A stretch of 64,000 nt of DNA from Azolla caroliniana (Eukaryota; Plantae; Polypodiophyta), in contig JBHGNT010000064.1 of the NCBI GenBank assembly GCA_043228905.1, forward strand, positions 78,738-142,737. The letters run 5' to 3'. Positions 1-64,000 of the stretch are shown here, one piece after another (the stretch's first letter is position 1; each line of letters opens with the position of its first letter). The position numbers and the translations under genes are program-made. A model generated the notes under the pieces. It did no database searches and was not told the origin of the DNA. It saw nothing but the letters and a program-made list of their open reading frames with translations.

Positions 1-1565
1 TTGCTTTTTCTTTTTCTTTTTCTTGCCTCTTCTTCCTCGACCGGTTCCTGTTTCGTTGCCTTTTCTTCTATCTTTTTCTCATTCTTGCTTATGTTGTTAC
101 TATTACTGTTCCTTCTCCTTCATCTTCCTCTTCTTCTCGTTTTCCTTTGTTCTTCTGCTACTGCTTCATCTTTCTCTTCCAATTCATTTCTTGTTCTGCT
201 TTGCCTTTCCCGTTCTCTTCTCTACTTCTCCATTTCGGGTCTCATCGCCATCTCTATCCCTGTCTGTGAGGTCGTTTTAGTCCGCGATCCTGTCTATGTT
301 CGACACTCTGTTCCGGCAGTCACTGTCCGGCCACTATTCAGCCGCCTTCATCTCTGGCCATTTTGGTCGGTTGTTGCTTCGACCGCTCCTGTTTTGGCCA
401 CTTGTCCGATTGTTGTTTTCCTTTGTCCGGATGCTCTGGCTGTTGTTCGGCTACTATCCGGCCACTCCAACCGCTCTGACTGTTGTCCGGCTGCTCTTCA
501 GCAGTTGTCCGGCCATTCCGACCACTCTCCGGCCACTTCGATCGCTCCGGTTGCTTCGGTCTGGTCACTCTCCGACCTATCTGACCGCTCGAACTGTTGT
601 CCAGTTGTCTCCATCTTCGTCGTTGTCTGGTGTCGTCCGGTCTGGCTGCCTCCGTTCCGGCACCGTTCAGCCACTACGACCACTCTTCGGTCGCTCTCCG
701 GTCAGTGCTTCTCCAGCCTCTCGTCAGTCGCCATTCTGGTTGTTATCAACCGTTCTTCTGCTCCTATCTGGCCACACCGGCTTCTCTTTTGCCTTTGTGC
801 GGCCACTCCGGCCGCTCATCCTGATGCCTGTCTGTTGTCTTTTGGCTGTGCGTCTGGTCCGTCTTCTCGGTCATCTGTCCGGTTCTTTCCTACCCATTTT
901 CAGTTGTGTCGCTTGAGTCTGTATGCTTCCTTTTCGCCCGTCCATTCTTCTCTGTCTGTGCTTGTGCAGTCTAGCTTGTCTGGTTGCCTCGTTTTGTTTT
1001 GATATTGTGTAGTCAGTCGTCCATGTCTTTTGGGCGTTGTCAGTTTTTCTGGCCGTCAATGTCTTGTCAACGACAACGTCTCCTTCTATGTATACGTTGG
1101 CCCTTCTATGTTAACCAACTTTGGGTCTGGTTCTGATTCCGGTTCTGACTCTCTCTGTGTTGCTTCGTTTAGAACCATCTCTCGTGCATTTTAGCACATT
1201 TTGCCGGCCTCCGCTCCACACATTGCGTCTTCCACTGTAGTCTCCGGGTGGGCTTCTCTTTCCGGTCGTGCTGGCGCCGGTTCCCTCTGCGTCGCTGTTT
1301 GTCCAGCCGTGCATCTTGCAATACGCATTCGAAACACACACATACGCATTCGAAACACACACATTGTCGCTAACCGCTTTCGGAACCACGCACATTGACA
1401 CATTGACTCGCACAAAACGTTGTTTCCATTTCCGTATTCCTCCATAGACTTCCTCCAACATCTTCACCATCATTTTCACGTTTCGCCATTTCTTGCACTT
1501 AGTCGCTATGGCTTGCACATCCGCATATCATTCTTCGACTTCGTCTCCAAAGGGGGGTCGCCTTA

Positions 1566-1575
1566 GTGGTCGCCA
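1566..1575 (-). promoter_or_regulatory. PBS, tRNA-Arg(UCG)-type (TGGCGACCAC)
   Basis: Lies 5 nt inside the LTR; complementary to recalled plant tRNA-Arg(UCG) 3' end GTGGTCG-CCA; same motif at 13764-13773 and 46122-46131. Confidence 0.7.
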
Positions 1576-1580
1576 AAAGG

Positions 1581-2044
1581 TGTTATAATCCTAGGGGCCG
1601 GACAACAGCCTAACACAGGGTGTCCACTTAAGACACTTCACCAAAGGGTGGTACGACAGAATGACTTATGGCACAACGCTTAATTAGACCTTAATCGGTT
1701 ACTTAGCAATCCATAATTAACATGCGTAAGATATAACAATGAATACAGAACGGTAATCAACACTGGGAGATTAAGACAATAAGCTTTATTAATTATCCGC
1801 TCCTGATTACATTGTAACCGGGCCTTTTATAGGTCTCCGGTGCGAAATACAAAACGGTGCCAACCGGCACCTTTACGGAATCGGTCTGGATCCGGATTGG
1901 CATACCGATTCCGGTCCGTCCGTCCACATCTTCTCATATATTAATATCTATATTAAGATTACTAATTACAACAGTTCCCGAATAAACTATTCCTTTTCAC
2001 ACTCTAGTTTGGACCTCCTTAAGCCTTCTTGCCAGCCGGTAACA
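1581..2044 (-). repeat. 5' LTR of non-coding element copy 1 (464 bp)
   Basis: Minus strand reads TGTTACCGG...TATAACA with TATA box CCTATAAAA near 1830. Confidence 0.75.
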
Positions 2045-2388
2045 AGCGGATCAGCCACATCAATGTCTGGAAGCTTCACGAGCTACAGTCGGAACACGTA
2101 GTTTCCGGACTGCCGAAGTTTAGTGGCCGAAAAGGCCAAATATGTGAAGCTTGCCAGCTTGAGAAGTAGCATAGGCTTCCGTTCCCCAATCAGAAGAATC
2201 GGAGCCGAAATCGTCTTGATCTTATCCATTCGAATGTGTGGGTACCGGCACAAAACGTGAGCATCAGTGGGAGTTGGTATTTCATCTCCTTCATTGACGA
2301 TTTCACCCGGCACACTTGGATCTATCTAATTGAGAAGAAAAGCAAAGTCTTCTCATGTTTCCGGGATTTCAAGAACCTTGTTGAACGT
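2045..2388 (+). pseudogene. Ty1/copia GAG-pre-integrase and integrase N-terminal fragment (outermost host; continues at 29207)
   Basis: Degenerate RISHINVWKL and YFISFIDDFTRHTWIYL motifs; the motif VER|ETGRKIK is split across the 2389-29206 insertion. Confidence 0.8.
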
Positions 2389-2566
2389 TGTCGTGATGAT
2401 TTTCGTCCATAGTGAGAAAACCGAGCGGGATAAAGAAAATGGGGATGTGCAACGTTGCACATGCACTTGTACATTTGTATATAAAAATAAGATAAAAAAA
2501 TGTAAAGGGGAAGAGCATTAACCTAAGGTGCTAAAGGTGCTTCACGGAGTTTGTTAAGTGTAAATG

Positions 2567-3022
2567 TGTTACCCGGACCCGGACAGTCAGTTTTACTGAA
2601 CAAGTGGGAAAGCGTCGAAAACGGAGTCGGTTCGGATCGACTGTTCGGATCGATGACTCAGCAGTGAACGAAGAGAACTAAGTTAGTTAGATAATTTTGT
2701 AATTCTTGATAGTAAGTAGGAATAGTTCTTGATGAGAAAAGACCTTCGGTATACCTATAAAAGGGAACCGAAGGCATTGTAAGAAAGGTCGTTTATTTAG
2801 TAATATAAGTTTAAGTTAGGAATATCATGTACGGATTCTGTGTTCTTTCTATTGTCTATTTTGTTAAGTGCAATCTTCCTAATTTATAACTAAGTAACGA
2901 TCACGGTAATTACCGATTAATATAGTATATTTCTGTTCGTAAAACACAATTCCTTGTTAGAACGTTCAGTAGCGACGTTCACTCTTCTGTATCGGTAGTA
3001 GTTAGTAATTAGCCGATTAACA
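2567..3022 (+). repeat. 5' LTR
   Basis: TGTTACCC...TTAACA; TATA box CCTATAAAA near 2754; matches 10421-10876. Confidence 0.95.
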
Positions 3023-3033
3023 CAGAAGAAATT

Positions 3034-3045
3034 TGGCACGCCCGG
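3034..3045 (+). promoter_or_regulatory. PBS, tRNA-Arg(UCU)-type (TGGCACGCCCGG)
   Basis: 11 nt downstream of the 5' LTR; matches the recalled Tat-type Arg PBS. Confidence 0.8.
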
Positions 3046-3081
3046 TTACATCTGCAATTAAGCAGAGAACAAATCGAATGG

Positions 3082-6000
3082 ATGTCGTCTGAAGAGGAGA
3101 CACCGGTCGGTTGTAAGCGCCCTCGTACAAGGTCAGTTACGAAGGAAGTGCAGGAAGCGTTCATTGCGCAAGAACAGCCGGAATCAAGCACAAAGTGGTC
3201 GAAACTTCCTGACTTATCCGATCAATTACCTTCAGACGAAAAACAGACGAAGAGGTATCGTTTTACGACATTTGGGACGATATGCCTTATACTTATTCTA
3301 AGTTCCGGGAAGGAACAGATGCGGAAGCACATGTTAGGGATTTCTTAACGACATGGGAGAGTAACCATGGAGCTCAGCGATTGTCGGCAGATGCCGAAGA
3401 TAAGTCAAAAATCGCTGAGTTCGTCTTATCATTAGACGGATATTCCGCCAATTGGTTTGCGCAGAACGGTCTTCAAGGATTTCCATCCTTTGAAGTGTTA
3501 ACTAGTAAATTTTTACAATTATTTCATCGACAAATTCCGCAGAAGGATTTGATTGCGCAATTTTATGCGTTATATCAAGAAAAAAATGAAACAGTATCTC
3601 AGTTTGTGATACGATTTCAAAACTTACAGCTTCAGATTTCAAGGCCGATTCCGGATAATGAATTAAAAGAAGTCTTTCTAGAAGCTGTAAAAGAACCATT
3701 AAGGACGACATTGAAAGTGTTTGATTTTCGAAATCAGACTATCGAACAAGTAATTGATAAAGCAATAGAAATGGGTCGACCACCGGTCAATGTTCAGAGT
3801 ATGGACATGTCGGCATTACAACGTACATTACCAACAATAGAGGAGTTACAATTTCGTCAAGCAGTTCAATGCACCACTTGTTTAAATACGGGGCATTCGG
3901 CAATTGAATGTACGTTAAGAACACATTGTACAATATGTCATTCAAAATTACATTCAATAGAACAATGTGAATATAATCTGCTTAATAAAACTACGGCGTC
4001 AGTACGACAAATTTTTACTGACAATGGTTACCAAAATAACACTAATCTGTTCAATGGTTATCAAAATAATAATTTTTCACAAAATCAGCAAAATGTACAA
4101 CAAAATCCAACTTTTCAACAAAATCCGGTTCTACAGCCAAATCAGATCTTTTCACAACAAAATATGCAACCCACTCAAGAGACTCAAGCATTTCAACCAG
4201 GTTTTGCTCAATCCAACCCACCATTCGTACAGAATCCGAATCAATATTTTCAACAAAATAATCAAAGTTTCCAACAAGGTAACCCACCATTTCAAGGGTT
4301 TCAACAGAACTGTCCGAATGTGCAACCGAATTCTGCATTTCAACCGAATCCGGCATTTCAACCGGGTAATATGACCTTTCAACATAATACTCAAACCTTT
4401 CCACAAAATAATCAAATGTTTCAACAGAATAATTTTCCGCCAAATCAAGAGTTCGGGATAACACAAAATGTAGCACAACCAAATGATAATACCGAACAAT
4501 TTAGGCAGAATCGGTATAAAAATAAGAAATTTTACAAACCAAAAGCTACACGTCAATTCCAACAAAACCTGAGTGGTAATGAAGAGCAACAATTTAATAA
4601 CGACCAATTTGCACATGGAGAGACCGGTGGAACATTTGTACCCACTTGTTATATTTGTCGACAACTAGGCCATTATGCTAATCAATGTCTGGTTAAAGGA
4701 AAGGGTCCAGTAGTTAATATGGTAATACCGGAAGTTCAGCAAGTAACGACACGCAGCAAAAGCAAACAATCAGAATGGGAAATTCAGGAAGCAGTTCGGA
4801 AGGCGGCAAAAGAATGGGTTGACGAAGCAAATCAAAGTAATGTGAATCGAATGTTACAAGACAATAACATTGACCAGAACATCGCTGTACAACAGTCATT
4901 GGGGAATAAGGAACAGGAAGAAACTTGGAAACTGTTGGCTGATTGCCAAGTGTCATTGCCACTTACGGGCTTACTTAAGTTAGTACCAAGGTTTACAGAA
5001 AAAGTGGCAGCATTAATTGCATATAAAGGTTCCGAACAAATAGCAGTACACTACAATCAGCCAAGTAATAACCCTTCGATCATGGATGAACAGAATCCGT
5101 CGATTAAGGTAATACTTTACGGGCAAGAAATCGGAAATGTGATTATAGATGGAGGCTCGGGAGTTAATGTGATTAACAAAGCTACATGTGAAAAACTAGG
5201 AATCACGGAATGAGAAGCATGTCCATTTTGGTTACGAATGGCAGATACAAGTACGGTACGACCGATTGGTTTGCTTCGACAACTGGATGTAATAATCGGG
5301 GGACACAGTTTTCAGATTTCGGCAATAATTTTGCAGTTAGAAGCACAGGGAGCATACCCCTTGTTATTGGGGAGACCATGGTTAAAGACAGCTAATATCA
5401 AACAAAATTGGAAACAAAATGTGCTAACATTTAGGAAAGGAAAAACTAAGGTCAGGATTCCGACGCACAACAAAGTGACAACAAGCAAACAGAGTTTACC
5501 TGTACATGCAGAAGCAGTTAATATGATGGAAGGATTGGACGAGGAAGAAGAAAGTCAGTATTTTAATGATAATCAGAAAATCATCCCTCTATTTGAGGTA
5601 GATATTTTGCAAGCATTAACACCATATGTAGACTCACACGAAGAAGTGCCAATAGATGAGCAAACAATGAAAGAAATACGAATGCAACAAGAAGCTACAG
5701 ATAAGGAAATGAAGGTATCTCAGAGAGTGCAAGCCTCAGCATTAGAGGAGATCTATTTGGCAGGAGTAGAGGATGGTGAAAGAAAAACAGTCTTGATTGC
5801 TAGAGATTTGGCGGAAAATGACAAACGGACATTAACAACATTACTATTACAATATAAAGATGTTTTTGCATGGTCGTTTGACGATATGAAAGGTCTGGAT
5901 CCCGCTTTTTGTCAACATCAAATCAATTTGCATAAAGATGCAAAGCCAGTACAACAACGCAGGTACAGGTTGAATCCGAATTATGCTATCAAAGTAAAAG

Positions 6001-8588
6001 AAGAAATCGATAAACTCTTAAAAGTAGGATTTATTCGACCCGTCAAAAAATCAACATGGCTGAGTCCGAAAGTAGTAGTTCCGAAAAAGAATGGGAAAAT
6101 TCGCGTATGTGTGGATTACAGAAAATTGAATGCAGCGACAATTACGGATGCGTTTCCGTTACCATTCACAGATGGGATATTAGATGCAGTAGCTGGACAT
6201 GAAATTTATAGTTTCTTGGATGGGTTCAGTGGGTACAACCAAGTACGGATGAATCCGAAAGATCAGGAAAAGACAGCTTTTGTCACAGAATGGGGGTGTC
6301 TTTGTGGCAGTAGTAATGATGTTCGGTTTAAAAACAGCTCCAGCTACATTTCAACGGGTAATACAGGAAATATTCGGGGAATATATTCCAGCTTTCATGC
6401 AGGTGTTTTTAGATGATTTTGCGGTATATAGTCGGAAAGCTGATCATTTTGAGCATTTACGGCTATGTTTAGAAAAATGTCGAAAAGGGCGTCTTAGCTT
6501 AAATCCAGCCAAATGCGCATTCAGAGTAATGAGTGGTACGTTACTTGGGCATATTGTCAGTCAAGAAGGGATTGCAGTGGACCCGGACAAAGTTAAAGCA
6601 ATTATTGAGGCAACACCACCGACAAATGCTAAAGCTCTAAGTAGATTTTTGGGTCAAATTCGGTGGCACAGTAGAATGATTAGATATCTAGCAGACATTG
6701 CTATTCCGTTACACATAGCAGTACACAAAGTTCCTTTTATATGGACAAGTATAGAACAAGATGCATACGAATGTCTCAAGAAGATGCTGACAAAGGTTCC
6801 GGTAGTCCAACCACCGGACTGGAACAAACCATTTCATGTTTTCGTCGATGCGTCGGACATTGCCATAGGCAGTGCTTTAATGCAATTATCCGAACCAAAC
6901 TGGTATAGGCCGGTATACTATGCCAATAGGAAACTTTCGTCGGCCGAAAGAAACTATTCAACAACCGAAAGAGAAGCTTTGGGAATGATATATAGTGTGA
7001 ACAAATTTCGACATTACCTTTTGGGTAAGAAATTTACATTTCATGTGGATCATTCGGCTCTACTGTATCTAGTTTCCAAACAAGAATTGACAGGCAAGTT
7101 AGCCAGATGGACGTTATTGCTTCAAGAGTTTGAATTCGACATTATACATCGACCAGGAGCATAGCACGCGATTGCTAACTATCTCAGTCGGCTTGAATCT
7201 GGAGAAGAAGCGGTTGGTGTTAAAGATGATTTTCCAGATACTCAATTATTTCGGGTTGAGGCAGTAAAAGCACAAGAAATGAATGAGGAAAAAGAGGATG
7301 AATGGATTTCCGAAATGATGATATTTCTATCAACAGGAATTCCGGCCGAACACATGTCGACAGATGAAAGAAAAAGAATTGCAGTACGAAGTCGAAATTT
7401 TTGTTTATTTAATGACATGTTGTATCATAAAGGAGCGGATGGAATATGGCGAAGGGCAGTACGGAAATTTGAAAAATTAGCCATATTAACAGAGTCACAT
7501 TGTGGAATTGCTGGCGGTCATTACGCAGGAGAAGCAACAGCCAGAAAAATATGGAATAGCGGGTTATGGTGGCCAACGATGATGAAAGATGCTAACGAAT
7601 ACTGTAAGAAATGCGATTTGTGTCAAAGAATGGGGCAACCGACCGAAAAGGATCGAATGCCTTTTCAACCGGTTTTACCTCTTGAGCCATTTCAGAAATG
7701 GGGCTTAGATTTTGTTGGCCCATTCAAACCAGTAGCTGCAAGAACCGGTAATCGATATATCATAATTGCGACTGACTATTGCACAAAATGGGTTGAAGCA
7801 AAAGCTCTCAGAGACAATACAGCAGCATCCACAGCAAAATTCCTGTATGAAAATATATGGTGTCGATTCGGTTGCCCAATAGAATTGGTAAGCGATCAAG
7901 GCACTCATTTTATTAACAAGTTAATTCACGAATTAACCAATTATTATGCCGTAGTTCATAAGAAAAGTACGCCTTACTATCCCCAAGCTAATGGATTGGC
8001 AGAATCGACAAATAAAACAATTCAAACAATTTTAAAGAAGATAGTGAATGAAAATCGTACTGATTGGGATCAAAAGTTAAATAGTGCATTATGGGCATAT
8101 CGTACTTCGTACAAAACATCCATTAAATCAACACCTTTCCGAATGGCATTCGGACTTGAAGCTGTTATGCCGATCGAATTTCAAATTCCGACACTTCGTA
8201 TCCAAGCGACGAATAAGTTAAATGAAATAGAATTGGAGCAGATACGCAAAGAGGCTTTATTAGTATTAGAAGAAGAACGGATTCAATCAATGTCAGCACT
8301 AGAACACAAGCAGAGACAAATCAAGGCATTCGTAAATCGACATCGAAGGAAAGCGGAAGAGCAATTCGAAATTGGGAAACCGGTATTGGTATTCCAGACG
8401 AAAATGGGACTTATGCTTGGGAAACTCCGGTATAGATGGACAGATCCAGTATGGATAATTAATAGTAAAAATGGTACGTATCAGCTGGGATCATTAACCG
8501 GAGAGGTTTTACCGAAATGGGTAAATGGATTCCGGCTTAAACCGTATTTGGGAGATATGCCGGTAAACCCGTTTATTCAAACGGAAGA

Positions 8589-8592
<4 letters not shown>
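3082..8592 (+). pseudogene. gag-pol polyprotein (Gag with 3 CCHC knuckles, protease, RT, RNase H, integrase), lightly disrupted
   Basis: Motifs IIDGGSG (PR), DVFAWS/CVDYRKLN/FLDDF (RT), VDAS...EREAL (RH), HxxxxxGH...CxxC and DFVGP/SDQG (INT). Stops at 5211 and 7162; frameshifts near 3270 and 6295. Confidence 0.92.

Positions 8593-8619
<27 letters not shown>
8591..8619 (+). repeat. Poly(A) tract (29 A) starting within the pol stop codon
   Basis: Read directly from the sequence. Confidence 0.95.
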
Positions 8620-8621
<2 letters not shown>

Positions 8622-8672
8622 AACTAACTCACTCAATAGCAGTCGACAGAAAATCGACAACAAGCAGAGAAG

Positions 8673-10376
8673 ATGCCACAAAGGACAAGGGTTAAACAAA
8701 AGGCTAATCGGCAATTCCAACCAGAAAACAGTGATGAGTCAGCACCGAAAAGGCAACGCACAAAGGAAAATTCGAATACGCCTGTAGTAACAGAAGTAAT
8801 AAAACCAGGGAATGAGAGCGTTTCGACACAACTTCAACAAGGACAATCTTCAAAAGTAGCAATTCGGGAAGCACATGGGTGCCTGGATATTCCACCAGCA
8901 GCACATGAATTAGCTGCCATTTTACAGTTCGGAACTTCATACGAACTGGTTGAATGGTTGGCTAGAAGATTGACAGAAGTATCAGAACGGCTGGCTCAAG
9001 AACATCATGACCGAATAATGATACAGAAGTCCTTACGAGGAGTGTTGGAACCTCAAGAAAAAGCAGAGATAGAGAAAATCGGCCGGAAAAGAAATGCACA
9101 GAATAGAGGGGAGGCTATTGAAATGCCACCATTACATGAAGCACTGGTCGAAATTCATAGAGAATATGAAAAGGCACGCAAAGCAGCCAGTGATATGGCT
9201 GAAAGATACAAAAGTGTATCAGCATCGGCGGAGGTGCTGAAACGTCAGTTTTGTAACATACAGACAGAAAATAAAGAACTAAAAGAAATTCTAAACAAAT
9301 CGGAAACACAGGCATGACCTATGGTGTCGGAGTCAGAATGGTAGCAGAAATTGGAGGACGCCGAGAAAGCACGTCAAGCAGAAACAACAAGGGCCAACAA
9401 TGCTGTATTTCGAACTACAGAATTAGAAAAACAAATAGAAACCATTCAGAATGGCCAATACAAAGTTCTCGAAGAAAAAAATCAATTAATAAATGAATTA
9501 CAGAAAAATCTGGAAGAAGCTAAGACGGCCAATCATACATATACCGAATAAATTGAGGAATTCGAAAGGTATATAGTGTCACAGGAAAGTCAATTGACAG
9601 AAAAAGAGTGGAGTCTTGAAGAAGTCAACAGAAGAATTACGGAACAGCAGGAGGAATGGAGCAAAGAGAAATCGGCATTCGAACAACAACTGAACGAAAT
9701 CCGGAAGATATCGGAACAAAGGCGGCTGGACATATATGTAGTCGAATCCAAACTAATGCAGGCTGAAAGTGAAAACCGAGCCACCATTACGGATTTACGG
9801 AAAGAGTTGCAAGCCGCTCAATTCGACGCAAGCATCACTAAGGACAAAGTGCAGCACAGCATAGGGAAACATTGAAACCTAGCAAAGAAAATGATCGACG
9901 AATCCCTTGCGCAAGGATGGAAGTTATGGACGGCACAAGCGGCGGAATTACAGTTATTGCGTGCCGACAAAAATAACCGTCAGGTCCAAGGTGCAGGTTT
10001 TTTTAAAATGGCACAAAAGGATATTGACAATATCCAAGAGGATATCATGAAAGATATGGACGAAATTGCGGCATTTTACAGAGAAGAAATTCAACGTATT
10101 ATGCAAGAATTCGACAAAAATGATATAGGCACTTCCGTCTAGTTGGATAAAATCGAAGCCGAAAGAACCAGCAAGACTCCTGGTCTTCAAGCTCCCGGAA
10201 GAAGTGAACCAAAGCAGCCAACCGAATCACAACATTCAAAACCTGCTCCGAATGACGACTGTGACACAGATGAAGATGAAGATGAAGAGGAAGATATAGA
10301 TGGAATACATCCAAGGCCAGAAGAGCCTTCGATTTTTGATATTCTGAACGATTCGGATGAAGAGCTACAGGAATAG
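8673..10376 (+). pseudogene. Extra (third) ORF of the gypsy element, ~567-aa coiled-coil protein with acidic C-terminus
   Basis: ORF pieces at 8673, 9351, 9576, 9891 and 10143 are all in one frame, separated by point stops; E/K/Q-rich heptads; no signal peptide or TM segment seen. Confidence 0.8.
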
Positions 10377-10378
10377 GC

Positions 10379-10418
10379 GTGGGTTCGCTGGACAAGGTCC
10401 TGGCCCACGGACGTGCCA
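10379..10418 (+). other. tRNA-Arg 3'-half-like module (inverted PBS) at the PPT position
   Basis: GTGGG-TTCG-CTGGACAAGGTCCTGG-CCCAC-GGACGTG-CCA, then AG, then the 3' LTR; no purine tract. Confidence 0.8.
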
Positions 10419-10420
10419 AG

Positions 10421-10876
10421 TGTTACCCGGACCCGGACAGTCAGTTTTATCGAACAAGTGGGAAAGCGTCGAAAACGGAGTCGGTTCGGATCGACTGTTC
10501 GGATCAATGACTCAGCAGTGAACGAAGAGAACTAAGTTAGTTAGATAATTTTGTAATTCTTGATAGTAAGTAGGAATAGTTCTTGATGAGAAAAGACCTT
10601 CGGTATACCTATAAAAGGGAACCGAAGGCATTGTAAGAAAGGTCGTTTATTTAGTAATATAAGTTTAAGTTAGGAATATCATGTACGGATTTTGTGTTCT
10701 TTCTATTGTCTATTTTGTTAAGTGCAATCTTCCTAATTTATAACTAAGTAACGATCACAATAATTACTGATTAATATAGTATATTTATGTTCGTAAAACA
10801 CAATTCCTTGTTAGAACGTTGAGTAGCGACGTTCACTCTTCTGTATCGGTAGTAGTTAGTAATTAGCCAATTAACA
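10421..10876 (+). repeat. 3' LTR
   Basis: Matches 2567-3022. Confidence 0.95.
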
Positions 10877-11232
10877 AAATGTGATGTGCACTTGGTGGAC
10901 TAGATAGAGGTACGTGAAGAATAAGTGAAGGGAGTAATGGGCATTGAATAGGACGGCTAGAGGAGTGAGAGTTATGGCCAATGATCTCAAGATCGAGATC
11001 AAATATTCTCCTTTGAAAAGGAGAAGGGGGTTTGACCACTCTTGTAATGTGCCTCACCCCTTACTACGATAAAAGGGAGTGAGGGGTCACTTTGGAAGGG
11101 GTTGCCTATTTTGGGTAAGGGAGGCATACCACTTAGGTCAAGGGTTTCCTATTCGGTTTTAGGGTTTCAATTAGGTTTTCTTGTAGTCATTGGGTGCGGC
11201 CTATGGGGGGCCATGGTTGTAATGCGTGTGGT

Positions 11233-14200
11233 TGTTGTAGGTTTTAGGGTTAGGGTTAAGGATGATGAATGATAAAGATAGACATGGTGGTCATGATGAG
11301 GATGATGAAGAGCATGATGATGAGAGATCGTATAGAGAAGCATAGAGAAGCATTGCGGGGTGGGGGATGGTGCCTAGAATGGCTCCACCCCCCTCCCAAG
11401 GGGATTCAACGTTGAGGGGAGAGAGAGAGAGAAAGAGGGATGACAAGAGAGAGATTAGGAGAGAAATGGTTTATTCTTCATTCATTCCCCATAAGGGGTT
11501 AAATAGTACAAGAGGGGGTAGTTACAAAGGGGTGTAAGCCCCATAGAGCATTCATACTGGACACTCACTCACACCTCATCGTATCCCTCCACATGCACAC
11601 ACGTGTGCATGTGTTCACATACATATCAACTCACAATTACATTTATGTTCCCTACACATATACAACATCATCATGATAATATTCGACCCTCGCTCATCAC
11701 ACTTGACTCTCCGTACAACTCGTACGGGGTAACACATATGGCACGCCCGTGGGAAAGTGCGTTGCACGTCGATCCCACATGCCTTGATGATGATATCTCT
11801 TCGACCGGAACTTCCATCGGTCCTTTCAACGATCGATTCCCTCGATCGGAGCGCTTGACTCGATCATCTCCATCGGTCAGCGACTTTTCCGCGACACGAA
11901 CATTCTCATTCTGTCGTCTTACGAACTTTGGTATCCTCTTTCGGGTCCTTAAAAATGTTGTGTGCATGTATGTTATTCTTTGTTGATTTTGTGAGTTGTC
12001 ATGGTCGATCACGTCCATTTCTTTAGGTGGATGAGATTTCAAAATTTCATAGGTGCCCTTTGATTTTTAAAATTTTCTTATATACCCTCAGGTTTTTACA
12101 ATTATGTTTGATACCCTCATCTTTCTTCTTTCCTTCTCTTCTTTCCCTCTTCTTTTCCATTTCTGTTACTACTTCTTTCTTTCTTTCTCGCCTGCTTTCT
12201 TCTTCCTCATTCTTTCTTCCCGTTCTTCCTTATTCTTCCGTGTATGCCTTTCTCTCTCTTCTTTCTGTCTCTTCTTTCTGTTTCTCAGACTACATCATCT
12301 TCTTCTTTCTCTTCTTCATTCACCACTGCTATGTCCATTGTCCATTGCTTCCCATCCTTCTACTCCCTGTCGTTTCCTGTTTTCTTCTTCCTCTTTCTAT
12401 TTCTCCATCTTCTTCTATGCCTATCGCTTTCTTGCTTCTCTGTTTCTGTTTCTTCTTATTTTCTTCGTATTTCTTCCTTTGTTTTGACGCATCCCGTCGG
12501 CCTCCTGTTAGGTCTGCGCTTGTGGTGGTTGTCGGCTCTTCCGAGGTCTCTGTCTCTCTATTCATCCACTGGTTGTTGTCCGGCCATCCGTTGTCCGATC
12601 GTCGTCCCATTCCGGCCGTTGTTTGGCGGTTCTTTGTCCAGCCCGTCTGGCCACTCCGACCACTGTTCGGCTATTCTAGATGCTGCGGTCGCTCCTCGGC
12701 CACTGTTTGGCCGTCGTGGCCATCTCCGACCGCTGCTGTCGTCCTTGTCCGGCAACCTCCATTCCGACGCCGTTCGGCCACTACGACCGCTCTTAGGTCG
12801 CTCTTCCGTCTCTGTCGGTGTCTGGTCGTCTGTCTATTTCTCTATCTCCGTAGCGCTTTTGGTATTGATGTCAACGACCCTTCGGTCCCGGACATTCTGT
12901 TCATTTGTCCGGCCCATTCCGGTCAGTCTCTGTTTGTCACCATCGCTTTGTGATTGGCCGCCTCTATTCGGACGCATATCCCACCGCGACTGTTTGTTCT
13001 TTGTCATTGTTTAGTTCGTAGCTCGGTCCGGCGCCATTCAGCCACTCCAACTGCTCTTCGGTCGCTCTCCGGTCGGAGCTTTTCCGGCTTCACCTCCATC
13101 TCTATCTATCTTGGTGCTGTCGACCGCTCTTCCGCTTCTATCCGGTGATACCGGCTTCCCTATCGTCCCTGTCCGGTGCCTGTGTGCCTTCTGTCCGGCA
13201 ATGTTGCCCCATGGTCGCCATTGTTAGTCTCGTCCGGTATTCGACCTAGGGTTTGCTCGTGGTTTTCTGGTGTCTCTGGTCCTCGATGTCTGGTCTGCTT
13301 TTGCATCTCCTTCTCCGTCTTCTATGGCCATTCGATGTGAACCAAGTCTGGTTCTTGCTCCGATTCCGGTTTCGACTCTTTCTGCGTTGCTTCGTCTGGA
13401 ACCATCTCTCGTGCACTCTCAGCACATCCTGCCGGCCTCCGCTCCACACACTGCGTCTTTTCCACCGCAGTCTCCTGGTGGGCTTCTCTTACCGGTCGTG
13501 CTTGCACCGGTTCTCTTTGCGTCGCTGTTTGTCCAGCCGTGCATCTTGCACCACGCTTCGAACACGCACATTGTCACTAACCGCATTCGGAAACACGTAC
13601 ATGGACACCAATCGCAACCTTACATAAACACCGTTCCATTCATGAATTCTTTCATCGCATTGTCATTTCCTGTACTCACACAAATATGTCGCTATGGCCT
13701 TCGCTATGGCCTTCATCACCGCGTATCATTCTTTGACTCCGTTTCCAAAGGGGGGTCGCCGTAGTGGTCGCCAAAATGTGTTGTAGGTTTTAGGGTTAGG
13801 GTTAAGGATGATGAATGATAAAGATAGACATGGTGGTCATGATGAGGATGATGAAGAGCATGATGATGAGAGATCGTATAGAGAAGCATAGAGAAGCATT
13901 GCGGGGTGGGGGATGGTGCCTAGAATGGCTCCACCCCCCTCCCAAGGGGATTCAACGTTGAGGGGAGAGAGAGAGAGAAAGAGGGATGACAAGAGAGAGA
14001 TTAGGAGAGAAATGGTTTATTCTTCATTCATTCCCCATAAGGGGTTAAATAGTACAAGAGGGGGTAGTTACAAAGGGGTGTAAGCCCCATAGAGCATTCA
14101 TACTGGACACTCACTCACACCTCATCGTATCCCTCCACATGCACACACGTGTGCATGTGTTCACATACATATCAACTCACAATTACATTTATGTTCCCTA

Positions 14201-14280
14201 CACATATACAACATCATCATGATAATATTCGACCCTCGCTCATCACACTTGACTCTCCGTACAACTCGTACGGGGTAACA
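11233..14280 (-). mobile_element. Non-coding, non-autonomous LTR element, copy 2 (3048 bp, very young)
   Basis: 502-bp LTRs 11233-11734 and 13779-14280, identical by eye; TSD GTGGT; minus-strand PBS 13764-13773; tRNA-like module 11739-11783. Strand inferred from the TATA-like motif and from analogy to the autonomous element. Confidence 0.93.
11739..11783 (-). other. tRNA-Arg 3'-half-like module (inverted PBS)
   Basis: Minus strand GGCAT-GTGGG-ATCGA-CGTGCAACGCACTT-TCCCAC-GGGCGTG-CCA, 4 nt from the LTR. Confidence 0.8.
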
Positions 14281-14477
14281 GTGGTGTTCTTCTTAATACA
14301 AACCATTTGTGTATCTTGCCTCCATCATTTTCTCGTTCAATGTTAATGTTTTATTCCTCCTCCTCTTGAGCTAAGATTCCATTTCTTGTCTTACTCTTTC
14401 TCTTCTACTCCCTAGTCCAAGAACCCCGTGGTCCCGCCTCGGATCCTACATGCGCTCGCGGAATATCACGACATCTT

Positions 14478-14490
14478 TGGTGAACCCGAC
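14478..14490 (+). promoter_or_regulatory. PBS, tRNA-Trp (TGGTGAACCCGAC)
   Basis: 4 nt after the LTR end at 14473; complementary to recalled plant tRNA-Trp 3' end. Confidence 0.85.
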
Positions 14491-15685
14491 ATGAAGAGGC
14501 GTCAAGGGAGGACGGAGATGGAAGAAGACTTCGACTTCGCCGAGATAATGGCAAAGATTGTGATGGATGCCGAACGGAAGAAGGCGAAGCGAGATGCGGC
14601 TCAACAAGCCGTCGAAAGGGTGCTTGGTTGAGTCGGCCGGTTCAACGGGGATGATGCCCCAAAATGTTTGGGAGCTTACAATGCCGAAATGATGGAGAGG
14701 GGCGTGGATGAGGCGATGCGGCTAGATTTTTTTTGTTGAGTGGCGGCCGTATCGACGCACAAAGAGGTCAAGGAGCTTCGAGAAGCTCACGAGTCTTGGG
14801 AGTCCTTCGAGGGAGCTCTATTGGAGGCGTACGGGTACGAGAAACTGGAGGGGCGAAGTCGGCAAGAGTTTGATCTATGGGTGGCGTCGGCCAATGGAGG
14901 CATTCCGAGAGTTCGAGCGTCGTTTCTCTCGACTCTCGGAGCGGGATTGGAGATCGGTGGGGGCAGACAAAGTCCTCCTATTTTTGAAGATGGTCCATCA
15001 AGAGAAAAGAATGGACCTCCTATTCGAGCTTCAAGATGATTACGGAGCACACGGTCTCACCGAGGAGTGTTCCGAAGTAGAGTGGGTGTGCCAGCAACAT
15101 GATGCGAGGCAGTTGGCCACAACACGGCCCGCAAGTGGTGGAGAAGGGAGAGCGGTGAGTGACTACACACTACCGATGGAAGAGAGCTCGGCGCGTAATG
15201 ATATGGAGGAGTGTGACCTAGAAGTGTTGATATGGGAGGCATACGAGAGCATGAAGGCAAAGTTCGAAGCCAAAGAAGGGCTTATTATGGAGTCGGGCCG
15301 CAAACGATCGAAGGATGTGGAGGAAGAAGCCTCCCTCTGCGTGGACGATGGGGCCTATGCGGAGGCCAGGAGAGCATGCAATGGTGACGACGTGGGAGAG
15401 GGTGCGGAGCAAGCGACCCTCTCGTCTTGCGGAAAAGGGACGGCCATAGATGAGGCCAGTGACTACGAAGCGGGGAGCGCCACTTCGAGAGTGGGTGGAG
15501 GATTCGGGACACGATGGCCCGAAACATCGAGCGGGGAGGAGACGAGCGGTGGTGTCGGGACCTTACCCACACCGATTCCAGAGACTCCGACGTCCGGCCC
15601 GAGAGCCGGTGTGAGACCTAGAGTGACGAACGGTGGCGGCGGGAAGGCGGGCAACCAAGACGACGGCAAGGAGATCGAGGAATAG
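14491..15685 (+). pseudogene. Degenerate gag-like ORF of the Trp-primed non-autonomous element
   Basis: VGRFNGDD resembles IGQFSGKD in the related element's gag near 26850; stops and a frameshift; runs into low-complexity sequence. Confidence 0.55.
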
Positions 15686-18600
15686 GAGGAGGCAAGCGTA
15701 ATCGAGGCTTCCGCGATCGGAGACGGGGTAGCCACGAACAACGACATCCGGATAGAGGTGGCTACGGACATAATGAGCGGCGGTGCCAGGATCTTACTCG
15801 CACCAGTTCTAGAGACTCTGGCATCCGGCCCGAGAGCTGGTATGAGAACTCGAGTGACGGACAGTGGCGGCGGCAAGGCGGGTGAGGTGACAGAAACAAA
15901 GGGGGGGATGCGAGGCTTGGAACGGGCATATACGAAAGGACCGAAGGGGAGGCCGAGAGCGGCAACAAGGAGAGAACCGACCCAACCCGACTGGAAGGCG
16001 AATCGGGAAAGAAATGAAGTGGGGGCTGGTCAACCGGGCCCGAACCGAACAAGAGCCGGCAAGACCGGAAGTGTTCGGCTGAACCCTTACTGGCCGGTTA
16101 CGATTATGGAAGCAAGCCGACCAAACCGGCACAGATCTGTCGGGACCAAGCCGGGAAAGGACCAAGCCGGTATGATTGGAGGTCGAGGTGTACAAGCCAC
16201 AACGCACGGTGGGAGCCGGTGAGTGCGAGGAGGTAACTGGGCACGACGACCACGGTTCGGTTGACGACCCTCCACACCTATGCTGAGACTCCGGCGGTTG
16301 TGGATCAACGTAAGGCCGGAGAGAAGACGGGTAGCGGTGAGGAATCGGTTACCGGAGCGGGTATCCGGTGCGGGAAGACGGGCGAGTGGGACCAAGAGGG
16401 CCAAACGGAGTTAGAAGGGGTTATGGCAACAAGGGAAGAAGAGACCGACGCAGAGGATGAGTCTATGACGGATGAGGGGCGTAACACGAAGCATGCATTA
16501 TGGCCGGCGGAGGGCCAAAGAACGAGCATGCACCTGGAGAAGCGGCAACAAGTGACCGGCAAAGGCGGACCGATCGAACCTTTGAGAGGCAAGTACGAGA
16601 CGGAGGACGAAGCGGTGAGGTGCTAGGGTTGACGGATGAACGGCGAGAGCGAAGGATGGTGCGTAGACGACAAAGGGCTACACACCGGGCAGAGAAAATG
16701 CGGTGTCGAGGAAATCCTCGCAGATGCGTAGAAATTGGGCAGGACCACGGGGGTCTTGAACCAAGGAATCGAGAAGTGAGGAGGTAGAGTCTATGGTTTA
16801 CGTGAGCCCTGAGACCGCGGTTTACACAGAAAGATTAGCAAAACGAGAGAGATAGTGTAAGAGGAACGTGCACAGACACAAGCGCAGACAGATATGCTAA
16901 GACTAGCTTGCGTTCGGTAGATAAGCTTCTATTAATCAATATATGTGCGTGGCGCTGTGGGTGATTACAACCGGATCAGTGCCGATGTTCAAGCGTAGTC
17001 AGATACGGAGATGAGTGGGCACACAAAAGGTCGATCCCTTGGTCGGGAGCACTCGGCCATCTGACGCGAGCAGGGGAAGCGCCTTCCAGTGGCACGTCGT
17101 AGGACTCCTTGTCTTCTTTGTTCTCTGTTTCCCTTTCTCCTCTCTCTAAAATTGACATCCACAAAAACAGTCGAGGGTCGGCCCTTTTATAGCACAAGGA
17201 GTGACCGTTACAGAGGATTCATGGCCTTGTCGCTTTAACTCCCTAAATTCCCCTCCCCCCCCTTGATTCTCTCTCCTCGTAACTCTCCCTACTTACGTGA
17301 TGTTTGAATCCCTATTAATGCTTGAACAACCTAGTACACCTCCTTTTTCCTATGCCTAGCCCTTACACTATCTAATTCACTAGAGGTGTGCACTCGTGCA
17401 CACCAGTGCTCCCGCTTGTTTCACATTCTTTCTACCGATGGCCCGGAATCTTCATGACATCCACCCCCACTAAACCGCACATACTCCGTTATGTGCCGGG
17501 CAACGATTTTAGTGAGGGATTCTGGGCCATCTGCTACTCGCCCTCCCCCTCTGAACTGGTCCTTTTGGCTCATGGGTTCGGTTCTGCCTCACTCCGCCTT
17601 TTGAAGGCCTTTATCCGCTTCCCGGCCACTGGAATCATCATTCGGGTCCCGTCGAGCTTTGCGAGGTGATAAGTTGTGTTATTCTTGACGCCGATTACCA
17701 CATATGGCCTGAACCATCGCTTTGTGAACTTACGCGTAGACCTATGCTGGTTTTTGAGGCTGCTATCTTAGACTAACACCCAATCGCCTTCCTCGATCTT
17801 CCTTTGCTGGAGCCGGTGTGTCTGGTCGAACCGGGCCTTGCTCCGGATTCTCACTTCTTTCACCCTTGCCGTGGCCCGCTCTACATCTTCTAGCCTTCGC
17901 TAGAGTTGCCAGATCCGGGCCGCAAGCAATTCTTCTCGGCTAATTTCGTTGGCCCAATCGATCGTCGTCCACGAGGCAGTTGTCCGCTCTATTTGCATGA
18001 TGGGTTTTTGTCCGAACATTAGTTCTGCCGGCATGTACCCTGTCACCGAACTGTGGGTAGTCCGGTCCGCCCATAGCGCGTAAGGGAGCAACCTAGGCCA
18101 ATCGCCGACTTGCCCTTCGCACGCGCGTACAATGGCCTTTACAATCGGACTGTGGCCCCGCTCTATCTTTCCATTTGCCTCCGGGTTGTACGCCGTTGTG
18201 AGGGACAGTTTTACACCTAGCCGATCGAACAGTTCTTCGGCCTCTTCCGTGTCTAGCTCTCCTTGGTCCACCACGATTTTTCCGATGCACCCATATCGGC
18301 CTATGACATCTTCTATCAGAAACTTACATATTGCCGCGGTGGTCTTGTTCGTTAGTGCTTGGCCCTCTACCTGGTTCGTTAGGTCTTCTCTGGCTAGCAC
18401 CATGTATCGCTTCTAACCCTCTCCCATCGGCATGGTTACTAAGTCTACCATCCATTTGAAGTGCACGGCCGGGGGGTAGGTTGGGTGCAGCTCGTCGCGG
18501 TGTCGAACGACCGAGTGCATTTGGCAGCTTTCGCACGTGGACAGGAAGTCGTGCACGCTCTTATACATACCCGACCACCAATATCTCTCCTTTATCTTCT

Positions 18601-19519
18601 CGAATGTGGCCCATTTGCCCCAATGTCCAAACCAAGGGCTTTCGTGGAACTCCGATATTAGCTTCTCTTGATCATCTGCCCGCGCTATTACTCGGAGCGG
18701 CACGTCGTTTCCCCTTTTTGGGACCTTCCAAATTTTCCCGTTCCATAAGAAGTACTAGTATGCCGTTTTTCGGAGCCGTCCCGCCTCCTTCCTAGTCATC
18801 GCGGGGTCCGCCGTCATTGTTTTTAGAAACCTTCCGATTAGAAGCCACTCCCCGTTGTAGTCGTCTTTGTCGAACTCGTTTAGGGGCAGAGAGCTTCTCC
18901 CTTTTATCCTCATCCTTGCTGATTCGAAGAAATCCGTGCCGACTTCTTCGTTCTCCGATACCATGCCATCCTCGTCCTCGAACCTTGCTCTGGAATGCAT
19001 ATCGGCCATGGCGTTGTCTTTACCCGAGATGTGTCGTATCTCTAGGTTCAGGGACTTGATGTACGCAATCCACCTAAGCATGGCCAGGTCGGGAGTTGCG
19101 CATCCGTAGACCATACCGAGAATCGGCAGGCAGTTTGTTTCTATAATCACTTCTGTTCTCATTAGATAATCTTTGTCGACCTTAACCGCCGAAACAATAC
19201 CCCATAGCTCACGCTTGACTTGGGCATATCCTCGTTGTCGCTCACTCAGTACCTTCGCACCGAACCGGATACGGAAACGCGTGCCATCTTCGTCATCTTG
19301 ATTTACGACCCATCCGATCCCGGTTGGGCTGGTGTCCACCATGATGTAGACCGGAGTTCCCGGTGCGTATTCTGCTTTGCTTAAAGCTGGTGCCGTGGTG
19401 AGCGTTCGTTTTAGCCTCCGGACCGCATCGGTATGCTCCTTTTTCCATTCAAATTTCCTGCTCTTTTTTTGCAAGCCATAGAGTGGTTCGGCGACGCGCA
19501 CGTAATGAGGGATCCATAT

Positions 19520-20491
19520 TGTTGGGAAACAGGTCCCTCCGGATGGGAAGGGAGAAGAACAGTGCCAATGAACAAACTCGGCCGAGGCCGAAACCGGATG
19601 AGGAGTATTCGGCTACGGAGAGCCGGATGGTGCAGGCCCGGTATGAACCAGATGAGGAGTACCCGGCTACGGAGAGCCGGATGGTGCAGGCCCGGTATGA
19701 ACCGGATGAGGAGTACCCGGCTACGGAGAGCCGGATGGTGCAGGCCCGGTATGAACCGGATGAGGAGTACGCGGCTACGGAGAGCCGGATGGTGCAGGCC
19801 CGGTATGAACCGGATGAGGAGTACCCGGCTACGGAGAGCTGGATGGTGCAGGCCCGGTATGAACCGGATGAGGAGTACCCGGCTACGGAGAGCCGGATGG
19901 TGCAGGCCCGGTATGAACCGGATGAGGAGTACTCGGCTACGGAGAGCCGGATGACACAGACCCGGTGAAGACCGGATGAGGAATACCCGGCTACGGAGAG
20001 CCGGATGGTACAGACCCGGTGAGAACCGGAGGAAGAGACATATTCGTAAATATGTTTCTGAGAGCCCATTGAGGCTACATTTGTAAATAGCTAAAAAGTC
20101 ATATTAGTATAAATATGACTTAGGGCAAACTTTTAGAAGTTAGTGTTGTCATTTTCTTGTTGGTGCAAGAATAGAGAGTGTGCGTAACTGTACAGAGAGA
20201 GAGAGAGAGAGAGAAAGAGGTCGTTGCCTCTGTTGTAACCGCCGCCTGTGGCGAAGATCCGTGAGCACGAGGTCGGTGCCTCAGTGAACTCACTGTTGTA
20301 CATACTTACATAGTGACAGTTTTGCAGCCTGTGGGCTGCCGTGGTTTTTCCCCTAGTTTGGGGTTTTCCACGTAAACATCCTGTGTACCATTTCTCTTCT
20401 TTGTGTCGCGTTTTATTTCTCGTTTTTTGTGTATGAAAAGAATCTCGGTTGTGGCCGAGCATTGGACATAAGGAGCCTTGAGTTCTCGTCA
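19520..20491 (+). mobile_element. Solo LTR of a Tork-like copia family
   Basis: TGTTGGG...GTCA; TSD CATAT; homologous to the LTRs at 22245, 35324, 53645 and 56812. Confidence 0.93.
19594..20025 (+). repeat. 54-bp tandem repeat x8 in LTR U3
   Basis: Unit CCGGATGAGGAGTACCCGGCTACGGAGAGCCGGATGGTGCAGGCCCGGTATGAA. Confidence 0.95.
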
Positions 20492-22244
20492 CATATGTGG
20501 TAAAAGGCGCATGCTCCTAAGAATCGTCGGACCTCTGTGACGGATCTGCACTCCTCCTTCATTGCCGAGATGGCCTCTACCTTGGTCGGCGATGGCTTCC
20601 GTCCGTACGACCCACATAGATGGCCCACCACTAAGATCTCTGGCTGTCCGAAGGCCGACTTTTCTCCTGAGAAGGTAAGCCGTGCGCCCTCGAGCCGCTG
20701 CAGTATTTTCTCGCAGTCAGAGATATGGTCGGTGACAAACCTTCGGCACCCATCCGCGCCGATCGATTCATCCTTGGTGTCCTTCGGACACCCCTTGATA
20801 GGGATGTCTTCCAAGAAAGGCATGGTGATGTCCGGAATGCAGTCCCGCAAGACTCTATTCATTGCATTTACCATGTGTGCCACCGAGTTGGTCCCTCCCT
20901 ATGGTAGGGTACACATTCGAACTAGGCCGAGAAGGGTTCGCATTGTTGTGATGTCCCTGCTTTCCATGGCCAGCTGGAACTGGTCGTACCCTGAGTAAAG
21001 GCCTCCGACCGAGTATATGGACCTTCTGGCGAAGGCTTTCACGAACTCATCGATCGACGACCCAACTCCCATATTGCGGATGGTCACCTTGTTGACCGGT
21101 TGTAAGTCATGGATGAAGCGCAACGTACCGTTCTTCTTTGGTACCGTAAACCACCGGTTAGAGTAAGGGGCACTCGATGGTTCGAGGATGCCCAACTCCA
21201 CCTTCTGCTTAAGAAGCTCCATCAACATGGGCATGTGAGCTCTCGACACTTGAATCGGTTTGAGGCTCCATGGCACGTGCGGCACGGTAAAGATCACCAT
21301 TGGTTCAACAATGGTCAGGTCAACGCACCCGATCTCTCTCGGCGAGAATGTGAAGGCTTTCCCGTGCCTCTCGAGCATCCTTCTGAACCGGTCCTCTTCC
21401 GCCGGCAGTAGGAAGCCACCCCCACCGATCTTTAGTGCTCATAGCGTTTTGTCGGTGAAACAGGGTCCTATGCCGGACGGATCTCGCAAGCTTGGGTCGG
21501 TAGCAACCCCCTTTATTCGTTCCTAGTTGCCCTTCGGTAAGGGAGCCACGACGGGCTTCACCTTCCAGTCCACAGTCTTGTACTTGGTGTCTACTCGGGC
21601 AGTCCGATGCGCCCTGGTTTTTCTTTCAAAGTCCGCAATGACTTCATACATGTTGACCGAATTGACCGGTATGACTCGGTCTTTGCTTAGGCCTTCTTCG
21701 ACTACCTTCCCGATTTCTCCAAGGGTGTCATCGAATGAGACTGCCTCCACGGCTTCCCCAATTCCTTCGACGTGACTCAAGGCTCCGCACGCCTTTAAGC
21801 GTATCTCGGCCTATTTTCTTTCTCGGCCATTGATGCTGGCTATGGTACATCCCCCGTTGTCGGAGAACAAAACTTTCCTCCCTATTTTATAGGTGTGGGG
21901 AATTTTCTGGCTATCCGAACTATCGCAACCCCATGCCATGATAGCCCTTTCTAAAAATCCGCCTTGTTGTGGTGTCCTGGTTCCGCTCGTGATTCTTCTG
22001 AATGGTAAAAAATTGGACGGAGTGACGACCGTCCTGACTTTTTACCCTCGCATAGGCTGAACCATTGTCCAACACTTTCATCTCCATTCTTGCCGTCGTG
22101 ATGTATGGTTCGCCGAGGATGACCAGGTGGGAGGACGTCTCTTGCACGAAAAAGTGTTGGTTTATATCGACGTCTCCGACGCTCACCCTGACGTTCGGGC
22201 AAGGTCCGTGTAGTTCTTCCATGGCCCTTGTAGCCGCGCGTATC

Positions 22245-25200
22245 TGTTGGGAGACAGGTCCCTCCGGATGGGAAGGGAGAAGAACAGTGCTGATGAACAA
22301 ACTCGACCGAGGCCGAAACCGTATGACGAGTACCCGGCTACGGAGAGCCGGATGGTGCAGACCCGATGAGAACCGGATGAGGAGTACCCGGCTACGGAGA
22401 GCCGGATGGTGCAGACCCGGTGAGAACCGGATGAGGAGTACCCGGCTACGGAGAGCCGGATGGTGTAGACCCGGTGAGAACCGGATGAGGAGTACCCGGC
22501 TACGGAGAGCCGGATGGTGCAGACCCGGTGAGAACCGGGTGAGGAGTACCCGGCTACGGAGAGCCGGATGGTGCAGACTCGGTGAGGAATGCTCATCGGA
22601 TGAAGAGACATATTCGTAAATATGTTTTTGAGAGTCCATCGAGGCTATATTTGTAAATAACCGAAAAGTCATATTAGTATAAATATGACTTAGGGCAAAC
22701 TTTTAGGCTGTTGTTGTTGTCATTCTTGTTGGTGCAAGAAAAGAGAGAGCGCGTAACTGTGTACAGTGAGAGAGAGAGAGAAAGAGGTCGTTGCCTCTGT
22801 TGTAACCGCCGCCTGTGGCGAGGATCGTGAGCACGAGGTCGTTGCCTCCGTGAACTCACTATTGTACATTCTAACATAGTGATAGTTTGCAGCCTGTGGG
22901 CAGCCGTGGTTTTTCCCTTAGTTTGGGTTTTCCACGTAAACATCCTGCGTACACCTCTCTTCTTCGTGTCGTGCTTTATTTCCCGTTTTCTGTGTATGAT
23001 TCTAAGCTCGGTTGTGGCCGAGCGTTGCGTATAGGGAGCGTTTAGTTCCTGTCAAGTGGTATCAGAGCGAAACGACACAGAAAATGGACGATTCGTTGGG
23101 AGGCATGTTCAAGCTCACCGGCTCCAACTATTCGGTATGGAAGTCGAAGATGAGGGACATGCTCGTGGTTAAAGACCTTTGGCTGCCGGTTCAGTTTGGG
23201 AACAAGAGACCGGACAAAATCGACGCCACGATATGGGAGGTGATGCACATGAAGACAACGACGTACATACGGTGCTTCATCGACATGAGCTTATACAACA
23301 ACTTCAATGAAGAGAGCAAGGCTCATGAGCTCTGGGAGAACATCGGCATCATGTTTCAAAACAAAAATGATGTTAATCAGGTTTCGGTATTCCGGAAGCT
23401 AGTAAGACTCCGGTACTAAGATGGCTCCAGCATGGCGGAGCAACTGAATGCCTTCCAGGGACTGATACACTAGGCAACGTCATTGGAAGTACCTCTCGCC
23501 GACGAGGTACTAGCACTACTCCTGCTCGGTTCCCTCCCGGATAACTGGGAGACGTTGGTTGTCACTTTGGGCAACATCGAGCCGGAAGGAAAGCGGTTAT
23601 CCCTAGCAAGAGTAAAGTCGAGCTTGCTAGATGAGGAGGCGCGTCGGAAAGATAAAGATATGAGCTCCGATTCCAAGGCGCTCCTCACCGAATCAGAACG
23701 CGAAAGACATAGAAACCGTAGTCCCCAGAACCGAGAGAAGTCGGGGACACGGTCAAAGTCAAGGGGGAGGCCTACTTGCTTCTATTGCGGCAAGCCGGGA
23801 CACTTCCAGAAGAACTGTCGGCATTTCCGAAAAGATAAGGAAACCGACGGTACCGATTCGAAGCGGACCTCGGACCGGAACGGTAAAGACCGGAGGGGGC
23901 TGGACCGGAAGGGAACGACGGCAATCGCGGCAAGTGAAGAAGAGTTGATGCTCATCACCGAGGAGAGTGAGATAAACCTTGCCGGCGACGAGATGACCTG
24001 GGTGGTAGACTCCGGAGCGTCGTTCCACCTTACCCCGGACCGGAAATGCTTCTCATCCTACTCAGCCGGTGATCACGGCTGTGTCCTGATGGGGAATGAA
24101 GGTACATGCCGAATTGTCGGCATAGGAGACGTGAGGCTGTCAACACCAACCGGATGCAAGTTGTTGCTAAAGGACGTTCAACACGTTCCGGAGGTTCGAC
24201 TGAACCTGATATCAGCTGGTCGGCTAGATGATGAAGGCTACACAGGTAGCATCCAGAACGGTGTCATGAAGTTCAGCAAAGGGAGCCTGATTGTGGCTTG
24301 GGCCCGGAAGGTAAACACCTTGTACCTCATGAATGCCCGGTTATGTCTGGAGGAAGTGAAGGTGGCATCCGACACTGCCGGTGAGCTGTGGCACAAAAGG
24401 CTGTGTCACATGAGTGAGAAGGGGATGAAGAGGCTTGCAGACGACAACCTCATTCCAGTAAGAATGTGCACTTCGAGAAGTGCACTGATTGTCTGGCCGG
24501 TAAGCAAAATCGGACCTCCTTCCGATCAAGGCCACCGATGAGACGTAATGCACCACTGGAGTTGGTGCATACTGATGTGTGTCAAGTGGACACGAAGTCA
24601 CATGCAAGATCGCAGTACTTCGTGACGTTCATAGATGACCACAACCGGAAGCTGTGGGCCACACCGTTGAAGACGAAGGATCAGGTGTTATCCGTCTTCA
24701 AAGAGCTCCACGCGAGAGTGGAAAGAGAAACCGGCCGGAAGCTGAAGGCGGTTCGAGCAGATAACGGAGGAGAATACCGGGGGCAGTTCGAGGAGTACTG
24801 CCGCTCCAAGGGAATCCGGCTCGAATTTACCGTGCCGAAGACGCCGGAATTAAACGGATTAGCCGAGAGGATGAACCGGACCATAATGGAGAGGGTCCGG
24901 AGTATGCTAGCACATGCAAAACTACCCAAGAAGTTTTGGGCTGAGGCACTGTCGACGGCGACATATGTGATAAACAGATCACCCTCAGTACCCTTGGATG
25001 GAGACGCCACAGAGAGTCTGGACCGGTAAGGAAGTGTCCTACCGGCATCTGAAGGTATTCGGGTGTCTCGCGTACGGGCATGTAGCTAAGGACCGGAGAG
25101 GAAAGTTGGATCGAAAGACCCGGCCATGCATATTCCTCGGTTACGGCGACGATGAGTTCGGCTACCGAGTGTGGGACCTGGTCGACAAGAAGGTATTCCG

Positions 25201-25794
25201 GAGTCGAGATATTATCTTCATGGAGAACAAGACACTCGCCGATTGGGAGTCGGAGAAGAAGATAATGAACTCCGAGTTGACCGGTAATGATCGATTCTAC
25301 GACGAGCAGACCCAACCGGCAAGAGACCGGTTAGCACTCGAGGAACCAGCCGGTTACGGTGAGGATACCGAACCGGCAGAAGAAGTAGAGGAAGCTGAAA
25401 CCGGAACCGGCCAAGACCCCGAATCGGATTCGGATGAAGAGCAAATGGAGGAGCCGATTATCGATGCCCGAAGACGGAGATATCCTCTTAGAGAGAGAAG
25501 GGCGCCCCGGAGATTTCCGGATGCAGAGCATGTTCTGCTGACCGATGAGGGGGAGCCGAAAAGCTTCAAAGAAGCAAAGGATGACACCCACAACCACAAA
25601 TGGTTAAGTGCCATGCAGGATGAGATGGATTCCCTGCATGAGAACCATACGTACGAATTGGTGGAGTTGCCGAAAGGAATGCGGGCACTCCGAAACAAGT
25701 GGGTGTACAAGTTGAAACCGAGAGATGCCGGCAACCCTCTGAGATACAAAGCCAGGATCACGGTGAAGGGGTTCCAGCAGAAGAAGGGTGTGGA
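22245..25794 (+). mobile_element. Tork-like Ty1/copia, 3'-truncated within RT
   Basis: 5' LTR 22245-23054; PBS-Met TGGTATCAGAGC 23057-23068; gag from 23084 (CFYCGKPGHFQKNC), PR WVVDSGAS, integrase, start of RT. Confidence 0.9.
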
Positions 25795-25963
25795 CAGAGA
25801 TACACCTCGATTCTCTCCCTATTGAATGCGTGGTACCCAGGATTTCACCTTAGTCGACTTGTACCTACCTACTTACTATACAACGAAAAGTGTGCTCGCA
25901 TGTAAGGGCCGGTTTACACGTGCTAAACTCGGTTTCCGCCTAGGGACGGTTTTCTTCACGACA
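25795..25963 (-). repeat. LTR remnant of another Trp-family gypsy
   Basis: Ends CTTCACGACA like the LTR end at 27773; interrupts the host protease at KTKHG. Confidence 0.55.
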
Positions 25964-26932
25964 CCGTGTTTGGTTTTGATTGGCCAATTCCCCTTTTTGT
26001 AGAAGTCCATGGACATCGGGTTAATTTCTGACCCGTGGTCGATTAATGCTACCACCGGTTCCTTCACGTCCCCGATACGGACATGGGTTTCTGTAGTCGC
26101 TCTTGCCTAGTGCGCCTTGGCATAGTGGCTTTCTGCAAGCTCGTCTTCCGCGACCATCTCGTCGAGGAGTGCTGTCCTTACTTCAACTGGCTTCTCAGGT
26201 TTTGGTTCCGTCGCGAGATGCTTTCTCTTCACGAGGTCCACGATGCTATCGTGGAATTCCCTTCTCACTATGCCAAGCACTTCCCTAAGCGTGAGTTCTA
26301 TGTGACTGTCGAGAACTCGCTCCTCTGGAACCTTCTATAGGTTCATTGTTTTCTCGATTTCCGAGCTTAAACGGAAGCTCAGAGTCCTGCCCTTCTCCTT
26401 CTCCTAGGACCTGGTCGGAGTGGCCTCGTGCCCTTTCGGCGTGCTTCGGGTGTTATTCCTCCCCGAAGGGCCTGCTCCCCCGGTTTTCCCCGCTCGCCTT
26501 TCGTTGATCAGGGCCTCGTAGTTCCTGCACGCGGCCTCCACAAAGCCGGTGCTCTCCTCAACGGGGTCATTCCAGCCGGTAACTTCACGCACACGCTCCT
26601 GCGTGCGCTCCGCTTCTCCTTTCCGCAACCTTCCTCCATACAAGGTCTCGAGAACAACCGGCCATAACCCAAGGTATGAATCGGGTTTGGCCGCCCTTTC
26701 GCCTACACGAATGCCGGCCGAAGCCAAGTAGTGGACGGCTTCGACGTGCCGTGCCGCGGCTTCTTCCATTAGCCTCTTCATGCCACCTCGTCCGAAATTT
26801 GTAGGTCTCTAAGTAACTCATGGTGTCTTTTCCACTGAACTGGCCTATCTTGTCGATCGTTGCTTCTATGGCCTTGTCGAGGGCACTTGCGTCCTCGTGA
26901 GCGCTAACCAGGCGGTCTACCGCCACCGCCAT
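25964..26932 (-). pseudogene. gag and protease N-terminal remnant of the Trp-primed gypsy
   Basis: ALIDHGSEIN protease motif near 26040; gag N-terminus follows the PBS. Confidence 0.75.
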
Positions 26933-26980
26933 TGCTTCTGCAAGTTTGCTCCCTCTTATTTTCAGATTCCTTTGCCGCCC

Positions 26981-26998
26981 TTCACGTCGGGTTCACCA
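26981..26998 (-). promoter_or_regulatory. PBS, tRNA-Trp (TGGTGAACCCGACGTGAA)
   Basis: 18-nt match to recalled plant tRNA-Trp 3' end, 4 nt from the LTR. Confidence 0.9.
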
Positions 26999-28492
26999 AA
27001 TATGTCGAGGAAATCTTCGTAGATGCATAGAAGTTGGGCAAGACCATGGGGGTCTTGAACCAAGGAATCGAGAAGTGAGGTGGTAGAGTTTGTGGTTTAC
27101 GTGAGCCCTGAGACCGCGGTTTAAACCGAAAGATTAGCAAAACGAGAGAGATAATGTAAGAGGAGGAACGTGCGTAGACACAGGCGCAAACGATAAGCTA
27201 AGAATAGCTTGCGTTCCCTAGATAAACTTCTATTAATCAATATATGCGCGTGGCACTGTGGGTGATTACAATCGGATCAGTGTCGGTGTTCGAGCGGGGG
27301 CTCTACAGTAGTCAGCTACGGAGATGAGTGGGCACACAGAAGGTCGATCCCCTGGTCGAGAGCACTTGGGCGTCTGACGCGAGCAGGGGAAGCGCCTTCC
27401 GGTGGCACGTCGTAGGACTCCTTGTCTTCATTTCTCTTTGTTTCCCTTTCTCCTCTCTCTAAAATTGACATCCATAAAAACAGTCGAGGGTTGGCCCTTT
27501 TATAGCACAAGGAGCGACCGTTACAGAGCATTCATGGCCTTGTCGCTTTAACTCCCTAAATTACCCCCCCCGCCCCCCGATTCACTCTCCTCATAACTCT
27601 CCCTACTTACACGATGTCTGAATCCTTATTAATGCTTTAACTACCTAATACACCTCCTTTTTCCTATGGCTAGCCCTTACACTATCTAATTCACTAGGGG
27701 TGTGCACTCGTGCACACTAGTGCTCCCGCGTGTTTCACATTCTTTCTACCGATGGCCCGGAATCTTCACGACAGCGGCGTCCCGGAAGACATGCGAGGCC
27801 AAGCGGGCCAAGAGGACGAGAGTCGGGGTGAAGCGGTAATGAGAGTCGCCAACACGGAGGTCGGGATGACGGTACGCTCTACGGTGAGAGAGCACAACGA
27901 GCAAAGGAGAAGCGAGGAGGGCGTAATGGGGTCGCCAAGGGACCGAAGGACGAGCGCGTGTTTGGGAGAAAACAAGGGCACACGGAAAGAGCCTGCGGAA
28001 GGTGAGTGCGGAATGGAGGGAATCGGCACGAGGTGTTCGAGACGAAGAGAGGATCAAGCCAGAGATAGAACACAAGCTGTGTGCGAGGGGTGGAATCCGG
28101 CGAGCAAACGTGGTGACGAGGGCCTAATCGGAGGACCTATGCGGCGGACAAAGAAAGAGTGACCGGATCGGCAATGGCGATCGGGAGGACCGACTGGGGA
28201 GGAAGGTGCATGCGGTGGATATGGTGGTTCGGATGGAGTCAATGTTTCGGGGACACACGGTGGACGTGTGGATTGGTTGGAGCCGACGGCTCGAGGATGT
28301 GCGACGTATACGATGGAACGGGATGCTACGACGGTTCGTGCGGAAGGGACGGGCGTGCTCGAAATGGAAGACGAAGTCCAGCAAGGCCAACGAGGACGTG
28401 CCAGACCTCGGTTTTATCACCATGGCTGAAAAATCTCACCTCTTCTCCTTTCTTGGCACATACCGGTGGATGTGCGGTTTGGTGGGGGCGGA

Positions 28493-29206
28493 TGTCGTGA
28501 TGATTTTCATCCATAGTGAGAAAACCGAGTGGGATAAAGAAAATGGGGATGTGCAACGTTGCACATGCACTTGTACATTTGTACATAAAAAAAAGATAAC
28601 AAAATGTAAAGGGGAAGGGCATTAACCTAAGGTGCTAAAGGTGCTTCACGGAGTTTGTTAAGTGTAAATGTGATGTGCACTTGGTGGACTAGATAGAGGT
28701 ACGTGAAGAATAAGTGAAGGGAGTAATGGGCATTGAATAGGACGGCTAGAGAAGTGAGAGTTATGGCCAACGATCTCAAGATCGAGATCAAATATTCTCC
28801 TTTGAAAAGGAGAAGGGGGTTTGACCACTCTTGTAATGTGCCTCACCCCTTACTACTATAAAAGGGAGTGAGGGGTCACTTTGGAAGGGGTTGCCTATTT
28901 TGGGTAAGGGAGGCATACCACTTAGGTCAAGGGTTTCCTATTCGGTTTTAGGGTTTCGATTAGGTTTTCTTGTAGTCATTGGGTGCGGCCTATGGGGGGC
29001 CATGGTTGTAATGCGTGTGGTGTTCTTAATACAAACCATTTGTGTATCTTGCCTCCATCATTTTCTTGTTCAATGTTAATGTTTTATTCCTCCTCCTCTT
29101 GAGCTAAGATTCCATTTCTTGTCTTACTCTTTCTCTTCTACTCCCTAGTCCAAGACCCCCGTGATCCCGCCTCGGATCCTACACGCGCTCGCGGAATATC
29201 GCGACA
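28493..29206 (+). repeat. 3' LTR of the Trp-primed non-autonomous element (714 bp)
   Basis: TGTCGTG...GCGACA; matches the rejoined 5' LTR pieces. Confidence 0.93.
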
Positions 29207-30840
29207 ACGCGAGACCGGAAGAAAGATCAAGTGTTTGAGATCGGATGGCGGAAAGGAGTATTTTTCCGATCAGTTCACGAGCTACCTGTAGACGAAGGGA
29301 ATCCGACGGGAATTCTCTTGCAGATACATGCCGGAGGAGAACGACATGGCTGAGCGTCGGAACAAGATGCTGGTAGAAGCAACAAGGATGATGCTTGAGG
29401 AGAAAATCATGCCCACGTTTTATTGGGCCGAAGCAATTGGATAGCCGTCTACATCCAGAATCAGATATCCACCTTAGGAACAAAGGTGTTGCTGCACAAA
29501 CTGTATTTCAAGCAGAAGCCGAATTTGGCACACCTTCAGGTGTTCGGTACGATTGCATATGTGCATGTACCAAAAGAAAAATGGAGGAAGTTAGATGCAA
29601 AAGCCGAAAAGTGCATTCTTGTTGGCTATTTGAATGAACAGAAGGGTTATAAGTGTTATAACCTCCGATCGAAGGTGGTCCGACTTAGCTGAGATGTCGT
29701 TTTTGATGAATCGACATCTTGGTACTTCTCCCGCCTGAGCCCGAGCCAATCACTATTGATGATCTGGTGGAATCCGGAACAGAAAGAAGAGTCGTGGAAT
29801 CCGAACAACCGGATAGTCCGACGTCTCTCCAGATGAGTGGACCGAATCCGGACTAGTTGCATCGGAGTGGTCAACTGGATGATGAGCCGGCGAGTAGCGG
29901 AGACTTAGCTCTGCTTTTGTGTGCAAGGAACCGAGGAGACAGTTCACGCGCAAAGAAAAAAGGAAGAAGAAGATGCTGGAATATGCCACCGGTAGTGACG
30001 AGTCGGATCAGAGCGAGAACGACTTTGGGAAGAACGAAGACAGACCTTTGGGAACGAAGTCTGATCCGGCGAAGAGGCCTTGAGATTGGCTAACGAGAGG
30101 TTACGCTGATCCACCCGCCAGAAGAACGCCGTAAAAAGGTACAGATATGATGAGTACATGGTGCATCACTATGCGTACATGACGAAAGTGGCAGAGGTGT
30201 GTGAGCCGGAGAACTACGCAGAAGTGGCAAGGGACACAAATTGGCGTGCCGCTATGGAGGAAGAGATGCACACACTCACGGAGAATGAAATGTGGGATTT
30301 AGTGGACGTACCGAAAGGAGTGAAGCCGATGGGTTGCCGATGGGTAAACAAGGTCAAATACAACATCGATGGCTCCGTCAACTGGTACAAGGCCCGGTTA
30401 GTGGCCAAGGGCTACGCGCAACAGCACGACATCGACTACGATGAGACGTTTGCGCCGGTCGCGAAGATGACGACCATCCGTGCTCTGCTTGTGATGGTAG
30501 CGGCGAAGGGGTGGCATCTACATCAAATGGATGTAACGAACGTGTTCCTACAAGGTGATCTTGTGGAACAAGTGTATATGGTTCAACACCCCGGTTTTCA
30601 ATCTAGAATGAATACATCGGCAATGTGTTGATTGAAGAAGTCCCTCTAAGGACTCAAACATGCCCACGCGCCTGGAACGTGAAGATCACGCAAAGACTGC
30701 ATCGGATGGGGTTTACTACGTTGAAATTAGACTCTTCTCTCTTCATTCCGCAAGGTCGGAACGGGCCGATAAGTATTTTACTTTATGTTAATGATTTAGT
30801 CATTGCTGATGCCGACCTGGACGAAATCAGCCGCGTCAAA
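29207..30840 (+). pseudogene. Ty1/copia integrase-RT remnant (continuation of 2045-2388)
   Basis: Motifs KLDAKAEKCILVGY, YKARLVAKGY, LHQMDV, LLYVNDL. Confidence 0.88.
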
Positions 30841-31115
30841 TGTTACCGATTAGGAACCAACCTACCCTCAGTCCTTCGGGTTAGGGCTCAAGGAGGTTGT
30901 GGTACAGAAAATGGATTAGCGTAGTAGGTCTAGTCTCAGCGTAAGACAAGGGTAAAGCGTCACTAAGTGTCTTCGAAGGTAGGGCATTAACCGGAGACAG
31001 CTAAAACCCAGCTCCTTCCTACCGTGCGTAATTGTACACCGATACATTACTTACCCTAAGAATGGATACGCTTACGGACGACATAGAGACAGAGAGTAAA
31101 TAGGTGGAGAACACT

Positions 31116-31156
31116 TGGCACGCCTGTGGGATAGTGCCATGGCACGTCGGAACCAT
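31116..31156 (-). other. tRNA-Arg 3'-half-like module (inverted PBS)
   Basis: Minus strand ATGGTT-CCGAC-GTGCCATGGCAC-TA-TCCCAC-AGGCGTG-CCA, then AG, then the LTR. Confidence 0.75.
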
Positions 31157-31748
31157 CCTCTTCTACTCGTTGTCCAAAATATTGCAGATATTAGGTTCCT
31201 GCAGCTCGTCGTTGCTTGTCATAACTGGTGGTGTCGTAGCGTGGCTGGGCTTGTCAATTTGTGGCTCGACCAGTGGTTCCTCCCGTAGTGCCTCTATAGG
31301 CGGCTCCAGCCGTATCTCGTGCTCCGCGCCTATGGAGGTATGGTCGGGGTTGCTTTGCAGCTCCGATGGTTGCAATGGGCATGTGTTCGGCCGTGGTTCT
31401 TCTTGGATTGTTTCTTCGTAGTGACTACCGAAGCGGGGAATATCTCATTCGGTGCGGTCGTCATAGTCACCTCCGGAGCGCCCGTTTGTTCAATCGGGCT
31501 CTCGTTCTGCTCCGCAGAATCACTACCCTGTAGGGTGATGGCCTCCGCCTTCTTCATCTCTTCCACCCTTTGATATTCGCTTTCTATGTTGCACAACTGG
31601 CAGAATGCTTCTTCTTGACTTTCAACGAAGTCTTCTAATGGATGTGCCATTTCTTTGGTGTTATGGTCAGTCAAAGTTTGGTAATCCTGCGTAAGGTCTT
31701 CGCAAACCGTAGAGATGCTTTCTTCGCTTAGTTTGTAAAAACCTTTTC

Positions 31749-34262
31749 TGTCACGGATCATAAACTCAAGAGACAAGCAAGAAGATAACCAAATGGACAA
31801 GAAAGAAGATAGTATTAAAGGAAAGACTCCATAACTGGTGTTGTTCACCTTGAATTCCTTCAAGGTGAACTCCTCTATTTATACTACATGGCATGCATAC
31901 TTGTTGCACGCATGTGAATCTACAATAGAGCATGTAGGTATGCATGCATGTGCCAAGTGTAAATACTACAAGGGAGCAACTATGCACATGATGCTAGCAA
32001 AATAATAAGGACCAATTACATACATAACTAGTACTAGATATCTTGGTTAACTCATAATACTAGATTATAACATGGTCGTGTCAAGAGTTCGAATCTTGAC
32101 ATTATCCCCCCTCTTACGCCGCCTTCCCAAATCGGCCGCTGGTTTGTGGGGATATCGGTGATGAAAATCTTGGACGACCTCGGGGGCATTTTGTAAATTT
32201 GCCGATGGTTCCCATGTGGCCTCAGACATGGGGTAACCCCTCCATAGGACGAGGTATTGCAAGTGTCGACGGTGCCAACACGAGTCACGGATTTGGTCGA
32301 CCTCGTATTCCTCCCCTGTCGTCAATTGCACAGGTGGTGGTGGTGGGGCTTGACATCCTGGGAGTTGTGAAGCATAATGGGGTTCGAGGAGGGAGACATG
32401 AAAAACATCGTGAATCCGGAAGTGGGATGGAAGGGTGAGCCGGAAGGCGACGGGATTGATGCACTCGATGATACGGAATGGTCCCAACTTCTTGTAATCA
32501 AGTTTCGCACATGGACGAGTAGTAGAGATGTGTCGACGTAACAACCAGACCATGTCTCCAACGACAAAGTGTGGAGTGGAAGATCAATGGCGATCAGCCT
32601 GCTTCTTGTATCGTTCACTTGCAAGACTAAGCTCCAAGGATAAATCATGATGTACTTCTTCCAAAATGCGGGCGCGATCCTCCGCCGAAGGGTTCACGGA
32701 AGTGGTAGGAAGGGAAATGTTGAAGCGAGGATGTAAACTGTAGTTGGCAAAGAAGGGAGTGACGCCAGTCGATGCATGGAGAGAATTATTGTAGCCGAAT
32801 TCCGCGAGCGAAAGTAAGTTGACCCAATCATCTTGTTGGTAACTAACCGAGCACCGAAGATACTGCTCAAGGATTTGGTTGACACGCTCCGTTTTCCTGT
32901 CAGTTTGGGGGTGATAAGCGGAGGACAACTTGACAGAGATGCCTAAAGTTTGTAGCAGGTGCTGCCAGAAGTGAGAGACAAACTAGGGTCCGCGATCCGA
33001 GATGACATCATCGGGGGGAGTCCATGCAAGCGTACTACATTGTTGAGTAGGAGTTGCACCATTCCTTCTCCGGAAATGGTTTTGGAGCATGGAGTGAAGT
33101 GAGCCATCTTCGTAAACCGATCGACAACGACCAACACCGAGTCATAGCTATTGACCAAGGGTAGATACGCACCTTCTTGAAGATCAATCGGACAGTCGTA
33201 GAGCCGGTGTTCAGGCAACTGATCAACATTACATTTTTCAAATACGTCGGAGAAGTGTTGGTATTTTTCGGGAATAACATGGAGTGTGTTAGAAATGGCG
33301 CCACAAACAAACCCATCCTGGACGGATGATGGGGTAGTCAATTCGGAGTCGACCGTCTCCGAAGGATAGGAAACTGAATTTACCTTCATACTTTTGCACG
33401 AGCATCTTGGCTTGCTAAATGTGATCCAGCGGTTGCACCAATCCACTATTGGATTGTGCGCCTCCAACCACGTTAGTCCTAAGACGATCGGATGTCGAGG
33501 AGATGCGATGAGGTAAAAGGTGAGCTCCTCTTGGTGTGAGCCCACCCGAAGCCCTAATGGGATTGTAACTTGAGTAATTGCACCTGACGAGAGGACGCAC
33601 CCGTCGATGGCTTCAACTGGAATGGGTTTTGAGAGGCCAACGACAGGTATGCCATGTGCTTGGGCAAACGCGACGTCGATGAAGCAAGAAGATGCCCCAG
33701 AATCAAGTAAAGCAACAGACTGAATGGAACTAGAGTTAAACGAAAGCCATACCTCCAATGTGAAATTGCCTGATGGTCCGGCAATGGAACCAAGAGAATG
33801 TGGGCGACGGGAGATGTCCAGTTGCATGGCTCCTACTGCAACCGAACGATGTCGTTTTCCGGATGTTGGGGTCCGTTAACTCGATGGAATTGTGGGCGAG
33901 TACTCCTAGGACAATGGCGAACGACATGACCAGAGGCGCCACAATACATGCACAAGCCATTAGCCCGCCGAAATTGTTGTTCAACATCAGTCAATGGCCG
34001 AAATCGGGCTTGATCAATTTCCATGGGGACAGGAGCATCTGCCGAAGTAGGCGAGTGTGAGGATGCTTGGGGTTGTATGACCGGGGCGTGGTGTGGAAGT
34101 GAATGAGGTGGAACCCAAGTCCGGCGCTCTTCTTGGCGAAATTCGAAAAGACGATTGTCACAATGGACTGCTTGTGAAATCGCTTGGGATAATGAGGTGG
34201 GCTCCGGAAAGTTTAAGAGAAAATTCTTGACATTGCTTCGAAGACCGCGCCAAATCTTGACA
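31749..34262 (-). mobile_element. Internally deleted chromovirus (Tcn1/Tf1-like gypsy)
   Basis: 3' LTR 31749-32101; PPT 32102-32115; chromodomain EYEVDQI...WEP; INT; PR LLDSGAS; gag CCHC; 5' LTR reduced to ~10 bp; TSD TTTTC at 31744-31748 and 34263-34267; RT-RH deleted near 33160. Confidence 0.88.
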
Positions 34263-35323
34263 TTTTCCTTCCTTACGCCGATTTTCCCAATCCGGCCCAT
34301 CCTCTGTCTAACGCTGCTTGTAATTGGGTCGTAAACTGTCCGTGCTTTGTTTGGAGGAGGGTGTTGTATGCGTCGATTTCCACTGCCTGCGCCGCCCATT
34401 CGGCCCATCCTCTATCTAATGTTGCTTGTAATTGGGTCATAAACCGTTCGTGCTTTGTTTGGAGGAGGGTGCGTATACGGTCCGTGCTCCAGTTCGTGCG
34501 GGCCTGTAAGTCCTCCATAGCCTCCTTGAGGTTCTCAAATTTCCTCATGTAGGCTACTACTGCTTCTTCATAATGTGTCTTCATTTGTGCCCAAATTTTC
34601 GACTCCTTCTCATGGAGCTCCTCTAGCCGGCCCATCTCCTTGTTGAGTCATATTTCAACATCATGCTTGAGTTGGCGCTCGTGCTCGAGCTGTTCGTCAT
34701 ACCACTCTCGCTTTTTCTATGACGCCTCTCTGAGCGCCCGTGATGGTGCCTTCCTTCTTGGTCCGTTCCTCGTGGATCTTGTCCCTCTCTGCCTTCATTT
34801 GGCAATGTGCAACCACTTCCACGTCGAGCTTTTCTTGAATTGCATTGACCGCCTTATGTCCTTTTGCTCGAATGTCTGCTTCTCTGTTTGAGGATTGATG
34901 GAGTTCTGACCTAAGACGGTCAATCTCAGACTCGGCTAGCTCAGTATCGCTTTTTGCTTTAGCTGTTATTGCTTTTTGAGCCTTTCCCTCCTCTCGTAGG
35001 GTTTGTAGGGTGGTCGTCTCGGAGATAGGAGCGGGAACTAATTGCGCCATTGGTGCGCTGCTCTCAAGCTCCGTAATATGCTCTTGTGCTTTAGTCAGCT
35101 ACTCCTAGGTTACTTTCACGGTTTTCCAAAGTTTTTGTTCTTCATTGCCATATCTTTGCCGCCCAGGGTGACCTTTGCCAACTCCCTCTGAACCTCGACT
35201 AAGGCCATATTAAGCAGGGGGAGCTCGATCCCTACGTGGTGAACACCCACATTTCTCTTCCTTCCTACCCGCGCAAGTGGACCTTCTTCTTCGCTTTTCG
35301 TCGTCCGTGTTAGAACATGTTCA

Positions 35324-36024
35324 TGACGGGAACTCAAGGCTCCTTTTGCACAACGCTCGGCCACAACCGAGCTTAGGATCATACACAGAAAACGGGAAAC
35401 AAATGCACGCGACACAAAGGAGAGAAAAGGTACACAGAATGTTTACGTGGAAAACCCAAAGAGGGAAAAACCACGGCAGCCCACAGGCGGCAAACTATCA
35501 CTATGTTGGAATGTACAAAACAATGAGTTCACGGAGGCAACGACCTCGTGCTCACGATCTTCGCCACAGGCGGCGGTTACAACAGAGGCAACGACCTCTT
35601 TCTCTCTCTCTCTCTCTGTACATTGTTACGTGCTCTCTCTTCTTCTTGCACCAACAAGAAAATGACAACAACGACAACTAAAAATTTGCCCTAAGTCATA
35701 TTTATACTAATATGACTTTTCGGCTATTTACAAATATAGCCTCGATGGGCTCTCAGAAACATATTTACGAATATGTCTCTTCTTCCGGTTCTCACCGGGC
35801 CTGCACCATCCGGCTCTCTGTAGCCGGGTACTCCTCATCCGGTTCTCAACAGGTTTGCACCATCCGGCTCTCCGTAGCCGGGTACTTCTCATCCGGTTCA
35901 TACCGGGCCTGCACCATCCGGCTTTCCATAGCCGGGTACTCCTCTTCTGGTTTCGGCCTCGGCCGAGATTGTTCGTCGGCACTGTTCTTCTCCCTTCCCA
36001 TCCGGAGGGACCTGTCTCCCAACA
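35324..36024 (-). mobile_element. Solo LTR of the Tork-like copia family
   Basis: TSD GTTCA; three 54-bp units. Confidence 0.93.
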
Positions 36025-36555
36025 GTTCAATCATTTGTCACTCAGCATGCTCTTTGGCCATTCGCTGGGACATCTTTATCTGCTATGTCGCCAGGAACTC
36101 CATGAGCTTGTAAGTTGTGCCGAATTGCAAGAGTGCACCAAATTCATGGGCCATGTCCAAGATGTTGGGATAAGACAACACTTCGCTTTCCACCGTCAAC
36201 ACACCTTTACCGCGTTGCGATTGTGTGGTTATTATTGGTCGCGGCTCGGATATCAACTATAGTGTCGTAGTGGCCTCTGTAAGAACGGGGTCTTCAACGT
36301 GTGGGGCCATATCTTTAACCAGTCCGCGACCATCCTTTCTGTCCAAACTCCTGCACTTGGGTTTTGGACTCTGCATGTCGCCTCTTGCTCGTCTTGGAGC
36401 ATTGTTGGTTGTGCTTCGCCAGAGTGAGCGCGGTTTGTTTGCAAGTTGTCTTGTGACGAGGCAGCTTTTGTTTTGTAGGGGTTTGCTTCTTCCTCCCATT
36501 CCATCGTCGCGAGGTCAGCTAATTTTCATTTTGCTGACCGTGGTGTAGGTGTTTG

Positions 36556-37612
36556 GCAGATCCAACAGCTCGAGTGGAGACAAGGCCCGGTTCGACTGGA
36601 CGCACCGACTCTAAATGAGGAAGATTGAGGAAGGCGATTGGATGTTGTTCTACGACAGCAACCTCGACAATCAGCACCGGTTGACCCGGAAATTCGTGCG
36701 ATGGTGGTTTAGGCCATATGTGGTGACAAGCGCAAACAACAATGGCGGAGCTCGACGAGACGAGGATCACGGTTCCGGTCTCGGGTAAACGGATCAAGGA
36801 CTTTAAGAAACGGCACGACGCGGAACCGAATCCAGAGGCGGAAGAAGAAACTGTCGAGATCGAGGAGTCAGATGAAGACCAGACCGGTGACGGATCGAGC
36901 AATGACGAGTAAAGGTTGAGCCGGAATTCCCACCATTACACTACTTGGTACATGTCGGAGAATGTGCGGTTTGGTGGGGGTGGATGTCGTGAAGGATTCC
37001 AACTTCGAGGAGAAAAGGGCTGGATGCGTGTGAACGGGGTGTGTGCAAGGATGCACACGGAAATGTACAAAAACATACATATATAACATAGGACTAGTAA
37101 GTACTAGATAGTATGGTTTAATGGGTACTTTAAAGACCCAAACGCATAGAGAGAATACAAGGATTTGATGTGAACAAAATGTGGGGGGGGGGGGAGGGGG
37201 AATCTCTAACTTTGATCACGATGTAACAATCTCCCCTTGTCCCCTTGTGCTATAAAAGCGGAACCTTAAGCCTGGTTTAGGTACCGACGTATTAGGATGA
37301 CAAAGTGTTGTCGGTTTGAGTGCCAAGCTCTCTTTCTCTCTCCCTCTCTCCTTGGCTCTCTATTTTCCCTGTGTGTTCCATGCTGATTCGGGGAAGAAGA
37401 TGAAGCCTCTACTCGCGTAGGAAGCCAGTGAGCTCCCGACTAGAGGTTCATCGTTCCATGGGTGCTTGTGGTGGTTTAAGTTCGGAGCACCATTGACGGA
37501 CAAGTTTGGTTGTATTCTTTCATTCTTTGTTAATCATTAGTATTTTGATGTGTCTTATTCCCATTTAGTCTCTGTTGTGTATGTGTCTGAGTTTGCGGGC
37601 CCGTGATCTCAT
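36556..37612 (+). mobile_element. 3' fragment of a Trp-family gypsy (integrase tail, G-rich tract, truncated LTR from 36985)
   Basis: Homologous to the minus strand of ~17460-17900; ATGTGCGGTTTGGTGGGGGTGGA precedes TGTCGTG. Confidence 0.75.
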
Positions 37613-37945
37613 TACTGATGTCCGACATTTTGACCGGAACAATACACTTCTTCAGACCGTGCGCTAACCGTCTGAGATCCGGGAATCATTCCTGATGGGA
37701 CACGCGTCCAAAAACGAACTAACAAAGCCCTTCGGACATTGTTCCGGGTTTCCTTCTCCCTTACCGACACCTTGGTCCGAGACCCCGGTTGTCCCACCCC
37801 ATTTCCATATGCGCACGCAGATTTTTTCGCGACACCGGCTTTCGATATTAGCTTCTGTTCGGCTTTCGGTGTCGGCATTTTCCGTGGCAGTTTCGGTTTA
37901 CCCTCAAGCCTGTCACGAAGGCTTGTAGTGTTAGAGGGTCGAAGA
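37613..37945 (-). repeat. Probable LTR fragment of an unassigned family
   Basis: Non-coding block that cleanly interrupts copia RT at DDEMQALS; its terminus is degenerate. Confidence 0.3.
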
Positions 37946-38622
37946 CTGAGTGCTTGCATCTCGTCATCCATGTCTTCCATCCACCGGTGGTCACGAGGTG
38001 CTTCTATAAAGCTTTCGGGCTCTTGTTCGGCCACCACATTCATCGCGAAGGCATAGGTATGGGTCATATACTCGTTGTATCCGAACCGAGTGACCAGGTT
38101 CTTCTCTCTAGAAGAGCGTCAAAGTTTTTTGTTTGCCGATCTGAACGTCTTTTGTTCTTCAGGTGTTGGCATAATGGGTACACCAAACTCACTGTCTAGT
38201 GAGCGAGCCGACACTTCCGAATCAGTGTTGTTGGGGTGGTCGACTTCATATTCGGGAACCTTACCTTTTCCTTTGTCTAATTTCGGACTTGGTGGTGACA
38301 TGGTTTGGTCGCATAAAGGCTGATGTGGTCCATTGAGCTTGGTAGAGCTTGGACTGTCCTTTGGTAGAGGACTTGGCCGAATATTGTCATCCGAGTTGAC
38401 GTTCAACTCTTCCTCAATCGGGTCGACTGGACCCGAATTGGGCTTATACCATGATGCCGCTTTCAAGAACTACATCCAGACTTACCCGAACCGCTCGGGT
38501 CGACTGGTTGAAGCACTTGTATCACTTTTTCTCCAACTTTGCATTGAGCTTCTATCATTTTTCATTCGGGATGCACGTATCCGCAATGCTTCCGAACACT
38601 TTGAGGTAGGCTGGGGGCTCAT
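37946..38622 (-). pseudogene. Ty1/copia integrase C-terminus to RT start fragment
   Basis: EPESFIEAPRDHRWMEDMDDEMQAL. Confidence 0.75.
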
Positions 38623-41350
38623 TGATGAGCATTGAAGTACGAGTCAATACTTTTGTCAGTCCGTATGGACTTGTATAAAAGTGCTCTCTGAGCACATCCT
38701 ATGTACAGAGTTTTAGAGTATTGTTTTGGAATAGAGTTTTCTGTGTTCTGCTCTCTCTATCTCTCCCAGTATGCTGTGTTGATTAAGCTTTCCATTAAAC
38801 CTTCCTTGTCTCTTGCCTTTTGTCTGTTGTTACCCGGTTGTTTCTGTTAAGCTTCCGCGTGTATTCTTTTACATGGTATCAGAGCTCGAGGGTTGAGATC
38901 CTTTGCTGCCGACAAGCAGAAAAACCCTAATCATAGTGAAGAACAGAAGAAGGAAAGAATGGACAGAGGAATGGCTAGCTCGCTTCCGACGGAGAAGCTC
39001 GACAGAAGCAACTACACATCTTGGTCGTACAAGATGCACCACTACCTACTCGGGCATGGCTACTGGAGTTATGTCGATGGAGCTAATGACGCAGCACCCG
39101 AATCGACACACAGAAATTTCCCGGCCTAGGAACAGGCGGCAAGTAGAGTTCTCTACTGCTTTGCATCCTTTGTCAGCGATCAACTTCTGAGCTACATTCA
39201 GGATGCGAGGACGCTGAAGGATGCTTGGGGAAACCTGAAGAAGATTTCCGCCGCGAGCACCACAACCAGAAAGCTCCAACTCAAGCAAGAGTTAAGCAAT
39301 GTTCGACAACGAGATATGTTGGTGGCTGATTACACCTCCAAGATCAAGGACATCTTTGACTCTCTTGCCTCTATCAATGTAAACTTCGAGGAGGATGAAA
39401 TGGTTCGAGGGCTAGCGTCGAAGTTTGGAGCATTCCGAACTATGGTCTGTATGAGGGAGAATACGTCGTCATTTTTCGACTTACAGTCGATGTTCCTAAT
39501 AGAGGATAACCACGCGGGTGTGTCAACGAGTACACACGATGACAACAAGATGATGTACACGGAAGGTTCGATGGTGGGACAGAGTACTTCTCTGAGCACT
39601 TCTCAAGTTATCTACAGAAAGAGAGAATTCGACGTGAATTCTCGTGTAGATACACACCACAGCTGAACCACATGGCTGACAGGAAGAATCGAATGATAGA
39701 GGAGGCGGCAAGGGCGATGCTTGAAGAGAAGCATCTACTGGGGTAATATTGGGCCGAAACGGTCATAACATCCGTATAGCTCCAGAATTGGGCATCCGCC
39801 AATGCAGGAGCGTCGCCACATCAGTCATACTTTAAGAAGAAGCCGAACTTGGCACACTTGAGGGTCTTCGGTAGCATCGCCTATATGTATGTGCAAAAGG
39901 AGAAATGGAGGAAACTAGACGCCAAAGCCAAGAAGTGTAACTTGGTTGGCTACTCGGATGAATAGAAGGGTTATAAGTGTTATAACCCCCGAACCAAACA
40001 ATCTCGCATAAGTCATTATGTTGTGTTTGACAAGTCCGCGTCATGGTACTTGCCTTCGCCTCCAACCCCTGAGGACTCCATTCTAATCTCTGACCAAGAG
40101 GTCAGTGAGGCTAAAATGGCTCGGGACGAAGAAGACATTGGAGCCTTTGCAGAGAGTCCAATCTCATTCAGGCTAAATGTATTATAGATCTAGGTACTAA
40201 AGTAAGCTTAAGATAAGGATAAAGTAATGATAGATAGAAAGGAGAAAGAGAAAGAAGGGTGTCGATCCACCCGACCACCCCCGAGCGAAGGGATCGAGAC
40301 GGACTCGAGCCTCAATCGGCGTCCCATACCACCGCCGTGGCGTCGAGTCGTACCTAGTGCTGGCGCGCTCGCTACAAGAGTTGACCCACCACAAGAGTAG
40401 AGTCTCGATGTAGTCAAAAGATGATCCAATGAGGGTAGCTAGGCCTCTTATTTATAGAGATACCCAAGGCCCCCAGGCAAGTTCACACTTGACCTAATGG
40501 GTTGTCTCAATCCCGAGGATTAAAAGTAATCCTCCCCTTCTTTACACTCTCGTTTAACCCTCACACTTATCCACGTGTATAGAATACTACGGTAAATTCT
40601 CACCATGGGATATTAAATGGTCATGCCCGTAACATAATGGGCTGAATGAGTGACTGAGTCGGCATGACCAGTCAGACACAGAGCCGGCAAGTAGTGGAGA
40701 CTCGACCATGCATTCCCCGCACAGGAAGCCGAGGAGACGGTTTACGCACAAAGAGAAAGGGAAGAAGAAGATGCCGGAGTACGGCACTGATAAAGACGAG
40801 TTGGATCGAATCAAATCCGACTCTAAGAAGAATGAAGACAGACCTTCGTAAACGAAGTCCGCATCGGCCAAGTGGGCCTCAAAATCGGCTAATGAGCAAT
40901 TACGCCGATCTACCCGCCAGAAGAACCCCGTGAAGCAGTTTGAATATAATGAGTACATGGCACATCATTATGTGTACATGACGCGAGTGGTGGAAGTGCA
41001 TGAGCCGGGGACCTACGTAGAAGCAACAAAGGACGCAAATTGGCGTGCCGTAATGGAGGAAGAGATGCACGCATTAGCGAAAAATGAAACATGGGACCTG
41101 GTTGACGCCCAAAAGGGTGTAAAGCCGATTGCATGCAGGTGGGTGTACAAGGTCAAGTATAACACCGACGCCTCTGTCAATCGCTACAAGGCCCAGTTAC
41201 TGGTGAAGGGATACACACAGCAACACGACATCAAGTACGATGAGACCTTTGGGTTGGTCGTAAAGATGACAACCGTCCGTGTCCTACTTGCAGTAGCCGT
41301 GGTAAAGGGGTGGCATTTACATCAGATAAATGTAAAGAATGTGTTCCTGC
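38623..41350 (+). mobile_element. Ty1/copia (non-Tork), degenerate; interrupted at 41351, 3' end not in window
   Basis: Short LTR ~38623-38873 (left end approximate); PBS-Met 38874-38885; gag from 38959; INT remnant; RT WVYKVKY...LHQINVKNVFL. Confidence 0.8.
40178..40634 (-). mobile_element. Probable solo LTR, unassigned family
   Basis: Minus strand TGTTACGG...AATACA with TATAAAT near 40450; interrupts the copia linker; TSD imperfect. Confidence 0.6.
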
Positions 41351-43300
41351 TGTTGGGAAGCCGGCCCCTCCGGATGGGATCCGGTCATGAATGAAGAGGA
41401 CCCAGTGAGAACCGGAAGAGATTCGCAAACCGGATCAGATGGACCGGGTGAGAACCAGAAGAGAAGACATATTTGTAAATATTTTTTGAGTAAACCTATT
41501 GAGGCTATATTTGTAAATAACCCTAAGTTCATATAAGTATAAATATGACTTAGGGAAATCACTTTATGAGGAGTGGTTGCCATATTGTTGTTGATATAAC
41601 TGTTGTATAGAGTGAGAGGAGATACAAAATTATACTCTGTTGTAACCTCCGATTGACGAAGATACAAAGCTCGAGGTTGTTGCCTTTGAGTCTCTGATTG
41701 TATCTTTCCTATATATAGTGATAGCTTGGAGTCTGTGGGCTCCCGTGGTTTTTTCCCATTAGGGTTTTCCACGTAAACATTATGTGTACTCTCTACTTCC
41801 CATTTTTGTGTTTTTCATTCTCATTGAAGTGATTCAAGACTCGGTTTGGCTGAGCAATATTCCGCGCTATTCTTTACAATTTGGTATTAGAGCGAACAAC
41901 ACAGGAAATGGAAGAATTGTTCGGCGACATGTTCAAGCTCACCGGCTCCAATTACTCAGTGTGGAAGTTGAAGATGAGGGCTATGCTGATGGTTAAAGAT
42001 CTTTGGTTGCAGGTTAAGTTCGGGGACAAGAGACCGGATAAGATCGACACCATAGTGTGTGAGGTGATGCACATGAAGACGATGACATACATATGATGCT
42101 TCATCGACATGAGCATGTACAACAACTTCAATGAAGAGAGCAAGGCTCATGAACTCTGGGAGAAGATCAACATCATGTTCTAGAACAAGAATGCCATTAA
42201 TCGGGTTTCGGTATTCTAGAAGCTAGTGAAGCTCTGGTACCAGGACTGCTCCAATATGGCCGAGCACATGAATGCCTTCCAGGGGCCAATACACTAAGCA
42301 ACCTGGTTGGAAGTACCTCTCGCCGATGAGGTACTCACATTACTCCTGCTCGATTCCCTCCCGGATAGTTGGGAGACGCTAGTTGTAACGTTGGGCAACG
42401 CAGGGCTGGAGGGAAAACAATTGTCCCTAGCAAGAGTCAAGTCAAGCCTGCTAGATGAAGAAGCTCGCCAGAAGGACTGGGAGTCCAGAAACGATCTAAA
42501 GGCCTTAGTGACGGAAGATGACCACAACTGGGGAAGAGGCCGGTATCAAAGTCCCCAGAACCGGGACAAATCGGGGACGAGATCGAAGTCAAGGGGGAGG
42601 CCTACTTGCTTCTATTGTGGGAAGTCGGGGCATTTCTAGAAGAGAAAGAAAGAGAAAGAAACCAGCATTGTAGATTCGTAGAAGAGTTCGGACTAGAGAG
42701 GCCCGGATCGGAAAGGAGCGTCAGCAATCGCGACAAGTGAAGAGGAACTGATGCTCATTACTAAGAAAAATGAGTTAAACCTTGTTAGCGACGAGACAAC
42801 GTGGGTTGTCGATTCCGGAGCGTCGTTCCACCTGACACTGGATCGGAAATGCTTCTCATCCTACACAATAGGTGATCATGGTTGTGTTCGTAAGGGGAAT
42901 GAAGGTACATGCCAAATTATTGGATTAAGAGATGTGTTGTTGACGACATTAACCAGATGCAAGTTGCTATTGAAGGATGTTCGACACGTTCCGGAGGTTC
43001 GACTAAACCTGATATCAGTCGGTCAACTAGATGATGAAGGCTACACAGGTAGTATCCGGAAGGGAGACATGAAGTTCCGCAAAGGGAGCCTAATAGTGGC
43101 TCGAGCCCGGCAGTTCAACACACTATACTTGATGAATGCTCGGATATGCCGGGAAGAAGTGAACGTAGCATCCAACACTACCGGTGAGCTGTGGCACAAG
43201 AGAATGTGTCATATGAGCCAGAAGGGGATGAAGAGACTTGCCGAAGACAATCTCATTGCGGTAAAGGACGTGCAACTTGAGAAGTGCATCGATTTCTTGG

Positions 43301-43523
43301 TGTTGTAGGTTTTACGGTTAGGGTTCATGGTAATGATGATTATCGATGACGAAGATAGACATGGTGTAATAGTGGAGATGATGAATGGTATGATGGTGAG
43401 AGAGAACATGAAGAACAAGACAAGCATTGAGAAGCATTGTGGGGTGGGGGGTGGTGCCTAGAATGGCTCCACCCCCCTCCCAAGGGGGTTCAACGTTAAG
43501 GGGAGAGAGAGGAAGAGAGATGA

Positions 43524-43568
<45 letters not shown>

Positions 43569-46500
43569 TGATTATTTCATATTTCATTCATTCCCCATAA
43601 GGGGTTAAATAGTACAAGAGGGGGTAGATACAAAGGGATGTAAGCCCCCTAGAGCATTCATACTGGACACTCACTCACAGCTCCTCCTATCCATCCACAT
43701 GCACACACGTGTGCATGTGTTCACATACGTATCGACTCACAATTACATTTATGCCCCCTACACACACACAACATCATGATAACATTCGACCCTTGCTCAT
43801 CACACTTAACTCTCCGTACATCTCGTACGGGGTAACACAATATGGCACGCCCGTGGGAAAGTGCCTTGCACGTCGATCCCACATGCCTTGATGATGATAT
43901 TTCTTCGACCGGAACTTCCATCGGTCTTCTCAACGATCGACTCCCTCGATCGGAGCGCTTGACTCGAATATCTCCTTCGGTCAGCGACTTCATCGACACG
44001 AACATTCTCGTTCTGTCGGTTCACGAACATTGATATCATGGGTCCAAAAACGTTGTGTATGTGTATCTTCCTTTTGTTGATTTTGTGAGTTGTGTGTCGA
44101 TCACATCCATTTCTTTTAGGTTGATGAGTTTTCGAAATTTCGTAGGTGCCCTTTGATTTTTAAAATTTTAATTATGTACGCTCTAATTTTTGAAATTTTA
44201 CTCGATACCCTCAAGGTTTCAAAATTTGTCTCGTACCCCTATTTTATCTTTTTCCCTCTCTTTTGCTTTTAGGTCATTTTTACCTTCCCTTCTGTATTTG
44301 TCTTCTTCTCTCTTCTCTTCCTCCTGTCTGTCTGTGTCTCCTTCTGCTTCTTCTCTCCCTCTGATTCTCCCGCTTGATTCTCTCTCTGTCCATGCCTCTA
44401 TCTCTAGTGCCCGAATCTTGCTTTGCTCCTCCTCTCTGTTTCCTTCTTTCGTGTTGCTTTGGTCTGCGTTTTTCTTCTTCTTGTTCATTTCTGTTCTTCT
44501 TCTTTCTTCTTCTACTGCCATCGCTGTTTCTGGCATCATTTGCTGCTTTTTTTTTCTCCTCCCATCGACCGTCTCTTTCGTCGGTTGTCTTCCTACTGCT
44601 AGTCGGCTGTCGATGCCTCCATCATTGTTGCCATCTCTATTTCCGTTGTCGTTGTCGTTTCCATCGCTTGGCCTTGTCCGGCAATCATCATCGTTGTCCG
44701 TTGCCTTTGTCGGTCGTCCATCTTTGTCACCGTTTCAACCGTCATCCGGTCGTCGGTGTCTTGCGTCGTCGCCATCTTTATCTCTGTCTTTGGCTCCATC
44801 TTCGGCCGCCTATCCAGACGTTGCACTGATTACGCTTCCGCCATTAGACCGTCCGATGTCTGGCCATCTCCATGTTTGTCGTTGTCCAGTGTCGTCCGGT
44901 CCGGCGCCTTCATTTCAGCGCCATTCGGCCACTCCGACTGCTCTTCGGTCGCACTTCAGCCGACTTTTTCCGGCCTCTCTTCCATATCTATCGGTGTCAC
45001 CCCCCTGGGTAGGATACAGTCGACCGCTCTTCCGCTCCTATCCGGCCACACCGGCTTGTCTTTCACCGTTGTTTGTAGCTTTTTTGCCGCCGTCGTTCTC
45101 AATGAACATTTTGCCACCATTCGGCGTCGTCACCATATTCCGGCCGTAGCTGTCGCTGTCCTATCGGTTCTTGTCATTCTGTTCATTTGTTTGGACCATT
45201 CCAGTATCGCTATTGCCGGCCGTCATTTGTCCGTCTCTGCTCGTCCTTGCTAGTCTCTATCCGGTCATCCTATGTCGCTGACTCTATTGGTTTCCATCAG
45301 TCTTCATTCGGTCTTCATACGGATGACGTTAGACTGCCGTTGTGGCCGTTGTTGTCCGGCCATTCAGGCTCTCCGGCTCCTGTCCAGCCGCTCATCCGGA
45401 TGTCTGTCCGTTGTCTTTTGGCTGTGCGTCTGGTCCGTCTTCTCGGTCATCTGTCTGGTTCTTTCCTACCCGTTTTCAGTTGTGTCGCTTGAGTCTGTAT
45501 GCTTCCTTTTCGCCCGTCCATTCGTCTCTGTCTGTGCTTGTGCAGTCTAGCTTGTCCGGTTGCCTCGTTTTGTTTTGATATTGTATAGTCAGTCCTCCAT
45601 GTCTTTTGGGCGTTGTCAGTTATTCTGGCCGTCAATGTCTCGTCAATGACAGCGTCTCCTTCTCTGTCTACATTGGCCCCTCTATGTTAACCAACTTTGG
45701 GTCAGGTTCTGATTCCGGTTCCGACTCTCTCTGTGTTGCTTCGTTTGGAACCATCTCTCGTGCATTCTCGGCACATTTTGCCGGCCTCCGCTCCACATAC
45801 TGCGTCTTCCACTGCAGTCTCCGGGTGGGCTTCTCTTTCCGGTCGTGTTGGCGCCGGTTCCCTCTGCGTCGCTGTTTGTCCAGCCGTGCATCTTGCACCA
45901 CGCATTCAAAACACACACATTGTCGCTAACCGCATTCGGAACCACGCACATTGACACATTGACTCGCACAAAACGTTGTTTCCATTTCTGCATTCCTCCA
46001 TAGACTTCCTCCAACATCTTCACTGTCATTTCTACGTTTCGCCATTTCTTGCACTTAGTCGCTATGGCTTGCACATCCGCGTATCATTCTTCGACTTCGT
46101 CTCCAAAGGGGGGTCACCTTAGTGGTCGCCAAAAGGTGTTGTATGTTTTAGGGTTACGGTTAGGGTTAAGGACGATGATAATCATGATAAAGATAGACAT
46201 GGTGGTTATGATGATGATGGAGAGTATGGGATTGATGGTGAGAGAGATCATGTGCATTGACAAGCATTGCGGGGTGGGGGGTGGTGCCTAGAATGGCTCC
46301 ACCCCCCTCCCAAGGGGGTTCAACGTTGAGGGGAGGGAAGAGAGAGAGAGAGAGAGAGAGATGAAAAGAGAGATAGATAGAGAGAAATGATTCATTCATT
46401 CCCCATAAGGGGTTAAATAGTACAAGAGGGGGTAGATACAAAGGGATGTAAGCCCCCTAGAGCATTCATACTGGACACTCACTCACAGCTCCTCCTATCC

Positions 46501-46645
46501 ATCCACATGCACACACGTGTGCATGTGTTCACATACGTATCGACTCACAATTACATTTATGCCCCCTACACACACACAACATCATGATAACATTCGACCC
46601 TCGCTCATCACACTTGACTCTCCGTACATCTCGTACGGGGTAACA
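43301..46645 (-). mobile_element. Non-coding, non-autonomous LTR element, copy 3 (3345 bp)
   Basis: LTRs 43301-43837 and 46137-46645; TSD CTTGG; PBS 46122-46131; module 43843-43887. Confidence 0.92.
43843..43887 (-). other. tRNA-Arg 3'-half-like module (inverted PBS)
   Basis: Minus strand GGCAT-GTGGG-ATCGA-CGTGCAAGGCACTT-TCCCAC-GGGCGTG-CCA, 5 nt from the LTR. Confidence 0.8.
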
Positions 46646-47000
46646 CTTGGCCGGAAAGCAGAACCGAACCTCCTTCTGGTCAAGAACACCAATGCGACAG
46701 AATGCACCATTGGAGCTGGTGCATACCGATGTGTGTCAAGTGGACACGAAGTCACATGCTGGATCGCAATTCTTCGTGACATTCATAGATGACCACACCC
46801 GGAAGCTGTGGGTCTCACCATTGAAGACGAAGGATCAGGTACTATCCGTCTTCAAGGAACTCCACGCGAGAGTGGAAAGACAAACCGGTTGGAAGCTAAA
46901 GGCGGTTTGAGCAGACAATGGAGGAGAATACCGGGGGCAGTTCAAGGAGTATTGCCGGTCGAAGGGAATTCAACTACAATTTAACGTGCTGAAGATGCCG

Positions 47001-47155
47001 GAACTGGACCATAATGGAGAGAGTCCACAACATGCTAATACCGGGGGCTGAACGGATGAACTGGACCATAATGGAGAGAGTCCACAACATGCTAATACCG
47101 GAGGCTGAACGGATGAACTAGACCATAATGGAGAGAGTCCACAGCATACTAATAC
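47001..47155 (+). repeat. 57-bp tandem duplication (~2.7 copies) inside the copia integrase
   Basis: GAACT(G/A)GACCATAATGGAGAGAGTCC at 47001, 47058 and 47115. Confidence 0.85.
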
Positions 47156-48133
47156 ATGCCAAGTTACCCAAGAAGTTTTGGGCTAAGGCGCTGACGACGG
47201 CAACTTACGTGATAAACAGATCACCCTCAGTACCCTTGGACAGAGACACACCGCAAAGAGTATGGACCGGTAAGGACGTGTCTTACCAGCATTTGAAGGT
47301 GTTCAGGTGTCTCGCATATGTGCATGCTGCAAAGGACAAGAGAGCAAAGTTGGATCCGAAGTCTAGGCCATGCATATTCCTTGGTTACGACGATGATGAG
47401 TTCGGTTACCGGGTGTGGGATCTGGTCGACAAAAAGGTGTTCATGGAAGATAGGACCATAGCTGACTGGGAGTTGGAGAAGAAGATGATGAACTCCGAAT
47501 CATCCAATGAAAACCAGCTTGAGGACACAAGGACCTACCCGGTTGAAAACCGGATGTTGGCCGGCAACCGGATGATACTCGACGAACCAGCCGGATACGG
47601 ACAAGAAACCGAACCGACCGAAGCAGAAGAAGAAGAAGACACCGGAACCGGACAAGATCCCGAATCTAACTCAGATGAGGAACAAACGGAGGAACCGGTA
47701 GTCAGTGTCATGATATGGCAAGACTCGAACCCATGAACTTATGCTACATGGGTCGAGCTCCTACCATTAGACAATGAATTGTATTTTGTAGGATATTATT
47801 TTCATTTATGCTTTATCATAGAAATTTGATGTATATTCCAGATCTCTCTGGAACATTCTAGAAGCTTCAGGATTATTCCTAAAAACACTATAAAAGGAGG
47901 CACAAGGCATTGTTTTGAACCAAATTGGTTCAACACCAGTCTTAAGCCTCTTAGCCGATTTGTACTTATCTTTCATATAATATAAGAGCTGCTGTCATCA
48001 TCCTATTTCTCTCTCTCTCCTCTTCTCACTTCCTCTCTCTCAGGAATCTTACGTAGTCCCGTCCTCTTAGTACTAATAGTACTACTCTTCTTAGTACTAA
48101 TTCCATCTCTGTTTTAGTACTATTCCTGACAGT

Positions 48134-48144
48134 TTGAACCAATT
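48134..48144 (+). promoter_or_regulatory. Self-priming PBS (TTGAACCAATT)
   Basis: Exact reverse complement of 47923-47933, about 30 nt downstream of the LTR TATA box. Confidence 0.8.
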
Positions 48145-48208
48145 TTTTTCCTCTTTCCTCCAGCCTACTTGTCGTTCTCCCTCATCCTCCTATCCTTTTC
48201 CCCCTACT

Positions 48209-49366
48209 ATGGCTACTGTTAGCGCCCAAGAATTTCAATCCGTTTTCTCCGAGTTACAGTGCCTAAAAGAAAAGTTTGTTGCCCTGGAACAAGAAAACCA
48301 ACGGTTGATAGGGGATCTGCAACAAATCGCTCTAGAAAAGCAACAAACGCAACAACAACATGGGGAGTTAGCGTTACGGGTGCAACAACTCAAAGCGGCA
48401 TTGCAACAACAAGGATCAAGTCCCCAAGGATTTCATAAAGAGCCAAAGATTGGACTTCCTGTGAAATTTGATGGAACGCGATCGCAATTCAGGGGATTCC
48501 TTAATCAGGTACGATTAGTCCTCCAAATGCATCCTTCCCGATACCCCACTGATGCATCCCGAGTCGGCTTAATAGGCACGTTGCTTAGCGGCTCAGCCTT
48601 AGCATGGTTCGCTCCGCTTCTAGAAAAACAATCGCCCTTGCTTAATAACTTTGAAGATTTTATTAGTGAGTTCAAAGCTTGCTTTGGAGACACCGATAGC
48701 ATCAGGACGGCGATCAACAAGATCCGGCGATTGCGTCAAGGCGATCGTCCAGCCTCTGCCTATGTGGCGGATTTCCGCCTACTCGCTTCCGACATACCCT
48801 GGGATGATCAAGCACTAATGGAGCAGTTTCGCTATGGCCTGCGAAATGATGTCAAAGATCTATTTCTAACCTTCCCCGAAGAACCAAAGTCTCTTACGGA
48901 GGCAATCAGTCGAGCGGTCCGATGTGACAACCGCCTCTTCGAACGGCGTTCGGAACGTCAATTACAGATACCACGCGCTAGGCCGGAGCCCACTTACGCC
49001 GCAATCTCGGCTAGACCATTTGCACGAGACATTCCTCAAGCAAATACTTCGACACCGATGGAGATCGATACCATGCGTCGACGCGGCCCGTTATCGGAAG
49101 AAGAAAAGCAACGACGACGTGCAAATCGATTATGTCTTTATTGCGGTGGACCAGGGCATATCGCAATCAATTGTCCCCATAGGCCAAGAAGACAGTTAAA
49201 TCAAATTGTAGCCTGTACTAAACCCGAGTCAATTCTTCCCTTAGGAGTGTCTGATAGTATTAATAGTACTAATAGAGTGTTTGATAGTATTCATAGTACT
49301 AATAGCCCAAGTATCTCAAATAAATTTGAAATCCTTAGTCAATTAGATGAAGAGTTAAACGATTGA
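48209..49366 (+). CDS. gag: Chromovirus Gag
   Basis: PVKFDGTR, PMEID, CLYCGGPGHIAINC; open frame. Confidence 0.9.
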   Translation: MATVSAQEFQSVFSELQCLKEKFVALEQENQRLIGDLQQIALEKQQTQQQHGELALRVQQLKAALQQQGSSPQGFHKEPKIGLPVKFDGTRSQFRGFLNQVRLVLQMHPSRYPTDASRVGLIGTLLSGSALAWFAPLLEKQSPLLNNFEDFISEFKACFGDTDSIRTAINKIRRLRQGDRPASAYVADFRLLASDIPWDDQALMEQFRYGLRNDVKDLFLTFPEEPKSLTEAISRAVRCDNRLFERRSERQLQIPRARPEPTYAAISARPFARDIPQANTSTPMEIDTMRRRGPLSEEEKQRRRANRLCLYCGGPGHIAINCPHRPRRQLNQIVACTKPESILPLGVSDSINSTNRVFDSIHSTNSPSISNKFEILSQLDEELND

Positions 49367-52300
49367 GTCCAGCCAAAATAGGAGCCGTTTGGTTGGACAA
49401 TAGCCCTAGATCTGTACAGCCCATTAGTGGTTCCATTCCTTCCAAGCAAGTTAGCAATGTGTTCCTAGCCCAAGTCATTGTTAGTACTAAAAGTACTCCC
49501 CCAGTACCCATCCTAGCACTTTTAGATTCCGGAGCTAATTCTTGTTTCATGGATCGAAATTTTTCCCAAGCTTCTCAGATATCCTTAAGAAAATTTCCTT
49601 GTCCCGCATCTGTAGTAGTCATTGATGGTCGTCCCATTGCTTCCGGGAATATTATAGAAGAATCAGAACCCATTCAAGTTGTCCTAGGTAGTTTTGTGTG
49701 TGTAATATCATTTAATATAATTAGTAGTCCAGAGCATCCCATTATCCTAGGATTACCTTGGTTTGAATTACATAATCCAGCCATAGATTGGAGAACAAGA
49801 GAAGTCCGATATCGACCACCCCAAGAATCAACTCACCAAGTTTCGACCATTTCACTCCATCAACTACGCGAAGAAGGACCCAAGGAGGCAATGTTCCTAT
49901 TTGCAATATCAGTACATCCTTCCAGCACTATTAAGAAGGACTCCTCAGTACAACTTCCAGCAAAATATCATCCTTATGCCGATGTATTTGACAAGGTAAA
50001 AGCCGATACCCTTCCTCATCACCGTCCCTATGACTGTCCCATCGATTTACAACCAGGAACCGAGCCACCATGGGGACCAATTTACAACTTGTCACCCACC
50101 GAGTTAGAAGTCCTTCGAGCCTACATAGAGGAGAACTTGGCAAGCGGGTTCATCCGCCATTCGAAATCTCCGGCCGGTGCACCCATCTTCTTTGTCAAGA
50201 AGAAAGATGGCTCACTTCGTCTTGTCGTTGATTACCGCGGATTGAATAAAGTCACCATCCGGAATAGGTATGCACTTCCTCTCATATCAAGTCTTTTAGA
50301 GCGAGTTAATGGTGCCAAGTTTTTTACTAAAATCGACCGACGAGGAGCGTATAATCTCGTGCGGATCCGACCGGGAGATGAGTGGAAGACCGCCTTTCGC
50401 ACGCGGTATGGGCATTTCGAGTATATTGTTATGCCGTTTGGCCTAACCAATGCACCCGCAGTCTTCCAACACATGGCAAATGATATATTCAGAGACCTCT
50501 TGGATATCTGTTTGATCATTTATCTGGATGATCTGTTGATTTATTCGAAGACCCAGGAAGAGCACGATTCTCATGTACTATTAGTACTAAAGCGACTCCG
50601 CGACAATGGTCTTTATGCCAAGCTAGAAAAATGTAGCTTTGACTGCAAGCAAGTGGAATTTCTAGGCTACGTCATCTCCTCAAAGGGCATCGCCATGGAT
50701 CCCGCTAAAATCCAAACTATACTAGAGTGGCAAATTCCACGGTCGGTACGAGATGTACAATGTTTTCTAGGTTTTGCTAACTTCTACCGTAAGTTTATAC
50801 AGGATTACTCGAAGATTATTTTACCTCTCACACAACTTACGAAGAAGGGCCAAGCATTTCTTTGGTCCATAGAAGCAGATATGGCTTTTCGGCATCTTAA
50901 GAAAGCCTTTACATCAGCACCGATTCTAGCTCATGTGGATACAAGCAAACCATTCATCATGGAGGCTGACGCTTCAGATTTCGCCCTCGGTAGCAACCTT
51001 TCTCAACAAGGCGATAAAGAAGAGTTGCATCCGGTGGCTTTCCATTCGCGCAAATTCGATGTCGCAGAAATCAACTACGAAATACATGACAAGGAGTTAT
51101 TAGCCATCGTGGATTCATTTGTACAATGGCGGCATTTCTTAGAGGGCTCTCCACATCAGGTCATTGTCTTTAGCGATCATAAAAATCTTGCTTATTTTCA
51201 AAACGCTCGCGTACTAAATCGACGGCAAGCTCGGTGGGCGCAATTCCTCACGCGTTTCGACTTCAAAATCACATATCGACCGGGGAAGCAGCAAAGAAAA
51301 GCAGATGCACTATCACGGCGTTCATATCTTGCACCTCATCCTGGTGACGCAACATTTGATAATCAAAAGCAAGTAATCTTGGGACCAACACGATTGCACA
51401 CGACGCGGATTTTTCACACCCCGATGGATTCACGGATTACCAATGACATATGTGCAACCTTGAAGGCGGATAGTTTTGCTCAAGACATCCTGGCGCACAT
51501 TGATACTTCTCGGGCATCCTATTCTCAGTCTCAACAACCAGGTATTGACTACCGACAATTCGAATATCATGATGGTTTGTTATTCTTTGAAAAGCGCGTA
51601 TATGTCCCCGATTGCTCCTGTCGCCTTCAAATCGTCCAACATTGTCACGATACCCATACGGCGGGACATTTCGGTAGTACTAAGACGTTGGAGCTAGTGC
51701 AGCGATCTTTTTGGTGGCCCCAAATGCGCCGTTTTGTCGACGACTACGTTCGGACCTGTGATGCTTGCTGCCGAGCAAAGATGCCACGACATCATCCATA
51801 TGGCTTGTTGGAACCTTTACCGATTCCAAGTAAGCCATGGCAGTCTATTTGTCTTGATTTTATCACAGATCTGCCGGTCTCGAAGGGGTTCGATGCTATC
51901 CTAACCATCGTCGATCGATATACGAAGATGGCATATTTTGTGCCATGTACTAAAGCCATCACTAGCGAGGAAACCGCCGCTCTTGTTATGCGTGAGGTAT
52001 TTCGGCATCATGGCCTCCCAGACAGTATTATCAGTGACCGAGGCCCGCAATTTGTCTCCAAATTTTGGTAGCATCTCTTCAAGATGCTCAAGGTCTCCTG
52101 CAACCTCTCCTCCGGCTACCATCCTCAAACCGACGGACAGGTGGAACGAACTAACCAAACGCTGGAGCAATATCTCCGGTGTTTCCTGAGTTATCAACAG
52201 GACGATTGGGCCGAGATTCTCCACTTTGCGGAGTTTGCGTATAATAATGCTATTCACTCCTCGACTCGGGTCTCCCCATTTTTCGCTTATACCGGTTTCC

Positions 52301-52882
52301 ATCCTCGCGGGTCGGTGATCGACACTCCGGAGCTACCTACCAACCCTCGTGCCGAGGATCATTTGGAGAGGCTACGCAACATCCAGATGGATCTCTCTAC
52401 TCACCTTTGTCATGCTCAACACACACAGAAGACTGATGCGGATCGTCATCGGATTCCCTCCTCGACCGTGCGACAAGTTGGATTATCGACGACTCGGTCC
52501 TTTTCCTATTACGGGGAAGATTAATGATGTCACCTTCCGCCTTGATCTCCCTCCGCAGCTTCAGATACATCCGGTTTTCCATTGTTCTCTTCTTGAGCCT
52601 TATAAAGCAAACACCATTCCCGATCGTGTGACACCACCGCCGCCCCCGCTTGAGTTGGACGCCGGCCCGGAGTATGAAGTTGCTGCCATCCTCGATTCCA
52701 AACTTTTTCGCAACAAACTTTATTACTTGGTCGATTGGCTCGGTTATAGTCCGAGCGAACGTACTTGGGAACCCGTCGAGCATGTTGCCAATGCACAAGA
52801 TCTTCTTGCTGATTTCCACCGAAAGTATCCGAACAAACCCGGTCTGCAATTAGCGCCGACTCGTTCCACTCGTCGTCTTTAA
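49363..52882 (+). pseudogene. pol: Chromovirus Pol (PR-RT-RH-INT-chromodomain), -1 frame relative to gag
   Basis: LLDSGA, YLDD, DASD, SDRGPQF, GPF and EYEVAAILDS...WLGY...WEP; stop at 52069 and deletion/frameshift near 52460. Confidence 0.93.
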
Positions 52883-53644
52883 GGGGGAGATAGTGTCATG
52901 ATATGGCAAGACTCGAACCCATGACCTTATGTTACATGGGTCGAGCTCCTACCATTAGACTATGAATTGTATTTTGTAGAATATTATTTTCATTTATGCT
53001 TTATCATAGAAAATTGATGTATATTCCAGATCTCTCTGGAACATTCTAGAAGCTTCAGGATTATTCCTAAAAACACTATAAAAGGAGGCACAAGGCATTG
53101 TTTTGAACCAAATTGGTTCAACACCAGTCTTAAGCCTCTTAGCCGATTTGTACTTATCTTTCATATAATATAAGCGTTGCTATCATCATCCTATTTCTCT
53201 CTCTCTCCTCTTCTCACTTCCTCTCTCTTGGGAATCTTACGTAGTCCCGTCCTCTTAGTACTAATAGTACTACTCTTCTTAGTACTAATTCCATCTCTGT
53301 TTTAGTACTATTCCTGACAGTCAGAAACCAAGGACGGAGATATCCTCTCCGAGAGAGAAGAGCCCCCCGGAGATTTCCGGATGCAGGGCATGTGTTGCTA
53401 ACTGATGAGGGGGAGCCGAAAAGCTTCAAAGAAGCAAAGAGAGACACCCACAGCTGCAAGTGGTTGAGTGCCATGCAGGATGAGATGGATTCACTACATG
53501 AGAACCACGCGTATGAACTAACAGAATTGCCAAAAGGAAAGAGGGCACTCCGGACCAAGTGGGTGTACAAGTTGAAACCGCGAGATGCCGAAAACCCATC
53601 GAGATACAAAGCGTAGATCGTGGTGACGGGGTTCCAGCAAAAGA

Positions 53645-56600
53645 TGTTGGGAGACAGGTCCCTCCGGATGGGAAGGGAGAAGAACAGTGCCGATGAACAA
53701 TCTCGGCTGATGAGGAGTACCCGGCTACGGAGAGCCGGATGGTGCAGGCCCGGTGAGAACCGGATGAGGAGTACCCGGCTACGGAGAGCCGGATGGTGCA
53801 GGCCCGGTGAGAACCGGATGAGGAGCACCCGGCTACGGAGAGCTAGATGACGCAGACCCGGTGAGAACCGGAGGAAGAGACATATTCGTAAATATGTTTC
53901 TGAGAGCCCATCGAGGCTATACTTGTAAATAGCGGAAAAGTCATATTACTATAAATATGACTTAGGGCAAACATGAACTGTAGTTGTTGTCATTTTCTTG
54001 TTGGTGCAAGAAGAAGAGAGAGCACGTAACAGTGTACAGAGAGAGGAGAGAGAAAGAGGTCGCTGCCTGATGATGAAGGCTACACGGGTAGCATCCGGAA
54101 CGGTGTCATGAAGTTCAGCAAAGGGAGCCTGATTGTGGCTAGGGCCCGGAAGGTCAACACATTGTACCTGATGAATGCTCGGTTATGTCCGGAAGAAGTG
54201 AACGTGGCATCCGACACTACCGGTGAGCTGTGGCACAAGAAGCTGTGTCATATGAGCGAGAAGGGGATGAAGAGGCTTGCAGACGACAACCTCATTCCAG
54301 TGAAGAACGTGCACCTGGAGAAGTGCACTGACTGTCTGGACGGTAAGCAAAACCGGACCTCCTTCCAACCAAGGCCACCGATGAGACGTAATGGACCATT
54401 GGAGTTGGTGCATACGGATGTGTGTCAAGTAGACACGAAGTCACATGCCGGAGGGCAGTTCGAGGAGTACTGCCGCTCGAAGGGAATCCGGATCGAATTT
54501 ACCGTGCTGAAGATGCCGGAACTAAACGGACTAGCCGAGAGGATGAACCGGACCATAATGGAGAGGGTCCGGAGTATGCCAGCGCATGCAAAACTACCCA
54601 AGAAGTTTTGGGTTGAGGCACTGTCGACGGCGACATATGTGATAAATAGATCACCCTCGGTACCCTTGGACGGAGACACGCCACAGAGAGTATGGACCGG
54701 TAAGGAAGTGTCCTATCGGCATCTGAAGGTGTTCGGGTGTCTCGCATATGTGCATGTAGCTAAGGACCGGAGAGGAAAGTTAGATCCAGAGACCCAGCCA
54801 TGCATATTCCTCGGTTACGGTGACGATGAGTTCGGCTACCGAGTGTGGGACCTGGTCGACAAGAAGGTATTCTGGAGTCGAGATATTATCTTCATGGAGG
54901 ACAAGACGCTCGCCGACTGGGAGTCGGAGAAGAAGATAATGAACTCTGAGTCGACCGGTAAGGATCGACTCTACGATGAGCACACCCAACCGGCAAGAGA
55001 CCGGTTAGCACTCAAGGGACCAGCCGGTTACGGTGAGGATACCGAACAAGCTGAGGAAGAAGTAGAGGAAGCTGAGACCGGAACCGGCCTAGACCCCGAA
55101 TCGGATTCGGATGAAGAGCAAATGGAGGAGCCGGCTACCGAAGCCCAAAGACGGAGATATCCTCTTAGAGAGAGAAGGCCCCCCCGGAGATTTCCGGATG
55201 TAGAGCATGTTCTGCTGACCGATGAGGGGGAGCCGAAAAGCTTCAAAGAAGCGAAGGATGACACCCACAGCCGAAAATGGTTAAGTGCCATGCAAGACGA
55301 GATGGATTCCCTGCATGAGAACCATACGTACAAATTGGTGGAGTTGCCAAAAGGAAAGCGGGCTCTCCGAAACAAGTGGGTGTACAAGTTGAAACCGGGA
55401 GATGCCGACAACCCCCCGAGATACAAAGCCAAGATCGTGGTGAAGGGGTTCCAGCAGAAGAAGAGCGTGGACTTGGACGAGATATTTGCCCCGGTTGTAA
55501 AGATGACCTCCATCCGGACGGTGCTAAGTATAGCGGCAAGCATGGACCTTGAGGTAGAACAGCTGGACGTGAAGACGACATTCCTTCACGGCGACCTCGA
55601 AGAGGGGATCTACATGCAGCAACCGGAAGGATTTGTGGAGAAAGGGAAGGAGCACCTGGTTTGCCGGTTGAAGAAGAGCCTCTACGGGTTGAAGCAGGCC
55701 CCCCGGCAATGGTACCGGAAGTTCGACTCCTTCATGACCGATCAAGGGTACCACAAGACGCAGGCCGATCACTGCGTGTTTGTGAAGAAGTTCGAAGGAG
55801 GCGACTTCTTGATACTCCTCCTGTACGTGGATGACATGTTGATCGTCGGACGTGACCAAGTCAAAATACGGATGCTGAAGAAGGCTCTCAACCGGACCTT
55901 CTCAATGAAAGACTTGGGTCCAGCAAGACAGATGTTGGGGATGCACATCATTCGGGACCGGTCAAAGAAGCAATTATGGTTGTCACAAGAGAAGTACGTG
56001 ACAAAGGTGCTTCATCGGTTCAACATGTCAGATGCGAAACCGGTCGGATCGACATTTCCGGCAAACTGCAGGCTATCTGGTAAGCAAAGCCCGAAGACGA
56101 ACATAGAGAAGGCGGATATGATGAAGATTCCATATGCCTCTGTCGTCGGGAGCTTGATGTACGCAATGGTTTGTACCTGACCGGACATTGGATACGCAGT
56201 CGGAGTGGTGAGCCGGTGCATGAGCAATCCCGGCAAGGAGCACTGGAACGCGGTCAAATGGATACTCCGGTATTTGAAGGGCACTTCAAATATGTGTCTC
56301 CGATTCGGCTCCGGAAAACCTCAACTTGACGGTTTCACCGATTCGGACATGTCGGCTGATGTGGATACCAGCTGGTCTACATCTGGGTATGGAATGACAT
56401 ATGCAGGGGGAGTTGTTTCGTGGCAGTCGAGGCTACAGAAGACGGTTGCATTGTCAACAACGGAGGCGGAGTACATGGCAGCTGTGGAAGCCAGCAAGGA
56501 AGTATTATGGATGAAGGACTTTATCGGAGAGCTCGGTATCCTGCAAGATGAATACCGACTCTATTGGGACAGTCAAAGTGCCATCCACCTTGCTAAGAAT

Positions 56601-57556
56601 GCGGCCTACCATTCCCGGACAAAGCATATCCAGCGTAGATATCACTGGATCCGGGAAAGAGTAGATGACCAGGAGTTCGCACTGTCGAAGATCCACACGG
56701 CCGAGAACGGGTCAGATATGCTGACCAAAGTTCTGATACCCGACAAGCTGGATGCATGCCGGAAGCGGATCGGACTGGTAAGACACCCCATGCCGGAGTG
56801 AAGGGGGAGTTTGTTGGGAGACAAGTCCCTCCGGATGAGAAGGGAGAAGAACAATGCCGATGAACAAGGCCGAAATCGGATGAGGAGTACCCGGCTACGG
56901 AGAGCCGGATGGTGCAGGCCCAGTGAGAACCGGATGAAGAGTACCCGGCTACAGAGATCCGGATGGTGTAGACTCGGTGAGAACCGGATGAGGAGTACCC
57001 GACTACGGAGAGCCGGATGGTGCAGGCCCGGTGAGAACCGGATGAGGAGCACCTAGCTACAGAGAGCCGAATGACGCAGACCCGGTGAGAACCGGAGGAA
57101 GAGACATATTCGTAAATATGTTTCTGAGAGCCCATCGAGGCTATACTTGTAAATAGCGGAAAAGTCATATTACTATAAATATGACTTAGGGCAAACATGA
57201 ACTGTAGTTGTTGTCATTTTCTTGTTGGTGCAAGAAGAAGAGAGAGCACGTAACAGTGTACAGAGAGAGGAGAGAGAAAGAGGTCGCTACCTCTGTTGTA
57301 ACCGCCGCCTGTGGCGAAGATCGTGAGCACGAGGTCGTTGCCTCCGTGAACTCACTGTTTTGTACATTCCAACATAGTGATAGTTTGCAGCCTATGGGCT
57401 GCCGTGGTTTTTCCCTCTTTGGGTTTTCCACGTAAACATCCTGTGTACCTTTTCTCTCCTTTGTGTCGCGTGTTTTCCGTTTCCTGTTTTCTGTGTATGA
57501 AAAGAATCTCGGTTGTGGCCGAGCGTTGTGCATAAGGAGCGTTTGAGTCCCCGTCA
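53645..57556 (+). mobile_element. Tork-like copia lacking U5, PBS, gag and PR
   Basis: TSD AAAGA; partial 5' LTR 53645 to ~54067; INT-RT-RH 54108-56801 (YVDD, STTEAEY); PPT; 3' LTR 56812-57556. Confidence 0.92.
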
Positions 57557-58921
57557 AAAGAAAGGAGTGGATTTCGACGGGATCTTTGCCCCGGTAGTAA
57601 AGATGACATCCATCTGGAGAATATTGGGGATAACGGCAAGCATGGACCTTGAGGTAGACCAACTGGACGTCAAAACGGCATTCCTACATGGCGACCTCAA
57701 AGAAGAGATCTACATGCATCAACCGGAAGGATTTGAGAAGAAAGGGAAGGAGCACCTAGTGTGCCAACTGAAGAAGAGCTTATACGGATTGAAGCAAGCT
57801 CCCGGGCAATGGTACCGGAAGTTCGACTCCTTCATGACCGACCAAGGGTACCACAAGATGCAGGCCGATCACTGCGTGTTTGTGAAGAAATTTGATGGAC
57901 GAGATTTCCTAATACTCCTCCTATATGTGGATGATATGTTGATCGTCGGATGAGACCAACGCAAGATTCAGATGTAGAAGAAGGCTCTGAACCGGACCTT
58001 CTCAATGAAAGACTTGGGGCTGGCAAGAAAAATATTGGGAATGCACATAATCCGGGACCGGTCGAAGAAGCTATTGTGGTTGTCATAGGAGAAGTACATT
58101 ACAAAGGTGCTTCAACGGTTCAACATGTCGGAGGTGACACTTCCGACAAACGGCAAGCTATCCGGAAAACAAAGCCCGATGACAAAGGCGGAGAAAAAGG
58201 ACATGATGAAGAGACCATATGCCTCTGCCGTCAGAAGCTTGATGTACGCGATGGTATGTACTCGGCCGGATATCGGATATGCGGTCGGAGTGGTGAGCCA
58301 GTTCATGAGCAATCCCGGTAAATAGCACTGGAACGCGGTCAAGTGGATACTCTGGTATCTGAAAGGCACCTCGAGTATGTGCCTCCAGTTCGGCTCAGGT
58401 AATCCCCAACTTGACAGATTCACGAATTTGGATATGTCGGCTAATGGGGATACCAGCCGGTTGACATTCGGATATGTCATGACTTATGCAGGGAGAGTTG
58501 TTTCATGGAAATCGAGGTTGCAGAAGACGGTTGCGTTGTCAACCACGGAGGTGGAGTACATGGCACTTGTGGAAGCCGTCAAGGCGATAATCTGGATGAC
58601 GGACTTCATCGGAGAGCTAGGGATCCAATAGGAGGAATACTGGCTCTACTGCGACAATCAAAGTGCCATCCACCTTGCAAAGAACGTGGCCAACCATTAC
58701 CAGATGAAACATGTCCAACGGAGGTACCATTGGATCCGGGAGGGAGTGGAAGATCAAGAGTTCTTGTTGATGAAGATCCACACAAAGGAGAACGGATCAG
58801 ATATGTTGACCAAGGTGTTGACGACTGACAAGCTGGATGTGTACCGAAAGCGGATCGGGCTGACGAGACATCCCATGCCGGAGTTAAAGGGGAGATTGTT
58901 GGGAAGTCGGTCCCTCCGGAT

Positions 58922-60515
58922 TGTTAAAAATAGTGCTCGGCCACAACCGAGGAATAGGATCAACTCTCCAGAAAACAGGAAATACAAAATGCACGAAGAC
59001 AATAGAGAGAAAAGTACACAGGATGTTTTTCGTGGAAAACCCTAAATGGGAAAAACCACGGGAGTCCTCAGACTCCAACTATCACTATAAACAGAGATGT
59101 ACGATGGTGAGGCTACAAGGCAACAACCTTGAGCTCACTATCTTCGCCACAGGCGGCGGTAATACACAGAGGCAACGACCTCTTCGTCTCTCTCTCACTC
59201 TCTCTCTCTCTCTCTCTCTCTCGGCTGCTCTCTTCACTCTTGCACACATAAGAGTGGCAATACACAATAGGCAACAACATACAGCCAGCAACACTAAACA
59301 GTTTGCCCTAAGTCATATTTATACACATATGACTTTCGGACTATTTACAAATATAGCCTCAAGGGCCCTTGGCAAACATATTCACAAATATGTCCCCGCA
59401 TCCGGATCTCTCTCCGGGTACATTCGTCATCCGGCTCCGTAGCCGGGGTCTTCATCATCCGGCTCCGTAGCCGGGGTCTTCATCATCCGGATCCGGAACC
59501 GGGTCTTCATCATCCGGCTCCGATACCGGGTACTCTTGATCCGGCTTCATGCCGGGTACTCTTCATCCTCTGGTTCCGTAACCGTAACCGGGCTTGCCGT
59601 CATTCATCTCCGGACATCCCATCCGGAGGGACCGAAATCCCAACAAACTCCCCCTTCACTTCGGCATGGGATGTCTCTCCAATCCGATCCTCTTCCGGCA
59701 TGCTTCCAGCTTGTCGGGTGTGAGCACTTTGGTCAGCATGTCTGACCCGTTCTCGTCCGTGTGGATCTTCGTCAGCACAAACTCCTGGTCTTCTATCCTT
59801 TTCCGGATCCAGTGATATCTTCGCTGGATGTGCTTCGTCCGGGAGTGATAGGCCGCGTTTTTCGCAAGGTGGATGGCACTCTGACTGTCGCAGTAGAGTC
59901 GGTACTCCTCCTGCCGGATACCGAGCTCTCTAATGAAGTCCTTCATCCATATTATTTCCTTGCCGGCTTCAACAGCCGCCATGTACTCCGCCTCCGTGGT
60001 TGACAATGCAACCGTCTTCTGCAGCCTCGACTGCCACGAAACAGCTCCCCCTGCATACGTCATCACATACCCTGATGTGGACCGGCTGGTATCTGCATCA
60101 GCCGACATATCCGAATCGGTAAAGCCGTCGAGTTCGGGCTTACCGGAGCCGAATCGTAGGCACACGTTCGAAGTGCCCTTTAAGTATCGGAGTATCCATT
60201 TGACCGCGTTCCAGTGTTCCTTGCCGGGATTACTCATATACCGGCTCACCACTCCGACTGCATATCCAATGTCCGGTCAGGTACACACCATTGCGTACAT
60301 CAAGCTCCCGACGGCAGAGGCATATGGTATCTTCATCATATCCTCCTTTTCAACCTTTGTCTTGGAACTTTGCTTGCCGGATAACTTGCAGTTTGCCGGG
60401 AGGGTCGATCCGACCGGTCTTGCTTCCGACATGTTGAACCGTTGAAGCACCTTTGTCACGTACTTCTCCTGTGACAGCCACAACTGCTTCTTCCTCCGGT
60501 CCCGGATGATGTGCA
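58922..60515 (-). mobile_element. Tork-like copia 3' end, inserted in the host 3' LTR
   Basis: 3' LTR 58922-59645; PPT 59646-59657; RNase H 59656-60252; RT interrupted at 60516. Confidence 0.9.
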
Positions 60516-63500
60516 TGTTGGAATTACGGTCCCTTCGGATGGGATGGTCGGATGTCGGAGATGAATGCCGACAAGCCCGGTTGCGGTTTCGGAACCGGAT
60601 GATGAAGACCCCGACTTCGGAGCCGGACGACGAATGTACCCGGAGAGAGATCCGGATGCGGGGACATATCTGTGAATATGTTTGCCAAGGGCCCTTGAGG
60701 CTATAGTTGTAAATAGCCCTAAAGTCATATGTGTATAAATATGACTTAGGGCAAACAGTTTTGATGTTGCTACTCATTTTTCTGTTTTTCCACTCAAGAG
60801 GAGTGAAGAGAGAGCAGTCGGGAGAGAGATAGAGCGTGAGAGAGGAAGAGGTCGACGCCTCTGTGTATTTCCGCCGCCTGTGGCGAGGACAACGAGCTCA
60901 AGGTCGTCGCCTTGCAGCTCGCCATTGTATACTTCTCTGTGCATAGTTTTGGTTCGGAGTCTTGTACTCCTGTGGTTTTTCCCGTACAGGGTTTTCCACG
61001 TTAAATCGTGTGTCCACTTATTTACTTTTGCATTTCCCATTTTCTGCAACAACGATTCGTGTGTTTCCTTGGTTGTGGCCGAGAGGTGAAGTTTGGAAAG
61101 TGTCGATTATTTCCATCAATTTGGTATCAGAGCGGGCTGCTGCAGAAAATGGAAGGCGGCGGCAGCGGGCAGCCGGGGATGATTGTGCTGAATGCGCAGA
61201 ATTACGCCGACTAGAAGATCAAGATGGAGGATCTTCTGATTGTTCGGGACCTGTACGAACCGATTGACAGGTCGGAAATACCGAAGGGAGTACTTGAGTC
61301 GGAATGGAGGCTTCTGAACCGGAAAGCCGTTGCAACCATTCGGCAATACGTAGACGTTAGCGTTCTACAACATGTGGCGAACGACATCAACGCATATGAG
61401 ATGTGGCGGAAGCTGTCGGGCCTCTATGAGAGGAAGAATGCGTTGAACCGGACCTCTCTGATGAGGAAGATAGTGAACCTCAAGTACCGGGACGGCGAGA
61501 GTATGGTGGAACACGTAAGCACGTTCATGGGATTCGTGAACCAGCTTGCGGCGATCAAGTTCCCACTGGAGGATGCAATGCAAGCCATCATTCTGATGTG
61601 TACATTGTCGGAAAGCTGGGAGAACTTGGTGGTGACTCTCAGCACCTCCTGCACCGAAGATAACTTGTCCCTACAAACGGTAAAGACAAGTATTTTGAAC
61701 GAAGAAGCGCGTCGGAGAGATAAAGAACCGGCCTCCGACTCAAAGGCGCTGCTTACCAAATCGGAACGGGGAAGACAATGGAACCGGAGTCCGCAAAGAC
61801 GGAAGAAGTTGGGGACCCGGTCGCAGTCAAGAGGAAGACCCACATGCTTCCACTGTGGGAAGCCGGGGCACTTCCGAAAGAATTTTCGGCATTACCGAAA
61901 AGACAACAGAGCCGACGACACCGATTCGAAGAAGTCTTCGGAACGGAACGGTGCTTACCGGGGAGCCACGGACCGGAATGGTTCGGATCGGCGAGGGCAG
62001 GACCGGAAAGGAACGACGGCACTCGCGGCAAGTGAAGAGGAGATCATGCTCATCACCGAAGAAGGTGAACTAAACATTGCCTGGGTGGTCGATTCCGGAG
62101 CGTCGTTCCACCTGACCCCGGAAAGAAGATACTTCTCATCCTACACAGCCGGTGAGCATGGCTGTGTTCGGATGGGAAATGAAGGTACGTGCCGGATTGC
62201 TGGCATAGGAGACGTGTGGTTGACAACCCCGACCGGATGCAAAATGCTGCTGAAGGATGTCCGACACGTTCCGGAGGTTCGATTGAACCTGATTTCGGCC
62301 GGGAGGCTAGACGATGAAGGCTACACAGGTAGCATCCGGAACGGCGTAATGAAGTTCAACAAGGGGAGCCTGATAGTGGCTCAGGCCCGGAAAGTCAACA
62401 CACTGTACCTTATGAATGCCTGGTTGTGTCCGGAAGAGTTGAACGTGGCAGCCGACACTGCCGGTGAGCTGTGGCACAAGTGACTGTGCCACATGAGTGA
62501 GAAGGGGATGAAGAGGCTTGCAGAACACAACCTTATTCCAGTGAAGCACGTGCACCTGGAGAGTGCACCGATTGCCTGGCCGGTAAGCAGAACCGAACCT
62601 CCTTCCATTCAAGGCCACCGACGAGACGTAGCGCACCATTGGAGTTGGTGCACACTGATGTGTGTCAGGTAGAAACGAAGTCACATGGCAGAGCCCAGTA
62701 CTTCGTAACATTCATTGATGATCACAGCCGGAAGCTGTGGACGGCACCGTTGAAGACAAAGGACCAAGTGTTGTGCGTCTTCAAAGAACTCCACGCGAGA
62801 GTGGAAAGGGAATCCGGCAAGAAGCTGAAAGCGATACGAGCGGATAACGGAGGGGAATACCGGGGGCAGTTCGCGGAGTACTGTCGCTCGAAGGGAATCC
62901 GGCTCGAGTTTACTGTGCCGAAGACGCCGGAACTGAACGGGTTGGCCGAGAGGATGAACCGAACCATAATGGAGAGGGTCCGGAGTATGCTGGCGCATGC
63001 GAAATTACCCAAGGGGTTTTGGGCTGAGGCAATGTCGACGGCGACATACGTGATAAACAGATCACCCTCAGTACCTTTAGACGGAGACACGCCGCAGAGA
63101 GTGTGGACCGGCAGGGAAGTATCCTACCGGCATCTGAAGGTGTTCGGGTGTCTCGCATATGTGCATGTGGCTAAGGACCGGAGACGAAAGCTAGATCCAA
63201 AGACCCGGCCATGCATATTCCTCGGTTACGGCGATGACGAGTTCGGCTACCGAGTATGGGACCCGGTCGACAAGAAGATATTCCGGAGTCGTGATATCAT
63301 CTTCATGGAGAACAAGACACTCGCCGACTGGGAGTCGGAGAAGAAGATGAAGAGCTCCAAGTCGATCGGTGAGGATCAACTCTACGAGGAGCAGTCCCGA
63401 CCGGCAAGGGACCGGTTAGCACTCGAGGAACCGGCCGAAGAAGATGAAAATGATACCGGAACCGGCCCCGATCCCGAAATGGATTCGGATGAAGAAGAAT

Positions 63501-64000
63501 CGGAAGAACCGGTTACCGAAGCTCCGGAACGGAGATATCCTCTAAGAGAGAGAAGGCCCCCCCGGAGATTTCCGGAACCAGAGCACGTGCTGCTAACCGA
63601 CGAGGGGGAGCCGGAGAGCTTTGAAGAAGCAAAGCATGACACCCAGAGCCGCAGGTGGTTGAGTGCCATGCAGGACGAGATGGATTCCCTGCATGAGAAC
63701 CACACATATGAACTTGTGGAGTTGCCGAAAGGAAAGCGGGCACTTCGAAACAAGTGGGTGTTCAAGCTGAAACTGGGAGATGCCGGAAACCCCCCGAGAT
63801 ACAAAGCCAGGATCGTGGTGAAGGGGTTTTAGCAGAAGAAGGGCGTCGACTTCGACGAGATATTTGCCCCGGTAGTGAAGATGACCTCCATCCGGACGGT
63901 GCTGAGCATAGCGGCAAGCATGGACCTCGAGGTAGAACAGATGGACGTGAAGACGACATTCCTTCACGGCGACCTCGAAGAGGAGATCTACATGCAGCAA
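60516..64000 (+). mobile_element. Tork-like copia 5' part (runs off the window)
   Basis: 5' LTR 60516-61118; PBS-Met 61122-61133; gag from 61149, PR, INT, RT start; several stops. Confidence 0.92.

Follow-up and report, generated by a model that had tools for sequence, protein, structure and literature searches.

To our knowledge, and in the literature searched here, second-strand DNA synthesis of all LTR retroelements examined to date begins at a polypurine tract (PPT) that resists RNase H. Self-priming is known from the Tf1/Sushi elements, and CCA-ending terminal tRNA-like structures occur in plant RNA viruses and in the Mauriceville retroplasmid. Non-autonomous LTR retrotransposons have been described as LARD and TRIM types and as members of pairs such as Dasheng with RIRE2 in rice. 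TRIMs have LTRs of about 100-250 bp and a total length well under 1.5 kb, and LARDs a non-coding internal domain and a total length above about 4-5 kb.

Here we describe an element at positions 11233-14280 of a 64,000-nt stretch of Azolla caroliniana DNA, referred to as the window. With LTRs of 502 bp and a total length of 3,048 bp the element is outside the size range of TRIMs, and the same total is outside that of LARDs. As both size classes are missed, "non-autonomous LTR retrotransposon" without further qualification is the most suitable name. At its 3' LTR we found a folded, CCA-ending copy of the 3' half of a tRNA, termed the module in the following, in the position of the PPT.

Anatomy and insertion of the element

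The features of the element and its target site are given below. Orientation refers to L003, a metagenome contig representing an autonomous relative with INT and ORF3, and to the complete autonomous element at 2567-10876 of the window.

11228-11232, no strand: left copy of the target site duplication (TSD) GTGGT, identical to the 5-mer at 14281-14285
11233-11734, minus strand: 3' LTR, reading TGTTACCCCG...CCTACAACA on this strand, 100% identical to 13779-14280, oriented by homology to L003 and 2567-10876
11735-11738, minus strand: 4-nt spacer from the module CCA to the 3' LTR, TATG on minus and CATA on plus
11739-11785, minus strand: module, mimic of the 3' half of tRNA-Arg(UCU), identified by L003 homology, tRNA match, covariation and conservation
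11786-13719, minus strand: internal region, non-coding and A/G-rich on minus, by base composition and ORF and Pfam search
13720-13763, minus strand: conserved 5' leader after the PBS, reading TACGGCGACCCCCCTTTGGAAACGG... on minus and including the complement of the AAAGGGGGG tract
13764-13773, minus strand: predicted primer-binding site (PBS) TGGCGACCAC, 100% conserved in 5 family members
13774-13778, minus strand: 5-nt spacer from the 5' LTR to the PBS, CATTT on minus and AAATG on plus
13779-14280, minus strand: 5' LTR, 502 bp, pair of 11233-11734
14281-14285, no strand: right copy of the TSD GTGGT, a perfect 5-bp duplication
28666-29206, plus strand: uninterrupted paralogue of the target (empty site), which is the LTR of an older, outer element

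The two LTRs do not differ at any position and end in TGTT...AACA on either strand. The flanks match the empty-site paralogue at 98.9% on the left (10877-11232 against 28666-29021) and at 96.3% on the right (14284-14473 against 29017-29206), and the two matches overlap on the paralogue by exactly the 5-bp TSD, which is present there as a single copy (29017-29021). Identical LTRs, a perfect TSD and recent mobility had been claimed in a first-pass annotation of this DNA, and all three are borne out by the LTR pair, GTGGT on both sides and the uninterrupted paralogue. The two sites which that annotation had placed next to the LTRs were also recovered, TGGCACGCCCGTGGGA starting at 11739 on the plus strand and TGGCGACCAC at 13773-13764 on the minus strand, both 4-5 nt from the LTRs. 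The annotation had further considered that the true LTR boundary might lie beside the AAAGGGGGG tract; the repeat boundary stops short of this tract.

The spacer at 13774-13778 reads CCTTT in most genomic copies, and 13777 is T>G in nearly all contigs of two DNA runs. The minus strand of the internal region consists of 37% A and 31% G, resembling the A-rich sense strand of the autonomous element. Contig word depth is 100-250 in the internal region versus 10,000-90,000 at the LTRs and the module. ORFs for gag, protease, RT, RNase H and integrase are absent from the element by Pfam and tblastn: no element ORF of at least 60 aa had a Pfam match, in agreement with the earlier description as non-coding, and tblastn with the proteins of 2567-10876 gave no match. 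No minus-strand ORF of the internal region exceeds 123 aa. The element is therefore regarded as non-autonomous.

Orientation of the element

In L003, the order of features is INT, ORF3, module, TG, LTR, CTATTT, TGGCGACCACGA and gag-leader. The contig spans a 3' internal region, one LTR and a 5' internal region and was probably assembled across a collapsed LTR. Both junctions of the element match this contig colinearly on the minus strand, 92% identical over 51 nt at one and over 26 nt at the other. The complete element at 2567-10876 carries the module in sense, 2 nt ahead of its 3' LTR, and the LTR of a further family member, copy 1, is related to the L003 LTR in the same orientation (L003 4926-5030 versus window 1925-1823 at 71%). 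These homologies, together with the A/G-rich minus strand, place the element on the minus strand. The previous statement that the two-site layout holds whichever strand is transcribed has to be given up in view of the colinearity with L003 and 2567-10876. Two polyA RNA-seq runs of a related species, inspected for RNA direction, contained no genuine reads on the element; partial matches at 11292-11323 and 13838-13869 were discarded, as their source is an unrelated GAT-repeat transcript.

Judged by its sequence, the element is a non-autonomous, non-coding Ty3/gypsy (Athila-like) LTR retrotransposon on the minus strand which inserted recently, and we hold its anatomy and orientation with high confidence.

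The predicted primer-binding site

TGGCGACCAC is located 5 nt inside the 5' LTR, at the position homologous to the PBS of autonomous relatives. The same PBS, as TGGCGACCACGA, occurs between the LTR and gag-leader-like sequence in L003, L058, L111 and L118, and homologous leaders in L039, L069, L084 and L090 have the other PBS 10-mer. The three exact matches to TGGCGACCAC in the window are all situated at LTR junctions. With up to one mismatch, TGGCGACCAC occurs 8 times in the window versus 3.2 expected, which is not an enrichment (4 of 100 shuffles reach 8); for TGGCACGCCCG, the corresponding count is 5 versus 0.58 expected. By position and homology, TGGCGACCAC is the predicted 5' PBS of the element RNA, for a tRNA ending in ...GTGGTCGCCA.

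For this organism, no tRNA with a TGGCGACCAC-matching end was recovered, and the earlier assignment to tRNA-Arg(UCG) is a tentative one. Literature text searches with the 10-11-mers brought up nothing beyond primer lists and one paper on HERVs, where different databases label this PBS as Arg or Trp, and neither string is present in the supplements of a plant LTR survey. In a scan of viral contigs, 19 of 25 phage tRNAs with a TGGCGACCAC-matching end were tRNA-Arg, an indirect indication only.

The first-pass annotation had proposed two inward-facing PBSs. Only TGGCGACCAC is retained as a predicted PBS of the RNA; the plus-strand site TGGCACGCCCGTGGGA at 11739, however, is the antisense of the structured sense-strand module, which at ~47 nt is much larger than a PBS. 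The annotation was right in stating that the sites lack mutual complementarity, the one at 11739 being related to tRNA-Arg(UCU) and TGGCGACCAC to a different tRNA ending in ...GTGGTCGCCA.

A folded tRNA mimic in the position of the polypurine tract

The module represents a sense copy of the T arm, the acceptor 3' strand and the CCA of tRNA-Arg(UCU); a small additional hairpin interrupts its T loop. It matches positions 49-76 of a tRNA-Arg(TCT) from L005 at 25 of 28 positions; this tRNA was called by ARAGORN and ends in GTGGGTTCGAGTCCCACCGGGCGTG plus CCA. To the sequence following ORF3 in L003, the module region is 92% identical over 51 nt. Two helices were identified, P1 between 11778-11774 and 11753-11749 (GTGGG/CCCAC) and the hairpin P2 between 11767-11764 and 11760-11757 (GTGC/GCAC). 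The tail GGGCGTGCCA at 11748-11739 is the complement of TGGCACGCCCGTGGGA.

The design is shared by about 50 modules from plant-derived metagenome contigs. In the metagenome search, the last 15 nt of the module (3' side) and the TGTT after it were preset, so that invariance in this part is by construction, and the pattern is blind to modules of other tRNA types and to lineage members with a PPT. Over 51 modules P1 is 92% and P2 95% paired, and P2 displays compensatory changes in three of its four pairs, with none of 500 shuffles reaching the observed score. An acceptor-like outer helix (P0) is unsupported (60% paired over the modules), and the module is thus not a full tRNA minihelix. Single-sequence folding was not significant for most modules (z +0.6 to -1.5; L003 -3.5), and it is by the comparative test only that the predicted fold is convincing. 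ARAGORN identified no full tRNA in the window, no tRNA hit occurred in 10300-14400 even at E up to 10, and ARAGORN and Rfam (RF00005) applied to the element region returned neither a tRNA nor a known RNA family. As a full cloverleaf is not recognized by ARAGORN or Rfam RF00005, the module mimics only the 3' half. The comparative data demonstrate its tRNA-Arg(UCU) origin and a conserved predicted fold, which favors a cis-acting RNA over a plain annealing site.

Within the family, the module is 91.9% conserved versus 74.7% upstream and the leader 80%, and no other internal part of this protein-less family is conserved as well as the module and the PBS. The suggested check for conservation of both sites above their flanks hence came out in favor of both (PBS 100%, module block 91.9%). 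The spacer between CCA and TGTT is 2 nt in 45 of the 51 modules and 4-5 nt in the remaining 6; in the family of 11233-14280 it is 4-5 nt, not 2.

The 19 nt ahead of the 3' LTR read CCCACGGGCGTGCCA followed by TATG and contain no PPT. Within the final 15 nt of the module no purine run exceeds 3, and in the 120 nt before the CCA the median longest run is 7 versus 8 in control windows. In Athila-like relatives from Riccia and Adiantum, purine tracts of 10-11 nt abut the LTR. As read from these sequences, the PPT is absent at the 3' LTR and the module occupies its position.

Family copies, relatives and the autonomous partner

Further copies and the module of the autonomous relative in the window are as follows.

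43301-46645, minus strand: copy 3 of the family, with TSD CTTGG, LTRs 86% identical, PBS at 46131-46122 and module at 43843-43889
1-2043, minus strand: copy 1, its 3' part beyond the window start, with the internal 5' region and the PBS (1575-1566) next to a different 5' LTR (1584-2043)
10379-10418, plus strand: module of the complete autonomous relative 2567-10876, reading ...GTGGGTTCGCTGGACAAGGTCCTGGCCCACGGACGTGCCA, then AG, then the 3' LTR

Copy 3 has the layout assigned to it before, with PBS and module next to the LTRs, and copy 1 has the same TGGCGACCAC site as claimed, but beside a different LTR. The PBS of 2567-10876 is TGGCACGCCCGG, unlike TGGCGACCAC, and in this element module and PBS are complementary (7 + 3 bp). 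The Tat clade is marked by an additional archaeal-type RNase H domain (PMC6317226). In 2567-10876, Pfam identified only RT_RNaseH and RT_RNaseH_2 and no such additional domain, so that by Pfam the element appears Athila-like rather than Tat.

The element at 11233-14280 carries the features of the same lineage, a sense module with P1, covarying P2 and CCA 2-5 nt before a 3' LTR starting with TGTT. It had been proposed that the family is mobilized by 2567-10876. Common lineage is supported; as the partner, however, 2567-10876 was rejected, since it has another PBS and blastn similarity to it covers no more than 27 nt, located at the module, whereas the L003-type family agrees with the element in its PBS and, at 92% identity, in its module. 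PBS and leader of the element correspond to those of an autonomous member, as element and L003 share the PBS 10-mer and their 26-nt match extends across the LTR end. The L003-type autonomous family is therefore the best candidate for the closest partner and would supply the proteins.

The same module type was found next to TGGCGACCAC or TGGCACGCCC, and homologous leaders have either 10-mer, indicating that the module is independent of the minus-strand primer. Sister families use tRNA-Arg(UCU) at their 5' PBS. For relatives with more distant integrases (L124-L127, 48-56% identity), LTR junctions could not be read clearly. An apparent match in Adiantum (...GGCGCCA-A-TGTTGG) was discarded as chance, PBS and PPT of that element being normal.

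Possible roles of the module

The element RNA would consist of the 5' LTR (14280-13779), the 5-nt spacer, the 10-nt PBS TGGCGACCAC, the leader, ~1.9 kb of purine-rich sequence, the module, the 4-nt spacer and the 3' LTR. The minus strand would be primed at TGGCGACCAC by a tRNA with the end ...GTGGTCGCCA, and the module would be the signal in cis from which the plus strand is made. Once the minus strand is complete, the RNA of the module would be paired to its own cDNA, similar to a primer tRNA on a PBS; it would be spared, cut by the RNase H of the element just after the CCA, and then prime the plus strand a few nt before U3. The element would contribute only cis signals, and L003-type proteins would do the copying. 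A minus-strand non-autonomous element with the module as cis signal for the plus strand is the best explanation as a whole, and we consider it probable by a modest degree. That the module sets plus-strand priming at all appears, to the same modest degree, probable. Its version in which the module RNA acts in cis is tentative and would, on balance, rather not be expected to hold. It is plausible that both strands would be primed at sites of tRNA type.

Alternatively, a free tRNA-Arg(UCU) may anneal to the module complement on the minus-strand DNA and prime the plus strand in trans, while another tRNA primes the minus strand at TGGCGACCAC. The module complement can pair with the 3' end of tRNA-Arg(UCU) over 11 contiguous nt plus 5 across a 1-nt bulge, which is as good as the real 13-nt PBS of 2567-10876; the primer/spacer/LTR geometry is mirror-symmetric (4 nt versus 5 nt), and this tRNA is available to the lineage, since sister families use it at their 5' PBS. 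However, conservation extends beyond the ~11-16 nt that suffice for annealing to the 5' strand of P1, to the TTCGA motif and to the covarying hairpin, pointing to a folded molecule. Particles of families with the TGGCGACCAC PBS would have to contain two different tRNAs, and a full-text literature search gave no case of tRNA-primed plus-strand synthesis. Priming in trans is thus considered unlikely.

Somewhat less likely still is that the module does not prime but serves as a structural or packaging signal, by a direct or tRNA-bridged 5'-3' contact, by Gag/RT binding or as a host tRNA-processing site, with the plus strand starting from a weak or internal purine run. The 3' tRNA-related sites of Ty3 and Drosophila gypsy help to circularize the RNA and are dispensable for cDNA synthesis (PMC1635307), and the complementarity of module and PBS in 2567-10876 would fit such a contact. 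In the element described here and in L003-type elements, however, module and PBS derive from different tRNAs, which allows neither pairing nor a bridge by one tRNA and rules out simple PBS-module pairing as the conserved role of the module. Furthermore, the fixed CCA, the short spacer and the TG spacing correspond to the needs of a primer end, not of packaging, and upstream purine runs are not enriched.

A plus-strand element with TGGCACGCCCG at 11739 as PBS, AAAGGGGGG at 13747-13755 as PPT and TGGCGACCAC as incidental can draw on TGGCACGCCCG being the real PBS of 2567-10876 and on a G-rich purine run close to the other LTR, but was rejected as highly improbable, since L003 is colinear at both junctions only in minus orientation, the purine run is 23 nt off the LTR and its complement belongs to the leader conserved downstream of the PBS in sister families and is thus not a PPT, the 11739 site has the 1-nt deletion of the module relative to the tRNA and sits within a full module, and the interior plus strand is 68% pyrimidine.

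Implications and comparison with known systems

In the case described here, an abundant and recently mobile lineage lacks a PPT at the 3' LTR and instead has a folded, CCA-ending copy of a tRNA 3' half at primer distance from U3. A literature search for a tRNA-like module or a second PBS replacing the PPT yielded nothing. Whether this is a plant Ty3/gypsy lineage in which a tRNA-type second-strand primer replaced the PPT, with two separate primer cassettes of which the PBS can switch tRNAs and the plus-strand signal is kept as a folded mimic of tRNA-Arg(UCU), we regard as evenly balanced; if true, the lineage would start its plus strand in a manner so far undescribed among retroelements. The non-coding family may be viewed as the natural "minimal vector" of the lineage, with the retained LTR ends, 10-nt PBS, short leader and module defining its cis requirements. 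Because a PBS-like match occurs on both strands, LTR-annotation pipelines that require a PPT or orient by PBS hits will mis-orient or reject such elements.

The element resembles the LARD/TRIM type in having two LTRs, a 5-bp TSD, a predicted PBS and no gag-pol, and conserved cis signals in common with an autonomous protein supplier. It differs in that a tRNA-like module instead of a polypurine tract adjoins the 3' LTR and that subfamilies swap LTRs and the PBS cassette. The Athila-like (OTA clade) elements of Adiantum nelumboides (L001) and Riccia sorocarpa (L002) have integrases 44-47% identical to that of 2567-10876, TGTT...AACA LTR ends and a 4-nt spacer before the PBS, which in Riccia is very similar (TGGCGACCATGC). 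In contrast, their 10-11-nt PPT abuts the 3' LTR without a tRNA-like module, and the Adiantum PBS is of the tRNA-Asp type (TGGCGCCGTTGCC).

In yeast Ty3 (bipartite PBS) and Drosophila gypsy (3' PBS), too, the genomic RNA has a second tRNA-related sequence towards its 3' end, in the vicinity of U3 (PMC1635307). There, the sequence is complementary to the primer tRNA, which it binds on the RNA, and the PPT is kept, whereas the module is tRNA-sense, CCA-ending, folded and in the PPT position, and its tRNA may differ from that of the PBS. With Tf1/Sushi and the viral and Mauriceville tRNA-like ends the proposed mechanism would have in common that element-encoded RNA primes or initiates synthesis and that a tRNA-like CCA end is the polymerase start; however, Tf1 self-primes the minus strand at the RNA 5' end, and the viral structures are located at the very 3' terminus, whereas the module is internal, upstream of U3. 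Like the PPT of retroviruses and LTR retrotransposons, the module is positioned directly upstream of U3 at a short, fixed distance from the LTR TG, but it is not purine-rich and is instead characterized by a conserved secondary structure and an origin from a tRNA.

Boundaries and age of the non-coding element

The non-coding LTR element at 11233-14280 (copy 2) is a young insertion with certain boundaries, as its two LTRs of 502 bp are direct repeats with 0 mismatches, the TSD GTGGT lies on either side, and an uninterrupted paralogue of the target overlaps by 5 bp. The target was an LTR of an older element, the sister copy of which (28666-29206) is uninterrupted. In the empty-site alignment, 10877-11232 matched 28666-29021 at 98.9% and 14284-14473 matched 29017-29206 at 96.3%, and the overlap with the left match is exactly the 5-bp duplication. 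The element has therefore moved recently and with exact ends. The relevant features are:

11233-11734 and 13779-14280: LTR pair of copy 2
11739, plus strand: TGGCACGCCCGTGGGA, 4 nt (CATA) inside one LTR
13773-13764, minus strand: TGGCGACCAC, 5 nt inside the other LTR
2567-10876, plus strand: complete autonomous element with gag, RT, RNase H and integrase

Both motifs reported by the first-pass annotation are thus present, and its description of a recently mobile non-coding family is borne out by the identical LTRs, the TSD, the empty site and the lack of any Pfam match on ORFs of the interior. No similarity of the interior to the proteins of 2567-10876 was found either; the only recognisable parts retained are the LTR ends, the PBS, a short leader and the module described below. 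As claimed, copy 3 (43301-46645, TSD CTTGG) repeats the layout, and copy 1 (window start to 2043) carries TGGCGACCAC, though beside a different LTR. An LTR boundary next to the AAAGGGGGG tract had been considered, and the LTR repeat stops short of this tract.

Copy 2 and 2567-10876 both lie inside one LTR of the older element of ~18 kb (10877-14473, 28666-29206), which holds a further LTR pair (16704-17459 and 27003-27773, 90% identical). Arrays of a 54-bp tandem repeat occur at 19538-20166, 22317-22729, 53704-54008 and 56874-57232, apparently inside LTRs of other elements. The insertion sites of copies 1 and 3 (flanks 2044-2400 and 43200-43300) resemble Ty1/copia integrase coding sequence when the translated flanks are inspected by eye. 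Two polyA RNA-seq runs of a related species gave only spurious partial matches on copy 2, restricted to ~30 nt of a GATGATGA-rich LTR stretch (11292-11323 and 13838-13869), beyond which, at either end, the reads diverge into unrelated sequence; the short repeat is also part of a transcript that has nothing to do with the element.

Orientation of the element

The layout had been held to be the same whichever strand is transcribed, a view that did not survive, as four lines of evidence indicate a minus-strand element. First, the autonomous element (TSD AAATG, LTRs 97.8% identical) has its PBS, TGGCACGCCCGG, after the 5' LTR and, directly ahead of the 3' LTR, reads in sense ...GTGGGTTCGCTGGACAAGGTCCTGGCCCACGGACGTGCCA-AG-TGTTACCC. 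Second, a protein search with its integrase identified the metagenome contig L003, a closer relative (integrase 75% identical to that of 2567-10876), in which integrase and a 1048-aa ORF3 are followed by GTGGGTTCGAAGTGCAACGCACTTTCCCACGGGCGTGCCA-TG-TGTTGGCC...(LTR)...ACAACA-CTATTT-TGGCGACCACGATTCC and then gag-leader-like sequence. The minus strand of copy 2 is colinear with L003 at both junctions, namely at the module and LTR start (51 nt, 92%) and at the LTR end and PBS (26 nt, 92%). Third, read in this orientation, the deviating LTR of copy 1 is akin to that of L003, and fourth, purines make up 68% of the interior on the minus strand, much as the sense strand of the autonomous element is rich in A. 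In this orientation, TGGCGACCAC would be the 5' PBS, and TGGCACGCCCGTGGGA, previously taken for a plus-strand PBS, complements a sense-strand module of ~47 nt (11739-11785, minus strand) ahead of the 3' LTR. The AAAGGGGGG tract was rejected as a polypurine tract (PPT); it is the complement of the C-rich leader after the PBS, which is conserved in sister families.

The module resembles the 3' half of a tRNA

A scan of metagenome contigs with the pattern CCCACNGNCGTGCCA, 2-5 nt, TGTT, which biases the resulting census, returned 120 loci, ~50 of them with the same module design; most of these ~50 come from a single ENA assembly series that evidently contains DNA of this plant group. The design is GTGGG - TTCGA - 4-bp hairpin - TGT - CCCAC - GGGCGTG - CCA - 2 nt - TGTT. 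One contig, L005, contains a full tRNA, called tRNA-Arg(TCT) by ARAGORN, which ends in GTGGGTTCGAGTCCCACCGGGCGTG and then CCA. The module thus corresponds to positions 49-76 of this tRNA (T arm, acceptor 3' strand, discriminator and CCA), with a hairpin placed behind TTCGA in the T loop and a single C missing at the T stem/acceptor junction; that of copy 2 matches at 25 of 28 positions. ARAGORN and Rfam did not call the module a tRNA. The L005 tRNA (1190-1265, plus strand) lies right at the contig end, ~460 bp from and antisense to the module-bearing 3' LTR junction (module at 716-770, minus strand), and is either a real tRNA gene beside an insertion or a PBS lengthened by whole-primer read-through in a very short non-autonomous element.

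In an alignment of 51 distinct modules, the inserted hairpin (P2) was paired in 95% of cells, with compensatory changes at three of its four pairs (GTGC/GCAC, GGAC/GTCC, GGGC/GCCC, GCGC/GCGC, GTAC/GTAC). Its covariation score was reached by none of 500 shuffles, and slid controls dropped to 35-57% paired. The T-stem equivalent (P1) was paired in 92% of cells, its 3' strand being fixed by the search pattern; an acceptor-like outer helix (P0), paired in 60% of cells, was not supported. A third element in the window (30841-31150, minus strand) ends in ...GTGCCATGGCACTATCCCACAGGCGTGCCA-AG-TGTTCTCC, a module of this kind whose hairpin has 5 bp. An integrase remnant lies at 33015-32455 (minus strand), and since ORF3-like matches (36232-35131) are found upstream of it on the same strand, fragments of two elements are probably present here.

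Module and PBS as separate cassettes

Both proposed sites are conserved in the family.

Pairwise identity among five family members (window copies and metagenome contigs)
Internal sequence upstream of module: 74.7%
Module: 91.9%
LTR, first 48 nt: 81%
LTR end: 59%
PBS: 100%
Leader, next 44 nt after PBS: 80%
Further inside than leader: 51%

The module is common to far more copies and families than the body of the element, since word depth, summed over contigs of two DNA runs, reached ~92,000 over 11710-11850, compared to 13,000-27,000 across the LTR and 100-250 across the interior, and loose ends at 11736 and 11779 flank a shared unit of ~44 nt.

Beside LTRs that follow this module type, the 5' PBS takes two forms. 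TGGCGACCAC occurs with an autonomous-type leader (L003, L058, L111, L118) or a non-coding leader (L045, L073, three window copies), and TGGCACGCCC is followed by GG (L017, L025, L087, 2567-10876) or TACG (L039, L084, L090); L069 has the near-identical TGGCACACCC, then TACG. In L039, L069, L084 and L090, the leader is homologous to that of copy 2 (13720-13778) and only the 10-mer differs, e.g., TGGCACGCCC-TACGGCCTACCCCCCTTGAGAAGAAGTC in one relative versus TGGCGACCAC-TACGGCGACCCCCCTTTGGAAACGGAGTC. The primer tRNA has thus been switched as a 10-nt cassette in an otherwise conserved context, and module and PBS are independent cassettes. The switch is seen in non-coding and in autonomous families (3034-3100 versus L003:5228-5300). 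Among phage tRNAs with a 3' end matching TGGCGACCAC, 19 of 25 are Arg, and the corresponding tRNA was not recovered from this organism; a HERV paper reports that this PBS is labelled Arg or Trp, depending on the database. The Arg(UCG) identity proposed for this site is accordingly tentative.

LTRs, too, have been exchanged between subfamilies. The copy 1 LTR (1584-2043, TGTTACCGGCTGGCAAGAAGG... on the minus strand) adjoins the family's PBS and leader and is akin to the L003 LTR, and contig L073 shares with copy 2 only the LTR second half and the 5' interior (93%). The copy 3 LTRs (43301-43838 and 46137-46645) are only ~86% identical despite the perfect TSD, a divergence that suggests not age but a template switch between distinct RNAs packaged together, or subsequent conversion.

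Possible role in priming and comparison with known systems

Copy 2 is a non-autonomous LTR retrotransposon in which, we infer, a tRNA mimic serves as the 3' priming signal. It would be copied in trans by proteins of the L003-type family, with the minus strand primed by a tRNA ending ...GTGGTCGCCA and the plus-strand start set by the module. The geometry fits priming, as TG follows the module CCA at a distance of 2 nt in 45 of 51 modules and of 4-5 nt in the copy 2 family, mirroring the order CA, spacer, TGG at the PBS. Acting in cis, module RNA on its own cDNA would resemble a primer tRNA on the PBS, and the element RNase H, already needed to cut at the tRNA primer end, could spare the module and cut after CCA. 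Possibly, a free tRNA-Arg(UCU) instead anneals to the minus-strand DNA and primes the plus strand; module and tRNA are distinguishable by the hairpin and one nucleotide. The cis mechanism appears favoured, because conservation, covarying hairpin included, extends well past the 11-16 nt of a plain annealing site.

Full-text searches, with subscription literature outside their coverage, returned no description of such a module. No PPT adjoins the 3' LTR where a module is present: over the 120 nt before CCA, the longest purine run had a median of 7 nt, compared to 8 in same-locus control windows, and the final 15 nt of the module are fixed as CCCACGGGCGTGCCA. Integrase relatives at a greater distance keep a PPT abutting the LTR: in Riccia sorocarpa (44% identity), AAAAGGGGGATAA is directly followed by TGTTACCC, with the PBS TGGCGACCATGC, and in Adiantum nelumboides (47%), AGGAAGGGGGGCA by TGTTAACCC, with the Athila-type PBS TGGCGCCGTTGCC. 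This makes the module a derived replacement of the PPT inside an Athila-like lineage; by the definition of PMC6317226, 2567-10876 counts as Athila-like and not as Tat, since Pfam found no additional RNase H of archaeal type. In the Ty3 bipartite PBS and the Drosophila gypsy 3' PBS (PMC1635307), the second site has a pairing or bridging role. Here, as the first-pass annotation had noted, there is no complementarity between the two sites, which belong to different tRNAs, and the same module type stands beside either PBS form; the role for which the module is conserved can be neither PBS pairing nor bridging through one tRNA.
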